64,000 bases of DNA from Candidatus Doudnabacteria bacterium (lineage in GTDB: Bacteria > Patescibacteriota > Doudnabacteria > UBA920): NCBI GenBank assembly GCA_016218585.1, contig JACRDK010000004.1:85347-149346 (forward strand), read 5' to 3'. A program made the position numbers and the translations under genes. Under the pieces are notes generated by a model. That model was not told where the DNA came from, did not search any database, and saw nothing but the letters and a program-made list of their open reading frames with translations. Positions 1-64,000 of the stretch are shown in pieces; the first letter of the stretch is position 1, and each line of letters begins with the position of its first letter.

Positions 1-382
1 CTCCGTTATAGTTTCCCCTTTCAACCTTATATCCGTCGTTAGAAGTTTGGCTCGAATCAAGCCTGTATTGTGATGCCTGTTCGTAAGTCAATTCCGATGC
101 AGTATTGCTATTTACGTCGTACAAAAACAAACGGGTTTCAACATTTACCGGTTTATAATAGGGATCTGTCGTGGTTGCCGGCTGAGGATTTTGTCTTAAG
201 TAGCCATCAACAATTTGGTATTTTGTTTGCCCATAGTAATATGCATTATCTCCTGTAGCATAAATAAAATTATGCTGCGGTTTTTTATTCCAACCGGGAA
301 GGTAAATCGCCATAGCCAGAACAATAATCATTATTATGGGTATAGACAAAGCCAGTATAAGCGGCAAATTTTTTTTGTTCAT
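1..382 (-). CDS. Hypothetical membrane-anchored protein, runs off the left edge
   Basis: Hand translation from ATG at 382: MNKKNLPLILALSIPIIMIIVLAMAIYLPGWNKKPQHNFIY..., open to position 1; N-terminal TM helix. Confidence 0.8.
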   Translation of the reverse strand, partial: MNKKNLPLILALSIPIIMIIVLAMAIYLPGWNKKPQHNFIYATGDNAYYYGQTKYQIVDGYLRQNPQPATTTDPYYKPVNVETRLFLYDVNSNTASELTYEQASQYRLDSSQTSNDGYKVERGNYNG

Positions 383-441
383 AAATCTTTTATTTAAGGT
401 TGTATTAGCTTAATTATACCATATTCTGTATAATAAGATTT

Positions 442-1128
442 ATGGAAGAACGCGTACAAAAATTTATTAGCCAGGCCGGAGTTGCCAGCCGCAGAAAAGC
501 CGAGGAATTCATTAAATCCGGCCAGGTTCTTATTAATGGCCGAAAGGCTAAGCTAGGAGATAAAGTAAACCCCTCTACTGACATTGTTAAAGTTTACGGT
601 AAAACTGTAAAACCAAACCAGCAGCTGGTTTATATTATGATAAACAAGCCAAAAGGATATGTGGTAAGCAAAAGCGATCCCCAGCACAGAAAAACCGTAT
701 TTGAATTATTACCGGAAGATCTGCGCACTAAGGTCTGGAATGTTGGCAGACTGGATGCCGATACTGAAGGTTTGCTAATATTAACCAACGACGGCGAACT
801 TACCCAGGAACTCTCGCATCCCAAATATGAACACGAAAAAGAATACGAAGTTTCCCTACAGGAATCCCCTAGCGAAAGCCAGTTGGAGCAACTGCGCAGC
901 GGCGTAGAAATAGCAACCGGCACAACTTATCCGGCCCAGGTGAAACAGCGGGACGGGAAAGTGCGAATTACTATTCATGAAGGCAAGAAGCGCCAGGTTC
1001 GCCGCATGTTCACCACAGTTGGACTTACTATTACCAATCTCAAGCGCATCCGCATAAATAAGCTCTTACTTCCTAAAGAGCTGCCAGCGGGCCAATTTAA
1101 ACTTATAAGCAAAGAAGAAATTCTGTAA
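442..1128 (+). CDS. rRNA pseudouridine synthase, RsuA/RluB family
   Basis: S4 domain (ERVQKFISQAGVASRRKAE), catalytic GRLD, EGKKRQVRRM. Confidence 0.95.
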   Translation: MEERVQKFISQAGVASRRKAEEFIKSGQVLINGRKAKLGDKVNPSTDIVKVYGKTVKPNQQLVYIMINKPKGYVVSKSDPQHRKTVFELLPEDLRTKVWNVGRLDADTEGLLILTNDGELTQELSHPKYEHEKEYEVSLQESPSESQLEQLRSGVEIATGTTYPAQVKQRDGKVRITIHEGKKRQVRRMFTTVGLTITNLKRIRINKLLLPKELPAGQFKLISKEEIL

Positions 1129-1152
1129 TTTATGATGTAGGATATAAGATTT

Positions 1153-1962
1153 ATGATTTTGAAAAAATCAAATTTTGTAATAATTTTGTCGGCGGTGATT
1201 CTACTAATCATCGCTTTGCTTTTTATTCATCCCAAAAAACCCGTTAGCAGATTTTCAAGCCAATCCAATACAGACAAAAATCCGACAGAAAACACTTCAC
1301 CAGATGTTCCGGCAGAAAAATTATCAGCCCCGCTGCCCCAGCCGCCTGAAGCTCCGGCGGATAGCGGGCGGGTAATTCCTAAATCTTTAAATTTGAGCGT
1401 TCTTTTCACATCTCAGGCGCCAACTGGTAATTGGGATGAACTTCATGAAGAAACTTGCGAAGAGACCGCCTCATTAATGGCAAATTTTTACTTTAACGGA
1501 CTGCCAGCCGGAAAAACTGGAATCTCTAGCGATATAGCGGAAACGGAACTGGCGAAACTAGTGAGTTGGCAAAAAAGCCGCTTTGGATATTACAAAGACA
1601 CGACAGCTGCGGAAACAGCCAAGTTTATTGAGGAAGTCTATGGCTTAAAAACCATGCTGCTGGAAAATTTCTCGGAAGCTGACTTAAAAAATACTCTGGC
1701 GCAGAATCGACTGGTTATAATACCCGAGAGCGGACAGGCGCTTGGCAACCCGCATTACACTCCTCCGGGGCCGATTTATCATATGCTGCTAGTTAAAGGA
1801 TATGATGAAAATGGAAATTTTATTACCAATGACCCCGGAACTAAATTTGGCCAAAATTATATTTATTCATTTAAGATTTTGTTTGAAAGCGCCGCAGATT
1901 GGGACCATACAACAAACAATATAAACCTAAAACAAAAAGTCGCCATAGTTGTCTGGAAATAA
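1153..1962 (+). CDS. Membrane-anchored C39-like peptidase
   Basis: N-terminal TM; QAPxGxW...CEE, HMLLVKGYD, NDPGT motifs. Confidence 0.75.
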   Translation: MILKKSNFVIILSAVILLIIALLFIHPKKPVSRFSSQSNTDKNPTENTSPDVPAEKLSAPLPQPPEAPADSGRVIPKSLNLSVLFTSQAPTGNWDELHEETCEETASLMANFYFNGLPAGKTGISSDIAETELAKLVSWQKSRFGYYKDTTAAETAKFIEEVYGLKTMLLENFSEADLKNTLAQNRLVIIPESGQALGNPHYTPPGPIYHMLLVKGYDENGNFITNDPGTKFGQNYIYSFKILFESAADWDHTTNNINLKQKVAIVVWK

Positions 1963-1964
1963 TT

Positions 1965-2008
1965 AAAAACCGTCCCCCTTTTTCGCTAGAATGGGCGGGA
2001 CGGTTTTT
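1965..2008. terminator. Bidirectional intrinsic terminator
   Basis: AAAAACCGTCCC...GGGACGGTTTTT between convergent genes. Confidence 0.75.
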
Positions 2009-2017
2009 TAATTTGAA

Positions 2018-3763
2018 CTAGTTTTCCTGTTCGCCAATTTGCTGGCGCCACATTGCATAATACAAACCTTTTTGATCCAGCAAATCCTGATGTCGGCCTG
2101 ACTCGGCAAGTTTGCCTTTCTCCAAAACATATATCCTGTCGGCATGCATAATGGTAGACAATCGGTGAGCAATTAAAACCGTAATTTGTTCCTGGTTTAC
2201 GGAAAGTTGTTTTATAGTTTCTGTAATCTGTAGTTCAGTTAAAGAATCCAGGGCGGAAGTTGCCTCATCAAACACTAATAGTTGAGGATTGCGCAAAAGC
2301 GCTCTGGCAATAGACAGCCTTTGTTTTTCTCCGCCGGAAACTTTTACCCCACCTTCTCCAATTACCGTATCAAGCCCTTGCGACGCTCTCTGCATTAAAG
2401 TTTGCGCCGCTGCCCTGTCCAAAGCTTTAAACAGCTCCTCATCGGAAGCCTCAGCATTGGCAAATTTTAAGTTATCACGGATTGTGCCGGCAAATAGCTG
2501 GGTGTCCTGGGTAACCAAGCCAATTTGGCCTCTTAAACTTTCCAAGTCAGCGCTGGTTAAATCTATATCGTTATAGCTAATTGCTCCTTCGGCCGGACGA
2601 TACAGCCCAACCAACAACTTAACTAATGTCGTCTTGCCGCTGCCGGACGGACCAACAAAAGCCACTGTCTCCCCGCTTGCAGCCTTAAAGCTTACCTTGT
2701 CTAACGCCGGACGATTGGCGGTTAAATGCTTAAAAGATACATTATTAAAACTAATACTCTCCAACTTGCCGATATTTTTCGGATCTTTTGGTTTTGGCTC
2801 TTTTGGCGTACTTAAAATATCTTTAAAATTCTGCAAAGAAGCCTGTGCCTCGCGGTAGGAGTTAACTACATTACCCAGTTCCTGTAAAGGATTAAATAAA
2901 AAGAAGGAATAAATCCATAGAGAGAAAAACTCGCCCAAAGTTAATGCTTTGGTAAAAACTAAATACATCATGGTAAACAGAATAACCGTGCGCAAAAAAT
3001 TAATTACCGTTCCCTGAATAAAGCTTAACGTTCTTAGATATTTTATTTTTTCCAGTTCCAGCCCTAATATGGCTTCGGTAGTATTATTCAGGCGGCTAAT
3101 TTCCGCTCCCGAAAGCCCCATAGATTTCACCAGTTCAATGTTGCGCAGGCTCTCAGTGGTGGACCCAGCCAAGGCGGTTGTTTGGGCAATAATCTTTATT
3201 TGTACAGTTTTAATCTTGCCGCTTAAAAAAGCGGACAAAAAGCCTAAAATTGGCACCATGGCCAAATATACCGCGGCAATTACCCAGCTAACGGAAAAGG
3301 CATAAACTATTACAAATACAAAACCAATCAAGGTAAAAAATAAAACATTTACCGCGTTGGTAATTAAAGTCTGCACATCCAAGCGAACACGCTGCAATTT
3401 TTCCAGGGTCTCCCCGCTTCTCTGGTCTTCAAATACCTGATACGGCATTTCCAAAGAATGGGCTAGCCCATCGGTGTACATTTTTGCGCCAACTCTCTGA
3501 GTTACCGTGTTAACATAATAGTCCTGAAAATTTTTGGCAATGCGGGAAACCAAAGCCGTTCCCATAGACAATAAAAGCAGCCAGCCGACCCCGTGAAAAA
3601 ATTGAGTTCGGCTAAGCTCATTAAACTTGGTGGCGTAATTATCCATTATCAAACGGAAAATATATGGATCAAGCAAAGAAAATATTTGGTTGACCGCAGC
3701 TAAAAAAAGCGCTAACGCTAAAAGTTTCCAGTATTTTTTTACATACTTGGTTAATATAGACAT
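2018..3763 (-). CDS. ABC exporter, fused permease/ATPase (MsbA-like)
   Basis: TM domain, Walker A GPSGSGKT, VSGGEKQR, DEATSALD. Confidence 0.95.
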   Translation of the reverse strand: MSILTKYVKKYWKLLALALFLAAVNQIFSLLDPYIFRLIMDNYATKFNELSRTQFFHGVGWLLLLSMGTALVSRIAKNFQDYYVNTVTQRVGAKMYTDGLAHSLEMPYQVFEDQRSGETLEKLQRVRLDVQTLITNAVNVLFFTLIGFVFVIVYAFSVSWVIAAVYLAMVPILGFLSAFLSGKIKTVQIKIIAQTTALAGSTTESLRNIELVKSMGLSGAEISRLNNTTEAILGLELEKIKYLRTLSFIQGTVINFLRTVILFTMMYLVFTKALTLGEFFSLWIYSFFLFNPLQELGNVVNSYREAQASLQNFKDILSTPKEPKPKDPKNIGKLESISFNNVSFKHLTANRPALDKVSFKAASGETVAFVGPSGSGKTTLVKLLVGLYRPAEGAISYNDIDLTSADLESLRGQIGLVTQDTQLFAGTIRDNLKFANAEASDEELFKALDRAAAQTLMQRASQGLDTVIGEGGVKVSGGEKQRLSIARALLRNPQLLVFDEATSALDSLTELQITETIKQLSVNQEQITVLIAHRLSTIMHADRIYVLEKGKLAESGRHQDLLDQKGLYYAMWRQQIGEQEN

Positions 3764-3831
3764 AAAAAATTATTACTTATGATATAAAAAGAGTCTGCCC
3801 TAATTTTATAAAGGCCAACTCCGGAGAATCT

Positions 3832-5109
3832 TCATTTTATCAGAAACTGGCCAAAAATTGTAGCCACAACTGCCACGGCAATAAATACCGCCGAACCTCT
3901 TAAAAACCACTTGGCAAAACCTTTAGAAATATAAGCTTCTCCCATAATTTCCGGATTTTCAGAAAAACGTATAAGAAAATAAAACAGCACCGGCAATATA
4001 GCGCCGTTTAAATAATTTGCGGCTAAGGTAAGGCCAAACAGGTTAATACTCGGAAACAAAGCAATAAACAAACCTAAAACAATTTGCAAAATAAAGAAAG
4101 TATAAAACACCCGGCCCTTTCCAAAGCTGGCATTTAAGGTTCTTTCGTACCCGAATAGCTCAGTAAAAACATAAGCGGTGGCCAATGGCACAACCGTGAG
4201 GCCTAATAAAGAAGCGGCGAAAAGTCCGGTAGCAAACAAAATGTAAGAAAAATTCCCAGCAAGAGGCTTAATTGCCATAGCAGCAGTTTGCGCATCGGAA
4301 ATAATTGTGTGGTTGGCAAACAAGGTATAGGTTACGGCAATCGCTATCATCCAGGAAAAAATATTGGTTAAGATTGAACCAAAATAAACCTCTGCCCGCT
4401 CTTCTTTTAGTTGTTCCGGCTTTATGCCTTTGTCGGCCACAAAACTGTTTATAAAAAACTGCCCCCAAGCTGTAACCGTAGTTCCCAAAACCGCAATTAA
4501 AGCAAACCAGTAATGAGGATCTCCTATAAAGTTGCGTTCCGGCATAACCAAGCTTTGCTTTAATGCCTGCCCCCAATCGGGCTTGGCCAATACCGCCGAA
4601 ATAATATAAGTTGCGTAAAATAAAATAGTTATAAAAAAGATTCTTTGCAGATTTTTGTAGTTTAAAAAAACAACTGCCAAAATTAAGGCCAGACATACTA
4701 AAACTAACAGCCCCTGCCAGTGCAGCCAGGCAATCCACCACGGCAAATTAAACAACTGGACCGCCGACTTTAACCCGGTAACGTCCTGCAATATTACGCT
4801 CTGATTAGCAACAAAATAAACCAAAAATAAAACCACGGAAACTCTAACGCCATAGTTCTCTCTAATTAAATCGCCAAGGCCCTTGCCGGTGACAATTGCA
4901 ATGCGGGCGCCGATTTCCTGGGTAACCGCCAGTAATAAAGTGGTTAAAATAACAAAATACTGGGAACTCATCCCGTACATTGAGGCCGCTACGGAATATG
5001 TAGCCACTCCAGAGGCGTCATTGTCAGCCATGGCCGTAATTAATCCGGGACCCAAAACTGCCAGGAAAATTAGAAGCCTGGGTTTATTTTTTTGCCAAAA
5101 ATTTTTCAT
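3832..5109 (-). CDS. Nramp-family divalent cation transporter (NRMT/Mg-type)
   Basis: LGPGLITAMADNDASG motif in place of DPGN; about 11 TM helices. Confidence 0.85.
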   Translation of the reverse strand: MKNFWQKNKPRLLIFLAVLGPGLITAMADNDASGVATYSVAASMYGMSSQYFVILTTLLLAVTQEIGARIAIVTGKGLGDLIRENYGVRVSVVLFLVYFVANQSVILQDVTGLKSAVQLFNLPWWIAWLHWQGLLVLVCLALILAVVFLNYKNLQRIFFITILFYATYIISAVLAKPDWGQALKQSLVMPERNFIGDPHYWFALIAVLGTTVTAWGQFFINSFVADKGIKPEQLKEERAEVYFGSILTNIFSWMIAIAVTYTLFANHTIISDAQTAAMAIKPLAGNFSYILFATGLFAASLLGLTVVPLATAYVFTELFGYERTLNASFGKGRVFYTFFILQIVLGLFIALFPSINLFGLTLAANYLNGAILPVLFYFLIRFSENPEIMGEAYISKGFAKWFLRGSAVFIAVAVVATIFGQFLIK

Positions 5110-5120
5110 ACAAAACTATA

Positions 5121-5207
5121 TTTACTAAATACGAATGAATGCTAATACACTAATACTTTGACCCTGTAGATGATAAAGATTATTAGTATGAATTAGTATT
5201 TAGTAAA
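5121..5207. repeat. Inverted periodic repeat array
   Basis: TTTACTAAATAC (5121-5132) / GTATTTAGTAAA (5196-5207) with internal CTAAT/ATTAG units. Confidence 0.7.
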
Positions 5208-5210
5208 GTT

Positions 5211-6425
5211 CTAAGCGCTCGGGAATAATTGCCGCATTACGTCGTCAATAGTTACTACGCCAACCAACTTTTTTTCTTTATCTAATACAGCTGCGGTATA
5301 CAAATTATACTTTGTCATTAACTGGATAATTTTCTCAATTTTATCGCCGGGCTTTAAAAAAGCATACGAAGGGAAACGCTTGGCTAAATCGCCAATTTTT
5401 TCCTGAGATTTTGCCAAAAGCAACCTCCTTAAAGAAACAACGCCAATAAATCTGGACTCTTCATAAGTCACATAGACATAAGGCAAAGACCTCATCCCGT
5501 CGGAAACCTTTCTTATTTCTTCGACAACCTGGGCAATAGTCCACTCAGGCCTTACGGCTAAAAAATCCAGAGTCATCAATCCCCCGGCGGTATTGTCCGG
5601 GTAATTCAATAACTTTTTAACGCTCTGCGCTCTGCTGCCTTTTACCTCGGACAAAAACTGGTTTGCCTCATCCCCCGATAAAGTTTTAACTAAGTCCACA
5701 AATTCGTCGCTGGACATTTGCGACATAATTTTCCCGGCGCGCTCCGGACCCAAATACTTTACCAAAACAGTCTGTAATTTTGGATCGACTTCTTCCAATA
5801 CTTTAGCTGCTTCAGTGGAATCCAGGGAAGCCAAAAGGCTGCTGCCAAATTTTACATCCAAGTCTTCCACAATATTAGCTAAGTCTGCCGGATGCAAATG
5901 GCTCAAATCTTCCGCAACGGTGTTCAATTCCAGCCCCTTTTTACTGTCTACCAGAGTTGCCTGGCGCCAGTCTATTAAAGACACAGAAAAAGGCTTGCCG
6001 AAAATTGAGCCGGCGAGCCCTAAGCGTCTTAATATTCCTTTAAAGCTGGAGTCTATTCCCAGCACGCAAACTTTATTTTCAAAATTTCCAATTCTCAAAT
6101 CATTCACCCGGACAACCCTGGTTCCGGCCACATCCACAATCTGCTTATCCAATACCTGTTTTTTTAAATAAACAAACTGAACTGCGGGCAATTCATTTTG
6201 CGCCACCTTATTAAACAAATTTTTCAGCGAGATTTCGCTGCTATTAAAATTTGCCACATATTCATACGGGACAAACTTTCTGCCCTGATGGGTTTTAATT
6301 ACTAAAAACTCCAGCGGGGCAAAGGAGTCTGCCTTTGGCGCAATTAGAATGTCTTCCAATTTGCCAACTGAAACATCGGAGCTGTCGGTAATGGTGTTAT
6401 TTAACAATTCGCTGATATACGGCAT
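5211..6425 (-). CDS. Soluble MgtE-like protein (PRC-barrel, MgtE_N, CBS pair; no TM pore)
   Basis: LHPADLANIVEDL, YPDNTAGGLMT, GVVTIDDV. Confidence 0.85.
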   Translation of the reverse strand: MPYISELLNNTITDSSDVSVGKLEDILIAPKADSFAPLEFLVIKTHQGRKFVPYEYVANFNSSEISLKNLFNKVAQNELPAVQFVYLKKQVLDKQIVDVAGTRVVRVNDLRIGNFENKVCVLGIDSSFKGILRRLGLAGSIFGKPFSVSLIDWRQATLVDSKKGLELNTVAEDLSHLHPADLANIVEDLDVKFGSSLLASLDSTEAAKVLEEVDPKLQTVLVKYLGPERAGKIMSQMSSDEFVDLVKTLSGDEANQFLSEVKGSRAQSVKKLLNYPDNTAGGLMTLDFLAVRPEWTIAQVVEEIRKVSDGMRSLPYVYVTYEESRFIGVVSLRRLLLAKSQEKIGDLAKRFPSYAFLKPGDKIEKIIQLMTKYNLYTAAVLDKEKKLVGVVTIDDVMRQLFPSA

Positions 6426-6525
6426 AAGCGCAAATTAAAAAATGCAAAATAAATAGCTTTTGCTAAAATATATAATCTTATCTTCTGCTTAATTTTAACA
6501 CACAAATTAAGGTTATGCCACAAAA

Positions 6526-6861
6526 TTACTCACTAATAGCCTTCTTCCCTATTATTGAGACCAGAGTAACTATAATTGATCCCCAAAAGGCCGGCCAAAA
6601 ACCGGCAACTGCAAAACCTTTAACAAAACTGGCGGCCCAAAACATAAGGGCGTTAATCACCAAAAAAAACAAACCAAAAGTAACTATGCTCAATGGCAAG
6701 GTCAATATTTTTAGCAAAGCCCCAAGCGTTATATTTAGCAACCCCAAAACTAGCGCCACTAAAACCGCCACCCAAAAACTGGCAATGGTAATGCCGGGCA
6801 CAATGGAAGCAGCCGCTAATACCCCTAAAGCTGTAAACAACACTCTTAAAACAAATTTCAT
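6526..6861 (-). CDS. 4-TM phage-holin-family membrane protein (YvlD-like)
   Basis: LTLPLSIVTFGLFFLVINALMF signature. Confidence 0.85.
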   Translation of the reverse strand: MKFVLRVLFTALGVLAAASIVPGITIASFWVAVLVALVLGLLNITLGALLKILTLPLSIVTFGLFFLVINALMFWAASFVKGFAVAGFWPAFWGSIIVTLVSIIGKKAISE

Positions 6862-6948
6862 AGTAATAGAATTAATTGTTACTATATTATAGCATTTTTT
6901 AGCGGTTTTGGGGATCGGGGAATAAATAACAAAAACCCTTATATCTGC

Positions 6949-6996
6949 TTGACAAAATCCTAAAAAAATATTAGTATTAGTTAGATAAACTAACTA
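6949..6996 (+). promoter_or_regulatory. Sigma70 promoter with probable MarR operator
   Basis: TTGACA (6949)-17 bp-TAGTAT (6972); palindrome TAGTTAG-N5-CTAACTA (6978-6996) over the start site. Confidence 0.7.
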
Positions 6997-7014
6997 TTTG
7001 TAAAACTAACTAAT

Positions 7015-7434
7015 ATGAACTTGAAAAAAAATACGGAAGAGATTGTTGGCGCTTTCCTGGCTGTGTTTCGGGAGCTGAAAAAAAAGCTTTCTTATGGCAA
7101 CCCGCTTTTTCATTTACCTCTGGCCCAAATGGAAGCCTTGCGTTTTGTCCACGAAACAAAGCAGCCGGCGATGAAAGAAATATCCGACCATTTTGGCATT
7201 ACTCCCCCGTCGGCCACCGCCCTTATTAACCACTTGGTAAATTTAGGGTATGTGACCAGAATAGCCAACGGCAAAGACCGCCGGGGCATACGAATAAGCT
7301 TAACCGCTAAAGGCCTAAACATTTTTAACAAGGCCAGCAAACAGCATTGCCAAAGATTGGAAAAATTACTTAGCAAACTTAGCGAAAAAGAAAAGCAGGA
7401 GTTTTTAAAAATATTAAATAAGATGATTAATTAA
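7015..7434 (+). CDS. MarR-family regulator
   Basis: wHTH with DRR motif (GKDRRGIRISLTAKG). Confidence 0.92.
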   Translation: MNLKKNTEEIVGAFLAVFRELKKKLSYGNPLFHLPLAQMEALRFVHETKQPAMKEISDHFGITPPSATALINHLVNLGYVTRIANGKDRRGIRISLTAKGLNIFNKASKQHCQRLEKLLSKLSEKEKQEFLKILNKMIN

Positions 7435-7439
7435 AGATT

Positions 7440-8954
7440 ATGACAAAAAACCTATCCAAACCAATTATTGTATCTGTTGCGGGAATTTTGCTTGTATTAG
7501 GAACCGGCGCTTACGCGGAAACTAAGCTGCAAAAAAAACCGAATTATGATTACGTCGAAGCCAAACAAGAAAACCTGCAAACCGGGGTAAAAACCGACGG
7601 CACTGTAAAAGCTGCCGAAAATTTAAGCTTGTCCTTCCAAAAAGGCGGACAAATTTCTGTCATCAAGGTTAAAGTTGGCGACAAAGTAAAAAAAGGAACA
7701 GCTTTAATTTCTCTGGATGCCAAAGATTCTTTAGCCGCGGTTAACCAGGCGAACGCCGCTGTCTCCGCCGCCCAAGCTTCTTATAACAAGCTACTTAACG
7801 GAGCCACCAACGCCGATGCGGAAGTTGCGGAAGTAGCCCTAACCAACGCAAAGCAAACCTTGGAAAATACAACTCAGCAGCAGCAAACTCTGGTTGATAA
7901 TGCTTATAAAAATTTATTAAATGCCGGCCTGGCAGCTACCCCCGGCAGCGGCAACAGCGCCGGAGCGGCTGCTTTTGTTTCCGGAAGCTATACCGGAACG
8001 CAACAAGGCAGCTATACCGTAAGCGTCTACGCCACCGGCAGCGGCTTGCGCTTTAGATATTCAGGACTGGAAGACGGCGACGGAATTGTTGATATAACTC
8101 CCCAACCACTGGGGAAAAAAGGATTGTTCATTCAATTCTCCTCTACTTCCGTCCCCACTAACAACACCTGGACTGTTAACCTGCCTAACACGCAAGGCGT
8201 TGGCTATACTTCATACCTAACCGCTTACCAGGCGGCTCAGCAAAACCAACAGTCAGCCGTCAATGCCGCTCAAAATGCGGTAAACTCCGCTCAAGCAGCT
8301 TTGGACTTAAAAAAGTCAGCGGCCAGACCGGAAGATCTTCAGGCTGCTCAGGCTCAAATAAGCTCAGCCAGGGCTTTGTTGCAATTAGCACAAAACTCTT
8401 ATACCAATAGCATAATCACTGCTCCGATTGATGGAGTTATTACTTCTGTTGACGCAAAAATTGGTGAAACAGCTACCGTAGGAAAGAGCGTTGTGTCTAT
8501 GATTTCTGATCAGCAATTCCAAGTAGAAACCTACCTCTCTGAAAATGAAGTCGGCCAAGTTAAACCCGATGACACCGTTAAAATTACTTTGGATGCTTAC
8601 GGCGACCAGACGGTTTTTGACGCTTCAATAATTACAATAGATCCGGCAGCCACAATTATTAACGGCATTCCCGCTTACAAATTAACCTTGCAGTTCACAC
8701 AAGAAGACAACCGCATTAAAGCCGGTATGGGAGCAAATATTATTGTTGCCGGCCAACAAAAATCCAATATTCTTACAATCCCTCAAAATTCCATTATTAA
8801 ACAAAACGACCAAACTTTTGTTTTAGTTAAAAACCAGCAAGGCCAACCAACGCTTACTGCGGTGCAAACCGGCAGCTTAGGCTTAAACGGCCGGGAAGAA
8901 ATATTAAGCGGACTGGCCCAGGGACAACTGGTCGCCAGCTTCAGCGGAAAATAA
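7440..8954 (+). CDS. Efflux membrane-fusion/adaptor protein with long coiled coil
   Basis: VKVGDKVKKG and ITAPIDGVI lipoyl half-motifs; Ala/Gln-rich coil. Confidence 0.85.
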   Translation: MTKNLSKPIIVSVAGILLVLGTGAYAETKLQKKPNYDYVEAKQENLQTGVKTDGTVKAAENLSLSFQKGGQISVIKVKVGDKVKKGTALISLDAKDSLAAVNQANAAVSAAQASYNKLLNGATNADAEVAEVALTNAKQTLENTTQQQQTLVDNAYKNLLNAGLAATPGSGNSAGAAAFVSGSYTGTQQGSYTVSVYATGSGLRFRYSGLEDGDGIVDITPQPLGKKGLFIQFSSTSVPTNNTWTVNLPNTQGVGYTSYLTAYQAAQQNQQSAVNAAQNAVNSAQAALDLKKSAARPEDLQAAQAQISSARALLQLAQNSYTNSIITAPIDGVITSVDAKIGETATVGKSVVSMISDQQFQVETYLSENEVGQVKPDDTVKITLDAYGDQTVFDASIITIDPAATIINGIPAYKLTLQFTQEDNRIKAGMGANIIVAGQQKSNILTIPQNSIIKQNDQTFVLVKNQQGQPTLTAVQTGSLGLNGREEILSGLAQGQLVASFSGK

Positions 8955-8963
8955 TTATACTTT

Positions 8964-9662
8964 ATGTCTAATACTCTTAAACAGACCGAAGAAAAAATTG
9001 AAACTGCCGCCAAAGAGGCCGTAGAAAAAATTGAAGTTGCGGAAAAAAAACTTATCCATAATCCGTGGGTCAGAAGCGCTGCTGCAATTATTGTAGTTGC
9101 TGCGGTAGTGGCCGGCGGCTTGTATTGGCAGGAGTCCAGCACCAGGGTAAGCATCGACAAGTCGCAAATCTCCGCCCCGTTAATTGCTCTGTCCCCTTCC
9201 AAGGCTGGGCAGCTAAACCAAATTTACGTCAACGAAGGCGACAGCATAAAAAGCAATGCCGCGGTTGCGCAAGTTGGCGATGAATTAATAAAAAGCAAAA
9301 CCAGCGGCGTAGTTGTGGAAGTAAAAAATAATATTGGCAAAAATATTAATCCGGGCGAAACCGTGGTCAACATTATTGACCCAAAAGAAACCAGAGTAGT
9401 TGGGACAATTGAGGAAAACAAAGGCTTGGATAAATTAAAAGTTGGCCAGTTAGCCAGCTTTACCGTGGACGCTTTTGGCTCCAAAACTTACGAAGGCGTT
9501 GTTGATGAAATTAGCCCAACCTCAAAAGCCTCCGGCGTCGTTTTTAATATCTCCGACAAACGCGCTACCCAAGAATTTGAAATTAAAGTCCGTTTCAACC
9601 AGGATAAATATCCGGAATTAAAAAACGGAATGTCCGCCAAACTGACAATCTACATAAAATAG
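8964..9662 (+). CDS. HlyD/EmrA-family adaptor
   Basis: TM, VNEGD, LKNGMSA. Confidence 0.8.
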   Translation: MSNTLKQTEEKIETAAKEAVEKIEVAEKKLIHNPWVRSAAAIIVVAAVVAGGLYWQESSTRVSIDKSQISAPLIALSPSKAGQLNQIYVNEGDSIKSNAAVAQVGDELIKSKTSGVVVEVKNNIGKNINPGETVVNIIDPKETRVVGTIEENKGLDKLKVGQLASFTVDAFGSKTYEGVVDEISPTSKASGVVFNISDKRATQEFEIKVRFNQDKYPELKNGMSAKLTIYIK

Positions 9663-9687
9663 TTTTAATTAAATCGGCAAACCGACT

Positions 9688-11196
9688 ATGGCAAACGAAA
9701 TTCAAACAGATACAAAACTGCAAAAAGACTCCTCCCTAAAATGGTGGATTCTTTTGACTGTTATTGTCGGCACTTTTTTGGGCCGGCTTGACCAGACCAT
9801 TGTTAACCTGGCGCTGCCTAATATAATCAGCGACTTCGGCATATCGGTTTCCGCTGCCGGCTGGATTGCAACGGCTTATATTTTAGCCAATGCCGTGTTC
9901 GTACCAATTTGGGGCAAGCTCGGCGATACTTTGGGCCGCAAAAAAGTTTATATTCTTGGCTTCTCGATTTTTATTTTGGGTTCGGTCTTAGCCGGGTTAT
10001 CCTGGAATTTAAGCTCGATGATAATTTTTCGCGTCATCCAGGCCATAGCGGGCAGCGCCGACTACCCCACTGCTATGGCTATTTTGGCGGTTACATTCCC
10101 AACGGAAAAAGAACGCGCCCAGGCTTTGGGAATCTGGTCCGCCTCTTTTGCCGCTGCGGCTGTATTTGGCCCCCTGCTCGGCGGACCGCTAATTGATAAT
10201 TTTGGCTGGCGATCGGTTTTTTTAATCAACTTGCCAATTGGAATTTTGGGTTTGGTAATGGCTATGAAGTTTATTAAGGAATCCACCTCCGGACAAAAAA
10301 ATCCGGTGTTCGATTGGTGGGGCGCCGTTACTTTAGGAGTTTCTTTAACTTCCCTGGTTTTGGTTTTAGACAAAGGCACTGACTGGGGCTGGCTATCGCT
10401 TAACGCTTGGCTCTGCTATTTTGCCATGGCTGCCTTTGCTTACATTTTTGTAATGATTGAACATAAAGCCAAAGAACCAATTGTCGATTTGAAATTCTTT
10501 AAAATTGGCGCTTTTGTCAACACGCTTATAAACAACTTTATTGTGTTTATGGGTATGATGGGCGGATTATTTTTAATCCCCGTCTTTTCTCAAACCTATA
10601 TGGGCTATAACGCCACCGAAGCCGGCATGCTGTTTATTCCTATGGCCGCGGCATTAATGGCCGCCGCCCCGATTGGCGGAATGCTTACCGGCCGAGTGCA
10701 GCCGCGTTATGTTATTGCCGCCAGCACATTTGTTGCCGCCATTGGGTTATACATGTTCTCCTTCCTCGACGCAAAATCCGGAGCCATTGATATTATCCTG
10801 CCGCTAATTGTAATGGCGTTTGGCATGGGTTTTGGCATGGCCCAGCGCACCAATATTATCGCCTCAGTCGTAGATCCTCATGAGATAGGCATCGCCTCCT
10901 CCATTCTTGCTTTAGCCAGAAATATTGCCGGGGCATTTGGCATTGCGTTCTTTGCCACAATATTAACCAATGTTACCGCCAGCAATGTTTTAAAGCTTGG
11001 CCAACACAGCACAATTCATTCTACCAATCCGGCGGACTACCAAACTTTTATTGGTTTGATAATCTTAAAAGCTCAGGTTGATGCTTATAAAGTCGTCTTC
11101 CTTACGGCAGCCGCGCTGTTGCTAATTGGGGCTGTGAGCGCTCTTTGGATTAAAGTGAACAAGGTTCGAGACGATGTAGAAGTTTTTGTTGAATAA
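9688..11196 (+). CDS. DHA2 MFS efflux pump (EmrB-like)
   Basis: LDQTIVNLALP, GKLGDTLGRKK, WRSVFLINLPIG. Confidence 0.92.
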   Translation: MANEIQTDTKLQKDSSLKWWILLTVIVGTFLGRLDQTIVNLALPNIISDFGISVSAAGWIATAYILANAVFVPIWGKLGDTLGRKKVYILGFSIFILGSVLAGLSWNLSSMIIFRVIQAIAGSADYPTAMAILAVTFPTEKERAQALGIWSASFAAAAVFGPLLGGPLIDNFGWRSVFLINLPIGILGLVMAMKFIKESTSGQKNPVFDWWGAVTLGVSLTSLVLVLDKGTDWGWLSLNAWLCYFAMAAFAYIFVMIEHKAKEPIVDLKFFKIGAFVNTLINNFIVFMGMMGGLFLIPVFSQTYMGYNATEAGMLFIPMAAALMAAAPIGGMLTGRVQPRYVIAASTFVAAIGLYMFSFLDAKSGAIDIILPLIVMAFGMGFGMAQRTNIIASVVDPHEIGIASSILALARNIAGAFGIAFFATILTNVTASNVLKLGQHSTIHSTNPADYQTFIGLIILKAQVDAYKVVFLTAAALLLIGAVSALWIKVNKVRDDVEVFVE

Positions 11197-11222
11197 ACCT
11201 GTAAATTGAGGTAAAATTAGGT

Positions 11223-12536
11223 ATGAAAAAAATTATAATTTATCTTGTTTTCGTATTAAATTTAGCTGCTGTTATTTATTTGTGGTTCACCGGAACTTCG
11301 CACTACTTGCTAACCTCAGGCACTCAAAGCGGAATATTAATCGCCTTTGGCCGGTTGTTTGGCCTGTTGGGCGAATTTTTTATTTTATTGCAGTTAATTT
11401 TAATTGGGCGCATAACTTTTGTTGAACAGCAATTCGGCCATGACCGCTTAAACCAGCTTCACCGCTGGGTCGGCTATGGAATTGCTTTATTTTTTTTAGG
11501 CCATCCCCTACTGCTCACTTTGGGTTACGGACAAGCCAGCCAAACCGCCTTCATTCCCCAATTTTTAGATTTTTTAAAAAATTGGGAAGATGTTTTTAAA
11601 GCCTTGCTTGGGCTTATTCTTTTTATCATAGTTATTGTCACATCAATTATTATTGTAAAAAAACGTTTGCGTTACGAAACCTGGCACTTTACCCATATGG
11701 TTATGTATATAGCCATTGCCCTGGTTTTTGGCCACCAGACTAACAGCGGAGATTTAACCTCCGGCAGCCCGCTGTATTACTGGATGACGCTTAATTTTTT
11801 TGTCTTTGGATTAATTTTAATTTTTCGCTGGCTCAGACCGCTTTACCGTTTTTATCAACAGCAATTTTATATTGAAAAAATTGTTCCGGAAACTCCGGGT
11901 GTTTTTTCCATTTATTTAAAAGGGCGCGACCTTAAAAAATACAAATTCTACCCCGGCCAGTTTGCGAACTTAACATTCCTTCAAAGAGGAATGTGGTTTA
12001 CCCATCCCTTCTCTTTTTCCGCCGCCCCTAACGGAGAGTACTTAAGATTTTCCATTAAAGCCTCGGGCGATTTTACCAACAAAATAAACTCGCTAAAACC
12101 CGGCAGCAAAGTAATTATCGACGGGCCTTTGGGAGTATTTACGCCCGCCTCCGCAGTAAAAGATAAATTTTTGTTAATTGCCGGCGGCATCGGCATTACG
12201 CCGATTAGAGCCTTAGCCGAACATTTTGCCAAAGAAGGAAAAAATATTTTCCTGCTTTATGGCATGAGAACTCACCAAGATATTACCTTTAAAGACGAGT
12301 TGGAAAAACTCCAATTAAAATATCATTTTATATTGTCCGAGGTTATTGTCGCCCCCGGCAACGGCTTTGGCCAAGGGCGAATTAATCGCGAAACCATTAA
12401 ACAGCAGGTGCCGGATTTTTTAGAACGCGACATATATCTTTGCGGACCCACGCCAATGATGAAAGGCATACTTGCTGAGCTGAAAGCATTGGGAATGCCA
12501 AAAAAACAAATACATTACGAAAAATTTAACTACTAG
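11223..12536 (+). CDS. Ferric reductase-like TM / FAD-NAD(P)H oxidoreductase
   Basis: Heme His in TM part, HPFSFS, AGGIGITP, YLCGP, terminal EKF. Confidence 0.9.
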   Translation: MKKIIIYLVFVLNLAAVIYLWFTGTSHYLLTSGTQSGILIAFGRLFGLLGEFFILLQLILIGRITFVEQQFGHDRLNQLHRWVGYGIALFFLGHPLLLTLGYGQASQTAFIPQFLDFLKNWEDVFKALLGLILFIIVIVTSIIIVKKRLRYETWHFTHMVMYIAIALVFGHQTNSGDLTSGSPLYYWMTLNFFVFGLILIFRWLRPLYRFYQQQFYIEKIVPETPGVFSIYLKGRDLKKYKFYPGQFANLTFLQRGMWFTHPFSFSAAPNGEYLRFSIKASGDFTNKINSLKPGSKVIIDGPLGVFTPASAVKDKFLLIAGGIGITPIRALAEHFAKEGKNIFLLYGMRTHQDITFKDELEKLQLKYHFILSEVIVAPGNGFGQGRINRETIKQQVPDFLERDIYLCGPTPMMKGILAELKALGMPKKQIHYEKFNY

Positions 12537-12640
12537 TACCGTTTCATTTTAATAATGTCGTTCGCTAATGTTTGAAAACCCATCAAAAGATTGTTATTCA
12601 GAGAATCTTGATAGCTAAATTTAAAATGAAACGGCACTAG
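12533..12640. mobile_element. MITE-like element bounded by CTAG
   Basis: CTAG-TACCGTTTCATTTTAA ... TTAAAATGAAACGGCA-CTAG (15/16 inverted match). Confidence 0.7.
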
Positions 12641-12711
12641 CCTGCCCTGAAACAAAACTCCTTATTTCCCGATATAACCACTGTAAGCAAATAATTAATA
12701 AGGAGTAATTT

Positions 12712-14223
12712 ATGCAGAAAAAAACATTTGCCGTAATGGCGGCAACAATGTTAATGCTTTTGGGGCAAATGCTGCCTCAAACGCTACAAACAGCCTTTGC
12801 CTCGGCTAGCATTCCGGCAGCAGCGACAGTAAACGTCAGCTCGGACAGCAAAACAGCGAGCTCAATAGCCTTGCCCGCAATTATAATAACCGAAGGCGCA
12901 GCGGCTGATGTTGCCATTGGCACATACACCTGGGCTTTGCCCGCTGGCTTTGTTCTTGATACCACAAGCTCAACCGACGTGGTTTATGCAGGAGCAGGTC
13001 TTACCGGCTCGAGCACAGTGAGTTTCGTTGATTCAACTCACTTTAGCATTAATGTTACCGCCACTTCCACGGCCGCTGGAAGCATTACTATTGGCGCAGT
13101 AAACCCGATTAAAGTTAGAGTAACAAACGGCACCCCTTTAGCAACAACCGGTAAAATAACTTTAAGCAGCGGCAGCATTGCCGGAATAACCAATACTTCT
13201 GCTTTTGTAAACTTAGCGCAGGTTCCGGGAGCTGCCACAAAATTAGCATTTAGCCAGCAACCTCCGGCAACTCTAACCGCCAGCACCACTTTGTTTAATG
13301 CTTCAGTAGCGGTGCAGGATCAATTTGGCAATTTAGTAAGCTCCGACAACGGACGCGCCATTAATCTGACGCCGTCTGTAATTAGCTCTTCTCCTTTGGG
13401 AGCAATTTCCGGACAAATAAACATTAATACAACAAATGGCGTAGCAAGCTTTACAAACTTGTCATACAACCAAACAGGAATTATCCAATTGGTGGCGCAA
13501 AGCTCGGGACTAACCACTGCAACCAGCAATGCGATTACTGTTTCCGCCTCAACCGTCACCCCAACTCCAATTCCAACTAATGTAGATTTGCCAAATGGCG
13601 TGTTGGTAAAATTCCCCGGCGACTCGACCATCTATATGGTTGTAAACGGAACCTTAAGACCATTTACTTCTGCCGCAATTTTTAATGCCAGAGGCAAAAA
13701 GTTCCGCGATGTAAAAGAAATTGCCAAAGACTGGTTTAAACATTTCCGTGTTGGCAGACCGGTTGGCGATTCAGATGATGACAACATCCCAACTCCAATT
13801 GTTACCATAACTTTGCCGAGCACAACTCCGGTAAGCAGCATTTCCAGCAGCACTTTAGCCGGACTCCCTAACGGCACTGTAGTTAAAGTTGCAGGCAATC
13901 CGACGGTTTATTTAGTAACCAACGGCCAACTGCAGCCAATTCCTTCTCTGAACGTTTTCCATTCCTGGAAAAAACGTTTTGAAGACATTAAAGAAATTCC
14001 CGCTTCTATCTTAAATACACTACCCTTGGGTTCCCCGGCAACTTTTGCCGACGGCACTCTATTAAAAGGCCCGGGACATACAATTTATGTAGTAAAAGGC
14101 GGACAGCTTTATGGAATTCCCAGCATGAGCGTATTAGCAAAAAACGGCTGGTCCTTAAACAGCGTTTTACAAGTCCAAGCTCAAGACCTTACTTCCCTAA
14201 CAACAGGCGGAGTAGAAAACTAA
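12712..14223 (+). CDS. Secreted Ser/Thr-rich surface protein with three C-terminal repeats
   Basis: Signal peptide, Ig-like ATKLAF..QDQFGN, repeats LPNGxxVK..xxxYxVxxG; SD AAGGAG. Confidence 0.75.
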   Translation: MQKKTFAVMAATMLMLLGQMLPQTLQTAFASASIPAAATVNVSSDSKTASSIALPAIIITEGAAADVAIGTYTWALPAGFVLDTTSSTDVVYAGAGLTGSSTVSFVDSTHFSINVTATSTAAGSITIGAVNPIKVRVTNGTPLATTGKITLSSGSIAGITNTSAFVNLAQVPGAATKLAFSQQPPATLTASTTLFNASVAVQDQFGNLVSSDNGRAINLTPSVISSSPLGAISGQININTTNGVASFTNLSYNQTGIIQLVAQSSGLTTATSNAITVSASTVTPTPIPTNVDLPNGVLVKFPGDSTIYMVVNGTLRPFTSAAIFNARGKKFRDVKEIAKDWFKHFRVGRPVGDSDDDNIPTPIVTITLPSTTPVSSISSSTLAGLPNGTVVKVAGNPTVYLVTNGQLQPIPSLNVFHSWKKRFEDIKEIPASILNTLPLGSPATFADGTLLKGPGHTIYVVKGGQLYGIPSMSVLAKNGWSLNSVLQVQAQDLTSLTTGGVEN

Positions 14224-14231
14224 ACAAAAAA

Positions 14232-14273
14232 ATTATAAAACCCTTCCGATTAACTTCGGGAGGGTTTTATAAT
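14232..14273 (+). terminator. Intrinsic terminator
   Basis: ATTATAAAACCCTTCCGA-N6-TCGGGAGGGTTTTATAAT. Confidence 0.8.
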
Positions 14274-14474
14274 ACCTAGTTAAAATGGAACAGGGTTAAG
14301 TGACACTGAAAAATTCTATGTATTAAACACATGTAAACATTGATATTTTAGGCTTTGAGATCTTTAAAAAAACTGTCTTTTTGGCAGTTTTTTTCAGAAA
14401 AAAATTGTAAAGGCTAATAGTTGTTCATAATATGTTAATATACAATTATGTAAGCAATAAAATGTCCAAAATTT

Positions 14475-15995
14475 ATGTTTAGTGATAAAGTATACCAATT
14501 ATATAAGCCTTTCCGAAATCATTTACGTCATGTGGCTGTAGAAAATGCTTTCTTTGTGATTTGGGCATATGCCAATTTTTTTCAATTTGATACACCATTT
14601 CCAAAAAATATTGAAGTACACCAGGAAATACACAAAACAAAAAACTTACCCAATAGACCTCTGCACGAATGGGAGTTATCTTTGTTGGCAAGAGAAATAG
14701 TAATTAATGGGCAATCCTCGCTATCATTTGCTACAAAGAGCTTTCAAAATTGGATGTATTTTTCTGATGCCATAAACAAGTTAAAAGACTTTGAAAATAA
14801 AGCTTGGCCTGTTTTTGGAGGAATGAACAATATTCAAAAAGAAATCAGAAGAATAAGCCACCGTCAATTTCCTTGGCAGGCAAGAATCAATACTTCATTT
14901 TTTCTTAGGTATTATAAAATTTACAATAATCCCCTAATAAGCAAAATAATTGAAGAAAAAATTGGTATGACCTTACAGCAATGGTATACCATCGGAACAG
15001 CTTTGTTTGGCGCCACCTTAACTAATCCAAAATTTAACATTGACACTGAAATTTCAATATCCAATATAACAATGATAGAATTTAATAAATTTCTAAATCA
15101 TACATCAATTGGCCTTGATGACTTAAAAAAACTAATAAAAAAAGAAGTCTACTTTGATGATAGATTTATATACAGTTTTAATCCCCTAGAATACTACCCT
15201 TTAATTAACATAGGGCTATATTACTACTGTCCAATTCCAACCCTTTTAGCGTGGCGTATTACCTCAGGAATATATTTTGATTTAATTAATGAAAAAAGTT
15301 TTGGGCATCCTTTTGGTTTTGCTTACCAGAATTATATCGAAGAGATTACTAAAGTAGTTTTAGATAAGAAACAATATTCTGTTCATCCCGAACAAAAATA
15401 CATAGTAAATGGCGGTTCTCAAGATAGTATCGATTTAATAGTTAGTCAAAATAATTCGGCTTTATTCATTGAAGCCAAAGCTAAAAGACTTACCGTTAAA
15501 TCAAAAAGCGAGCTAGTTTCTGATTCAAATTATGACAAAGATTTAAATACTTTAGCAGATGATGTTGCTCAAGCATATGCAACGATAGATGATTATTTAG
15601 GAGGCTGTTATAAACATTTTCCTTATACAAATGAGATCAAAATTTATCCATTAATTGTTACCTTAGAAGAATGGTATTTATTAGGCGAGGATGTAAAAGC
15701 ACTAAGAGAAAAGGTTAAAATCAAAATTACCCAAAAAGGCTTAGCACTTGAATATTTGGACTCTATGCCTTACACTGTTTGCTCCACCGTCAATTACGAA
15801 GCATTTGTTCAAATTCTGAATAAACATTCAATTGTGGAGGTTATGGATTTATGGCTCGACCCCGAACGATATGGACATAATTTTGGACAATTTCTATCTA
15901 CCAACTATAAAAGAGAGTATAAATTTATTGACGACTATTTCCCTGGCGAGTTTGAAAAAATATATCCTAAGGGAATCATTTCAGAATCTATTTAG
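14475..15995 (+). CDS. Low-GC hypothetical protein with C-terminal PD-(D/E)xK-like nuclease motif
   Basis: PEQKY...DSIDLIV...LFIEAKAK; AT-rich codons. Confidence 0.6.
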   Translation: MFSDKVYQLYKPFRNHLRHVAVENAFFVIWAYANFFQFDTPFPKNIEVHQEIHKTKNLPNRPLHEWELSLLAREIVINGQSSLSFATKSFQNWMYFSDAINKLKDFENKAWPVFGGMNNIQKEIRRISHRQFPWQARINTSFFLRYYKIYNNPLISKIIEEKIGMTLQQWYTIGTALFGATLTNPKFNIDTEISISNITMIEFNKFLNHTSIGLDDLKKLIKKEVYFDDRFIYSFNPLEYYPLINIGLYYYCPIPTLLAWRITSGIYFDLINEKSFGHPFGFAYQNYIEEITKVVLDKKQYSVHPEQKYIVNGGSQDSIDLIVSQNNSALFIEAKAKRLTVKSKSELVSDSNYDKDLNTLADDVAQAYATIDDYLGGCYKHFPYTNEIKIYPLIVTLEEWYLLGEDVKALREKVKIKITQKGLALEYLDSMPYTVCSTVNYEAFVQILNKHSIVEVMDLWLDPERYGHNFGQFLSTNYKREYKFIDDYFPGEFEKIYPKGIISESI

Positions 15996-15999
15996 GATA

Positions 16000-16098
16000 T
16001 TGACTACCAGATGTTTTTAGTGTATAATTTTAACACAATAAATGTTTGACACAGCAAACATTTAAGTAGGCTCTTACAAACCTGTGTAAGAGTTTTTT
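16000..16098 (+). promoter_or_regulatory. Promoter with two-hairpin leader/terminator upstream of tRNA-His
   Basis: TTGACT-17-TATAAT; hairpins 16039-16064 and 16071-16092 followed by T6. Confidence 0.55.
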
Positions 16099-16143
16099 GT
16101 TCCCCCTTGTAACTTTCAACTTTATAACTTGAAACTTACTCAT

Positions 16144-16219
16144 GGCGGCTATGGTATAATGGTTATTACATCGCTCTGTGGCAGCGAGAATTCGGGTTCA
16201 ATTCCCGATAGCCGCCCCA
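16144..16219 (+). tRNA. tRNA-His(GUG) with encoded G-1 and CCA
   Basis: GCGGCTA/TAGCCGC acceptor stem, loop CTGTGGC, GTTCAATTC T-arm, C discriminator. Confidence 0.95.
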
Positions 16220-16220
16220 A

Positions 16221-16253
16221 TCAAAAAATCCACCCTAAAGGTGGATTTTTTGA
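16221..16253. terminator. Bidirectional terminator
   Basis: TCAAAAAATCCACC-CTAAA-GGTGGATTTTTTGA. Confidence 0.85.
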
Positions 16254-16256
16254 TTG

Positions 16257-16811
16257 TTATGCTTCTACATCTTGTTTATCGAGAATAAGCTCAAATAGTT
16301 GTTGCTTAATTTCCTCTATATTATATTCTCGCTGATTCTTAATTCTTAATAGAGATAAATTCGCATTCTTAAAAATACATCCAACCTCTTCATCCCGTTC
16401 AATGCGATTTTCCCTATCATGGGAACGATCATCTAATTCTACGGCCAACAAAGGTTTTCTGCTTTCCAAATCGCAAATTAAAAAATCAACAGACTTTTGG
16501 TTAATATGTTTCCATGCGCCTATCCAGCTTTGTCCACGAATTTTGTAATCTAAGAATGCGTCCAAATGCACCTGAGGAAATACAAAATATTGACCATCAA
16601 CTAAATTTAACAATATGCTATAAAACTCATTCTCAGAAGCCGTCATTACTGAATTTTTGACCCTATATTCGTACTTCCGAGCACGTTTTTGACCAATAAT
16701 CGCTGACAAAATAGCCATAACTACTAGAAGCGCAAAAAGCAACAGCAGCATATGACCACCTTGTGTGGTAAATAAACTAGTTATGATCTCCCAAAAATTT
16801 ATTTTTATCAT
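16257..16811 (-). CDS. DUF2726-domain protein
   Basis: TM, FPQVHL, KSVDFLIC, AVELDDRSH. Confidence 0.85.
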   Translation of the reverse strand: MIKINFWEIITSLFTTQGGHMLLLLFALLVVMAILSAIIGQKRARKYEYRVKNSVMTASENEFYSILLNLVDGQYFVFPQVHLDAFLDYKIRGQSWIGAWKHINQKSVDFLICDLESRKPLLAVELDDRSHDRENRIERDEEVGCIFKNANLSLLRIKNQREYNIEEIKQQLFELILDKQDVEA

Positions 16812-16909
16812 AATTTTGTTTTATTAACAGATATAATTTATAGCTACTTATTATTATTATTGATAAGATTTTGCTATACTTAATCAATCTTAACATTAAA
16901 TTGGACTTT

Positions 16910-17305
16910 ATGACTAATCCGACTAAAATGCAAATTAATGAAGACGAATTAAAACAAAAACTTACTCCCGAGCAATATAAGATTTTGCGGGAAAAAGGAA
17001 CTGAAGCGCCTTTTTCTTCTCCCCTGCTAAATGCCCACGACGGGATGTTTGCCTGCGCCGTCTGCGGCCAGGAATTATTTTCCGCCGACACCAAATTTGA
17101 TTCCGGCACCGGCTGGCCAAGCTTTGACCAAGCTATCCCCGGAGCAGTAGAATTTAAAGCAGATAAAGAATATGGGATGGAACGAACAGAGGTAATTTGT
17201 TCCAAATGCGGTTCTCACTTAGGCCACGTGTTTAACGACGGCCCAACTGATACGACAGGCAAGCGCTTTTGCATTAACGGCGCCTGTTTAATTAACAAAA
17301 AATAA
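16910..17305 (+). CDS. msrB: Peptide-methionine (R)-S-oxide reductase
   Basis: [32 protein letters not shown]; ATG 16910 preferred to the TTG of the ORF track. Confidence 0.95.
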
Positions 17306-17321
17306 ATCTGATATTAAAAAA

Positions 17322-17363
17322 TGTAGTTAGCCGATTCATCGGCTCATAAATGAGCTAACTACA
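17322..17363. repeat. REP-like inverted doublet
   Basis: TGTAGTTAGCCGATTCATCGGCTCATAAATGAGCTAACTACA; GTAG foot on both strands. Confidence 0.65.
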
Positions 17364-17444
17364 ACAATCAAACAACCGTTTTGAAATAAGCTCAATCTAT
17401 TTTAAAAGCCTTTTTGATTAAAAGAGGCTTTTTAAATTTCAAAA

Positions 17445-17684
17445 CTAAAATATTAATCTGGCAATTACTACAGCGCCAATTAGCATCCATATAATATTCA
17501 GCCACAGCGGCTGACGGTCTTTTTTGCTGTAAGCCGCCATTGCAATACCCAATGACCCGGTAAAATTTAGTAATTGATACGGTAAGCCGCCCGGAACAAG
17601 GTAAGAAAAGCTAACCAAAAAATAAGCTCCCAAAATTGCAACTACCCCATACCAGCCAAAAACTTGAATATACTTATTTCTCAT
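17445..17684 (-). CDS. Small 3-TM protein (CBU_0592-like)
   Basis: GWYG..AYFL..YQLLN..LNIIW pattern. Confidence 0.75.
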   Translation of the reverse strand: MRNKYIQVFGWYGVVAILGAYFLVSFSYLVPGGLPYQLLNFTGSLGIAMAAYSKKDRQPLWLNIIWMLIGAVVIARLIF

Positions 17685-18010
17685 TTAATTCCTTTTAATT
17701 GTTTCTTTAATTTCTCAGCCCAGGTTTTCCCGGCGTCCCCGCCCCAAAGCAGCCAGGCAATATAGCCGTTAGATGGTTTTTCCTTGTTAAAAAAATTCTT
17801 GCCTTTTTTGTCCACCTCGTGCCTGGCAAAATATGAGACCATCCGGTAAATAGTATCCGGACTAACTGTTTGCCTGTTTTTTAACTCCCTGGCTCTGGCC
17901 CAGCCTACCGCAGTGCCGCCGCGTTTAAATTTGTGGTGAAGCTCAAGCCCTTTAGCCGCCTCTTTTGCCACGGTAACCGGCGGTTTTAAATTGATTGTTA
18001 TTTTAGCCAT
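17681..18010 (-). CDS. Small basic protein resembling a phage head-associated domain
   Basis: RGGTAVGWARA...RMVSYFARHE...IAWLLWGGDAG. Confidence 0.6.
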   Translation of the reverse strand: MAKITINLKPPVTVAKEAAKGLELHHKFKRGGTAVGWARARELKNRQTVSPDTIYRMVSYFARHEVDKKGKNFFNKEKPSNGYIAWLLWGGDAGKTWAEKLKKQLKGIK

Positions 18011-18014
18011 TAAA

Positions 18015-18812
18015 TTATTTGGTTACTGATAAATCTTTTACTGTTTCGGCCAACACCTTCACACTGCCGGAAACATGTTTTCCCTGTACTCTAATTGTAT
18101 CACTCAAATTAAAAAGTGATAAACTTAAAGTCTTCCCCGATTTATTTTGCAGCTTGGCCTTGGTAATATCTACCCCATAAATTACATTGCCATTGCCAAT
18201 AACCGTTATGGCTCCGTCGCTCTTCATAGTAAGCGTGCCGGTAAAATCTATATTTATTAGGCGCAAAGTGCCATTTACTTCCCTGGCCGCAATAACAGTT
18301 GTGCTGCGGTCCCACGCTCCTTTAACTGTCATGCTCATGCCCAATTCTAAATCTTTAAAAGTAGATGAGCTGCCATTCTTTTTAAACACGGTTAAACTGT
18401 CGGTCTTAATAGTTTGATTGCCATACTTAGAGCTTTGCAAAGTAAAACTCTGGCTCCAAGGGTCAATTTCTGTTATTTTGCCGCTAAAGCTGCCATTATG
18501 CGTATACAGCGACATATTGCGCAAAGAACTTGCACTAATGCTGTTGTCGCCCCAAAGTATTCCTTTAACTTCCACCTTGTCCCCCACTAAAATTTCCGTC
18601 AACCGCATGGGCGCGCCATTTTTCCTGGTAAGCGTTGCTTGGCCAACTTCGGCTGAATATTTTGCTCCGTTGCTGCTGGCAAGCACAACCGTGCTGCCGC
18701 TTATTTTCTGGGCGTAGCCGGTTATGGTTTTTGTCCCTGTTGCCAAAATTATTCCGGGCAACACAAAAAACATTACAACGGCCCCGCAGGCCAAACTGTA
18801 TATTTTTTTCAT
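18015..18812 (-). CDS. Secreted DUF5666-like repeat protein
   Basis: Signal peptide; three repeats ending VGDKVEVKG / LGMSMTVKG / DTIRVQG. Confidence 0.75.
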   Translation of the reverse strand: MKKIYSLACGAVVMFFVLPGIILATGTKTITGYAQKISGSTVVLASSNGAKYSAEVGQATLTRKNGAPMRLTEILVGDKVEVKGILWGDNSISASSLRNMSLYTHNGSFSGKITEIDPWSQSFTLQSSKYGNQTIKTDSLTVFKKNGSSSTFKDLELGMSMTVKGAWDRSTTVIAAREVNGTLRLINIDFTGTLTMKSDGAITVIGNGNVIYGVDITKAKLQNKSGKTLSLSLFNLSDTIRVQGKHVSGSVKVLAETVKDLSVTK

Positions 18813-18861
18813 TTTATTTCGCGTTAATTTTTATTTCGCCGCGGGCATTTGGACCCGCAGT

Positions 18862-20772
18862 TTAATTTTTATATGATAAAAACTCCACAATCCTATTGTC
18901 CAATAAAATATCGCTTTGCAGCACCGGGCGCTTTAAGTACAAGCCTCCTAAAGTACGGCAGCGTGACAGCGCCACATACAACTGGCCATGGGCAAAGGTA
19001 CCGCCGGCCAAATCCACATAAACTTTGTCAAAAGTTTTTCCCTGGCTTTTATGAATAGTTAAAGCCCAGGCGGGTTTTAACGGATACTGGGTAAATTCAC
19101 CCACGGTTTTAGATTCCACTTTTTGCGTATGCTTGTCCAAATAAAAATTATACATTTCCCAGGTATGCCTGCCAACATAAACTTTTTCTCCGGTTTCCAG
19201 CCCCACTCTAATAAGCAGGTCATTCCCCTCCGGAAATTTAAAACCATTTTCCGAACCGTCTTCCTCCAAATATTCTAAAGCGTCGTCCATTACGTCCCGG
19301 GATTTTACAAAGCCCAAAACCTTTCCCATTGTCCCGTTAACCCATCGCTTTTTTGGATCATTGTTTAGCATCATAACCTGAGCGCCAACTTTTAGCTTAA
19401 GATTTGTTTCCCCGGGCGCGGTTTTGCCTTCCAGTTTTCCGGAAGCATAGCCTTGGAAAACTTTTGCCTGCCCTGGCAGCTGGTTTAAATAATAATCGTT
19501 AACCTGGGAAGCGCGGGAATTAGTCGGGGTTAAATACACCGCAAACTGTTCAAAAGTAAATTTATCGCCTTCTTGTTCGCTTCTGCTATTTAAAACTTCC
19601 AAATGTTCGGTGCTGGCGGCATTGTTGCGCACGGCATTTAAAATTTCCAAAAAGCCCCGGTCTTTTTGCCGATACACGGTTTTTAATTCCATTAACTTAA
19701 AATTTCCGCTTTGAAAACTTCTGGAGTCAAAAAAATATGGGCTCTTATATTCGGCAAACAAGCCGCCGGCGGTAAAATCTTTATCAATAGGCGGCAACTG
19801 GTAAAGGTCGCCAATAAACACCATTTGCACGCCGCCAAACGGCAAATTTCCGGCAGGGCCATTCAGCCTTAAAAATCTGTCCACGCAGTCCAGCAAGTCG
19901 GCGCGCACCATGGAAATTTCGTCTATTACTACCGTACTCAAACGCTGTAATAATTCTTTTTTCCCTCCGCCGGAGGAAATTTTTTTAACCCGACCAATGG
20001 TAATGTCCGGGCCAAACCCGCAAAAAGAATGAATGGTTTGCCCGCCAACATTTACCGCAGCCACGCCGGTTGGCGCCAGCACCACGGTGTTTTTGTTGGT
20101 GTGTGTTTTAAAATATTTAAGCAGCGTAGATTTTCCGGTCCCCGCTTCTCCGGTTAAAAAAATGTTCTCGCGGGTCTCTTCCATTAATTTAAAGCTTGCC
20201 AACATTTCCGGATTGGAAGTTATGTCTATTTCTTCCATGTCTTCTTCCCTGTCATGTTTTGCTGGCTTAAGATGTTCCCCAATGTCTTCCTGCTCATATT
20301 CCACAATATCTTCTATAAGCTGCAATAGCCTTGACCGGATTATGCTTCTTTGCAAATCAACAACTTTGGATAATCTTAATATAAATTTTCGAAAAGTTTC
20401 ATTTTTTGCTAAAAGATATTTCTTATATTCCCGAATAAAAATTTCGTCAGTTTCGGGGGTTGCTGCGCGGCTTGCAGTTTCCAATTTCTTTTTTTTATAT
20501 TCTTCATCGCGCTGTTTTACGGCTTCATAATCCCAGCCCGGAATATTTGGAAAACTCAAAGCCAGCCGTCCGCGAATTCCGTTCGGTCGGCGGCCCAGGA
20601 GCTGCGCCATGGAATCCAAAAAACTTTCAAAGTCGTAATTCTCCTCTAAACATTTTTTGTATTCCGCGTTCAGTAAATTACTCTCCTCTTCATTCCAGCG
20701 CATGCCGGCTTTGGGAAAGTCTTTGCGTATTTGCTCTATTTTAGAAACAGGTTTTTGTTGTGAGTCCTCCAT
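18862..20772 (-). CDS. Pif1/RecD-like SF1B helicase with N-terminal HTH-like domain
   Basis: TGEAGTGKS, DEISMV, GDLYQLPP, TIHKSQG, YVALSR. Confidence 0.92.
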   Translation of the reverse strand: MEDSQQKPVSKIEQIRKDFPKAGMRWNEEESNLLNAEYKKCLEENYDFESFLDSMAQLLGRRPNGIRGRLALSFPNIPGWDYEAVKQRDEEYKKKKLETASRAATPETDEIFIREYKKYLLAKNETFRKFILRLSKVVDLQRSIIRSRLLQLIEDIVEYEQEDIGEHLKPAKHDREEDMEEIDITSNPEMLASFKLMEETRENIFLTGEAGTGKSTLLKYFKTHTNKNTVVLAPTGVAAVNVGGQTIHSFCGFGPDITIGRVKKISSGGGKKELLQRLSTVVIDEISMVRADLLDCVDRFLRLNGPAGNLPFGGVQMVFIGDLYQLPPIDKDFTAGGLFAEYKSPYFFDSRSFQSGNFKLMELKTVYRQKDRGFLEILNAVRNNAASTEHLEVLNSRSEQEGDKFTFEQFAVYLTPTNSRASQVNDYYLNQLPGQAKVFQGYASGKLEGKTAPGETNLKLKVGAQVMMLNNDPKKRWVNGTMGKVLGFVKSRDVMDDALEYLEEDGSENGFKFPEGNDLLIRVGLETGEKVYVGRHTWEMYNFYLDKHTQKVESKTVGEFTQYPLKPAWALTIHKSQGKTFDKVYVDLAGGTFAHGQLYVALSRCRTLGGLYLKRPVLQSDILLDNRIVEFLSYKN

Positions 20773-20789
20773 AAACTGCTATTTTCTTT

Positions 20790-20836
20790 ATAGTAAACAT
20801 TCGTTCACCCTTTGTCAACAGGCCGGTTGTGGATAA
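20790..20836 (-). promoter_or_regulatory. Promoter with SOS-box-like palindrome and DnaA box
   Basis: TTGACA-17-TACTAT; GTGAACGAATGTTTAC (20793-20808); TTATCCACA (20828-20836). Confidence 0.6.
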
Positions 20837-20837
20837 C

Positions 20838-21221
20838 CTAACCTAACATCTTTTTCACAATAAAAGGAGCAAAAAATATAACCGCCAAAACCAGCGGCCA
20901 AAGCCTGCCTTTAAAAAGATTATAATCTGCCAGCATATAGCCCCAGCTTCTCCCGCCCAAAAGCCCCAGGCCAAATTCAAACACCAAGGTAAGGCCAAGC
21001 CAAATTCCGCCGGTTAAAAATAATTTGCCAGCGCTAAACCCGCCAAGATCATTCTTAAAAAATAAATAAGTGTAGAGCAAAAAGAAAACTGATAAAATAA
21101 AAAAGCCAATTACATTTGCGCCAAGCTCCCCCGCTTTTGCTTTATACCAACTTTCGCGAAGCGCGCCGTTTATTATCGGCACCGGAATGAACGCCGCCCA
21201 CATTAAAAAGATTTTTAACAT
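20838..21221 (-). CDS. Hypothetical 4-TM protein
   Basis: NGALRE, WLGLTLVFEF, DYNLFKGRLW; start taken at the second Met. Confidence 0.75.
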   Translation of the reverse strand: MLKIFLMWAAFIPVPIINGALRESWYKAKAGELGANVIGFFILSVFFLLYTYLFFKNDLGGFSAGKLFLTGGIWLGLTLVFEFGLGLLGGRSWGYMLADYNLFKGRLWPLVLAVIFFAPFIVKKMLG

Positions 21222-21222
21222 G

Positions 21223-22113
21223 TTATACTTTCCCCGGCTGAATGGCTCCTTCAATTAGTTCTTTGGTAAAACCCACGGGCACTTGGCCGGTGCGGGCGTA
21301 ATTATACAAAGCTAACTTAAAAATTGAATCCAGCGTGGTGGAAACAATGGAAAGAACTATCATAATAGCAATAAATAAACCTAAGCCAATAAAAAATGCC
21401 GCCAGTGAATGGAAAATTATTACCATGCCAACAAATAAAGCTGTGAGCAAAAAAATCAGCAAAGCAAAAAATAAACCAACGCCAAAATTTACAATAATGG
21501 TTTCACCCCAGGTTTTTCGAATCATGGCTGCGGATTCTTTAAAGGAATCTTTTATTCCCGTGTTGCCAATTACCAAGGAAGGCAGGCTAAAGTAAGTTAA
21601 AATATTCCATGCCGCCCCAAAAAGTGAGGCAACAATTCTACCTATTAGTTTGGATTTATCGGCAATAATCCGCAAGACAATGCCAACGGTTGCGGAAATA
21701 AAGGACCAAATAAATATTTTATTAAAATTATTTGCGGCGCCATTCATACCATCATGAAAACCCAAGTCTTGTCCGGAGAACCGGCCTTGCACAATTATAA
21801 ACAGCCCCGTCTCAAAAAAGTTTACAATAAAGAAAACCACTAAATAATAAACGAACAAGGTGCTGTACATAACCACGTCGCTAATTTTGCCGTCTTTTGG
21901 CACATCCCAGGTTTGCACATTGCCGTGTAAAATAAAAACAAAAAAGGCAATCCCCATAATCAGCACGGCGAAAATCGTAGTAATTGTCGAAAGTACCGGA
22001 AACCACATAATTTCCTTGTCCTGCTTAAGTACGGCCCAAGACTCCTTAACAATCATCTTGCTGGCTTGAAACTTTCCCAGCTTCACCGGCACTGACGCAT
22101 TTTCTATTGGCAT
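21223..22113 (-). CDS. DUF6159-like membrane protein
   Basis: SWAVLKQDKE, RKTWGE, multiple TMs. Confidence 0.75.
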   Translation of the reverse strand: MPIENASVPVKLGKFQASKMIVKESWAVLKQDKEIMWFPVLSTITTIFAVLIMGIAFFVFILHGNVQTWDVPKDGKISDVVMYSTLFVYYLVVFFIVNFFETGLFIIVQGRFSGQDLGFHDGMNGAANNFNKIFIWSFISATVGIVLRIIADKSKLIGRIVASLFGAAWNILTYFSLPSLVIGNTGIKDSFKESAAMIRKTWGETIIVNFGVGLFFALLIFLLTALFVGMVIIFHSLAAFFIGLGLFIAIMIVLSIVSTTLDSIFKLALYNYARTGQVPVGFTKELIEGAIQPGKV

Positions 22114-22143
22114 TTGATTAGATTTAATATTATTCTAAATATA

Positions 22144-22476
22144 TTATATCATTTTTTTCTTTGGTTTTGGCATAGGCAAAATAGCAGCCGTTTGGGAAAC
22201 TAACTCACTAATAAACTTCCTGTCTTCCAATAAATCTCCCGGCACATGGATAGATGGCTTAGCTCCCGGGTAAGCAATTCCCTCCTCATAATTCTTTCCC
22301 ATTATTTTTTTGCCCTCCGGGGTAATTTTAACAAAAACTTCGTCGTTGCATACTAAAGCCACCACTTTGTCTTGGCAGTACAAAGCATACTCGCCAAACA
22401 TTTTCCGCGCTCGTACATTTGCCAAACCGCTTAGTTGGTCAAGCAAATAATCCATTGTAGATTGTTTAGTGGCCAT
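22144..22476 (-). CDS. TfoX N-terminal-domain protein
   Basis: RKMFGEYALY..KVVALVC..FVK; YPGAKP. Confidence 0.88.
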   Translation of the reverse strand: MATKQSTMDYLLDQLSGLANVRARKMFGEYALYCQDKVVALVCNDEVFVKITPEGKKIMGKNYEEGIAYPGAKPSIHVPGDLLEDRKFISELVSQTAAILPMPKPKKKMI

Positions 22477-22516
22477 AATTTATTCTTTAACTTACTTTAA
22501 TTATAGCACTTAAAAA

Positions 22517-22585
22517 CAACTGGACAATTCCTGCCTACCGCAGGCAGGCGCGCGCCTGTCTGTCGAAGCAAAAATTGTCCAGTTG
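22517..22585. repeat. Terminator-like stem with a CCTGCC-GGCAGG palindrome in its loop
   Basis: CAACTGGACAATT / AATTGTCCAGTTG arms; CCTGCCTACCGCAGGCAGG at 22530-22548. Confidence 0.65.
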
Positions 22586-22612
22586 GATAAGTTTATGATA
22601 GTGCTTTATAAG

Positions 22613-23161
22613 CTACTTTTTCTTTTTGTCTTTAACTGCCGGTTTCTTTTTAGCAGCAGGTTTCGCCAAAATTTTTGGGGCCTCTGCTTTTTTTGCAGGA
22701 GAGGCTTTGACTACCGGAACCGGAGCCACAAAAGCAACTTTGCTTGAGCTGCCGGCTAATTTTTCCATGCTGGTAATTAATCTGTCCAGTTTACCGGTAA
22801 TTTCCGAAAGCTGTCTTTTTATATCATCGTTGGCGGACGGAGGAATACTTTGGCGCGGAGTGGACTGATAGCTTGGCCTGCCTCCAAAAGGTTTTCTGTC
22901 TCCCCTGTCGCCAAAATCACGGCGAGGACCTCTGTCGTCGCTTTCCGCTCGCTTAATGCTAAAACAGGCATTGCAATACACCGGCTTTTCGCCTGTTGGT
23001 TTAAAAGGTACCTCGCACGGCTTACCGCAATTGCTGCAGGTAGCTTGATGCATGTCGCGAGGACGGTCATCACCCCAGCTCTTTTTTCCAAATGAAGGCC
23101 TGCCGTTGCCGTGTCCTTTAAAACCTCCGCCTCTATTCCCGCCACCCTGAAAATTTCCCAT
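22613..23161 (-). CDS. CxxC-x17-CxxC zinc-ribbon protein
   Basis: CSNCGKPCEVPFKPTGEKPVYCNAC with Gly/Arg-rich and Lys/Ala-rich tails. Confidence 0.9.
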   Translation of the reverse strand: MGNFQGGGNRGGGFKGHGNGRPSFGKKSWGDDRPRDMHQATCSNCGKPCEVPFKPTGEKPVYCNACFSIKRAESDDRGPRRDFGDRGDRKPFGGRPSYQSTPRQSIPPSANDDIKRQLSEITGKLDRLITSMEKLAGSSSKVAFVAPVPVVKASPAKKAEAPKILAKPAAKKKPAVKDKKKK

Positions 23162-23288
23162 AAATTTCTACTTCTTCCCGGCAGCTAGCTGCCTTTATAA
23201 TTTGAATAATGAACTGCTATTCTAGCACTATCTATACTATAACACAATCCCTTTGTCTATGCTTATCAAAAAAATAAACACAAAATTC

Positions 23289-23864
23289 CTAAACTTTCTC
23301 AAAAATCGCGCAATACATCCCTCCGCCAAAATCATCAACCATCTGCTTTAATTTGAAACCCGCTTGTTGCACTTCGTCTATCACCACATTTTTATATACT
23401 CCATGGCCGCCGTAGCTTGCAGGAATGCCTTTAGGCGTGGACATTTTTAAATACCACCTTGGCTCAAAGTCAATAATTGCCAATTGTCCTCCCGGTTTTA
23501 AATGGGAATAAAATGCCGCGTTTTGTTTTGCGCTTTGGGTAAAATGATGATAAACCTTGCACATAAAAATTGCGTCGAACATTTTATCAGGCAAGTTCGG
23601 GCTGTCTTCCCCCGCTTTCGCGGTGTGTAAATTTTTTAGTCCCAATTTTACAGCTTTTGTATTTAATTTATTCAACTTTTCAGCATCGTGTTCGGTGGAA
23701 AAAACAAAACCACTATCGTCAACCGTTTTGGCAACCGCAAAAGACATTAGCCCCTTACCCGCGCCAATTTCCACAACACTTTGGCCAGTGATTATATTCA
23801 ACAGGCTAATTATTTTTTGAGCCTCTTTATTGTGAGTAAAAAAATCCCAGGTACTAAATATCAT
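23289..23864 (-). CDS. Class I SAM-dependent methyltransferase
   Basis: VVEIGAGKG, YHHF, LKPGGQLAIIDF. Confidence 0.88.
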   Translation of the reverse strand: MIFSTWDFFTHNKEAQKIISLLNIITGQSVVEIGAGKGLMSFAVAKTVDDSGFVFSTEHDAEKLNKLNTKAVKLGLKNLHTAKAGEDSPNLPDKMFDAIFMCKVYHHFTQSAKQNAAFYSHLKPGGQLAIIDFEPRWYLKMSTPKGIPASYGGHGVYKNVVIDEVQQAGFKLKQMVDDFGGGMYCAIFEKV

Positions 23865-23899
23865 AAATATTATCTTTATGACAATATTGAAAAAATAAA

Positions 23900-24049
23900 C
23901 TATTTAGTGTCAGTGATAAACACAACCCCGTCTTTAAATGCTGGTTTAACTACCGGCATGCAATCAGCCATCTCAACAAAAACCTCATCTGGGTTTTCAA
24001 CTTCTAATGAGATAGTATTTAAATGCTCAATAAATTCTACTAATTTCAT
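23900..24049 (-). CDS. 49-aa hypothetical protein below the ORF-track cutoff
   Basis: MKLVEFIEHLNTISLEVENPDEVFVEMADCMPVVKPAFKDGVVFITDTK; fills the gap between co-oriented genes. Confidence 0.55.
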   Translation of the reverse strand: MKLVEFIEHLNTISLEVENPDEVFVEMADCMPVVKPAFKDGVVFITDTK

Positions 24050-24071
24050 ACCGAATAATTAAATTTATTTT

Positions 24072-25031
24072 TCAAAATAACTTGTTGAAGCCAGCTGTAT
24101 TAATAAAGAAATTGCCAGTATTCAACTTCAGTGCATTATTTATATCTACTTTTTGACTTTCAATTTTATTTAATGGGCTTTCGCCATCATCAAATTCATT
24201 ATTTTTCAGAATGCTTTTTTTAATTGCATTTTTTAATTTTAAATTCTTAGAAAACAATAAATTGAAATACGCACCATCTAAAAATGAAACCTGATGGAAT
24301 TTTGAATTTACTAATTTATTCTTTAGTATATCAATTAATTCTTTAATCTGTTTGTTTTGAGCCCCTCCACTTATACTAATGTGTTTGGCTTCCAAAAAAT
24401 ATATATCTTTACCATTTTTAACACATAAATCCATTTTTTTATTTTGTGAGTCTTTGCCAATCTGGACTTTAAAGTTTTTTAAAATTCCATTCAGGGTAAA
24501 ATCACCTTTAAACTTTGAAACGCTTTTTTTGTTTTTAATAAAGGTTTCGAATTTTTCCGTGTATAAATAACCTTTTGATTTTAAAATCTTTATTAATTTC
24601 TCTTCCCCTGCTTGTCCTTTTTTGCGGGACGAAGTCTTATCAATTAAGGCCTGAATCCACTCTCCAGGTACAATATCATTTAAATCTCGTTTTTCAAGAT
24701 AAAGTTTGGTGATTTTCTCTAAAGCTTGAAGATTTTTAGAAGCCACTTCAACGGTTGCATCACAAGCATTAATAAAGCACCCAAATTCAGAAAACTGGGC
24801 ATTTTTTTCAAGTAAAATAGCAAGGTTGTGATAAATGTTCTTCTCAACTTTTTTTACTTCTTTACTTTTTTGTTTATTTAGTTCTTTGAGAGTAATTAAT
24901 TGATTTTTGATTTCTTGTGTTTTTTTTGCATACAAACTCAAATCCTTATGTTTTTCTATAAACATGTAAGATTCATCTAGTACTGGCTCAGGGTGATTCG
25001 AACAATGTTTGAGCAATTGTAAATTATTCAT
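24072..25031 (-). CDS. Probable type II restriction endonuclease
   Basis: KKMDLCV...FLEAKH..SGGAQ PD-(D/E)xK motif; overlaps the MTase stop; low GC. Confidence 0.7.
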   Translation of the reverse strand: MNNLQLLKHCSNHPEPVLDESYMFIEKHKDLSLYAKKTQEIKNQLITLKELNKQKSKEVKKVEKNIYHNLAILLEKNAQFSEFGCFINACDATVEVASKNLQALEKITKLYLEKRDLNDIVPGEWIQALIDKTSSRKKGQAGEEKLIKILKSKGYLYTEKFETFIKNKKSVSKFKGDFTLNGILKNFKVQIGKDSQNKKMDLCVKNGKDIYFLEAKHISISGGAQNKQIKELIDILKNKLVNSKFHQVSFLDGAYFNLLFSKNLKLKNAIKKSILKNNEFDDGESPLNKIESQKVDINNALKLNTGNFFINTAGFNKLF

Positions 25032-26205
25032 TTGCTAATTTTAATGGTAAAACATTTAAATTCTCATACTTGTTGATAATATTATTAAAATAAATGTGAT
25101 TAATTAATTTATACGCAAAATCAAAAGATATTCTTTTTCTATCTTTATCCCTGTAGTTGGTTAGAAATAAAGAACAATAATCCTGCCTTAACTGCTCAAG
25201 ATTCTTATTGAATAAATTAATAATTTTATTTTGAATAGTAACTGGCAGTGGTTCACTAAAAACTAAATATATCATATGGCGGGATGTTGATTTGCTAATC
25301 AAACACTCCACTCCATAGTTTTTTATATTTTCAAGGGCAATCTTCCCCTTATCAGTACCGCTATCAATTGCCTTCAAAAGCATGACATTAGATTTAGTTA
25401 ATTCAGCAAGTTGTTTTGTAACATAAATGTCAACCCTTTGATCAATGTGGTTATATGCTGCTTTTAACTTAATATCCCCTTTCTGATTGTTTATCATTTC
25501 TTCTGTAAGTCTGTATACTCCTAAATTATTATCTTGGTTTTTTATTTTGCTTACAAATTCTCCTCCAATAATCCATCCATATTTTCTTTCTAGTTTAATC
25601 AAAATATCTTTACCCTCAGGATAAATATGTGTTTTAATCTCAAAACCTTCCTTAAAATAATTAGTTTTCTTTACATAATAAAAAGCAATAACGTTATAAG
25701 TGGTATCTGCAAATACCTGCTGTTTGAAATAATTAATTTCAACTATCTCAAACTTGGAGAAAAAAATATCCCTTATACTTTTTGAATTTTCTGCTGAAAG
25801 AAAATTGATTGGAACAATTACTATTCCCTCGTCACTGTCCATAATAGACTGTAATGCTATTTGATATAAATCTTCAAACTGAAATTTAGAAAAATATTTA
25901 AACTTTGTTTCTTTGGTAGCTTTATTTACATTAAGATAGGGGGGGTTCGTAATTACAAATTTAAATTTAAGCGGTGATAAAATATTGTCATTAAATTTAA
26001 TAGTTTTTTTATTTATATATTTTTTATCAATGTCAAAACCCCTGACATTTTTTGCCCCATTATTTTTGGCCCAAACTAACAAGTCCCCATTTCCTGCAAA
26101 TGGGTCAATAACTTCTTTACCTACAACTCTTTTTTCTAGCCCTTTTAATATATAATCTGAGTTGGTTGTAAAAAACTGTCCTAATTGTTTTTTGTTTCCA
26201 GCCAT
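25024..26205 (-). CDS. N6-adenine DNA methyltransferase
   Basis: GQFFT, DPFAGNG, TNPPY. Confidence 0.9.
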   Translation of the reverse strand: MAGNKKQLGQFFTTNSDYILKGLEKRVVGKEVIDPFAGNGDLLVWAKNNGAKNVRGFDIDKKYINKKTIKFNDNILSPLKFKFVITNPPYLNVNKATKETKFKYFSKFQFEDLYQIALQSIMDSDEGIVIVPINFLSAENSKSIRDIFFSKFEIVEINYFKQQVFADTTYNVIAFYYVKKTNYFKEGFEIKTHIYPEGKDILIKLERKYGWIIGGEFVSKIKNQDNNLGVYRLTEEMINNQKGDIKLKAAYNHIDQRVDIYVTKQLAELTKSNVMLLKAIDSGTDKGKIALENIKNYGVECLISKSTSRHMIYLVFSEPLPVTIQNKIINLFNKNLEQLRQDYCSLFLTNYRDKDRKRISFDFAYKLINHIYFNNIINKYENLNVLPLKLANE

Positions 26206-26226
26206 ACTTGCTATTTCCTTAATTTC

Positions 26227-26303
26227 ATAGTATACAATCGTTCACCTAACGTCAAAATATAAATTTATTAGGGTTTACTCAATTTTTTGTTAACTTATCC
26301 ACA
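26227..26303 (-). promoter_or_regulatory. Promoter with SOS-box-like palindrome and DnaA box
   Basis: TTGACG-17-TACTAT; GTGAACGATTGTATAC (26230-26245); TTATCCACA (26295-26303). Confidence 0.55.
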
Positions 26304-26367
26304 GTCAAGCTACCAAAATATTTAAACTTTCTTCTTATAATTTTACCTTAATGTAGATCAAATTACA

Positions 26368-26397
26368 ACAAAACCCGCGTTTAGCGGGTTTTGTTTG
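26368..26397 (-). terminator. Intrinsic terminator
   Basis: CAAAACCCGC-GTTTA-GCGGGTTTTG. Confidence 0.75.
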
Positions 26398-26427
26398 GTT
26401 ATATACTATAGTCAATCACCTTTTCAA

Positions 26428-26874
26428 CTAGGCTTTAAAAATATTACCTTCTTTAAAAGAATCTTTGACTCCTTCTGGATTTTCTTTTAACTCTTTTCTC
26501 ACAGTAAACCATTCAATCATTCTTTTTGATAGCATGTCGAGTTCTGCGTTCGAAAGCTCCGCAGAACTTTGCGGAATATCAAAACGTTCAGCCAAACCCA
26601 TTCTAAAATTCCACAGATTTTCTATTTCGTTTTTTATATCGGCCTCATAAGGTATTTCTTTATCATTCAAAAACTTTTGCCTTACTACAGCTAACAATTG
26701 AAGGTCGGTTGATGCTGCTATCAATATATTTCTACGTTCGTCCTTCTTTAGAACTTCAGAAACATCTTTTTCATAGAGAGATTCTGTATCCTCATATTCT
26801 TCCAAAAACTTTTCTGGGGAAAGAGCTTTAATTCTCTCAACTAAAATTTTTATATTGTCTTTACTAAAACTCAT
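26428..26874 (-). CDS. Hypothetical charged helical protein
   Basis: 148-aa ORF co-oriented with neighbours; no motif recognised. Confidence 0.65.
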   Translation of the reverse strand: MSFSKDNIKILVERIKALSPEKFLEEYEDTESLYEKDVSEVLKKDERRNILIAASTDLQLLAVVRQKFLNDKEIPYEADIKNEIENLWNFRMGLAERFDIPQSSAELSNAELDMLSKRMIEWFTVRKELKENPEGVKDSFKEGNIFKA

Positions 26875-26914
26875 ATTGGTTGCGCTTTAATTTTCATATT
26901 AGAAATTCAATAAA

Positions 26915-27199
26915 TTAAAATTCTGCTATTTTATAAACCAGCCACAATAACACCACTTGTTGAATTAGTAGAAACCCGACACCAAGGGGAAAGTAGGCTT
27001 TGCGGGTTTTGTGGTGAAAAAAGTACATCCCCAAAAAAATTCCCAAAGAGCCAAATGCCGCGGACATTAAAAAGAAGTTTACTTCCGGCAACCGCTCGCT
27101 GTCATTAACGCTTTTTCTTTTATCTATCCCCACCATTATAAAAGCGGCAACGTTTATTATTGCTAAAGCCAAATAAATTAAATTAAAATAATTTTCCAT
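26915..27199 (-). CDS. DUF1294 membrane protein
   Basis: GIDKRK...RLPE...FHHKTRK. Confidence 0.88.
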   Translation of the reverse strand: MENYFNLIYLALAIINVAAFIMVGIDKRKSVNDSERLPEVNFFLMSAAFGSLGIFLGMYFFHHKTRKAYFPLGVGFLLIQQVVLLWLVYKIAEF

Positions 27200-27201
27200 A
27201 A

Positions 27202-27786
27202 TTACTTTTTCTTCCATTCCTTAATTAATTTATTCTGCAGTTTTTTTGGGAGCAAGTATTTTTTTACATTGCTTTGCCGCTGGCGGAACATTTCCGAAAG
27301 GGTTATAGCCGCAGTAACAGAGAGATTAAAGCTTTGCACAAAACCCTGCATTGGAATATAAATATGCGCGTCGGAAAGATCTATTGCCTCTTTACTTAAG
27401 CCTCGGTGTTCATTGCCAAACACCAGCGCGGTCTTTGGTCCTTTAAGGTCTGTTTTATACAAACTTTTTGCCTTCTCGTCTAAAACCGTGGCAAAAATTT
27501 TGTATCCCTGTTTTTTTAATTTTTTATAACATTCGCGCGCGGAAGAAAATATTTCAAACTCCAGCCATTTGTTAGCGGAAGAAGAAGTCGCCTTCCCAAC
27601 TTTGCGCGGGTTAAACCTCTCCCCTTTGTCAAAAATATAATATACCTTGCCAATGCCAAAACCTTCACAGCTCCGCAAAACCGCCGCCGCATTATGCGGG
27701 TCATGTATATCTTCCAATACTACTATCCCCTCCTGCCTGGCCGTGGCCACAGTTTTAATTTTATTTAACCTTGCTTCGCTTATCAT
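27202..27786 (-). CDS. trmH: SpoU/TrmH-family RNA 2'-O-methyltransferase
   Basis: HDPHNAAAVLRSCE, FGNEHRG, IPMQGFVQSFNLSV. Confidence 0.85.
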   Translation of the reverse strand: MISEARLNKIKTVATARQEGIVVLEDIHDPHNAAAVLRSCEGFGIGKVYYIFDKGERFNPRKVGKATSSSANKWLEFEIFSSARECYKKLKKQGYKIFATVLDEKAKSLYKTDLKGPKTALVFGNEHRGLSKEAIDLSDAHIYIPMQGFVQSFNLSVTAAITLSEMFRQRQSNVKKYLLPKKLQNKLIKEWKKK

Positions 27787-27797
27787 AATTATTATCC

Positions 27798-27835
27798 CCA
27801 CCATAGGCTAATTCGTGCGAATTAGCCTATGGTGG
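27798..27835. repeat. Perfect 18-bp-arm palindrome
   Basis: CCACCATAGGCTAATTCG-TG-CGAATTAGCCTATGGTGG. Confidence 0.8.
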
Positions 27836-27854
27836 ATTTTGGCTTTTTTAATAT

Positions 27855-28409
27855 TTAAGACTTTAATAACATAGAAAATTTTTCCCGAAACTTTTTAACC
27901 TTTGGGCTTATAACCACGGCGCAGTATGGGTTGCCGGGATTGTTTAAATAATAATTCTGATGATAGTTTTCCGCCAAGTAAAATTTTTCTAAAGGGCGAA
28001 TTTCGGTAACAATTGGCGAACTATAAATTTTTTCCGCTTCAACTTCTTTAATTACTTCTTCGGCAACTTGCTTCTGCTGCGGCGAGCTATAAAATATAGC
28101 CGAGGCATACTGAGCTCCCACGTCATTGCCCTGCCTGTCTTTGGTAGTCGGATCGTGCACCGCAAAAAATACTTCCAATAATTGTTTAAAGGAAATTACG
28201 CTTGAATCAAATTCTATTTTGGCAACTTCTACGTGTCCCGTATTACCGCCACAAACCTGTTCATAACTCGGGTTTTCCAAACTGCCGCCAGTGTATCCAG
28301 GCAAAACCGAACTTACACCTTTTAAGTTTTGAAACACCGCTTCCGTGCACCAAAAGCAACCGGCACCAAGAACGGCTATTTCTGTTTGTTGATTTTGATT
28401 ATTCATCAT
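27855..28409 (-). CDS. msrA: Peptide-methionine (S)-S-oxide reductase
   Basis: GCFWC, HDPTT, AENYHQNY. Confidence 0.95.
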   Translation of the reverse strand: MMNNQNQQTEIAVLGAGCFWCTEAVFQNLKGVSSVLPGYTGGSLENPSYEQVCGGNTGHVEVAKIEFDSSVISFKQLLEVFFAVHDPTTKDRQGNDVGAQYASAIFYSSPQQKQVAEEVIKEVEAEKIYSSPIVTEIRPLEKFYLAENYHQNYYLNNPGNPYCAVVISPKVKKFREKFSMLLKS

Positions 28410-28418
28410 AAATAGAAA

Positions 28419-28970
28419 TTAATACACTTTTACTTTAATTATAGCCTCAATAGCTTGCTGTGGGGCGGCTTCCTTTTTTAAACGATAACCATAAAGACCA
28501 CCTTTTTCATCTTTTTCCAAAAATTCTGGATTATACATGGCAACTGCCCCTTTTTCATGGGCAGCTGCATAAGTCAGTAACGGATTTTGATCGTTATCAT
28601 AACGACTTGTTAACTCTGAATATGGGGCGCAAAAAATGATTCCATTTTTACTATAGGTTCCTGTTTGAGCAACTACTTTGGCATCAGATGCGGCAAATCC
28701 GCTATAAAGATATTTCTCTGCTTCTAGTCCTTGCTTTTTCAAATATGCAACAAACCTTTCTATTTTATCAACACTGTCATATCCTTTGGACAAATCCACG
28801 TTGCCTGTTTTTATAACTTTTTTTACTTCACTCTCCTGTTTTTCTTTTGGCTGATTAACAAGTGCGCAATCGGATGCATGTCCAGCATGGTTCGGGTAAC
28901 CGCATGATGGGCAAACAGATCCGGTTTCGTTTTGATTCATTTGATTTATATTAATTATCTCTTTGTTCAT
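28419..28970 (-). CDS. Hypothetical protein with N-terminal Cys/His knuckle
   Basis: CPSCGYPNHAGHASDC. Confidence 0.65.
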   Translation of the reverse strand: MNKEIININQMNQNETGSVCPSCGYPNHAGHASDCALVNQPKEKQESEVKKVIKTGNVDLSKGYDSVDKIERFVAYLKKQGLEAEKYLYSGFAASDAKVVAQTGTYSKNGIIFCAPYSELTSRYDNDQNPLLTYAAAHEKGAVAMYNPEFLEKDEKGGLYGYRLKKEAAPQQAIEAIIKVKVY

Positions 28971-28978
28971 CTACCATC

Positions 28979-29015
28979 CCTGCCGGCAGGCAGGTACTCA
29001 CTACTCACTACTCAC
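28979..29015. repeat. Truncated CCTGCC-GGCAGG palindrome followed by 7-mer repeats
   Basis: CCTGCCGGCAGGCAGG then (TACTCAC)3. Confidence 0.6.
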
Positions 29016-29021
29016 AACCAT

Positions 29022-29525
29022 CTACCTTCCTACCTGATAATAGATATTCGTTCCATTTGGTCCCACGGCAGAAGCTTTTAATACTCCCTGGCCTGCGCCA
29101 ACAGTGGGCTGATTTATACTAGGCAAAGTAATTGGTTCGCTCTCATTTTCCATATTCATATATACCACACAGTGCCCGTCCGCGCTATATTTGTATTTAT
29201 AATTTGTTTTTTCCGAGCTGCCGGTTTTTGGATCAACCGGTAAAAAAGAAGCGTATTGGGCATACTGCGGATATTTAGTTGTTAGTTCAGGCACCAAGTC
29301 CGCTAAGTCATAATCCCCGGCTCCGGCATTGGGCGCGTAGCAGGAAGAAGAATATAACAAACGGCCAATCTGCGCCATATCGGTTTTTCGTTTGGCGTCG
29401 CGCGCCTTTAGCCTGGCTGGCTGTACTGCGACTATTATTATCCCGGCCAACAGGCCAATTATAGCAATTACCACCACCAGTTCAATTATAGTAAAACCTT
29501 GGCTAGTTGTTAGTTTTTTGTTCAT
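29022..29525 (-). CDS. Type IV pilin/pseudopilin
   Basis: GFTIIELVVVIAIIG prepilin motif, KARDAKRKTD. Confidence 0.92.
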   Translation of the reverse strand: MNKKLTTSQGFTIIELVVVIAIIGLLAGIIIVAVQPARLKARDAKRKTDMAQIGRLLYSSSCYAPNAGAGDYDLADLVPELTTKYPQYAQYASFLPVDPKTGSSEKTNYKYKYSADGHCVVYMNMENESEPITLPSINQPTVGAGQGVLKASAVGPNGTNIYYQVGR

Positions 29526-29589
29526 AGTTGTTAGTTTTTACTTGTATACCCACATCCTTGTATCCTTGTATCCTTAAATACTTACCCCC

Positions 29590-29901
29590 TTACTTCTTCC
29601 ATCGATATTTTTCCATATCCAAGCTAAAGTCTCTTTCTATTTTTATTCCTTCTTTTTCCAATAACTGTTTTTGCAAATCTTTTGTCGCTGTCCAGTTCCC
29701 CTTTATACTAATAACTCCCCCATTGTTAACAACCCGCCACCAGGGAACTTTTTCTGCTGTTGTATCGATGCTGCGCAAAATTCCGCCAACCTGCCTGGCC
29801 GCCCGAGGGCTTCCGGCGGCCGCGGCCGCCTGGCCATAACTAACTACTTTGCCTTTGGGAACTTTTTGCAAAAATTTTATTACATTTTCTTTAAAACCCA
29901 T
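29590..29901 (-). CDS. Alkyltransferase-like (ATL/MGMT family) protein
   Basis: SYGQ..ARQVG..PWWRVV. Confidence 0.9.
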   Translation of the reverse strand: MGFKENVIKFLQKVPKGKVVSYGQAAAAAGSPRAARQVGGILRSIDTTAEKVPWWRVVNNGGVISIKGNWTATKDLQKQLLEKEGIKIERDFSLDMEKYRWKK

Positions 29902-30439
29902 AAGCCCTAAGCTCCGCTCTTAACTGTTTGTAATTTGGCGCCGCCTTTGCTACTTCCGCCCAAAATTTTCGGCTATGGTTAAATTCTTTTAAATGGCAAA
30001 CCTCATGCACTACTAAATAGTCCAGCAGTTCAGAGCGCAAATGAACAATCCGGTAATTAAAATTTAAATTCCCTTTCCTACTGCAACTGCCCCAACGGGT
30101 TTTTTGGTTCTTAATTGATATGCGTTGGTAATTAACCCCATAAAATTCCGCCCACTGTTTTACTTTGGCTTGCGCCAAACTTAAAGCCTGGTGTTTAAAC
30201 TTTTTATACTCGCCTCTCACCGCTTTGGCTTTCGGCTTAACCGGATGGGTCTTAAAGTATTCCAGCGCTCGCTTTATCCAGGACAGCTTAGCCGCAACAA
30301 ACTTTTCAGCTGCTCTAATAGCCATACCGGATGGCAGGGTTAATGTAACCGTAGAATCGCAAGCAACCGCCAAGCGCATTTTACGCGCGCGGCGGCTTAC
30401 TTTAATTTGATACGGGACAGAATTATTGTCTTTCAACAT
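29891..30439 (-). CDS. YgjP-like zinc metallohydrolase
   Basis: RWGSCS, VVHEVCHL, NHSRKFW. Confidence 0.9.
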   Translation of the reverse strand: MLKDNNSVPYQIKVSRRARKMRLAVACDSTVTLTLPSGMAIRAAEKFVAAKLSWIKRALEYFKTHPVKPKAKAVRGEYKKFKHQALSLAQAKVKQWAEFYGVNYQRISIKNQKTRWGSCSRKGNLNFNYRIVHLRSELLDYLVVHEVCHLKEFNHSRKFWAEVAKAAPNYKQLRAELRAYGF

Positions 30440-30444
30440 TCAAA

Positions 30445-30906
30445 TTATTTAAAAATTACGGGAATTTCCAGAGCCGCGTCGTTTTGCGGCAGGCCGGATG
30501 GGTTATCTTTTTTCAAAATTAAGCTGCCGTTGTTCTTGTAACCGGGTTTAACAAATTGTAAAATGGCTTCAAAAGGCACAAAGTTTTCCGTCATCCAATC
30601 CCCGTTGGCTTTGGCAATCCCTTGGGCAATAATTTTACCGTCCCAATCGGTTAAGATTACCGGGAAGCTGGCTTCAAAAAACCACGTCCCCTTAGCCTCG
30701 CCGGTAATTGTCAGCGGGCTGGAGATTTCCTGATGCTCTTTAATATTTAAATTTCTAATATTTTCATTGGCGGCATTAACAGTATTATTTACGGACTGAT
30801 TTTCAACCTTACTCCCTTTCTTGCCGGAAAAAAGCCAAATCCCGCCGGCAACCAACAAAATTACAGAAACAAAAATTAAAGCTCTGTGTTTTGGCTGAAA
30901 AATCAT
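30445..30906 (-). CDS. Gmad2 Ig-like domain protein
   Basis: TM, WFFEASFPV, KDNPSG. Confidence 0.85.
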   Translation of the reverse strand: MIFQPKHRALIFVSVILLVAGGIWLFSGKKGSKVENQSVNNTVNAANENIRNLNIKEHQEISSPLTITGEAKGTWFFEASFPVILTDWDGKIIAQGIAKANGDWMTENFVPFEAILQFVKPGYKNNGSLILKKDNPSGLPQNDAALEIPVIFK

Positions 30907-30911
30907 AAAGG

Positions 30912-31523
30912 TTAAGACATTTTAATTTTACGATATCGCCACAAAAATAAACTCGCCGCAAAAATTGCTCCCAGGGTGTCGGCCAACATATCTTTTTGCG
31001 CATCCCAAATATCTCCTTGGCTGCCCAAAAAAGCAATTCCCGCGCTGCCGCCGTTAGTTATGGCGAATATCCATTCAATTAATTCATAGCCCATAGCTAC
31101 AAAGCCAATGGCAAAAACCGGAAACAAAAATAGCATGATTTTATTTTTTACCAGCTGCTTCATATATAAAAGCTCGGCAATGGCATAAGCATAAAAACCA
31201 ACGGTAAAGTGCGCCACGCGGTCGTAATGATTGCGCTCAAATCCGAACAAGTTAGTAACAAAGCCAAACGGCACGCGTTCAAAGGTATAATATCCGCCAA
31301 TAGTATGCATAAACAGCAACACGCTCATTAAAATATAGGACAGCGGAGAAAATTTAATTCCCTTGGCGTACATAACAGCTAAAGCAATGGCGATGGCGGA
31401 AATGGGAACATTTTCCGCCCACCAGTCCGCCCGGTCATAGGGATTTATGGCGCAAACAACAAACAATATTATATAGAGGACAAATAAGATTTTTGCCGTA
31501 GTGTCGGTTTTAAAAAAATTCAT
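30912..31523 (-). CDS. DUF2238 (YjdF-like) membrane protein
   Basis: RNHYDRVAH, FLGSQGDIWDAQKDM. Confidence 0.9.
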   Translation of the reverse strand: MNFFKTDTTAKILFVLYIILFVVCAINPYDRADWWAENVPISAIAIALAVMYAKGIKFSPLSYILMSVLLFMHTIGGYYTFERVPFGFVTNLFGFERNHYDRVAHFTVGFYAYAIAELLYMKQLVKNKIMLFLFPVFAIGFVAMGYELIEWIFAITNGGSAGIAFLGSQGDIWDAQKDMLADTLGAIFAASLFLWRYRKIKMS

Positions 31524-31738
31524 ATTTTTTCTTCGGCTGTGTAGCCGACTGTTTTAATTATGCCTTTTATTTTTTCCAGGCTTATTTTGCTTTCATCAAA
31601 CTCCACCGAGATTTGGGCTTTAGCATAGCTAGTGTCCGCCTTAATAACTCCGTCCGTGTCTTCCAACTCCCCGTCTATATTCATAGAACAGGAAGAACAG
31701 TGCATGCCATTTATTTTTAAAATTACTGTCTGTATCAT
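31520..31738 (-). CDS. copZ: Copper chaperone
   Basis: GMHCSSC heavy-metal-associated motif; in cop operon. Confidence 0.88.
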   Translation of the reverse strand: MIQTVILKINGMHCSSCSMNIDGELEDTDGVIKADTSYAKAQISVEFDESKISLEKIKGIIKTVGYTAEEKI

Positions 31739-31781
31739 AGCAATTCTTAGTAAAACGTTTTTATAAAAAATAAAGCTTGTA

Positions 31782-31897
31782 AATTTCTAATTACTAATTA
31801 TTCTAATTTCTAAACAAACCCTAATTCCTAATATCCAATAAAATAAAGGCGAATTAGACATTTAATCATTGGAGATTATTTAGATTAATTAGAAATT
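31782..31897. repeat. Inverted 7-mer repeat array
   Basis: AATTTCTAATTA / TAATTAGAAATT ends with CTAA/TTAG periodic units. Confidence 0.65.
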
Positions 31898-31900
31898 AGG

Positions 31901-32932
31901 TTAATTAACATTAATTGTCCCTCTATACATTCCCATACTGCACATAAAGGCAATTTGAGTTGGTTTGCTTGGGCTATGAAAAGTTACCTCGCCGCTGCTG
32001 CCCAGCGGAACAACTTTTTGTACCCCCAATGAAGGGATGGTGAAATCCTGAACGCAGCTGGAACCGCCTTGATTCACTAATTTTATTTTTATATCTGAAT
32101 CTTTTGGCACGGAAAAACTGTTTGGGCTATAACCGGAAGCGCCTATGGTAAGAGTAATGTTTGAATTAGTTTCCCCAACCGCGGTTTGGTTGCCGCTTGG
32201 GCAATAGGCAATGGCGCAAAAAGCTCTGCTTCCAATATCCGTAAGGCTAATTGGCTTGCCGGTTAGCGCCAGCGCGTTATTTAAATTAAACAAAGACAAC
32301 AATATTATGGCAAAAGCGGCGGCGCGAAAAAACTTTTTATGCCAAAAGTCTCCCAAACGAGTGGCAAAATATCCGAGCAAAAAAAAGATCGGGCTGGTTC
32401 CCAAAACAAACGCATACATTATCCCCGCTCCCCTAATAGCGCTGCCGCTGGCTATTGCCAAAGCCATCATGGCCTGGGTTGTACCGCACGGAATGAACAC
32501 CGTAAAAGCCCCCAAAATTGCCGGCGCAAAAATATCTTTACTCTTTGACTGTTTTCTAACCAACCGAGTTAAAAACTTTGGCGGCTGAATTATGAAATAG
32601 CGGAAAAACGGGTGCACGTCTAACAAAGCCATAGCGGTGCCAAACATAAAAATCACCACGGCAAATTGCATAACCAATTTTACAGTGAGCGATAAAGCGA
32701 ACAACGAACCAAACCAGCCAAGAAGCAAGCCTAAAATTGTATAAGCCACAAGCTTCGCCAGCAAAAACCACAAAATTGGCGCAGCTGTTCCTTTTTGCGC
32801 TTCACCCTTTAGCCGCTCCTCTTCCCGCTGAGCAATGGTTGAAGCAAGCAGCCCGCCCTGTACGGCAAGGCAAGTAAGCCCTCCGGTTAGCAGGCCTGTT
32901 AAAAATATTGCGATAAAGGACGTATTTTGCAT
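31901..32932 (-). CDS. TauE/DsbD_2-like membrane protein with C-terminal cupredoxin domain
   Basis: TCLAVQGG, FIPCG, CSMGMYRG. Confidence 0.85.
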   Translation of the reverse strand: MQNTSFIAIFLTGLLTGGLTCLAVQGGLLASTIAQREEERLKGEAQKGTAAPILWFLLAKLVAYTILGLLLGWFGSLFALSLTVKLVMQFAVVIFMFGTAMALLDVHPFFRYFIIQPPKFLTRLVRKQSKSKDIFAPAILGAFTVFIPCGTTQAMMALAIASGSAIRGAGIMYAFVLGTSPIFFLLGYFATRLGDFWHKKFFRAAAFAIILLSLFNLNNALALTGKPISLTDIGSRAFCAIAYCPSGNQTAVGETNSNITLTIGASGYSPNSFSVPKDSDIKIKLVNQGGSSCVQDFTIPSLGVQKVVPLGSSGEVTFHSPSKPTQIAFMCSMGMYRGTINVN

Positions 32933-32946
32933 TTAACTAATTTAAA

Positions 32947-33417
32947 TTATTTTTGTTTAATTTTTTTATATAACATGGCAATGGTTAGCAACAGCGCCAC
33001 CCAAACTAAGACAACCGTAATAACGCACATTAACGAATACCAAACAAACTGATGACCATAACCTGACATCATGCCAAACGGAGCAGCCGACATCATGTTA
33101 AAACCATATTGCTGATTTCTTAGCGCCGGGACAGACGAGGTAAAAGTCATTACCGGGTAACTGGGTTTAATTAATCCATACATGTCTTTTTGTTCGTCGG
33201 AAGTCAACTGGCCATTTTGCAATTTTTCCATATAGCCCTCTATTTTTTGAGCATTAGCATCCTGGCTTATTGTTACCGCTCCGCTGCCCGATTGTACTCT
33301 GGTCGTATTCATCATGCCATAACCCGGAACCAGAGCCGCCGCCATTGTGGCCCCTGCCGGCAATAAAATAGCTGCCGCTAAAACTAATCCTAAGAAACTT
33401 TGTTTTTTGGTTGTCAT
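32947..33417 (-). CDS. Met-rich exported/membrane hypothetical protein
   Basis: Signal peptide, GMM motifs, C-terminal TM; in cop operon. Confidence 0.7.
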   Translation of the reverse strand: MTTKKQSFLGLVLAAAILLPAGATMAAALVPGYGMMNTTRVQSGSGAVTISQDANAQKIEGYMEKLQNGQLTSDEQKDMYGLIKPSYPVMTFTSSVPALRNQQYGFNMMSAAPFGMMSGYGHQFVWYSLMCVITVVLVWVALLLTIAMLYKKIKQK

Positions 33418-33491
33418 ATTTTTCTTTTTAATTGTGTTTGTTCTTAATTTACTTATTATCCTTACATACTTATGTCCCTATATACTTACAA

Positions 33492-35795
33492 TTATATTTT
33501 AACACGTTTTAAACGTAGTGAGTTAACCACCACGGAAACAGAAGAAAGAGCCATGGCCAGCCCCGCAAACATTGGGTTTAAGTGCCAACCGAACAACGGA
33601 TAAAACAAACCAGCGGACAGCGGAATGCCAACGACATTGTACGCAAAAGCCCAAAATAAATTTTGTTTAATGGTGCTTAAAGTTTTTTGCGACAAGCGGA
33701 TTGCCCCCAAAATTTTCGTTATATCCCCTTTAAGCAAAGTAATATCCGCCGACTCAATGGCAATGTCGGTGCCGGTTGCCATAGCAATGCCAATATTGCT
33801 TTGAGCCAAAGCCGGCGCGTCATTTATGCCGTCTCCGGCCATTGCCACAACCAAGCCCTGCGCCTGGAGCTGTTTTATTTTTATTGCTTTATCCTGCGGC
33901 AGCGCCCCGGCTAAAACTTCATCTATGCCGATTTGCCTGGCAGCATACTCAGCCGTCTGCTTGTTGTCGCCGGTTAGCATAATTACTTTAATATTTAATT
34001 TATGCAACTGCCTCACTGTTTCTTTGGCCACTTCTTTAATTTTATCGGCAATAATAATTATCCCTAAAACCGCGTGCTCATCCATAACCAAAACCGGAGT
34101 CTTCCCCTGGCCGGTAAATTCGCTGAGTTGATTATTATCAAAATTTAATTTCAAATCTTCCGCTAATTTCGGGCTGCCGACAAAATATTTTTTACCACTA
34201 ATTATCCCTTTCACTCCCCGCCCCTCCAAATTTTCAAAGTCTGTTACTGGTGATAATTTTATATTTTCTTCTTTAGCTTTATTTGCCACGGCATCCGCCA
34301 ATGGGTGCTCAGATTTATTTTCCAGCGACCCTGCAATCTGCAGTAAACTTGCTACTTGATGCTTGCTACTTGATACTTTGATATCAGCGACGGTCGGCTT
34401 CCCTTCCGTTAAGGTTCCGGTTTTGTCCACGACCAATACATTTATGCTTCTAAGCTTTTCCATTGCTTCCGCATTCTTTACTAAAATTCCGTTTTGCGCC
34501 CCTTTGCCAACGCCAACTATTATGGCGGTGGGAGTAGCCAGGCCCAAGGCGCATGGACAGGCAATTACCAAAATACTGACGAAAGACAATATTCCTAACG
34601 ACACGTTTTGGCCAACCAGCAACCATAGCAATAAAGACAACAGCGCAATACCTAAAACTACCGGCACAAAAATTGCGGAAATTTTATCCGCCAACTTTTG
34701 GATTGGCGCTTTAGACCCTTGCGCTTCCCCCACCATTTTTATAATGTGGGCCAGCAGCGTTTCGCCACCGACTTTGGTTGCGCGAAAAATAAAGCTTCCC
34801 TGCTTATTCAGCGTTCCGCCTATTACTTCATCTCCCGCCTGCTTGGTTGCGGGCATGGCTTCCCCGGTAACCATTGCTTCATCTATAGAAGATTTACCTT
34901 CTATAATTACTCCGTCTACCGGCAACTTTGCGCCCGGCTTCACAATTATCAAATCGCCAATTTTAACCTGCTCAACGGAAATTTCTTTTTCTCCTTCAGG
35001 CAATTTTATTATGGCGGTCTTAGCCTGGAGATTCATTAATTTTTCCAAAGCCTGCCCGGTTTTAATTTTGCTTCTTATTTCCAAATATTTTCCTAAGGTA
35101 ATAAAACTCACCACCACAATGGTCACGTCAAAATATGTTTCTCCGGGTAAATTTAAAGTCTTAACCAGATTGGGAAACAACACCACTGCGGCGCTATATG
35201 CATAGGCCGACAGCGTGCCTAAACCTACCAAAGTATCCATATTGGCAGCGCCAAAGCGAACAAAATTCCACAAGCCTTTTAAAAATGGCCGCCCAATCCA
35301 AAATAAAATAATTGTAGCTAAAACTAATAAAATTTTAGAATATACTTCGCCCATTAAAAAGAAACCCGGCAAACCGCTAAAGCCCGCAGCCACAACGTCC
35401 CAGAGCATTGCCAAAAACACTAAACCCGCTACGGGCAAAGCAAAATATAATTTGTGCTTATAACTATTTAGCTCTTTTAGTTTTTCTTCCTTGCTTTGAT
35501 TCAAACCCAAATGCTGGCTGTGATCCATACCGCTCATTACGCTGCCGTCCGGCATAACGTGGCTGCTTGGGTGCGAGGGTTCTTGTTCAAGTAAAAATTT
35601 ATACCCCAACGGTTCAATCTTCTCGGACAAATCCTGCAGGCTCGCCTGTTTTGGATCATATTCCACTTCGGCCGTTTCGGTGCCGTAGTTTACTTCCGCT
35701 CCGGCAACCCCAATCGTTTTTTTTAGAGTTCGCTGAATAACATTAGCGCAAGAAGCGCAATGCATTCCGGCAATTGGAATTTTAACTTTTTTCAT
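33492..35795 (-). CDS. copA: Cu(I)-transporting P1B ATPase
   Basis: GMHCASC, CPCALGLATP, DKTGT, GDGINDAP. Confidence 0.95.
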   Translation of the reverse strand: MKKVKIPIAGMHCASCANVIQRTLKKTIGVAGAEVNYGTETAEVEYDPKQASLQDLSEKIEPLGYKFLLEQEPSHPSSHVMPDGSVMSGMDHSQHLGLNQSKEEKLKELNSYKHKLYFALPVAGLVFLAMLWDVVAAGFSGLPGFFLMGEVYSKILLVLATIILFWIGRPFLKGLWNFVRFGAANMDTLVGLGTLSAYAYSAAVVLFPNLVKTLNLPGETYFDVTIVVVSFITLGKYLEIRSKIKTGQALEKLMNLQAKTAIIKLPEGEKEISVEQVKIGDLIIVKPGAKLPVDGVIIEGKSSIDEAMVTGEAMPATKQAGDEVIGGTLNKQGSFIFRATKVGGETLLAHIIKMVGEAQGSKAPIQKLADKISAIFVPVVLGIALLSLLLWLLVGQNVSLGILSFVSILVIACPCALGLATPTAIIVGVGKGAQNGILVKNAEAMEKLRSINVLVVDKTGTLTEGKPTVADIKVSSSKHQVASLLQIAGSLENKSEHPLADAVANKAKEENIKLSPVTDFENLEGRGVKGIISGKKYFVGSPKLAEDLKLNFDNNQLSEFTGQGKTPVLVMDEHAVLGIIIIADKIKEVAKETVRQLHKLNIKVIMLTGDNKQTAEYAARQIGIDEVLAGALPQDKAIKIKQLQAQGLVVAMAGDGINDAPALAQSNIGIAMATGTDIAIESADITLLKGDITKILGAIRLSQKTLSTIKQNLFWAFAYNVVGIPLSAGLFYPLFGWHLNPMFAGLAMALSSVSVVVNSLRLKRVKI

Positions 35796-35796
35796 A

Positions 35797-36063
35797 TTAT
35801 TTGTTTTTTAGCTTGTAAATTTTTACCATTTCTTTTACGGCCTTCTGGCTTTGGCCGTGGGTAAACTGATGTGGGACGTGTTCGGTTAAGTGATTTTCCA
35901 ACAAATCCGCATTAAAGCTCTGCAAGGACTTCTCCACAGCCAGGCTCTGCGTTATTATGTCCACACAATATTTGTCGGCTTCTACCATTTTTTCTATGCC
36001 CACCACCTGCCCGGCAATGCGGTGCAAATGGCTTATTAACTTCTTTTTATACTTTTCTTGCAT
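35797..36063 (-). CDS. csoR: Copper-sensing repressor
   Basis: RIAGQV..G...YCVDII...ENHL. Confidence 0.85.
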   Translation of the reverse strand: MQEKYKKKLISHLHRIAGQVVGIEKMVEADKYCVDIITQSLAVEKSLQSFNADLLENHLTEHVPHQFTHGQSQKAVKEMVKIYKLKNK

Positions 36064-36097
36064 AAATCTTATATCTTAATTCATAAATCTTAAATTT

Positions 36098-36127
36098 ACT
36101 ATATACCCCCCTAGGGTATGTTGTCAA
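36098..36127 (-). promoter_or_regulatory. cop promoter with CsoR operator
   Basis: TTGACA then ATACCCTAGGGGGGTAT (36103-36119), a TAC-C/G-tract-GTA operator, then TATAGT. Confidence 0.8.
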
Positions 36128-36212
36128 CTAACAATTAAAATATGTGGTTACTAAAAGCATACTAATATTGTTTTGATGTTAACATGATAAAATGCTAAAA
36201 TATCCATATGAA

Positions 36213-36457
36213 CCCCGTAAAAAATTCCATTCTACGGGGAATAATAAAGGTTACTCGGAGTTTAAACTTACGAGGTATTGTACCCAAGGAGCAGACTGCT
36301 TTTCGCAGCTTAAGCTCGCGAGGTATTGAACCTGTATTACTTCCTCGGCTCGCTTGCCTTGCAAGCAAGGCAGCTCGCTCTACGTCGCTAATAAACAGCA
36401 TTTTTACAAGTCCATGAATGTTTTAAAACAGAAAAAATATGTCAATTTCTAACGGGG
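36213..36457. mobile_element. 245-bp MITE with TGAA target-site duplication
   Basis: TGAA|CCCCGTAAAAAATT ... AATTTCTAACGGGG|TGAA (12/14 TIR match). Confidence 0.75.
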
Positions 36458-37266
36458 TGAATGACCCAATTATTTGTTTTGGCCAACAACCCTGCGGTTT
36501 TTTCCCCAAACGCTACTTAGTGGGAAAAATTAATGCTGCCCGGGCTTTGCAAAAAGACATCGGCGGCAAGATAGTCTTTTTTTATCATGATTCAGATGCC
36601 GACTATAGGGAAACAATTACCGTAATGAAAGATCTGCAAACAGATGCGGAGGTCCGTTTAAATTTTATCCAGGAAAACAAACTGCAAAAAAAATTCTCGC
36701 CGCTTTACTTAAAAAGGATTCCGGCCGGATGGAAAGAAGAAATCTTAAAACAACTGCCCCGCTTTTTACCGCCAGCTCCACCTTATGAGGTTAACGGCAA
36801 ACCGGCAGACAGCCTAAAAGATATTTTTGAGCGAGTAAACGAAAAAACGGTAGCAGATTTTTGCCTGGAGATGTATAGAAAAATGCATTTGCTGGATGGC
36901 ATGGAAATAGTTCGCTCATCGGACAAAGATTTTAGGCTCGCCACCCCCGACATAAAGGGTGAATATTTTGCCGATCTCCCCTACCAGGGAGAAATTGTCC
37001 GCGCCAAGATTGAAAACAACAAAGCGGCGCTGCATGAAGGCGGCGGCAAATACACTTACTTTGATTTGCCGGAGAAAATTGAAAAGTGGCAAATCAACCC
37101 GGGAAAAGACGAAAGGTTTGCCTGGATGAATTCGGTTATTCATTGCACTCACTACATTGCCGGCAACTCGGAATACGAATATATTAAGCGTGAGCAATTC
37201 CCGGAAGTAAAATTTATGAAGCGTGAACAAATTGACCAGCCGGAAATGGCCTGGCTATCTAACTAA
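36439..37266 (+). CDS. Short BshC-like protein (putative bacillithiol cysteine-adding enzyme)
   Basis: GQQ...K...VFF..DxD pattern of the BshC Rossmann N-terminus; operon with bshB1/bshA. Confidence 0.6.
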   Translation: MSISNGVNDPIICFGQQPCGFFPKRYLVGKINAARALQKDIGGKIVFFYHDSDADYRETITVMKDLQTDAEVRLNFIQENKLQKKFSPLYLKRIPAGWKEEILKQLPRFLPPAPPYEVNGKPADSLKDIFERVNEKTVADFCLEMYRKMHLLDGMEIVRSSDKDFRLATPDIKGEYFADLPYQGEIVRAKIENNKAALHEGGGKYTYFDLPEKIEKWQINPGKDERFAWMNSVIHCTHYIAGNSEYEYIKREQFPEVKFMKREQIDQPEMAWLSN

Positions 37267-37280
37267 TTAATACCCTATTA

Positions 37281-38015
37281 ATGAAAACCACTATGTCCGC
37301 CAAAGGCGGATCCGCCTTTGGCGGAAGAATACTTGCAATTGGTGCCCACCCGGACGACTTGGAATTTGGCTGCGGCAGTTTGCTGGCCAAAGAAGCCTCT
37401 GCGGGCTCGCAAATAAAACTTTTAGTTCTGTCTAAAGGAGAGGCTGGAACCGCCGGCACGCCCGAAAGCCGCGCCGAAGAATCCCGGGCAGCCGCCAAAT
37501 TAATTGGCGCGGAAATTGAATTTCTGGAAATGGGCGGCGACTGTCATATAAAAAATACAGCCGAGAATGCTTTTGTTATTGCCAAGTACATTCGCGAATT
37601 TAAACCCGATGTCATTTTAGCGCCGCACACGGACGAGAACCAACACCCGGACCACGCGGAAGCCGGAAAAATGGCCCGCGATGCCGCCCGTTTTGCGCGC
37701 TATGGGGGTTTGGCCGAATTAAAAGGCTTAGCTACCCATAAAATTACCGCGCTCTATTATTACCCTGTTACTCAGGATTTTGCCGCTCCGGTTGATTTGG
37801 TGGTTGATACCACCGAAGTTTATGATACCTGGGTAAAAATGATAAATTGCCATAATACCCAGCTGCAAAATAAAGATTATGAGAGCCTGGTTACCGCCCG
37901 CGCCAAGGCGCTTGGCGTAGCCATTGGCACTAAGTCCGCACAAGGGTTATGGAAAAATGACCCTATCAGGCTAAATAATTTATCCGATCTTAACCTGTCA
38001 TCCAGAAATTATTAG
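37281..38015 (+). CDS. bshB1: PIG-L family deacetylase, BshB1-like
   Basis: AHPDDLE, GEAGTAG, HPDH. Confidence 0.8.
   Translation: MKTTMSAKGGSAFGGRILAIGAHPDDLEFGCGSLLAKEASAGSQIKLLVLSKGEAGTAGTPESRAEESRAAAKLIGAEIEFLEMGGDCHIKNTAENAFVIAKYIREFKPDVILAPHTDENQHPDHAEAGKMARDAARFARYGGLAELKGLATHKITALYYYPVTQDFAAPVDLVVDTTEVYDTWVKMINCHNTQLQNKDYESLVTARAKALGVAIGTKSAQGLWKNDPIRLNNLSDLNLSSRNY
37296..37325. repeat. Perfect 30-bp palindrome inside bshB1
   Basis: TCCGCCAAAGGCGGATCCGCCTTTGGCGGA, encoding SAKGGSAFGG. Confidence 0.9.
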
Positions 38016-38069
38016 AAAGAATCGGTATTATCCGTATCATTAGTATTAATCCCTATATCGGCATCATAT

Positions 38070-39200
38070 ATGAAAATTGGAATTGTCTGATATCCTTCCG
38101 TTGGTGGCAGCGGCATTGTGGCAACAAACTTAGGGCTAGAACTGGCGCTCCTGGGGCATCAGGTTCATTTTATTTCTTACGAATCGCCTTTTCGTTTGGA
38201 GAAAAAACATAAAAATATTTTTTTCCACAAAGTTCAAATTAACGAATACAGCCTGTTTAAATATCCGGACTACACCCTGCCGCTGGCCGTTGCCATTGAA
38301 GAAGTGCAAAAAAGATACGGGCTGGACGTAGTGCATGTGCATTACGCCGTGCCGCACGCCACCGCGGCGCTACTGGCTAAAAGAATTATGAGGCAAAATG
38401 GAATTCAACCGCCTAAAATAATTACCACTTTGCATGGAACCGACATTACCCTGCTGGCCAAAGATCCTGCTCTTTTTGAAATAATTAAATATTCGGTTGA
38501 AAGAAGCAACGGCGTAACTGCGGTATCACAAAATTTAAAAAATGATACAATAAAATTTTTAAAAACCGAAAAAGATATTGAGGTTATTTACAATTTTTAT
38601 TCTCCTCCGGCGCCAAAAAAAACCCACAACGCCATGCGCCGAGAACTTAAAATAAAAGACAGCGATGTTTTGGCTATTCATTTGTCTAATGTTCGTCCGG
38701 TAAAAAGAATTCCTGATTTGTTGAAAGTGGCGGCAAAAATGAAAACACAAAAAAACTTTAAACTGTTAATTTTAAGCGGCGGCGATTTTAAACCGTTTAA
38801 ACCGCTAGTTAAAAAACTTAAACTTGGCAAACAACTTATTGTTAAAGAAAATGTTAAAGATATTGAAAACTATTTAAATGCTGCCGACTTAGGGCTTTAC
38901 ACATCGGAAACAGAAAGTTTTGGCATGGGTATTTTGGAAACAATGAGTTATGAAAATCCCATTGTCAGCACTAATGTTGGCGGCGTGCCGGAAGTAATGG
39001 AAGAAGGAAAAAGCGGATTTTTGCTGGCGCTGGGCGATGTTTCCGGAATGGCAAACAAGGTAAAACTTTTGGTGAATAATGAAAATTTAAGAAAACAAAT
39101 GGGACAACACGCCAAAAAAATCGCCTGCGAAAAATTCTGCTCCAAAGTAGTCGTCCCCCAGTATTTGGAATACTACAAAAAAATAATAGAAGAAAAGTAG
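38070..39200 (+). CDS. bshA: GlcNAc-malate synthase BshA with in-frame TGA at codon 7
   Basis: MKIGIV*YPSVGGSGIVAT, HVHYAVPHA, TTLHGTDIT, ESFG; the ORF track starts late at GTG 38118. Confidence 0.85.
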
Positions 39201-39221
39201 ACAACCCTGATATTAAAACTA

Positions 39222-39250
39222 TAAAAACCCCCTTAAAGAAGGGGGTTTTA
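39222..39250 (+). terminator. Intrinsic terminator
   Basis: TAAAAACCCCCTT-AAAG-AAGGGGGTTTTA. Confidence 0.8.
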
Positions 39251-39312
39251 TTATTGACAATTATGTCAATATATGATATAATAATTACCTACTTCTGAGG
39301 AGGAGTATTGTG

Positions 39313-39612
39313 ATGAAGGCCATCATTTTAGTATTTTTTTCGCTCTCCCTGCAGTGTACAGTAGGGCAGGAACCCGCCAAACCGGCACCACCGAGCGGTG
39401 TGACTGCTTCGCAGGGTGCAAAGCCGGCACCGGAGAAGAAGACCGGCAACGAACCGCTCGAGGCCTTGAGCCACGAAGAGGGATGTCGACGGGCAAGGTA
39501 TTTCTTCTACCGACCCGATCGATACCTCCAGCTCACCCGCATGAGCGGAAACGAAAACACGGTGCAGAACATGCTTCTGCACCAGATGACGGCAAACGGT
39601 TGCGACTGGTAG
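39313..39612 (+). CDS. GC-rich orphan secreted protein
   Basis: Own TTGACA/TATAAT promoter, SD GAGGAGG, signal peptide, terminator at 39637-39677. Confidence 0.6.
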   Translation: MKAIILVFFSLSLQCTVGQEPAKPAPPSGVTASQGAKPAPEKKTGNEPLEALSHEEGCRRARYFFYRPDRYLQLTRMSGNENTVQNMLLHQMTANGCDW

Positions 39613-39685
39613 AACCGGTCGCAGCCAACAACACAAAAAACGACGCAAGGGACCCTAAAGGCACCCTGCGTCGTTTTCATTTAAC

Positions 39686-40357
39686 TTATTTTTTCCACTC
39701 TACAATTTTCCCCATTTTAATTTCTATTTTATCCGCGGGGCGCAGATTTTTTATTTGCAGCTTATTTAAAATTTTATAATGTTTTATTTTATCCAGCTTT
39801 TGCGGTATTGCAAAAAGCTGCTCTGTGCTAGTTCGCCAGTTTATTGTTTCCCTTCCCTCTCTCTCTGAGGCAGAGGGATTAAGGGTGAGGGGGTGCTTGT
39901 CAAAAAAACTTAAATCAAAAATTTCCGAATATTCGCGCAATGTTTTTTGCCCGGTGTTTAAAAAATATTCATGGAAGTAAGACATAACCAATTCCCGCAA
40001 AGTTTTATAAACCGGCTCGCGAAAACGCAGTACGCCGTGATTAGTTTTACTTATGGCGCCAAAACAGCCAAATTTTTTATAAATTGCAACTACATGGTCA
40101 TCATCCCCGGGCTTGACCGAACGAAGATCAACCACAAGCGGCCTTGCCCCATGAAATTCCAAAATCGCCACAGCCAAGAGCGCGCCTTCCATACAATGTG
40201 CGGTTTTATGTTTTATAACCTGGCGCGGGGAATAACACGTCTCCCCGCTTTTCTCAAAGTTAAACTTTAACGAATTTAAAAAGCCCTGAATTTTTTGCGG
40301 CGAATTCAGTTTTTTAAAAAGTTTTATTTCCGCTTTTGTATACAATCCATTCTCCAT
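39686..40357 (-). CDS. Conserved hypothetical protein (Cys/His, transglutaminase-like)
   Basis: HCMEGALLA, DDDHVVA, GAISKTNH, LVMSYFHEY. Confidence 0.75.
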   Translation of the reverse strand: MENGLYTKAEIKLFKKLNSPQKIQGFLNSLKFNFEKSGETCYSPRQVIKHKTAHCMEGALLAVAILEFHGARPLVVDLRSVKPGDDDHVVAIYKKFGCFGAISKTNHGVLRFREPVYKTLRELVMSYFHEYFLNTGQKTLREYSEIFDLSFFDKHPLTLNPSASEREGRETINWRTSTEQLFAIPQKLDKIKHYKILNKLQIKNLRPADKIEIKMGKIVEWKK

Positions 40358-40392
40358 AAAAACATTCTGGTGTTCTGCAGAATATGAGAATA

Positions 40393-41295
40393 TTATTTTT
40401 TTATTGCGTGGCCGCCAAACTGCTTGCGCATAAGCGCCACAATTTTGTTGGAAAATTTATTTTGATTGGCCGGATCTTCCGACTCGCTGCGGACTTTTAA
40501 GCTGTCTTCTATTACCCGAACATCCACGCCCAATTCGTGGCCGGCGTTAACTGTCCATTCCCCTTCGCCGCTAGCTTTTATATAGCCTTTGGTTCCGGCA
40601 ATATCTTCCCCGTCAAAAATATTATAAACCAAATCTATGAGCCAGCTGCGCACTACGCTGCCCTGCTGGTAAACTTTAGTAACCTGCTTCAAATCCAAAT
40701 TAAAATCGCTGGCTTGCATTACCGCATAGCCTTCGCCAATGGCTTCCATCATTCCGTATTCAATGCCATTATGCACCATTTTTACAAAATGTCCGGCTCC
40801 GTTTTTCCCCATAAGCCCGTAATTTTCCCCGGAAGATAAAACTTTAAAAATAGGTTCTACCACGTGCCATTGTTCTTTTGGTCCGCCAACCATAAGCGCA
40901 AAGCCGTTCTCTTCGCCCCAAACGCCCCCGCTGGTGCCGCAGTCGTAAAATACCACGCCTTTGGCACTTAGCTCCGCGGCTCTCTTTATAGATTCTTTAT
41001 ATAAGCTGTTACCGCCGTCTATAACAATGTCCCCCGCGCGCAAGTGCGGCCCGATTTGCTTTTCAATAAATTCAGCGACTATTTCATGGGGCAACATTAT
41101 CCAAAAAATCCTGGGGCTTTGCGCCATGGCGCCAACAAGCTCGTCAACTTTTTCAAAAGTTTTAACTCCGGCTTTTGCGGCTTCCTCGCGCGGCTCCGGC
41201 GATCGATTCCAGGCCAATACCTCAAAATTATTTTTTTGTAATCTACGGGCAATTTGTATACCCATTTTTCCTAAACCAAAAATTGCAATTTTCAT
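40393..41295 (-). CDS. gnd: 6-phosphogluconate dehydrogenase (short form)
   Basis: GLGKMG, DGGNS, GHFVKMVHNGIEYG, FGGH. Confidence 0.95.
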   Translation of the reverse strand: MKIAIFGLGKMGIQIARRLQKNNFEVLAWNRSPEPREEAAKAGVKTFEKVDELVGAMAQSPRIFWIMLPHEIVAEFIEKQIGPHLRAGDIVIDGGNSLYKESIKRAAELSAKGVVFYDCGTSGGVWGEENGFALMVGGPKEQWHVVEPIFKVLSSGENYGLMGKNGAGHFVKMVHNGIEYGMMEAIGEGYAVMQASDFNLDLKQVTKVYQQGSVVRSWLIDLVYNIFDGEDIAGTKGYIKASGEGEWTVNAGHELGVDVRVIEDSLKVRSESEDPANQNKFSNKIVALMRKQFGGHAIKK

Positions 41296-41303
41296 AAATG
41301 TAT

Positions 41304-41785
41304 AGACCGCGGATGCGCTGATAAACGCAGATTACGCGGATTTTGTTTTTTGATTAATTATTCGCTTTATTAAAACACTTTTTCTAGTAAATATTGCTAG
41401 TAATCCTAATTCCAAACCGTTTGTTTTTAAATAAGTCATTACTTGATCAAAATATTTTTTGTGGAATTCCTCCGCAACCTTCAACTCAACAACTATGTTA
41501 ATTTTTTCTTCTTTAAATTTAACTAAAAAATCAATAAAGAACTTGGAAATTATTTTATCATCATATTTTAAATTGCAGTACAACTCTCTATCAAAAACCA
41601 AACCTAATTTTTCCAATTCACTCACAAACCCACGCTGATATTCTTTTTCCCGATAACCATAACCGAGCCTGTTATAAACATTATATAACGCTCCGATAAT
41701 CATTTTGGTTTGGTTCTGATATAAAAGTTGCATATTTGCAGTTTTTATCCGCGCTATCCTGCCTGCATCCGCGTATCCGCGGTCT
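41304..41785. mobile_element. Candidate cassette: GxxExxY gene between inverted periodic repeats
   Basis: AGACCGCGGAT (41304-41314) / ATCCGCGGTCT (41775-41785) plus inner CGCGGAT-like units on each side. Confidence 0.55.
41332..41733 (-). CDS. GxxExxY protein (PD-(D/E)xK nuclease superfamily)
   Basis: LGYGYREKEY, IDFLV, VELKV, QVMTYL. Confidence 0.92.
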   Translation of the reverse strand: MQLLYQNQTKMIIGALYNVYNRLGYGYREKEYQRGFVSELEKLGLVFDRELYCNLKYDDKIISKFFIDFLVKFKEEKINIVVELKVAEEFHKKYFDQVMTYLKTNGLELGLLAIFTRKSVLIKRIINQKTKSA

Positions 41786-42545
41786 TTCTGACCTCAATAC
41801 ACATAAACAGCGGAATTTCCTTGCGGGCTTTGTCTTCCGCCAATTTTCTCGCGCCCTTGTCGCTGGTTTTATGGGAAATCCATTCTTCCAAGCGGCTTAC
41901 TACAAGTCCCGATTTATAAAAAGCTTTAAAATAAACCTGCAGCGGATGGTGAAAAGAATAAGTGAATTTTTTATTCCTCATTTCTTTTACTCCTTGGGTC
42001 ATATCCACGGCCTGGGTAATTTCCGACATATAGCCGTCTATTCTGCGGTACTGAACTTTTTGCTTTTCGTCATAATCCCAATTCGAAGCTCCGGGGACGC
42101 GAAAGGTAGGATGATTTAAAACCAGCACCGCCCTCCCCCCGGGTTTTAGCACCCGGGACATTTCGCCAATGGCCGCCGGCAAATTTTTCATATTTTGCAA
42201 AGCCAAGATGCAAATAGCTGCATCGAAGCGGTTATCAGCAATGCCGTTTAATTTCTCCGCCGACAAAACCAAATAACTTTCGTTCTTGCCGGATTGTGTT
42301 TTTGCCAAAGAAATTAATTCAGCGCCAATATCCACCCCCAAAACTTTAGCTCCAGCCTTTGCCAGTTCGCGCGAAAAATAACCTTGGCCGCAGCCAATAT
42401 CAATTATGTTTTCGCCAGGACTTATATTCAGCAGCCTTAGCAAATTTGGCTTTATTACTTTTTCCTGATAGGTATCTTCCCCTTCTTCTAGTAATTGGTT
42501 ATACCATCCGGCTACTTTACCCCAGGAAGTATTTGAATTGACCAT
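41754..42545 (-). CDS. Class I SAM-dependent methyltransferase
   Basis: IDIGCGQG, RVLKPGG. Confidence 0.9.
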   Translation of the reverse strand: MVNSNTSWGKVAGWYNQLLEEGEDTYQEKVIKPNLLRLLNISPGENIIDIGCGQGYFSRELAKAGAKVLGVDIGAELISLAKTQSGKNESYLVLSAEKLNGIADNRFDAAICILALQNMKNLPAAIGEMSRVLKPGGRAVLVLNHPTFRVPGASNWDYDEKQKVQYRRIDGYMSEITQAVDMTQGVKEMRNKKFTYSFHHPLQVYFKAFYKSGLVVSRLEEWISHKTSDKGARKLAEDKARKEIPLFMCIEVRKTADTRMQAG

Positions 42546-42578
42546 AATTTAAAAATAAATAAAATTGTATAAATGATA

Positions 42579-42684
42579 TAATTGCCCAAAATTGCGCAAG
42601 ATTGTCCAGAATTGACCAAAAATTAAGTTGCAGAGGTTTAATTTTGTGCAATCTTATTTAATTCTGGGCAATTTTGGGCAATTA
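42579..42684. repeat. Inverted 10-mer repeat array
   Basis: ATTGCCCAAA ATTGCGCAAG ATTGTCCAGA ATTGACCAAA and an inverted set; 17-bp perfect ends. Confidence 0.85.
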
Positions 42685-44160
42685 CTTTGTCCGCCACTCT
42701 CTTAAATCTTTTTTTATAAATTCATCAGCTTCTTTTGGTCCCGCGCTTTTTTGCTTATAGCTAAATACCGGCAAGTTTTTAAACTCAGGATTTTCCGTAA
42801 TGCTGTCTATAAATTTCCAGGAAGATTCTATTTCATCGCTGCGAATAAACAAGCGCTGGTCGCCTTCTATAAAGTCCAACAGCAACCGCTCATACGCCCC
42901 GGGCAGTTCGGTCATAAATGCCTGCTTGTAGCCAAAGCCGTAGTCGCCTTGGTGAATATCTACGCCAAAACCGGGAACTTTGTTGTTGATTTGCAAATGT
43001 ACCGATTCGTCCGGTTGAATGCGAAAAGTTAAAACATTCGCCGTGCAGTTGCGAAAAATACAGCGCGCCGGTTCTTTAAAATGCACCGTAACTTCCGCAA
43101 CTTTTTTATGCAGGGCTTTTCCAGTGCGCAAATAAAACGGCACACCCTGCCAGCGCGGCGTATTAATAAAAACTTTTAGCGCGGCAAAAGTTTCTGTTTG
43201 ACTGTCGGCCTTAACTTCTTTTTTGTATCCCGCATACTGCCCTTTAATAACAGACTGCCTTAACTCCCCTGCTGGCAGCTGCAAAGCTTTTAAAATTTTT
43301 AGCTTCTCGTTGCGAATATCTTCGGTGGTTAAATTATATGGCTCGTTCATGGTAATTAAAGACAGCATTTGCAAAATATGGTTTTGCACAAAATCTTTAA
43401 TCGCTCCGGTCTGGTCGTAATATTCAGCGCGCTTGGCTGTAGTGTCATTCTCCAAAACGCTAATTTCCACATGGTCAATATTTTTGTTATTCCAAAGCGG
43501 CTCAAAAATGCCGTTAGCAAAGCGGACCACCATTAAATTTTGCACTGTTTCCTTGCCTAAATAATGGTCTATGCGGTAAATTTGTTCTTCTTCAAAAAAC
43601 TTCTTTAAAAGCTTATTCAAAGCACTGGCTGACTTATAATTAAAACCAAACGGCTTTTCCACCAAAACTCGAACTTTCCTCTCATGGGCTTTGCAGGACA
43701 TAAGCAGGCCGGAATTTTTTAAAATGTGCGCGATGCCGGAAAAATACTGCGGGCTGGTTGCAAAGTAATACAAGCGATTATAGCAAACGTGCTTGTTTGG
43801 CTGGTCGTGGTCGGATAAAAGCTTTGCCAAACCGGTAAAAGAAGCGACGTCATCAAAATTTCCCTGATAATAAGTTAAGCGCTTTAAAAAAGACTGTTTA
43901 ACCTTTGTCGGCAGTTTTTTTAGCACAGTTGATTTTTTTAAAACAAAATCAAAATAAGATTTTGCGTTTAACTCTTTACGGCCAACGCAAACCAGCCTAA
44001 AACTCTTAGGCAGCATCCCATGCTCTTCCATGCGCAACAAAGCCGGCAATAAATAATCGGCCGAAAGGTCTCCGGTCGCGCCAAAAATTGTTAAAATTGT
44101 CGGCGCTATTTGTTTGCCCGACAAACGTTTTTGAGTATCTTCTACTAAGCTTTTTTTCAT
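42682..44160 (-). CDS. zwf: Glucose-6-phosphate 1-dehydrogenase
   Basis: FGATGDL, EKPFG, RIDHYLGKE. Confidence 0.96.
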   Translation of the reverse strand: MKKSLVEDTQKRLSGKQIAPTILTIFGATGDLSADYLLPALLRMEEHGMLPKSFRLVCVGRKELNAKSYFDFVLKKSTVLKKLPTKVKQSFLKRLTYYQGNFDDVASFTGLAKLLSDHDQPNKHVCYNRLYYFATSPQYFSGIAHILKNSGLLMSCKAHERKVRVLVEKPFGFNYKSASALNKLLKKFFEEEQIYRIDHYLGKETVQNLMVVRFANGIFEPLWNNKNIDHVEISVLENDTTAKRAEYYDQTGAIKDFVQNHILQMLSLITMNEPYNLTTEDIRNEKLKILKALQLPAGELRQSVIKGQYAGYKKEVKADSQTETFAALKVFINTPRWQGVPFYLRTGKALHKKVAEVTVHFKEPARCIFRNCTANVLTFRIQPDESVHLQINNKVPGFGVDIHQGDYGFGYKQAFMTELPGAYERLLLDFIEGDQRLFIRSDEIESSWKFIDSITENPEFKNLPVFSYKQKSAGPKEADEFIKKDLREWRTK

Positions 44161-44203
44161 ATATTTTCCTTAATTTTAGCACAATCCCAAACCTGCACAA
44201 GCG

Positions 44204-46867
44204 CTATATTTTTGCGGCCTTACGATAAATTAACTTGCGAATTTCATCCACTAAAATTATGGAGAAAGCCAAAACAAAAACCGCAACCCATTCGCCAAAA
44301 GCAAGCGGCTTGGTTTCTAACAGATGATTAAACCACGGCGTGCTGACCGCCACAAATTGAAAAACTAAATTTATGCCGATAGCCAGCCAAACATAAACAT
44401 TGCCAAAAATCCTTTTGTTAAAAACGCTTTTGAACCTGAATCTGCAGTTAAGCGAGTTATACCATTGAAACATTGCAAGCAGCGTAAGCGCCATAGTTTG
44501 AGCCTTAATTGCATCGGCCAAATAATAAACATGATATATATAGAGGGCGCCTAGTGCCATAGTCAGGCCAATAAGCCCAATATGAATCAACATTTGTCGG
44601 TCTATAAAAAACTTAGACAGCCGGCCGCGATTATTTTTAAAAGAATCGCCTTCGTCTTTTTCCAATGCCAGGGCCGCGCCGGAGAGCGGGTCTGTAATTA
44701 AATTTAGCCACAAAATTTGCACCGCGGTTACCGGCACCGGAATCCGCAAAAACAAACTAAACACTACGGTAAGCAATTCTCCAAAAGAAGTTGAAAATAA
44801 AAACTGCAGGGCTTTCTTTATATTGGCGTACATTACCCGGCCTTCTTTTATGGCCGTAACTATGCTGCCCAAATTATCGTCTAATAAAACTATATCCGCC
44901 GCTTCCTTGGCCACTTCTGTTCCAATTTTGCCCATCGCCACCCCAAGGTCGGCCGCCATTAAAGACGGCGCGTCATTAACGCCGTCGCCGGTCATAGCAA
45001 CGGTTAACCCTAAAGCTTTATAGCCCTGAATGATCTTCATTTTGTCTTCGGGAGTAACGCGGGAAAATACCGAAACTTTGGATAATTTTTCTTTTAACTG
45101 CCCGGGAGAAAGTTCCGCGAGTTCCGTTCCTGTTAAAATTATATCCCCTTCCGAAAAAATTCCGGCTTCCACAGCAATAGTCTTGGCTGTATTTTTTAAA
45201 TCGCCGGTTATCATTACAACTTTAACCCCGGCTTCTTTAGCCATGCTTACCGACTTGGCCGCTTCCGGCCTTAACGCGTCCTCTATTCCCCAAAAACCTC
45301 CAAACACCAACTCATTAATATTATCCAGCGGATGGGTTTTGCTTAAATGCTTAAACCCGTAAGCCACCACGCGCAAACCTTTTTTTGCAAATTCTTCCAC
45401 TGCTTCTTCAAAAAGTTTTTGGTCGGCCGAAGTTTTGGCGTGGGTCAAGCCGTTTTCCACATAATGAGAGGCGTGATGCAAAATAACTTCAGGCGCGCCG
45501 GCAATGGCGCAAAAAACTTTTCCTTCATGTTCATAAAAAACAGCGCGAAATTTGTTTTTATATTCAAAAGGAATTTCCGCGGCTTCAACATACTTCTTTT
45601 CTTCCGTTTCTTTGGCAAATCCCAGTTTTTCTCCAAACACCAACATAGCGGCCTCGGTCGGATCGCCGGAAACCTTATAACCGCCGGTATCCTGCACAAA
45701 CTGCACCCCGGCTTTATTTGCCAAGCAAGCCACCAGCGCGCTCTGTTTTACGTCCGCAGACTGATTCTCGTTTTTTCCTCCAAACTGCGCTTCGCCCTTT
45801 GGCTCATAACCATTGCCGGTTACGGAATAAATTTTCTTTCCTGTATATAAATTTTTTATGACCATTTCATTTTTAGTCAGGGTACCGGTCTTGTCTACGG
45901 CAATTATATTCGCTTGGCCCAAAGCCTCCACAGCCTGCATTTTTTTTACCAAAGCGTTCTTTTTGCTCATGCGCCAAACGCCATGAGCCAAAATTAAAGT
46001 TAAAACCAAAGGTAGCCCTTCCGGAATTACAGAAACGCCTAAAGAAACAATTAAGGCAAACATATCTCTGGGAGATTGCCCGGCTTGTGTGCCAAGAATA
46101 AACAAAAAAACGGACATTGCCACTACCAAATAAATAATAAATTTGGAAAGTTTTTTTATATTTTTTTGCAGCGGCATTTCGCTTTCTGGCATTAGCAAAG
46201 TTTGGCTGATTTTTCCAACCTCGGTGTTTATGCCGGTTCCAACAACAACAGCCAGCCCGTCGCCACCCAAAATCGCTGTTCCCTTAAAAACCATATTATG
46301 CTGGGAAGAAATAGGCAAATTTTCATCTGCGAGCGGACCTTCTTTTTTATGGACCGCTGCCGATTCCCCGGTTAAGGCGGATTCATCTGTGCTTAAGTTA
46401 TGTGAAAAAAATACTCTGGCGTCCGCCACCGCGCGCTGCCCTTCCTTTAAAACCAAAATATCTCCCGGGACTATCTCGGCTTCCAAAACAATAACCTCCT
46501 CGCCTCCGCGCAATACCGAAGCCTCCGCCGTAGATAATTTTTTTAAACTCTGCAACATTCTGCCGGCTCTCCCCTCCTGTACCGCCCCAATTACCGCGTT
46601 AATCAACAGGACAGCCAAAATAATATAGGCATCGGTATTTTCCCGCAAATAAAAAATTATGGCTGCGCAAGCCACCAAAATATAAATTAATGGGCTTTGA
46701 AATTGTCGCAAAAAAATAACCAGCCAGCTTTCCGGCGGCTTTTCCGGCAAAATGTTTGCCCCATATTGCTTTAGGCGGGCGCTAACTTCTTGCGGAGTCA
46801 AACCTTTTTCCAGGTCGGTTTTCAGTTCCTGGGCAAGTTGTTGTTTTGTGTATTGATACCAATTCAT
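44204..46867 (-). CDS. P2-type cation (Ca2+-like) ATPase
   Basis: TGES, IPEGL, DKTGTLT, TGDGVNDAP. Confidence 0.92.
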   Translation of the reverse strand: MNWYQYTKQQLAQELKTDLEKGLTPQEVSARLKQYGANILPEKPPESWLVIFLRQFQSPLIYILVACAAIIFYLRENTDAYIILAVLLINAVIGAVQEGRAGRMLQSLKKLSTAEASVLRGGEEVIVLEAEIVPGDILVLKEGQRAVADARVFFSHNLSTDESALTGESAAVHKKEGPLADENLPISSQHNMVFKGTAILGGDGLAVVVGTGINTEVGKISQTLLMPESEMPLQKNIKKLSKFIIYLVVAMSVFLFILGTQAGQSPRDMFALIVSLGVSVIPEGLPLVLTLILAHGVWRMSKKNALVKKMQAVEALGQANIIAVDKTGTLTKNEMVIKNLYTGKKIYSVTGNGYEPKGEAQFGGKNENQSADVKQSALVACLANKAGVQFVQDTGGYKVSGDPTEAAMLVFGEKLGFAKETEEKKYVEAAEIPFEYKNKFRAVFYEHEGKVFCAIAGAPEVILHHASHYVENGLTHAKTSADQKLFEEAVEEFAKKGLRVVAYGFKHLSKTHPLDNINELVFGGFWGIEDALRPEAAKSVSMAKEAGVKVVMITGDLKNTAKTIAVEAGIFSEGDIILTGTELAELSPGQLKEKLSKVSVFSRVTPEDKMKIIQGYKALGLTVAMTGDGVNDAPSLMAADLGVAMGKIGTEVAKEAADIVLLDDNLGSIVTAIKEGRVMYANIKKALQFLFSTSFGELLTVVFSLFLRIPVPVTAVQILWLNLITDPLSGAALALEKDEGDSFKNNRGRLSKFFIDRQMLIHIGLIGLTMALGALYIYHVYYLADAIKAQTMALTLLAMFQWYNSLNCRFRFKSVFNKRIFGNVYVWLAIGINLVFQFVAVSTPWFNHLLETKPLAFGEWVAVFVLAFSIILVDEIRKLIYRKAAKI

Positions 46868-46946
46868 GCTAAGACTAGAATTAAGAATCTTGAATCATGA
46901 ATTATGTTTTGCTTCTATATTCCTAACTCATGATTCTATTTTTAAA

Positions 46947-47978
46947 TTATTTTTCGGCTCCCGCCTGAAGACTGATGCGGTAAATATCAAGTAAGGCTAA
47001 AAAGACAGCCATTAAAATCGGTCCGAGCAAAAAACCAAGCGGACCAAAAAACTGCAAGCCGCCAATAACGCTAAACAAGACTAATAGCGGGTGAATGTTT
47101 GTTCTCGAGCCAATTAATTTTGGGCTTATAATATTATCAATCGTGCCCACGGCAATAGCTCCCCATATAGCCATGCCAACCGCCTGGCCGGTATGCCCTA
47201 CTATAAATAAATATATTACCGCCGGAATAATAGACAGCGAGGTGCCTAAGTTTGGGACTAAGGCCGCCAAGACCGTAAAAGCGCCCCAAAGAAAAGCTCC
47301 GGGAACTCCAAAAATTAAAAATCCCACAACCGCAACAGCACTCTGAGTCAAAGCAATTAAAAATGAACCCTTAACAAGACCGGTAACCGCCGCCTCAACT
47401 TTGGTAACTAAAATATCTTCGTTTTCGGCTGATAAAGGAAAAATAGAATAAACATAGCTTTTAACTTTTTTGCCGTCACGCAATAAATAATAAGCGGTAA
47501 AAAATATTAAAATTAAAGAAACAATAAAACTGGCTAAGTTGGAAAAGACAGCCGTTATTCCAACAAAGGCATTGGCCGCTAAACCGGAAATTTTTTGCGC
47601 CAGGTCGCTTAAAAATTTTAAAGCGTATTCCTGAGTTGGACCGGGCAAACTTTGTATAAAGGAAGTCTTGTCAAAAGATATGCTTCCCTGCTTATAGGAG
47701 TTAAACAAACTGTTAAGTTCATTAAATAACGTTTGCCCAAGCAAATATAATGGCACTATGATAATTAATAAAATAAGAAGAATGGTTAAAAAGGCTGCCC
47801 AGGATTCGCTTTTAATTTCCTTGCATAGCCTGGTGTAGACCGGAGAAAATAAAATTGCCAAAATTGCTCCTAAGGCTAAAAGTTTTAAAAATGGCAACCA
47901 AACAAAAAAGACCACGACCCCTACTAAGCCAAGCAGCAATAGAAAAGTAATTGTTTGTTGTTTTTGGTTTGTAATCAT
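46947..47978 (-). CDS. AI-2E family transporter
   Basis: DNIISPKL...HPLLVLFSVIGG..FG..G..GP. Confidence 0.9.
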   Translation of the reverse strand: MITNQKQQTITFLLLLGLVGVVVFFVWLPFLKLLALGAILAILFSPVYTRLCKEIKSESWAAFLTILLILLIIIVPLYLLGQTLFNELNSLFNSYKQGSISFDKTSFIQSLPGPTQEYALKFLSDLAQKISGLAANAFVGITAVFSNLASFIVSLILIFFTAYYLLRDGKKVKSYVYSIFPLSAENEDILVTKVEAAVTGLVKGSFLIALTQSAVAVVGFLIFGVPGAFLWGAFTVLAALVPNLGTSLSIIPAVIYLFIVGHTGQAVGMAIWGAIAVGTIDNIISPKLIGSRTNIHPLLVLFSVIGGLQFFGPLGFLLGPILMAVFLALLDIYRISLQAGAEK

Positions 47979-47983
47979 AAAAA

Positions 47984-49021
47984 TTATTTAGTTACTAGTT
48001 CTTTGTCTTTGCCGGAATAAATATCCACCAAGGCCATAAACATGGCCATTAAAATTGGGCCGATTAAAAATCCTAAATAGCCAAACAAGACCAATCCTCC
48101 CAAAATACTCAGCAAGGTAACCAACGGATGCAAGTTAGTTTTATAACCAATTAGCTTAGGGCTGATAAAATTACCGATCCCTTGGATTGTTACAAATGCC
48201 CAAATTGTCATACCCACAGCCGCGCCCGTGTGTCCGGAAATAAACAAATAAGCAATTGCCGGAATTAAAGACAATAAAGTTCCAACGGTTGGCACTAAGG
48301 AAGCTAAAACCGTAAACACGCCCCAGAGCAGCGGCTGAGATACGCCGAAAATAATAAAGCCAACCGTAGAAGCGGCGCCTTGCAACAAGGCAACAGTAAA
48401 CGAGCCTTGGACCACGCCATTTATGGCCATTTCTAATTTTTTTACCAGCAAAGCTTCGTGGCTTTGTTCCAGAGGAAATATTCGTTCAATAAAAGCCCGC
48501 AACCTGCTGCCGTCTTTAAGTAAGTAATAAAAAGTAAAGGCTACCAAAATTACGTCCAAAATAAATCCGGCAATGTTAGCGGCAATATCGGTAAGGCTTT
48601 GAAAAGCGTTTCCGGCGAAGGCCGAAGCCTTTGCGGAAATATTATTTAAAATATTTTGCGCCACACCCTGAACCGGCCCGGACAAATGGCTAACAAAGTT
48701 ATTTAAATTGGCAGCTAGGGAACCCTGGCTCGCCTGCTGTGTATAGACATTTACAATTTCATTAAATACCAGCTGCCCAATGCCGTACACAGGAACAATA
48801 ACTAAAATTAATGCAATTATTAAAGTGATGGCGGAGGCCAAACTTTCCGACTTAATGTTCTTGGAAATTTTTAACTTAACCGGTGAAAATAGCACAGCCA
48901 AAATTCCGCCTAAGGCTATTAGCTCAAAAAACGGCAAAAACATTAAGGCCACAGTTAAGCCGACAATTGCGAACAGAATATAGAAGCTAATGTTTTGAAT
49001 TTTGTTTCCGGATGAGGCCAT
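47984..49021 (-). CDS. AI-2E family transporter (tandem paralog)
   Basis: Same C-terminal signature as the neighbouring gene. Confidence 0.9.
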   Translation of the reverse strand: MASSGNKIQNISFYILFAIVGLTVALMFLPFFELIALGGILAVLFSPVKLKISKNIKSESLASAITLIIALILVIVPVYGIGQLVFNEIVNVYTQQASQGSLAANLNNFVSHLSGPVQGVAQNILNNISAKASAFAGNAFQSLTDIAANIAGFILDVILVAFTFYYLLKDGSRLRAFIERIFPLEQSHEALLVKKLEMAINGVVQGSFTVALLQGAASTVGFIIFGVSQPLLWGVFTVLASLVPTVGTLLSLIPAIAYLFISGHTGAAVGMTIWAFVTIQGIGNFISPKLIGYKTNLHPLVTLLSILGGLVLFGYLGFLIGPILMAMFMALVDIYSGKDKELVTK

Positions 49022-49217
49022 AAATATATTTAATTATCTCTCCGTTAAATTATAGCAAATAATTGACAAAAAGGCACTATTTATGCTATATTTTATACAT
49101 CTGCCCTAGAGGTTTTTGGGCAATTTTTATTTGATAAATTAGATTTAAGATTGGCGATTTAAGATTAAAGTCTTGTCCCTTCTATAATCTGTTAACTTTA
49201 ATCCATAATCTAATATT

Positions 49218-51056
49218 ATGAAAAGAGACAACATAAGAAATATTGCCATTATTGCCCACGTTGACCACGGCAAAACCACGCTGGTAGACGCCATGCTCAA
49301 ACAGACACAAACTGTGAAAGTCAACGACGACACCAAAGATTTAATAATGGACTCCATGGATTTGGAGCGTGAACGCGGAATTACCATTCGCGCCAAAAAC
49401 GCTTCCCTTATTTACAATGGCACCAAAATTAATATTGTAGACACTCCGGGACACGCCGACTTTGGCGGTGAAGTAGAACGCACCTTAAGAATGGCTGACG
49501 GTGTTTTGCTGTTGGTGGATGCTAAAGAAGGCCCAATGCCTCAAACTAAGTTCGTGCTTAAAAAAGCTTTGGAACTTGGCCTTAAAGCTATTGTGGTAAT
49601 AAACAAAGTAGATAAAGACGGCGCTGCTCCCGATGCAACCGTAGACAAAACTTTTGATTTATTTGTCAGCTTAAACGCCAGCCATGAGCAATTGGATTTC
49701 CCGATTATTTATGCTTCCGGTTTTAAGGGCTTGGCCGACACAGATTTAGACAGCTTAAAAACCAAAATCGCTTCCGGCGCCGAACCAGACGTCGCTCCCC
49801 TGTTTGACGCGATAATAAAATTTATTCCGGCTCCGGATGTAAAACCCGAAGATCCTTTTGCCATGCTCGTTTTAGCTTTAAAGTATGACAACTACAAAGG
49901 CAAGCTTGGTATTGGCAAGATTGTTTCCGGCGGCGTAAAAAAAGCGCAAAACATTGCGCGCATTAACCCGGCCGGGCAAGCAACAGTCGGCAAAGCCACT
50001 GCTTTGCAAATGTACGAAGGCTTGGCGCCAATTGACGTGGAAGAAGCCACAGCCGGCGATATTGTTGCCGTTGGCGGATTTGATGATATTTCCATTGGCG
50101 AAACTTTAACCGACCCAACCAGCCCAATCCATTTAGAGCCCGTGGAAATTGAACCGCCAACCATAAAAATGACTTTTGGCGTGAACACTTCCCCGTTTGC
50201 CGGCAAAGAAGGTAAATTTGTTACCTCCAGAAATTTGCGCGACCGCCTTTATAAAGAACTGGAAGTTAACGTGGCGCTTAAAGTTGAGCCTTCAGAAGAA
50301 GGCGCGGAAAGCTTTTTGGTTTCCGGACGCGGTGAATTACATTTGGGCGTGTTGATTGAAACTATGCGCAGAGAAGGTTTTGAATTGCAAGTTTCTCAGC
50401 CGCAAGTTATTTATCACGAAAAAGACGGGCAGAAAATGGAACCTTACGAAATGGTTACCATTGACGTTCCTTCCGAATACCAAGGCGCGGTCATTGAAAA
50501 TCTTGGACGACGCGGCGGCGAGTTATTGCATATGGATTCTTCCAACAATACCGAATTGCACGCGGAATATTTAATTCCAACACGCGGTCTTATTGGTTTA
50601 AAAAACCTGCTCCTTACCCAGACCCGCGGCACTGTTATTTTAAACAACTTGTTCGACAGCTATAAGCCGGTTCATGAAATTGACACTCACGTTAATGACC
50701 ACGGCAGCTTAATTTCTTCCGAAACAGGCGTGTCTAATGCTTACGGATTAAACAATGCCCAGGAACGCGGTATTTTGTTTATTGGCCCTGCCGTAGAAGT
50801 TTATGAAGGTATGGTTGTTGGTAAAAATGCTTTAAACAGCGATATTGAATTAAATGTTTGTAAGACCAAAAAACTTACCAACATTCGCTCCTCCGGCACC
50901 GACGAAGCAATTATTTTAACTCCTCCCCGCCCGGTAGAACTGGACTTTGCTCTTGAATACATTGGTCCGGATGAACTGGTGGAAGTTACCCCGCAATCAA
51001 TTAGAATCCGCAAAAAAATCCTTTCCGCGACCGAACGCAAACGCGCCGCGAGATAA
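49218..51056 (+). CDS. typA: Translational GTPase TypA/BipA
   Basis: [35 protein letters not shown]. Confidence 0.97.
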
Positions 51057-51070
51057 AAATTATACAAATG

Positions 51071-51109
51071 AAAACAGCGCTCAAGTCCTCCGGGTTCGAG
51101 CGCTGTTTT
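51071..51109. terminator. Bidirectional terminator
   Basis: AAAACAGCGCTC...GAGCGCTGTTTT. Confidence 0.8.
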
Positions 51110-51134
51110 GTTGCTTGACGGCCTGGTCATTGTG

Positions 51135-51530
51135 TTATCTGATGCCGCCGCTGAACATATTGGCCATTAGCTCGTCCCGATTAGGCCCGCCGAGCCCCGT
51201 TCTGCGAGCAGAAGCAGAACCGGCAGTGCATGGTTGAGATGGCGAAACACTCGCAGTGACAAGCGAGAAATCAACCTCGTCGGGCGAACAAAAAAAATAA
51301 AAGACCAGCTGCTGCGGAAGCATCCACGCATGTCCGTCTTCTATCATTTTGTGATAGAACAGCCAAAGATGATTTATGATTGAAGTCTTTGTCTGCTCAG
51401 TCATGTCTTCAAAACCATCCGTACGATACCATTGCCGAAACAACTCCTCACCAATTTCTAACTGACGATGTTTTGGGCAGTTTGGTTGAGCCGCCTCAAC
51501 CAATAGATCATAAACTTCCTTTTGGGTCAT
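51135..51530 (-). CDS. Orphan hypothetical protein
   Basis: SD AAGGAGG and own promoter. Confidence 0.6.
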   Translation of the reverse strand: MTQKEVYDLLVEAAQPNCPKHRQLEIGEELFRQWYRTDGFEDMTEQTKTSIINHLWLFYHKMIEDGHAWMLPQQLVFYFFCSPDEVDFSLVTASVSPSQPCTAGSASARRTGLGGPNRDELMANMFSGGIR

Positions 51531-51597
51531 AAACCCCTCCTTCTGGATTCACAGACGATTTACCATACCAAAAAAAATAAAAATTGTCTATAAAAAC

Positions 51598-51628
51598 AAT
51601 GGGCGTCGACATGCTGTCGACGCCCATT
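51598..51628 (-). terminator. Hairpin between the two orphan genes
   Basis: AATGGGCGTCGACA-TGC-TGTCGACGCCCATT. Confidence 0.75.
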
Positions 51629-51641
51629 CTGATACCTAACG

Positions 51642-51950
51642 TTATCCGCCACCTACAAGGGAACCCCATTTAATAGGGCTGTTGCTGCCTGGCTTTGTCT
51701 GGGTTTGGATGAATTCATCGAGCCTGGATGTCGGCATCGCTTTGGTCAGATGGACCATACCGATAGTGCCGATTTGGCCGGCCAAGTCACTCTTGGCCTT
51801 TGCAGCGTAGTTGTCGAGGCTGGCAGTAGCACAGACGTGCCTGCCAAAAAGCCTGGCCTCTAGACCGAATTTTGCCAGCAGCGCCTTTGCTGTCTCAAAG
51901 AGGACGCCCTCTCTAAGAACAATGACTATAAGTACAGATCGTTCCTGCAT
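51642..51950 (-). CDS. Orphan hypothetical protein
   Basis: SD AAGGGGG and a promoter nearly identical to that of 51135-51530. Confidence 0.55.
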   Translation of the reverse strand: MQERSVLIVIVLREGVLFETAKALLAKFGLEARLFGRHVCATASLDNYAAKAKSDLAGQIGTIGMVHLTKAMPTSRLDEFIQTQTKPGSNSPIKWGSLVGGG

Positions 51951-52103
51951 AAGTCCCCCCTTCTCAATCCAACAGAGACCTTACCATACCAAAAAAAATA
52001 AAGGCTGTCCAGAAAAGGACAGTCTTTAAATATTGCCATACGTTTTCTCCAAGAGATTAGCACTTAACAGCCTCTCCCTACCCTCCCCTTATGAGGGGAG
52101 GGG

Positions 52104-53084
52104 CTAAAACAGCTGCACTACAATTAAGTCCAACAAAACGCGCGGCGGGGTGCTGGAGGTTTTAAGCTCTTCATCCAGCGCTTTTAACTTATTTAAAAAA
52201 TCCAAAACTTTTTTATTGGCAAAACGGCTGGCAATTTTCTTCATAACAAACAAGCGGCCGCTTTTCCACCCGGTCATTTCCAAAATATCGCCTTCGGTTT
52301 TCTTTTGTTCAGTTAAATCCTGAATCATGGCAACATTACGGAATTGCTCAGCCAGCAATGCATTTAACTGGATAATTGCCGTTTTTTCGTCTGCGGTTGC
52401 CTGCTGGCGCAAAAATCCATGCATTAACTGAAGCGATTTTTGTTTATCGTTATCGGCAATGGCATTGGTAAGCTCAAATACATCCACTTCCCCATTTTCT
52501 GAAACTAAATTATTTACATCTTTTGCCTGAAGAACAGAACCGTTGGCAAAGGCAGCTAATTTTTTTAGCTCGGAATCGGCCTGCCATAAATTATAAACTT
52601 CTTGAACATCTATAATTTTTCCGCCAACTTTAGTTTCTTTTGCTGCATCGCGGCCCAAGCGAACGGCCAACGCTTCCAAAGCCTCGTTGTCCATTGAAAG
52701 TTTGTAATCCTGAGCGCGTTGTTTTAACCAGTTATTCAATTCTTCCCCGTGCGGCAAAGCAAACTGCCTAACTTCAACTTTTGGATTAGCCAACATTTTT
52801 TTATTGTCGGCATTTCTTTTGTCCAGTTTTTCCTCTAAAAAAATTATATGATTTTTGCCGCCAGCCAAAGAATTTACAATGGCCTCGTCTGCAAATTTGG
52901 CGGCCATATTTCTTAAGACGTAAATTTTTTGCTTAGAAAACAGGTCCTGGCCGGCCAAATCCTCGGCCATAGGCATATTCTCGGCATCACTAAAAATTTC
53001 AGGCTTAATGCCCAATTTTTGCTCTAAAACGGCCACTTGTTGCTGTTTCTCAAAGTCATTTGGGCCTAAAAACAAATATAACAT
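52104..53084 (-). CDS. holA: DNA polymerase III delta subunit
   Basis: MLYLFLG start, ELKKL, VFELTNAI, DEELKTS. Confidence 0.8.
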   Translation of the reverse strand: MLYLFLGPNDFEKQQQVAVLEQKLGIKPEIFSDAENMPMAEDLAGQDLFSKQKIYVLRNMAAKFADEAIVNSLAGGKNHIIFLEEKLDKRNADNKKMLANPKVEVRQFALPHGEELNNWLKQRAQDYKLSMDNEALEALAVRLGRDAAKETKVGGKIIDVQEVYNLWQADSELKKLAAFANGSVLQAKDVNNLVSENGEVDVFELTNAIADNDKQKSLQLMHGFLRQQATADEKTAIIQLNALLAEQFRNVAMIQDLTEQKKTEGDILEMTGWKSGRLFVMKKIASRFANKKVLDFLNKLKALDEELKTSSTPPRVLLDLIVVQLF

Positions 53085-53152
53085 AACTCCCTTGAAAATA
53101 TTAGATAAATATGGTAAAATATCAAAGACTTGAAAATTTGCTACCCTCACAT

Positions 53153-53228
53153 GGGTCGGTAGCTCAGCTGGTAGAGCAGTAGCCTCTTAAGCTATTTGTC
53201 GTGGGTTCGACCCCCACCCGACCCACCA
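53153..53228 (+). tRNA. tRNA-Lys(CUU)
   Basis: GGGTCGG/CCGACCC acceptor stem, loop CTCTTAA, CCA encoded. Confidence 0.95.
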
Positions 53229-53434
53229 CGTCGTTCGCGAACGACGTGGCCCACCATGCACCATTCGCTCGTTTTCAGACGACTAGTTCATCATAGAATA
53301 ATGACATCACTAATTGATGTCATTTTTTATTAGGCGCCCAATGGTGCTCCCGGCAACCTGCCCGTCCTGTCTACCGATAGGCAGGCGGCAGGCAGGGATT
53401 CGTCTTCTGGTATACGATTCAGATTCTAAATTTC

Positions 53435-53645
53435 TGGTGCACCCGGCAAGATTCGAACTTGCTACCTTCCCGATGTACATCGGGACGCTCCCCGCCCGCA
53501 CGACTCGTCTGGTGACCTCGGCAGGAATCGAACCTACATCACTGGTTTCGAAGACCAGTGCTCTATCCATTGAGCTACGAGGCCGTCAGGCGAGTCGAGC
53601 GGATATCCAAATGCCTGTCCGCCTCGGGCGGAAGCTTACGGGTGC
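53435..53645 (-). pseudogene. Interrupted tRNA-like scaffold enclosing tRNA-Arg
   Basis: Acceptor GCACCCG/CGGGTGC-A-CCA, T-arm GCAAG-TTCGAAT-CTTGC; D-stem GCTC/GAGC after removing two inserts. Confidence 0.75.
53510..53584 (-). tRNA. tRNA-Arg(UCG)
   Basis: GGCCTCG/CGAGGTC acceptor stem, CTGGT-CTTCGAA-ACCAG anticodon arm, CCA. Confidence 0.95.
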
Positions 53646-53704
53646 ATTTATCCCAATAATTATAGCTTAAGCCGAAAGTTTGCGCTACATAGGCCCAATT
53701 ACAA

Positions 53705-53740
53705 AAATACCCGCCCCAGCTTAAGTTGAGGCGGGTATTT
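53705..53740 (-). terminator. Terminator of the pil operon
   Basis: AAATACCCGCC...GGCGGGTATTT just after the last stop. Confidence 0.75.
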
Positions 53741-53749
53741 ATTTGAGAC

Positions 53750-54064
53750 CTATTGGGAAACTGAGTTATCAAAGGGATTGACGGTAACAGAATTTGAGGG
53801 TTCAAAATTTTGCGCGTTCTTTATCCTGTTAACTACAAGGTCATACTTGGTAAAGTCTATTCTCACACCCTGATCTTTTATTGCCACCTGTGGTTCGCTG
53901 CGAAAATCCATAATTATTTTTACCGATGTTTGAATTTCAAATATTTCCGCCGCTATAATTAACAAAAAAACTACAAAAAATAGCCAGCTCAAATTACGGC
54001 CAAGTTTATTGGTAAAATTTTTAAAAGCAATTATATTGATATTAATTTTATTTAAATTAGCCAT
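53750..54064 (-). CDS. Small TM protein at the PilP position
   Basis: Single TM, NPF motif, last gene of pilMNO operon. Confidence 0.55.
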   Translation of the reverse strand: MANLNKININIIAFKNFTNKLGRNLSWLFFVVFLLIIAAEIFEIQTSVKIIMDFRSEPQVAIKDQGVRIDFTKYDLVVNRIKNAQNFEPSNSVTVNPFDNSVSQ

Positions 54065-54065
54065 A

Positions 54066-54617
54066 TTATTTGCTTAAGTAAAAATTGGCGGTTAAGTTTG
54101 CCGACACTGTTCCCCTGTCGGCGCTGCTTAGGCTTACGCTAGTTAAATTGGTGACAAATCCAAGATTTTCCAAAACTTCAATATAATTAACAACCTGCTC
54201 CAAACTGCCGTTTAAGTTTATGCCATAAGGAACCATGGCTATAGATGTGGCTGTTTTGGCTTTGGCTGCTGTAGCCACTGTACCGCTTATGCCGGACAAT
54301 TGCATTTGCACTCCGACTTTGTCCGCCCAAGTTTCTAAGGTTTCAATTTCTTTTACTAAGGCAACATCCTTGCTAAAAAAATTGTCCGGTTGGTACTGTT
54401 TTTTTGCTAAAGTCTGCAAATCCTGTTGAGCCTTTAAGTAACTGGCTTTTTCTGCTTTCAGCAAAGCCAATTCCTGCCTTTGTTTTGCCATTGAGTCTAC
54501 AATCTTTTGGTTTGACTCATCCAATATTCCAAAAATAAACAAAAACATAACCAAACTGACCGCCAACCAGGAGGTAAATAAAATTATAACTTTATTTTTT
54601 GCGGAAAATTTTCCCAT
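54066..54617 (-). CDS. PilO-like pilus assembly protein
   Basis: TM, coiled coil, G..EQV..YI..LENL; synteny. Confidence 0.7.
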   Translation of the reverse strand: MGKFSAKNKVIILFTSWLAVSLVMFLFIFGILDESNQKIVDSMAKQRQELALLKAEKASYLKAQQDLQTLAKKQYQPDNFFSKDVALVKEIETLETWADKVGVQMQLSGISGTVATAAKAKTATSIAMVPYGINLNGSLEQVVNYIEVLENLGFVTNLTSVSLSSADRGTVSANLTANFYLSK

Positions 54618-54618
54618 A

Positions 54619-55173
54619 TTATTTTAACAGGCTATCCTGGATGCTAAAGGTAAAATGAAACGGTGAATTATTTGGCTTTGCAACATTTTCTAATGGATAG
54701 TCAACATTATAAAATTCTGCGCTATCTTTAAGAATATTATTATATAGCTGAATAACGGTTTCGCGGCTGGAACTCAAACCATTTATAGTGATGGTCTTTT
54801 TAACCGGCTCAACAACAAAAGTATTTATTTTTGTGCCCGGCGGCGGCAAAACCACAAAGGCCTTTATAACCTTTGACCATTTAGGCGAAGAGTTTGCCAA
54901 ATTTTGGAAATCTGAAACCGTATCATTTACCGCTTTAATTTTTTTCTTAATATCAGCATTCTCCTGTTTGCTTACCTGGCCTTGCAAGTCTGCAATTTCC
55001 GCCTTATAAACCCCGGCTTCAATTTGTAAATAAAACTTTGTGCCAAACTGGGCCATAAGAACTAAAATAAAACTAAAAGCCGTAGCCCAAACCAAAACCC
55101 ACAAACTATGAAGCATAACTTCATAGTGCAGCTCTCTCTGTTTATTTTTTGGCAACAGGTTAATTAATTTCAT
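54619..55173 (-). CDS. PilN-like pilus assembly protein
   Basis: INLLP N-terminal motif and TM. Confidence 0.75.
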   Translation of the reverse strand: MKLINLLPKNKQRELHYEVMLHSLWVLVWATAFSFILVLMAQFGTKFYLQIEAGVYKAEIADLQGQVSKQENADIKKKIKAVNDTVSDFQNLANSSPKWSKVIKAFVVLPPPGTKINTFVVEPVKKTITINGLSSSRETVIQLYNNILKDSAEFYNVDYPLENVAKPNNSPFHFTFSIQDSLLK

Positions 55174-55179
55174 ATAAAT

Positions 55180-56247
55180 TTAGTAAACATCAAAGTTCAT
55201 CCCCCGATGAGCCAAGCCGATAGCGGTAACATAGCCCAGGCTATCCAGGCTTTCCATTTGCGGGGTTTTTAAGCCCGGCAAATTTTGCCAGGGATTTGCC
55301 AGCTCAACCTTAGCCACTCCCGCCTCCTGCATTTGTGGGGCTAAAAAGTCAATTAAATTTTTAAGCTTGGCGCTGCCGCCGGCCAAAATAATGCTGCTTA
55401 CTTGTTTTTCGGAATGTTCATTATGGAATTTTAAAATATTTTTTATTTCGGCGCTTAAGTTATTCAACACCGGCAAAACCACCGTGCGGATATTTGGATA
55501 TTCCGTGGTATTAGAGATTCCAACTTTTCTTTTTATTTCTTCGGCCTTGCTGCTGGAAACCCCCATTGTCCTGGCAATACTTTCGGTAAAAGCATTTCCG
55601 CCAATAGGAATGGTTGAGGTAAATTGCAAATTACCCTCCTCCACCATAATTAAGCTGCTGCGGCTGGCGCTAATGTCTACAATCAATACGGTTTCTTTGC
55701 TGTCCTGCGGGATAACAGCTCTATGGCAACTTTGCGACTCAACTTCTAAAGCTACTACTTTTAAACCGGCGCGCTCTAATGTTTCCAAAAATCCATCCAC
55801 AAACTGTTTTGGCGAGGCAACCATTAAAATATTCATTTTATCCCCTGTTTCGCCAATCTTTTGCCAATCTAAATAAACCTGGTCTATAGGCAGCGGGATA
55901 AAGCTTTCCGCTTCAAATGGTACGGCATTCTCCGCTTCTTTTTCACTCATTAAGGGAATCTGAATTACTCTAACAAAAGATTTTGATTCCGGCAGGCTGG
56001 CCACGACAAAATTAGTATCAATTTTTCCAAATTGAGGCTTTTGCAAAATTTGCTTAACTAGGAAATTAAAAGTTTTTCCGTCGGTGACAGCGTCGTTAAT
56101 TATCATCCCCTTGGGCAACGACACTTCGCCAAATCCTTTTAAAATAGATTCTTTTTTGTTTCCGTGAAATTGGGCAATTTTTAAGGTGGCGTTGCTAACA
56201 TCCAATCCAAATGCCGGTAAATTTTTAGACAAAAAGTTAAATTTCAC
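55180..56247 (-). CDS. pilM: Type IV pilus assembly protein PilM
   Basis: FGLDVS, IPIGG, LAGGSA, AIGLA. Confidence 0.9.
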   Translation of the reverse strand: MKFNFLSKNLPAFGLDVSNATLKIAQFHGNKKESILKGFGEVSLPKGMIINDAVTDGKTFNFLVKQILQKPQFGKIDTNFVVASLPESKSFVRVIQIPLMSEKEAENAVPFEAESFIPLPIDQVYLDWQKIGETGDKMNILMVASPKQFVDGFLETLERAGLKVVALEVESQSCHRAVIPQDSKETVLIVDISASRSSLIMVEEGNLQFTSTIPIGGNAFTESIARTMGVSSSKAEEIKRKVGISNTTEYPNIRTVVLPVLNNLSAEIKNILKFHNEHSEKQVSSIILAGGSAKLKNLIDFLAPQMQEAGVAKVELANPWQNLPGLKTPQMESLDSLGYVTAIGLAHRGMNFDVY

Positions 56248-56342
56248 AATTTTTTTCTCCAGATTAAATATAACAGGAATATTTAAAAAAATGAAGCTCT
56301 GCTAGCATCCTATATCCTAGATACTAAATTCTAAATGCTATT

Positions 56343-57551
56343 TTATTGAATTGTCTGGCTAATGCTATATATAGGGGCAATAAGCGCCATTGCCAAAAAT
56401 CCCACCACGCCTCCAATAAACAAAAGCAATAAAGGCTCGATAATTGAAGACAGGTTTTTTAAGGTTACGTCCACCTCTTCTTCATAATGGCCGGCGAGTT
56501 GCTCCAAAATTTCCTGAACAGTGCCGGATTCCTCCCCCACCTGTATCATTTGTACGACTAAGACCGGAAATAAATTTTCATTTTTGCTTAGGGATTCCGT
56601 TAACGGCTTGCCTAATTTAACATCAACAGCGGATTGTTTAACCAAATCTTTATAGGGTATATTGTCCAGGGAGTCGGCAGCCACATCCAAAGCCTGAACA
56701 ATAGGAATGCCGCTTTTAAGCAGCGAGCTCAAAATTCTGGAGAAGCGCGCTAAATTTATTTTCTTGATAATGGTATTTATAACCATAAACCGCAACAGGA
56801 AGTTATCTGCCAAAACCCGGCCGGTGTATGTTCTAAGAAATGCAATAAACGCTATAACAAAACCAATTAAACCTGCAATTACTAAAAACGCGTGAGCACT
56901 CATAAAATCAGCAAACACCATTACCACTTTAGTGGTAATGGGCAAATCGCCGCCAAAATCTTTAAAAACAGAAGTAAGGTTAGGCAAAACAAAAATTGAC
57001 ATCAGTACGCCAATTATTAACATCGCGACTACAATTACAGCGGGATAAATCATTGCTCCCTTAGTTTTGCTTCTAAGATCCGCCTCGCGATGAAGCTGAA
57101 TGCTTAAATATTCAAGGCTCTTGTCCAAGTTACCGGACACCTCCCCTACTTTAATCATGCTGAAAAAAATGTTGGAAAATACATTCGGATATTTTTCCAA
57201 AGCTTCCGAAAGGCCTTTCCCCTGCTCTACCTGATTATAAATATCGGTTAAAATATTTTTAAATTTTACATTTTTGGTTTGCTTAACTTGAATTTGCAAG
57301 CCGCGGCTTATGGAAATTCCGGCTTTGAGCATTACACTCAAATTTTCCACAAAATTAATTTTTTCATCCAAAGAAACGGTGGAAATATTTCTTAAAAAAT
57401 CCACCACAGACTTTTTTTGCTGCTCTTCAATATGCGTAAGCAACAGCCCCTGCTCCTTTAGGATATGTCCGGCAGCGGTAATATTTGGGGCCTGTATGCT
57501 GGATGTTTCCTTCTGCCCCGCTTTAGTTATGGCTGTATAGGTAAATTCCAT
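56343..57551 (-). CDS. pilC: Type IV pilus platform protein (PilC/GspF)
   Basis: GEVSGNL, AMIYP, GEESG, IIEP. Confidence 0.9.
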   Translation of the reverse strand: MEFTYTAITKAGQKETSSIQAPNITAAGHILKEQGLLLTHIEEQQKKSVVDFLRNISTVSLDEKINFVENLSVMLKAGISISRGLQIQVKQTKNVKFKNILTDIYNQVEQGKGLSEALEKYPNVFSNIFFSMIKVGEVSGNLDKSLEYLSIQLHREADLRSKTKGAMIYPAVIVVAMLIIGVLMSIFVLPNLTSVFKDFGGDLPITTKVVMVFADFMSAHAFLVIAGLIGFVIAFIAFLRTYTGRVLADNFLLRFMVINTIIKKINLARFSRILSSLLKSGIPIVQALDVAADSLDNIPYKDLVKQSAVDVKLGKPLTESLSKNENLFPVLVVQMIQVGEESGTVQEILEQLAGHYEEEVDVTLKNLSSIIEPLLLLFIGGVVGFLAMALIAPIYSISQTIQ

Positions 57552-57729
57552 AAAACTACAGAAATACTGATTAAACTAATCTACAGAAAACTACAGAATA
57601 TATAAACATATTTTACTGGTTTTACAAATGGCAAACTTTTTAAATCATTAAGTCTTTAAAAAAGCAAAAAAAGATTTTAAAACACGGCTTCTGTAGGTTT
57701 CCGTAGTGCCCCATTGTAGCTTCTTGATT

Positions 57730-59484
57730 CTATTCTTTGCTTACCCTGACAATTTCTTCAATGGTGGTAATCCCTTTTAGGGCTTTTATAAAACCATCTT
57801 CCCACATAAGCACCATACCTTCTTTTTCTCCCTGCTCCTGAATTTCCTGGGCGCTTTTGTGCGCCATGATCATTTGCGCCACGGTATGGGTAACTTCTAA
57901 AATTTCATGCAAGCCCATTCGGCCTTTATAACCGGTATGGCCGCATTTGTCGCAGCCTTGGCCTTTATAAAACTTTAAATCTTTTAGGGTTTTAGTTTTT
58001 GCCGGAACCTGGCCTTCGCGAATTAAAATTGGCAAAAGCTTATCCATATGAAATTGCTTTGAGAGCGAGTCAATCACCGCATCATCAATTTTCATTTCCG
58101 CTTGGCAGTCTTTACAAATAACGCGCACCAAACGCTGAGCCAATACGGCGTTGACTGTTGAAGCTATTAAATAAGGTTCAACGCCAATATCCAACAAGCG
58201 AGGAAGAGCGGCGGCCGAGCTGTTTGTGTGCAGCGTGCTAAACACTATATGTCCGGTCATGGCCGCGTGAACCGCTTCTTCAGCGGTTTCCCGATCGCGA
58301 ATTTCACCAATCATAATAATGTTTGGGTCTTGGCGCAACAAAGCCCTTAAACCGATGTCAAAAGTTAAACCAATTTTAGGATTAACCTGCATCTGGTTAG
58401 CTCCGACAATGCGATATTCTACCGGATCTTCAATGGTAGAAATGTTTACCGACTTGGTATTTAACATAGACAAAACAGTATACAAAGTGGTGGATTTTCC
58501 GCTTCCGGTAGGGCCGGTGACCAACAACATGCCGTGCGGTTTTTTTATGTTCCGGCTAATGGTATCGAGCGAAGCTTGCTCAAAACCCAATTCTTCCAAA
58601 GTCATGGCTTTAGCAGATTCGTCCAACAAACGTATAACCACCTTTTCTCCGTCAAAAATAGGTATGGTGGAAACGCGCAAAGAAAACTTATAACCGTCTT
58701 TTTCAATTTTAAAGCGGCCATCCTGAGGCAAGCGATGTTCGTCAATTTTCAAATTTGAAAGTACTTTAATGCGCGCCACGATTGCCGCCTGGATTACTTT
58801 AGGCAGCGTCATTACATCGTGCAATACACCGTCAATGCGATAGCGAACCACCACTGAACTTTCCTGCGGTTCAATGTGAATATCTGAAGCTTTTTCAAAA
58901 ACAGCATACTCAAGCAATGTGTCTACCACGCGAATCACGGGAATTTCTTCCGCCATTTTTTTCAACGAATCGTCAGCGCTGCTCTCCCCTTCCGGAGAAG
59001 AAACAAGCGGCTTGCTTTCCGGGGTAAACAAATGTTTGATTTCTTTTTCCAAAGAAGAATGATACTTGGAAAGGCCAAAATCCAAGCTGGTTTTCCCAAT
59101 CAAAAAAGTTTTTATATTTAGTCCGGTTTTCTTTTGAATAAACTCTTTTGTCTGTATGTCTTCCGGGTCTGTCATGGCCAAAGACAAATCGTCCTTGGTT
59201 TTGGCAAAACTAATTACCTGATGCCTATGTGCAATTGGCTCTGGGACCAAATTAAGCACGTCCTGGGCAATTTGCTGGGTAGTTAAATCCAATACAGGCA
59301 CGCCTAACAGGGCGGACTTAATTTGTAAAAGTTTGGCTTCATTAAGAACTTTTTTTTCTACAAGAAAATCTTCCCAAGGCGTCGGCACCTTAAGCTGCAT
59401 TCTTTCTTTTTCCAGTGTTTCTATTTTATCGGCGCTTAAAACTTTGTTTTCTTTTAAGGCCAAATTTAACTGCTGCTTATCCAT
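57730..59484 (-). CDS. pilB: PilB/GspE extension ATPase
   Basis: ASDIHIEP, GPTGSGKST, LRQDP, zinc Cys pairs; start at MDKQQ. Confidence 0.9.
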   Translation of the reverse strand: MDKQQLNLALKENKVLSADKIETLEKERMQLKVPTPWEDFLVEKKVLNEAKLLQIKSALLGVPVLDLTTQQIAQDVLNLVPEPIAHRHQVISFAKTKDDLSLAMTDPEDIQTKEFIQKKTGLNIKTFLIGKTSLDFGLSKYHSSLEKEIKHLFTPESKPLVSSPEGESSADDSLKKMAEEIPVIRVVDTLLEYAVFEKASDIHIEPQESSVVVRYRIDGVLHDVMTLPKVIQAAIVARIKVLSNLKIDEHRLPQDGRFKIEKDGYKFSLRVSTIPIFDGEKVVIRLLDESAKAMTLEELGFEQASLDTISRNIKKPHGMLLVTGPTGSGKSTTLYTVLSMLNTKSVNISTIEDPVEYRIVGANQMQVNPKIGLTFDIGLRALLRQDPNIIMIGEIRDRETAEEAVHAAMTGHIVFSTLHTNSSAAALPRLLDIGVEPYLIASTVNAVLAQRLVRVICKDCQAEMKIDDAVIDSLSKQFHMDKLLPILIREGQVPAKTKTLKDLKFYKGQGCDKCGHTGYKGRMGLHEILEVTHTVAQMIMAHKSAQEIQEQGEKEGMVLMWEDGFIKALKGITTIEEIVRVSKE

Positions 59485-59702
59485 AAATGCGCGTTTAGAA
59501 AGCCACAAAATGCTCTAAAAATTAGATTCTGCGGATTTTTGTAGATAAAAAATTTATTTCTGCAATATTTTGTTTCATTTCTTCTAACTAGACTAAGATA
59601 TTATACCACAAAAGTTCTGAGCAACCAAATTTTGTCAGGGAAAAGGCCATTGCAACTAAAATTTCCAACAATTAACCGCGATTTGATAAATCAAATCGCG
59701 GT

Positions 59703-59798
59703 TTTCTATCTTTCTATCTTTCTATCTTTCTATCTTTCTATCTTTCTATCTTTCTATCTTTCTATCTTTCTATCTTTCTATCTTTCTATCTTTCTATC
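59703..59798. repeat. Perfect tandem repeat (TTTCTATC)12
   Basis: Counted directly; abuts hairpin AACCGCGATTTGAT-AA-ATCAAATCGCGGTT (59674-59703). Confidence 0.95.
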
Positions 59799-59800
59799 TT

Positions 59801-61102
59801 TCATCGTCCTTGCCAGGTAAAAATATAATAAACTGTTTTTAAAATTATTTCCAAATCAAACAAAAAGCTTCGATGCTTTATATAATATAAATCGTACTGA
59901 AGTTTTAACTTGGTTTCTTCCACGCTGCCGGCATATATGTTTAACTGGGCCCAACCGGTGAGTCCCGGCTTAACCAAATGCCGTTCGTCATAAAAAGGAA
60001 TTTTTTGTTTTAATTCTTCCACAATGTGCGGCTGTTCCGGGCGAGGACCAACCAAACTCATAGTGCCTAGCAACAAATTTATAAACTGGGGCCATTCGTC
60101 AATCCGGCTTTTGCGCAAAAACTTCCCCACGCCGGTAATTCTTGGATCATTAACCGAAGTCCAGGTATTAGTAGCTCCCCCGCTCATGGTGCGGTATTTA
60201 TAAACTTTAAAAATTTCCCCTTTCTTGCCAATGCGTTCCTGGATAAACAGCACGGGTCCGCGGCTGGACAGCTTAATTAACAAAGCACAAAAAGGAAAGC
60301 TAATGGCAAAACCCAAAAAACCTACCAGTCCGAAAATCAAATCAACGAGTCTTTTTATTAAATTATAAAATCTCTTTTCCTGATAGTTAATGTTTTCCAG
60401 GAACCAAATTTCATTAATTTGAGAAAGATAAACCCGCCGGAGCAATTGTTCGTAAAAATTCTTATGGTTATAAAATTTTACTCCCAGCGTCCTAAGCTTA
60501 TATAGATTTTCCGAAACTTGAGGATTGGCATGCAAATTATCCGGCAAAATAATATTGGCATTTTTTTCAAATGAACTGAGTTCCAGATTCTTTTCATTTA
60601 CATGGCCCAAAACTTTATAACCCAAATAACCCTGATGCTTAATTTCTGTCTCCAATTCAACCAGCTCGTTGTTAAATGAAAACAAATAAACCCCTTCTAT
60701 AAAACGGCTTTTTAAAAAATATTTAACAAGCAGGTGCCAAACTAAAATTAAAACAAAAGCTACCCCGACATTTATTAACAAAAATCTCCTGGGGGTTAAA
60801 ATTAAGTTCGGCTGCAGGTAAAAATACATTACGGCAATTAAAAAATTAATTACCATAGCCGAGATTAAATTAAAAAACAAACTGGAATAACGGCGGAAGG
60901 AAGGAGTCTCAAATAAACCATGAATAAAAAACACTAAAAGCCAAAAAGCATAAATTATGGTGAACGTATTAAAATACGCCGGGTTTTGCTGGACATCGGA
61001 AATTCTCCCAAAACGCAACAAGGCCGAAATGTATAGGCCGGCATAAAGCAAAATTACATCCGGCACCAGAACTAACCAAAAAATAATAGTTTTTTTATTC
61101 AC
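59801..61102 (-). CDS. Polyprenyl-phosphate glycosylphosphotransferase (WcaJ/WbaP-like)
   Basis: KRLVD, KYRTM, DEWPQ, MSLVGPRPE, KPGLTGWAQ. Confidence 0.92.
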   Translation of the reverse strand: MNKKTIIFWLVLVPDVILLYAGLYISALLRFGRISDVQQNPAYFNTFTIIYAFWLLVFFIHGLFETPSFRRYSSLFFNLISAMVINFLIAVMYFYLQPNLILTPRRFLLINVGVAFVLILVWHLLVKYFLKSRFIEGVYLFSFNNELVELETEIKHQGYLGYKVLGHVNEKNLELSSFEKNANIILPDNLHANPQVSENLYKLRTLGVKFYNHKNFYEQLLRRVYLSQINEIWFLENINYQEKRFYNLIKRLVDLIFGLVGFLGFAISFPFCALLIKLSSRGPVLFIQERIGKKGEIFKVYKYRTMSGGATNTWTSVNDPRITGVGKFLRKSRIDEWPQFINLLLGTMSLVGPRPEQPHIVEELKQKIPFYDERHLVKPGLTGWAQLNIYAGSVEETKLKLQYDLYYIKHRSFLFDLEIILKTVYYIFTWQGR

Positions 61103-61111
61103 GTATGTAAT

Positions 61112-61651
61112 TTAAATTTTTAAATCTTTTAGCTTAGGAAACTCCGCGTCGCGCTTAGCCACAATCGGATTCTGCTCCGGCCAGGCTATGTTTAAATCTG
61201 GGTCATTCCAAACTATTCCTTTTTCAGCCTGAGGATTATATTCCGCAGTAGTTTTATACATAACTTTTGCCGTATCGGAAAGGACAACGAAGCCGTGAGC
61301 AAAGCCATCCGGGACATAAAATGCTTTGCCATCCCCCTCTGCAAGCTCTACCCCCTGCCATTTGCCATAAGTGGGTGAACCAGGCCTTATATCCACGCCT
61401 ACATCCCAAATTTTGCCTTCTATGGCGCGCACCAACTTGCCTTGGCCAAATGGAGCCGTTTGGAAATGCAAGCCCCTCAATACCCCTTTTAAGGAAAAAG
61501 AGAAATTATCTTGAACGAAATCGGGCAAACCAAACTCAGTAAATACGGTTTTTTTATAGCTTTCAATAAAATAGCCCCTATTGTCCGAATAAACATCAGA
61601 CTTAATAAGCAGCAACCCTTGAATTTCAAATTGTTGAGAAGTAGCAGGCAT
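61112..61651 (-). CDS. rfbC: dTDP-4-dehydrorhamnose 3,5-epimerase
   Basis: DNRGYF, GVLRGLHFQ, GFAHGF. Confidence 0.95.
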   Translation of the reverse strand: MPATSQQFEIQGLLLIKSDVYSDNRGYFIESYKKTVFTEFGLPDFVQDNFSFSLKGVLRGLHFQTAPFGQGKLVRAIEGKIWDVGVDIRPGSPTYGKWQGVELAEGDGKAFYVPDGFAHGFVVLSDTAKVMYKTTAEYNPQAEKGIVWNDPDLNIAWPEQNPIVAKRDAEFPKLKDLKI

Positions 61652-61661
61652 TAAATTTGGT

Positions 61662-62417
61662 TTAATTAAATAAAACCCTTATTTCTAATATGGCCTTAGC
61701 CAGCCAGTAGCCCGGATAGCTGGAACGATTATGGGCAATAAGCCTAGCTTGCTTATTTAAAAAAGCCTTAAACCTGGCTTTATTATAATTTGGAAGGCGG
61801 TATAACGTAAAGGCCTCTTGAAAATTATGCATATCCCCCAATTTGCCCATTCTCAGCCATAGGTCGTAATCTTCGGCAAAGTCATCTTCGTCTTTTACAA
61901 AGCCGCCCGCCTCAATAGCCGCCTCTCTGCGAAACATGACAGTGGAAGTAAAAAAGTTATTCCTCAACAACATTGTCCGTCTAATATTTTTGTCTTCCTG
62001 TGGCCTAATTCTTAATTTATAATTCCTAATTCCTAATTTTACTTTTATTCCCCCGCCGCACAGAACCGCTTCTTTATGGCTATCTAAATACGCAACCTGT
62101 TTTTTTAACTTATCTTTATCAATCCACTCATCATCATCGTCCAAATATGCGACATATTCACCTGTCGATGCCAATAAAGCTTCCTGCCTGCTGGCAGTAA
62201 TTCCTATTGATTTCGCATGTGTGATAATTTTTAAATTTTTAAATTTTTCTGCTTTTAAATTCTCCAATATTTCTTTTGTGTTGTCTGTGCTGCCGTCGTC
62301 AACCACGACTATTTCGTAGTCTTTAAAGCTTTGTTGTTCCACGCTCAAAATCGCCTGCCAAAGCTCGGCAGAGCGATTTTTTGTCAAAATGTTTATAGAA
62401 ATTTTTGCGCTGCTCAT
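61662..62417 (-). CDS. GT2 glycosyltransferase
   Basis: [21 protein letters not shown]. Confidence 0.92.
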
Positions 62418-63379
62418 GACTTCATTTTAACTATTCCTTCAAAATAAGCAATAGTCTTAGCAAGGCCGTCATGCAGTTGGATCTTTGGACTCCACCCCAG
62501 ATTATTTTGAGCCAATGCTATGTTAGGCCGCCGTTGCTTAGGGTCATCTTTTGGCAAATCTTTAAAAATAATTTTGCTTTTGGAACCAGTTAACTTAATT
62601 ACCAGATTAGCTAACTGTAAAATTGTAAACTCTTTAGGGTTTCCTAAATTAACCGGTCCATAAAAATTCGACTTGCCCATAACTTTAACTATTCCTGAAA
62701 TTAAATCATCTACATACTGAAAGCTTCTGGTCTGCTGACCTTTACCATAAATAGTAATTGGTTTACCTTGCAAGGCTTGAACTATAAAATTAGAGACAAC
62801 ACGCCCGTCATCCGGGTCCATATTTGGGCCGTAGGTGTTAAAAATTCTAATAATCTTTGCCTCGACTCCATACATTCTTCGAAAATCGGAACATAGTGTC
62901 TCCCCTGCCCTTTTACTTTCGTCATAGCAACTACGAATTCCAATAGTATTAACGTTACCCCAATAGCTTTCAGTTTGAGGGTGCACCAATGGATCGCCGT
63001 AAATTTCCGAGGTTGAAGCAAACAAAAATTTTGCCTGATTTTTTCTAGCCAGTTCCAATAAGTTCCAACACCCCCAAACGTTAGCCTGAAAAGTTGCAAG
63101 CGGATTTTTTTGATAATGCGGAGGGGAAGCCGGGGAAGCTAAGTGATAAATTTCACTAACTTTTAAATTTAATGGCTTTACTACATCATGAACTTTAAAA
63201 ATAAACCTTGGATTCTTTAAAAAAGGTTTAATATTAATTTTTCGTCCGGTATGCAAATTATCAACGCACACTACATTGTGCCCTGCTTCTAAAAGCGCTG
63301 AGCATAAATGGGAACCTAAAAATCCTGCTCCGCCGGCAACTAAAACTGTTTTTTTAATTTTTGACTTTTTTAGGATCAT
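62414..63379 (-). CDS. UDP-glucuronate decarboxylase (UDP-xylose synthase)
   Basis: [31 protein letters not shown]. Confidence 0.92.
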
Positions 63380-64000
63380 TTGGATTCTTATGCTTATTAC
63401 GTAAAAAATATTCCTCACTTAGTCCGCTCTTTTTTAATAGCTTTCTATTTACTTCTCTCATTGCCTTTAAAAGCGGCATTTTGACTTTCTTTTTTTCGGC
63501 AAACTCCAATATGGCATTAACATCTTTTGGAAAACAGGAACCGCCATAGCCGCGATAGCCTCCATGTGCCACATCTAAATGAGACGGGCTAATGCGCTTA
63601 TCTTCGCCAACTGCCAGCCTTACCTCTTCATAATTTAAACCCAGACCCCGACAAAGCTCAAAAAATTCATTGGCAAAAACCACCTTTAAGGACAAGAAGG
63701 TATTAGCCATATACTTCACTGTCTCGGCTTCGGTTGCAGGCATTGTTTCTGAATAGGAAGATTTTGGCAGAAGTTTTAAAACATCTACGGCAACGGTTTT
63801 GCTCTTGGATGTATAACCAACAATTTGCCTGTCCGGGTGAATAAAATCCTGATAAGCAGAAACTTCTTTTAAAAATTCTGGATTAAACAAAAATTTATGC
63901 TTAGGGTATTTTTTTTGCAAATTTTCGGTTGTACCAGGAACAACCGAAGACTTAATAACAATGGTTTTGGAATTTTCCAGAACCTGGATTGCGGCTTCCA
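63354..64000 (-). CDS. UDP-glucose 6-dehydrogenase family, 5' end outside the window
   Basis: [24 protein letters not shown]. Confidence 0.88.

Follow-up and report, generated by a model that had tools for sequence, protein, structure and literature searches.

How does an intact tRNA gene come to lie inside another tRNA gene of the same specificity, and what becomes of the gene that encloses it? These questions are raised by one locus in a genome of Candidatus Doudnabacteria (G000; 1.19 Mb, 41.6% GC, 97.9% complete), studied here within a stretch of 64,000 nucleotides that is called the window and whose numbering is used for all positions without a contig prefix. On the minus strand, from 53645 to 53435, the sequence reads just as the first-pass annotation had described it, with a tRNA nested in a tRNA-shaped shell, and the nested locus sits between pil genes (PilM, TIGR01175) and the pair formed by tRNA-Lys(CUU) and holA (TIGR01128). 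Of the three tRNAs that ARAGORN detects in the window, one is an Arg(UCG) at 53584-53510, which scores 72.4 bits in Rfam, is the sole tRNA called by both programs within the 211-nt stretch and has, according to ARAGORN, Rfam and folding, a canonical cloverleaf with a 7-nt anticodon loop and an encoded CCA. The arrangement is probably the outcome of a small non-coding mobile cassette that entered the resident tRNA-Arg(UCG) gene, inactivated it and took its place. The parts of the locus are as follows.

53705..53740, minus strand: intrinsic-terminator-like hairpin (14 pairs, T tail) closing the upstream pil operon transcript
53659..53664, minus strand: TATAAT box preceding the first base of the shell by 13 nt, with similar spacing in the congeneric locus L008
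53604..53645, minus strand: 5' part of the apparently dead outer tRNA-Arg(UCG), comprising acceptor strand, D-stem strand and D-loop up to GGATA
53614..53632, minus strand: palindromic 19-nt insert (15-nt hairpin plus CAGG) dividing the D stem of the shell at GCT^CA
53585..53603, minus strand: left arm of the cassette, 19 nt, with two changes from the family consensus CCCGCCCGACTCGCCTGAC
53510..53584, minus strand: the cargo, an intact 75-nt tRNA-Arg(UCG) with encoded CCA
53491..53509, minus strand: right arm of the cassette, 19 nt
53435..53490, minus strand: 3' part of the apparently dead outer tRNA, comprising D-stem strand, replaced anticodon arm, intact T arm, acceptor strand and ACCA
53468..53485, minus strand: 18-nt perfect palindrome replacing the 17-nt anticodon arm of the shell
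53342..53404, minus strand: remnant tRNA 3' end (part of the T-loop, acceptor strand, ACCA)
53300..53324, no strand assigned: AT-rich hairpin that separates the converging tRNA genes and, on the plus strand, resembles a terminator
53153..53228, plus strand: tRNA-Lys(CUU), the adjacent gene by which the orthologous locus is recognised in relatives
52104-53150, minus strand: holA, beyond tRNA-Lys(CUU)

The cassette thus comprises 113 bp, a complete tRNA-Arg(UCG) between two 19-nt arms, and splits the D-loop of the shell exactly between GGATA and GAGC, with nothing duplicated or lost. Apart from one extra A at 53637/53636 in its 5' part, the shell carries two further palindromes, both of types also present in other dead tRNA copies of G000. 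The one in the D stem exists as annotated at first, but measures 19 nt (53632-53614) rather than 15, and a related insert occupies the identical point in L246 and L167. The one in the anticodon arm is indeed perfect and replaces the arm, but is 18 nt long, not 18 bp; its 16-nt core is also found in a dead tRNA-Ala(GGC) copy (G000:C22:28385-28400), again in place of the anticodon hairpin, so that in both the Arg and the Ala copies a hairpin is swapped for a hairpin instead of being inserted, and a variant of it occurs in L008. Downstream, the remnant at 53342..53404 is itself split by nested palindromes at 53396-53357, and its homologue follows the intact gene of L008; the remnant probably represents a third, older tRNA layer. 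The TATAAT box is the probable promoter of the old gene and would now drive the cargo; it lacks a good -35 element, and a promoter scan made no call there. The 3' end of tRNA-Lys(CUU) is adjoined by a 24-nt perfect palindrome (53226-53249), of which a near-identical copy adjoins tRNA-Val(UAC) at G000:C22:53424 and others are scattered through the genome.

An artefact of assembly, in which the tRNA genes of two organisms had been joined, would produce a similar picture, and no single independent contig holds both junctions: among the Logan contigs of run X1, which may be the source sample and would then not be independent of the assembly, 52800-53578 and 53550-54300 are covered with 0 differences, the break lying within the tRNA shared by both pieces, and none of the listed contig pieces spans the full 211-nt stretch. 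Both junctions nevertheless fall within these 0-difference contigs, and the 5' junction is also contained, again with 0 differences, in a 151-nt record (53567-53717) of run X2, from another study. Since the same architecture moreover recurs in dozens of independently assembled genomes, a misassembly is extremely improbable.

As RNA, the 211-nt stretch is predicted to form the inner cloverleaf as well as the outer acceptor and T stems (z = -4.76 vs 200 shuffles), with pairing probabilities in the predicted ensemble of 0.93-1.0 for the inner acceptor stem and 0.95-1.0 for the outer one. The idea that the arms clamp the inner tRNA holds for their inner part, which pairs firmly (p >= 0.94), but the pairing of the outer CCGC with the right arm appears in only ~25% of structures. 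In the predicted precursor, the leader also pairs with the terminal CA of the cargo (p ~1.0).

The origin of the shell is indicated by relatives. An intact 77-nt Arg(UCG) gene of the congener G015 (L008) equals the shell, compared by eye, at 60/60 retained positions, barring the extra A, and plain GCACCCG-type genes adjoin tRNA-Lys(CUU) in G007, G010 and G017. The first-pass annotation had noted that GCACCCG resembles bacterial tRNA-Arg genes; as judged from this comparison, the shell is the older tRNA-Arg(UCG) gene of the locus. The orthologous locus was retrieved for 17/19 genomes of the genus and classed by eye: six are nested with parts of a shell (G000, G002, G005, G009, G013, G018), involving at least three arm families and three sites; three hold only arms or arm remnants (G003, G014 and probably G011); two contain other dead fragments (G015, G016); and six look plain.

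The cargo, for its part, is the sole Arg(UCG) gene among the 47 tRNA calls of the assembly. Because the Arg set of G000 consists of GCG, UCG, CCG, UCU and CCU, with no ACG, and 558 CGA codons occur among the 267,869 codons counted, the cargo would, under standard wobble rules, very probably be essential. The first-pass proposal that a dead tRNA-Arg was replaced through a palindrome-borne insertion is therefore strongly supported, also by the recurrence of a whole family of such cassettes, except that cargo and shell are different Arg(UCG) alleles, the cargo, of 75 nt, being unlike the 77-nt-type shell and no copy of it.

A search for the left-arm pattern in GTDB genomes yielded 95 loci, of which 39 are linked to tRNA genes, including 26/26 of those titled as Patescibacteria lineages; several cassette records are titled Ca. 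Doudnabacteria, and two tRNA-linked loci are titled Gammaproteobacteria (possibly mis-binned). An intact tRNA-Arg lies within 19-22 nt of the arm start at 36/95 loci; the other linked ones are two at which the tRNA-Arg is itself split by a cassette and one at which a tRNA-Ile is enclosed in a tRNA-Ile. The remaining 56/95 were rejected as cassettes, being mostly chance matches in GC-rich genomes. Pooling of all loci with arm and tRNA gave 42 non-redundant ones, mostly from Patescibacteria and patchily distributed across lineages, all of them with Arg cargoes, among which five anticodons are represented, and in all 42 the 19-nt arm joins the cargo at its first base or no more than 2 nt from it. 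Both arms are present in 32/42 (26 in the D-loop, 5 in the anticodon loop and 1 at another site), while in 10/42 neither a right arm nor a 3' half of the shell can be recognised. A scan of metagenomes for closer relatives gave nine matches, of which one, L246, is real. Viruses were considered as vectors and rejected, since the left-arm matches in IMG/VR are not linked to tRNA genes (6/6) and no viral copy was found.

The cassettes appear to select a defined target. The D-loop site is GATA^GA and the anticodon-loop site is TT(C/T)^TAA, or TTA^(G/A)A on the opposite strand, so that the two insertion sites share, on one strand, the putative target (A/T)TA^GA. The flanks of the 32 full cassettes are GATA or CTTC on the 5' side and GAGC, GAAC or TAAG on the 3' side, the arms begin with CCCGCCCG, and a 2-nt target-site duplication is present in 0/32. 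Searching by insertion site returned 44 matches in 33/132 genomes of the class, 33 of them real and distributed over 27 genomes, and 46 matches in 33/401 genomes of the phylum, of which 33 are real, compared with 8 for the reversed-pattern control. Related arms also enclose Val(UAC), Val(CAC) and Ile(GAU) inside genes for the same tRNA, and serial nests occur at L021, L036, L041, L072, L079 and L201. The exact arms of the window occur once in G000 and looser CCYGCCCG-type hairpins nine times; none of the 95 loci has the arms in exactly this form without a cargo, only a hybrid hairpin (L125) being present. Two further nests were observed in G000, both with AT-rich spacers within the arms: an Arg(CCG) in a D-loop cassette (C5:86780-87140; L287) and a Val(CAC) in an anticodon-side cassette (C8:10420-10700; L288). 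Arms of the CCYGCCCG superfamily are also seen around 60-80 nt of AT-rich non-tRNA DNA at G000:C18:37070-37168, C22:91108-91197 and C23:10344-10429, where the flanks, (T/C)A and GA, are as for tRNA cassettes.

The relationship between cargo and shell bears on how these loci arose. The anticodon of the host is readable by eye in 17/26 D-loop shells and equals that of the cargo in 17/17 (permutation, 1.2e-7, the related genomes not being independent); the other nine are degraded, and no shell shows a different Arg anticodon. The longest tract common to a cargo and its own shell averages 12.8 nt, vs 9.5 nt when permuted within the anticodon class (p ~1e-4, in a test that treats loci without regard to their relatedness), and reaches 40 nt in L059 and 28 nt in L246. 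In the window the tract is only 7 nt, so that conversion is not visible in its own cargo. Cargo acceptor stems, in contrast to the interiors, differ from those of the shell, and one of them, GGCCTCG, is found on UCG, UCU and CCU cargoes. L246 combines the shell type, the arms and the cargo acceptor stem of the window with a cargo interior that resembles its own shell. The simplest reading of these alignments is that arms and acceptor stem travel jointly and that the interior may be swapped with the 3' half of the host.

Similar matches between cargo and shell would be left if there were no mobile unit at all and, locus by locus, a tRNA gene had been duplicated locally and independently captured in a generic palindrome. 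Local tRNA duplications beside GIY-YIG genes are in fact common in G000, and cargo and shell are almost identical in L232 and L237, besides the long common tracts elsewhere. However, a single 19-nt arm recurs next to the cargo start at all 42 loci and with five anticodons, the acceptor stems track the cassette and not the host, and the cargo allele of the window is unlike its shell, which together make this local origin quite unlikely. The mobile cassette remains the preferred reading, and in L237 (G002:C21:1-900) the arms enclose, along with the Val(CAC) cargo, a promoter-like TTGAC...TATAAT stretch; some cassettes may thus carry a promoter of their own.

Whether the shell retains any function is a separate matter. 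ARAGORN and Rfam find no contiguous cloverleaf with a readable anticodon in it. Removal of the inserts as first bracketed leaves an 83-nt remainder that ARAGORN does not call; with corrected brackets, the two removals leave 79 nt that are called, but only as 'tRNA-???', with no valid anticodon. When the cassette alone is removed from the 32 homologous shells, nine are called with the anticodon of the cargo, two with an abnormal one and 21 are uncalled. These nine restored shells and the exactness of the insertion are what would be expected if the inserts were excised from RNA like introns, yielding two tRNAs, and G000 does contain a true group I intron, in a tRNA-Asn. Against such splicing, the other 23/32 shells are unrestored by removal, the shell of the window has no anticodon loop after all removals, and a spare gene stands beside nearly all cargo-free inserts. 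Moreover, in a difference from group I and II tRNA introns, no intron family match or ribozyme core was obtained with Rfam at the nested locus even at E <= 1 in 50000-58000, though the Asn intron was detected. Intron-like excision is accordingly very improbable.

More weight is due to the proposal, also present in the first-pass annotation, that the shell is maintained, under selection in at least some lineages, as a processing scaffold or a non-decoding tRNA-like RNA, a variant of which has RNase P and 3' trimming use the acceptor and T arm as their handle. The shell of the window does have perfect acceptor and T stems and a CCA, with no substitution relative to L008 at the 60 compared positions. 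In run X3, a relative represented by one contig of depth 4.5, for which 26 of the 29 differences are listed, the left arm has the consensus form CCCGCCCGACTCGCCTGAC, and no listed difference falls within 53604-53666, which includes the 5' part of the shell, compared with ~15/83 differing positions just upstream. Among the 32 homologous shells, 15 keep both stems (T arm plus >= 6/7 acceptor pairs, with damage read by eye), several of them while damaged elsewhere. However, 16 have the T arm or acceptor stem split, mutated or lost (one more is cut by a contig end); the ten loci already mentioned have no recognisable 3' half of the shell; T-loop inserts are present in L246, L164 and L227; and the sister pair L119/L258 shares its cargo (72/72 identical) and arms (37/38 identical) between shells that have diverged. 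Transitions could be masked by G-U tolerance, and recent insertion or recombination would also leave stems intact. On balance, a maintained scaffold seems unlikely and that proposal is mostly unsupported, the shells of the family for the most part decaying. We read the shell of the window as dead, its intact stems being explained by recent insertion or recombination.

If insertion kills the host and the cargo rescues it, palindromes lacking a cargo should be tolerated only where another gene can serve, and this can be compared with the cargo-free palindromes at the D-loop site. An intact tRNA gene for the same amino acid lies within 340 nt in 24/27. Among the three exceptions, one genome has an intact copy elsewhere, and the other two are the tandem Val(GAC) genes of G461 (L276; G461:C12:284300-284532), which hold the same palindrome in both copies and lie at a contig end. 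A pattern search, of which 30/45 tRNA matches were examined, found no intact Val(GAC) in the G461 assembly, and this pair stands as one open counter-example to the killed-and-rescued reading.

The course of events suggested for the cassette would begin with its exact insertion at GGATA | GAGC, without duplication or loss, and the same arms would have used, as the comparison between lineages indicates, both the D-loop and the anticodon-loop sites in a patchy manner. Insertion would inactivate the host and the cargo would rescue it, a well-supported step by which simple deletion of the cassette would be barred. The interior of the cargo, including the anticodon, may then be exchanged with the adjacent 3' half of the host by recombination or gene conversion, as the shared tracts support, so that one arm pair could serve five Arg anticodons. 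As a corollary, left-arm-only loci would arise where the two 3' halves recombined, and the 10/42 loci without a right arm would in part be expected from such recombination. Since the cargo would recreate the target, serial nests could follow, and the dead shell might gather more palindromes. Bacterial tRNA precursors are processed by RNase P and 3' trimming. Transcription from the old promoter would thus yield a precursor of at least 211 nt, from which RNase P and 3' trimming would free the cargo; genes for the RNase P protein, RNase III and two members of the CCA/poly(A)-polymerase family are present in G000.

The survey of candidate mobilisers covered the Y1 and GIY-YIG families. RAYT/Y1 proteins were rejected, as they occur in 13/27 palindrome carriers vs 55/105 other genomes (Fisher p 0.83). 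G000 has 11 GIY-YIG hits; PF01541 (Pfam) was found in 4/4 proteins tested, for which NCBIfam gave no named family. Five small GIY-YIG genes of this genome lie between a palindrome-damaged 5' copy and the full copy of a structured RNA gene, namely tRNA-Asn, -Leu, -Ala, -Asp and, by eye, an RNase P RNA-like gene. The tRNA-lodged ones are those at G000:C29:45867, C28:81302, C22:28155 and C30:14920. Among the genomes of the class, D-loop palindromes are present in 0/47 with <= 3 GIY-YIG hits and in 27/85 with >= 4, a genome-level correlation among kin that could also reflect the general load of mobile elements. At the nested locus, no GIY-YIG gene was found among ORFs of at least 90 aa in 46000-62000. 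From these associations, GIY-YIG nucleases of 80-100 aa lodged in duplicated tRNA genes emerge as the leading candidate, with slightly less than even confidence, and they might cut and move the arms in trans.

Several details of these modules deserve mention. At G000:C28:81300-81900 (L285:303-892), the group I intron (Rfam RF00028, 59 bits) lies in a tRNA gene read by eye as Asn, and ahead of this gene come a GIY-YIG gene of 81 aa and a 5' copy damaged by a palindrome; ARAGORN calls no tRNA-Asn in G000. At G000:C27:58600-59250 (L286), a GIY-YIG gene lies between a short duplicated 5' end and the RNase P RNA-like gene, for which Rfam made no call in the stretch examined, and the module would thus not be limited to tRNA genes. 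Three other GIY-YIG genes (G000:C29:6122, C31:3212 and C28:26622) have hairpins on both sides in an Ssn-like layout, the copy at C31:3212 being a frameshifted near-duplicate of that at C29:6122. One short Y1/RAYT-like gene (143-aa frame) lies between GTAG-type palindromes at G000:C29:54292-54609, and a doublet of this GTAG-type repeat occurs near G000:C29:45660.

The cassette acts like a non-autonomous inverted-repeat cassette, yet it fails the features tested for MITEs and MICs, REPs and REPINs, SRMs, islands and introns. Target-site duplication is a defining trait of MITEs. With MITEs and MICs, as these are presented in the portions of PMC3733652 and PMC5444012 consulted, the cassette shares its non-autonomous nature, imperfect inverted repeats of ~19 nt at its ends and a passenger gene; it differs in the missing duplication (0/32), in that the passenger is the very gene destroyed, and in that no cognate transposase was identified in the Y1 and GIY-YIG survey. 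REPs and REPINs (BIMEs) are depicted, in the sections available from PMC3733652 and PMC6006769, as short GC-rich non-coding palindromes with a hairpin doublet around a spacer, some REPs nesting in other palindromes. The cassette resembles them in its GC-rich palindromic arms around a spacer, its non-coding nature and its nesting. However, its spacer is a whole essential tRNA gene, it inserts at a set position within tRNA genes, the GTAG or CGTC tag is absent from the ends of the 32 cassettes, there is no association with Y1 and no array of extragenic copies, the exact arms occurring once in G000, and the one Y1 gene of the genome is flanked by a different, GTAG-type repeat.

For some integrative elements the attB is a tRNA gene, which they restore. 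Like the islands integrated in this way, the cassette inserts in a tRNA gene and leaves a working tRNA together with dead fragments, such as those that mobile elements are reported to leave behind in the part of PMC9897764 consulted. Unlike them, it measures 113 bp, has no integrase or attL/attR direct repeat, retains host halves on both sides and brings a complete gene with its own acceptor stem in place of a replacement end. Palindromic elements of Rickettsia also insert into RNA genes. They appear in the relevant section of PMC3733652 as palindromes inside genes of a reduced genome that are tolerated and have no cargo, in contrast to the cassette, whose host gene appears inactivated and replaced.

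A precedent for the proposed mobiliser could be SegB, a free-standing GIY-YIG homing endonuclease of phages T4 and T6 that, in the passages of PMC2330249 and PMC13096335 consulted, cuts a conserved motif of tRNA genes and spreads tRNA genes, also in trans. It acts, however, on a T-loop motif and between phages, whereas the cassette uses the D-loop or anticodon loop, is non-coding and is chromosomal. The Ssn proteins, of the cd10448 clade, are, in the text of PMC11893778 consulted, tiny single-domain GIY-YIG nucleases with NTS/SRM hairpins, which cut ssDNA next to these hairpins and affect natural transformation; the words 'tRNA', 'CPR' and 'Patescibacteria' are not mentioned in that main text. 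The SRM consensus has 0 matches in the locus and in the arms of the 32 cassettes, a weak test given that it has four matches genome-wide and none in the eight GIY-YIG regions checked, including the hairpins of the Ssn-looking genes. In the literature covered, which took in few subscription papers, no account was found of palindromic cassettes that carry a tRNA and lie inside a cognate tRNA gene, and term searches within PMC9897764, PMC4390854, PMC3733652, PMC6006769 and PMC11893778 showed no such cassette.

The present analysis tested one arm family over five anticodons and two sites with a common target, the spare-gene rule, the exchange of stem versus interior, and the co-occurrence of GIY-YIG versus Y1 genes. 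tRNA genes are usually regarded as stable core genes, and 6/17 Arg(UCG) loci of this genus are nested. In a broader and still tentative proposal, which we would hold less firmly than the nuclease candidate, the cassettes may represent a minimal class of selfish DNA of ~110 bp that destroys and replaces a tRNA gene, adopts its anticodon by recombination, nests without limit because its target is regenerated, and is moved in trans by small tRNA-lodged GIY-YIG nucleases that act on hairpin DNA, the essential tRNA genes of many Patescibacteria being continually turned over by several independent cassette families. If the cassette reading holds, the element would be about the smallest conceivable addiction element, with the cargo as the antidote to its own insertion, tRNA alleles in Patescibacteria would move sideways, and the reading would account for the tRNA debris and the odd acceptor-stem variation in this group. 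The sequence (A/T)TA^GA would also provide a defined substrate and cut site with which to probe the function of the small, abundant GIY-YIG proteins, a possible source of new site-specific nucleases.

Some other features of the tRNA set of G000 are recorded here. The output of ARAGORN with introns and a relaxed score was mostly noise. A second tRNA-Trp(CCA) and a second tRNA-Leu(CAG), of unlike sequences, lie on very short contigs (G000:C1:2720 and C19:2836) and are possibly contamination of the bin. Finally, a tRNA-Ile(UAU) is present and only two genes with a CAU anticodon are called (C22:65142-65218 and C30:14502-14752), which suggests that AUA is decoded without a lysidine tRNA.
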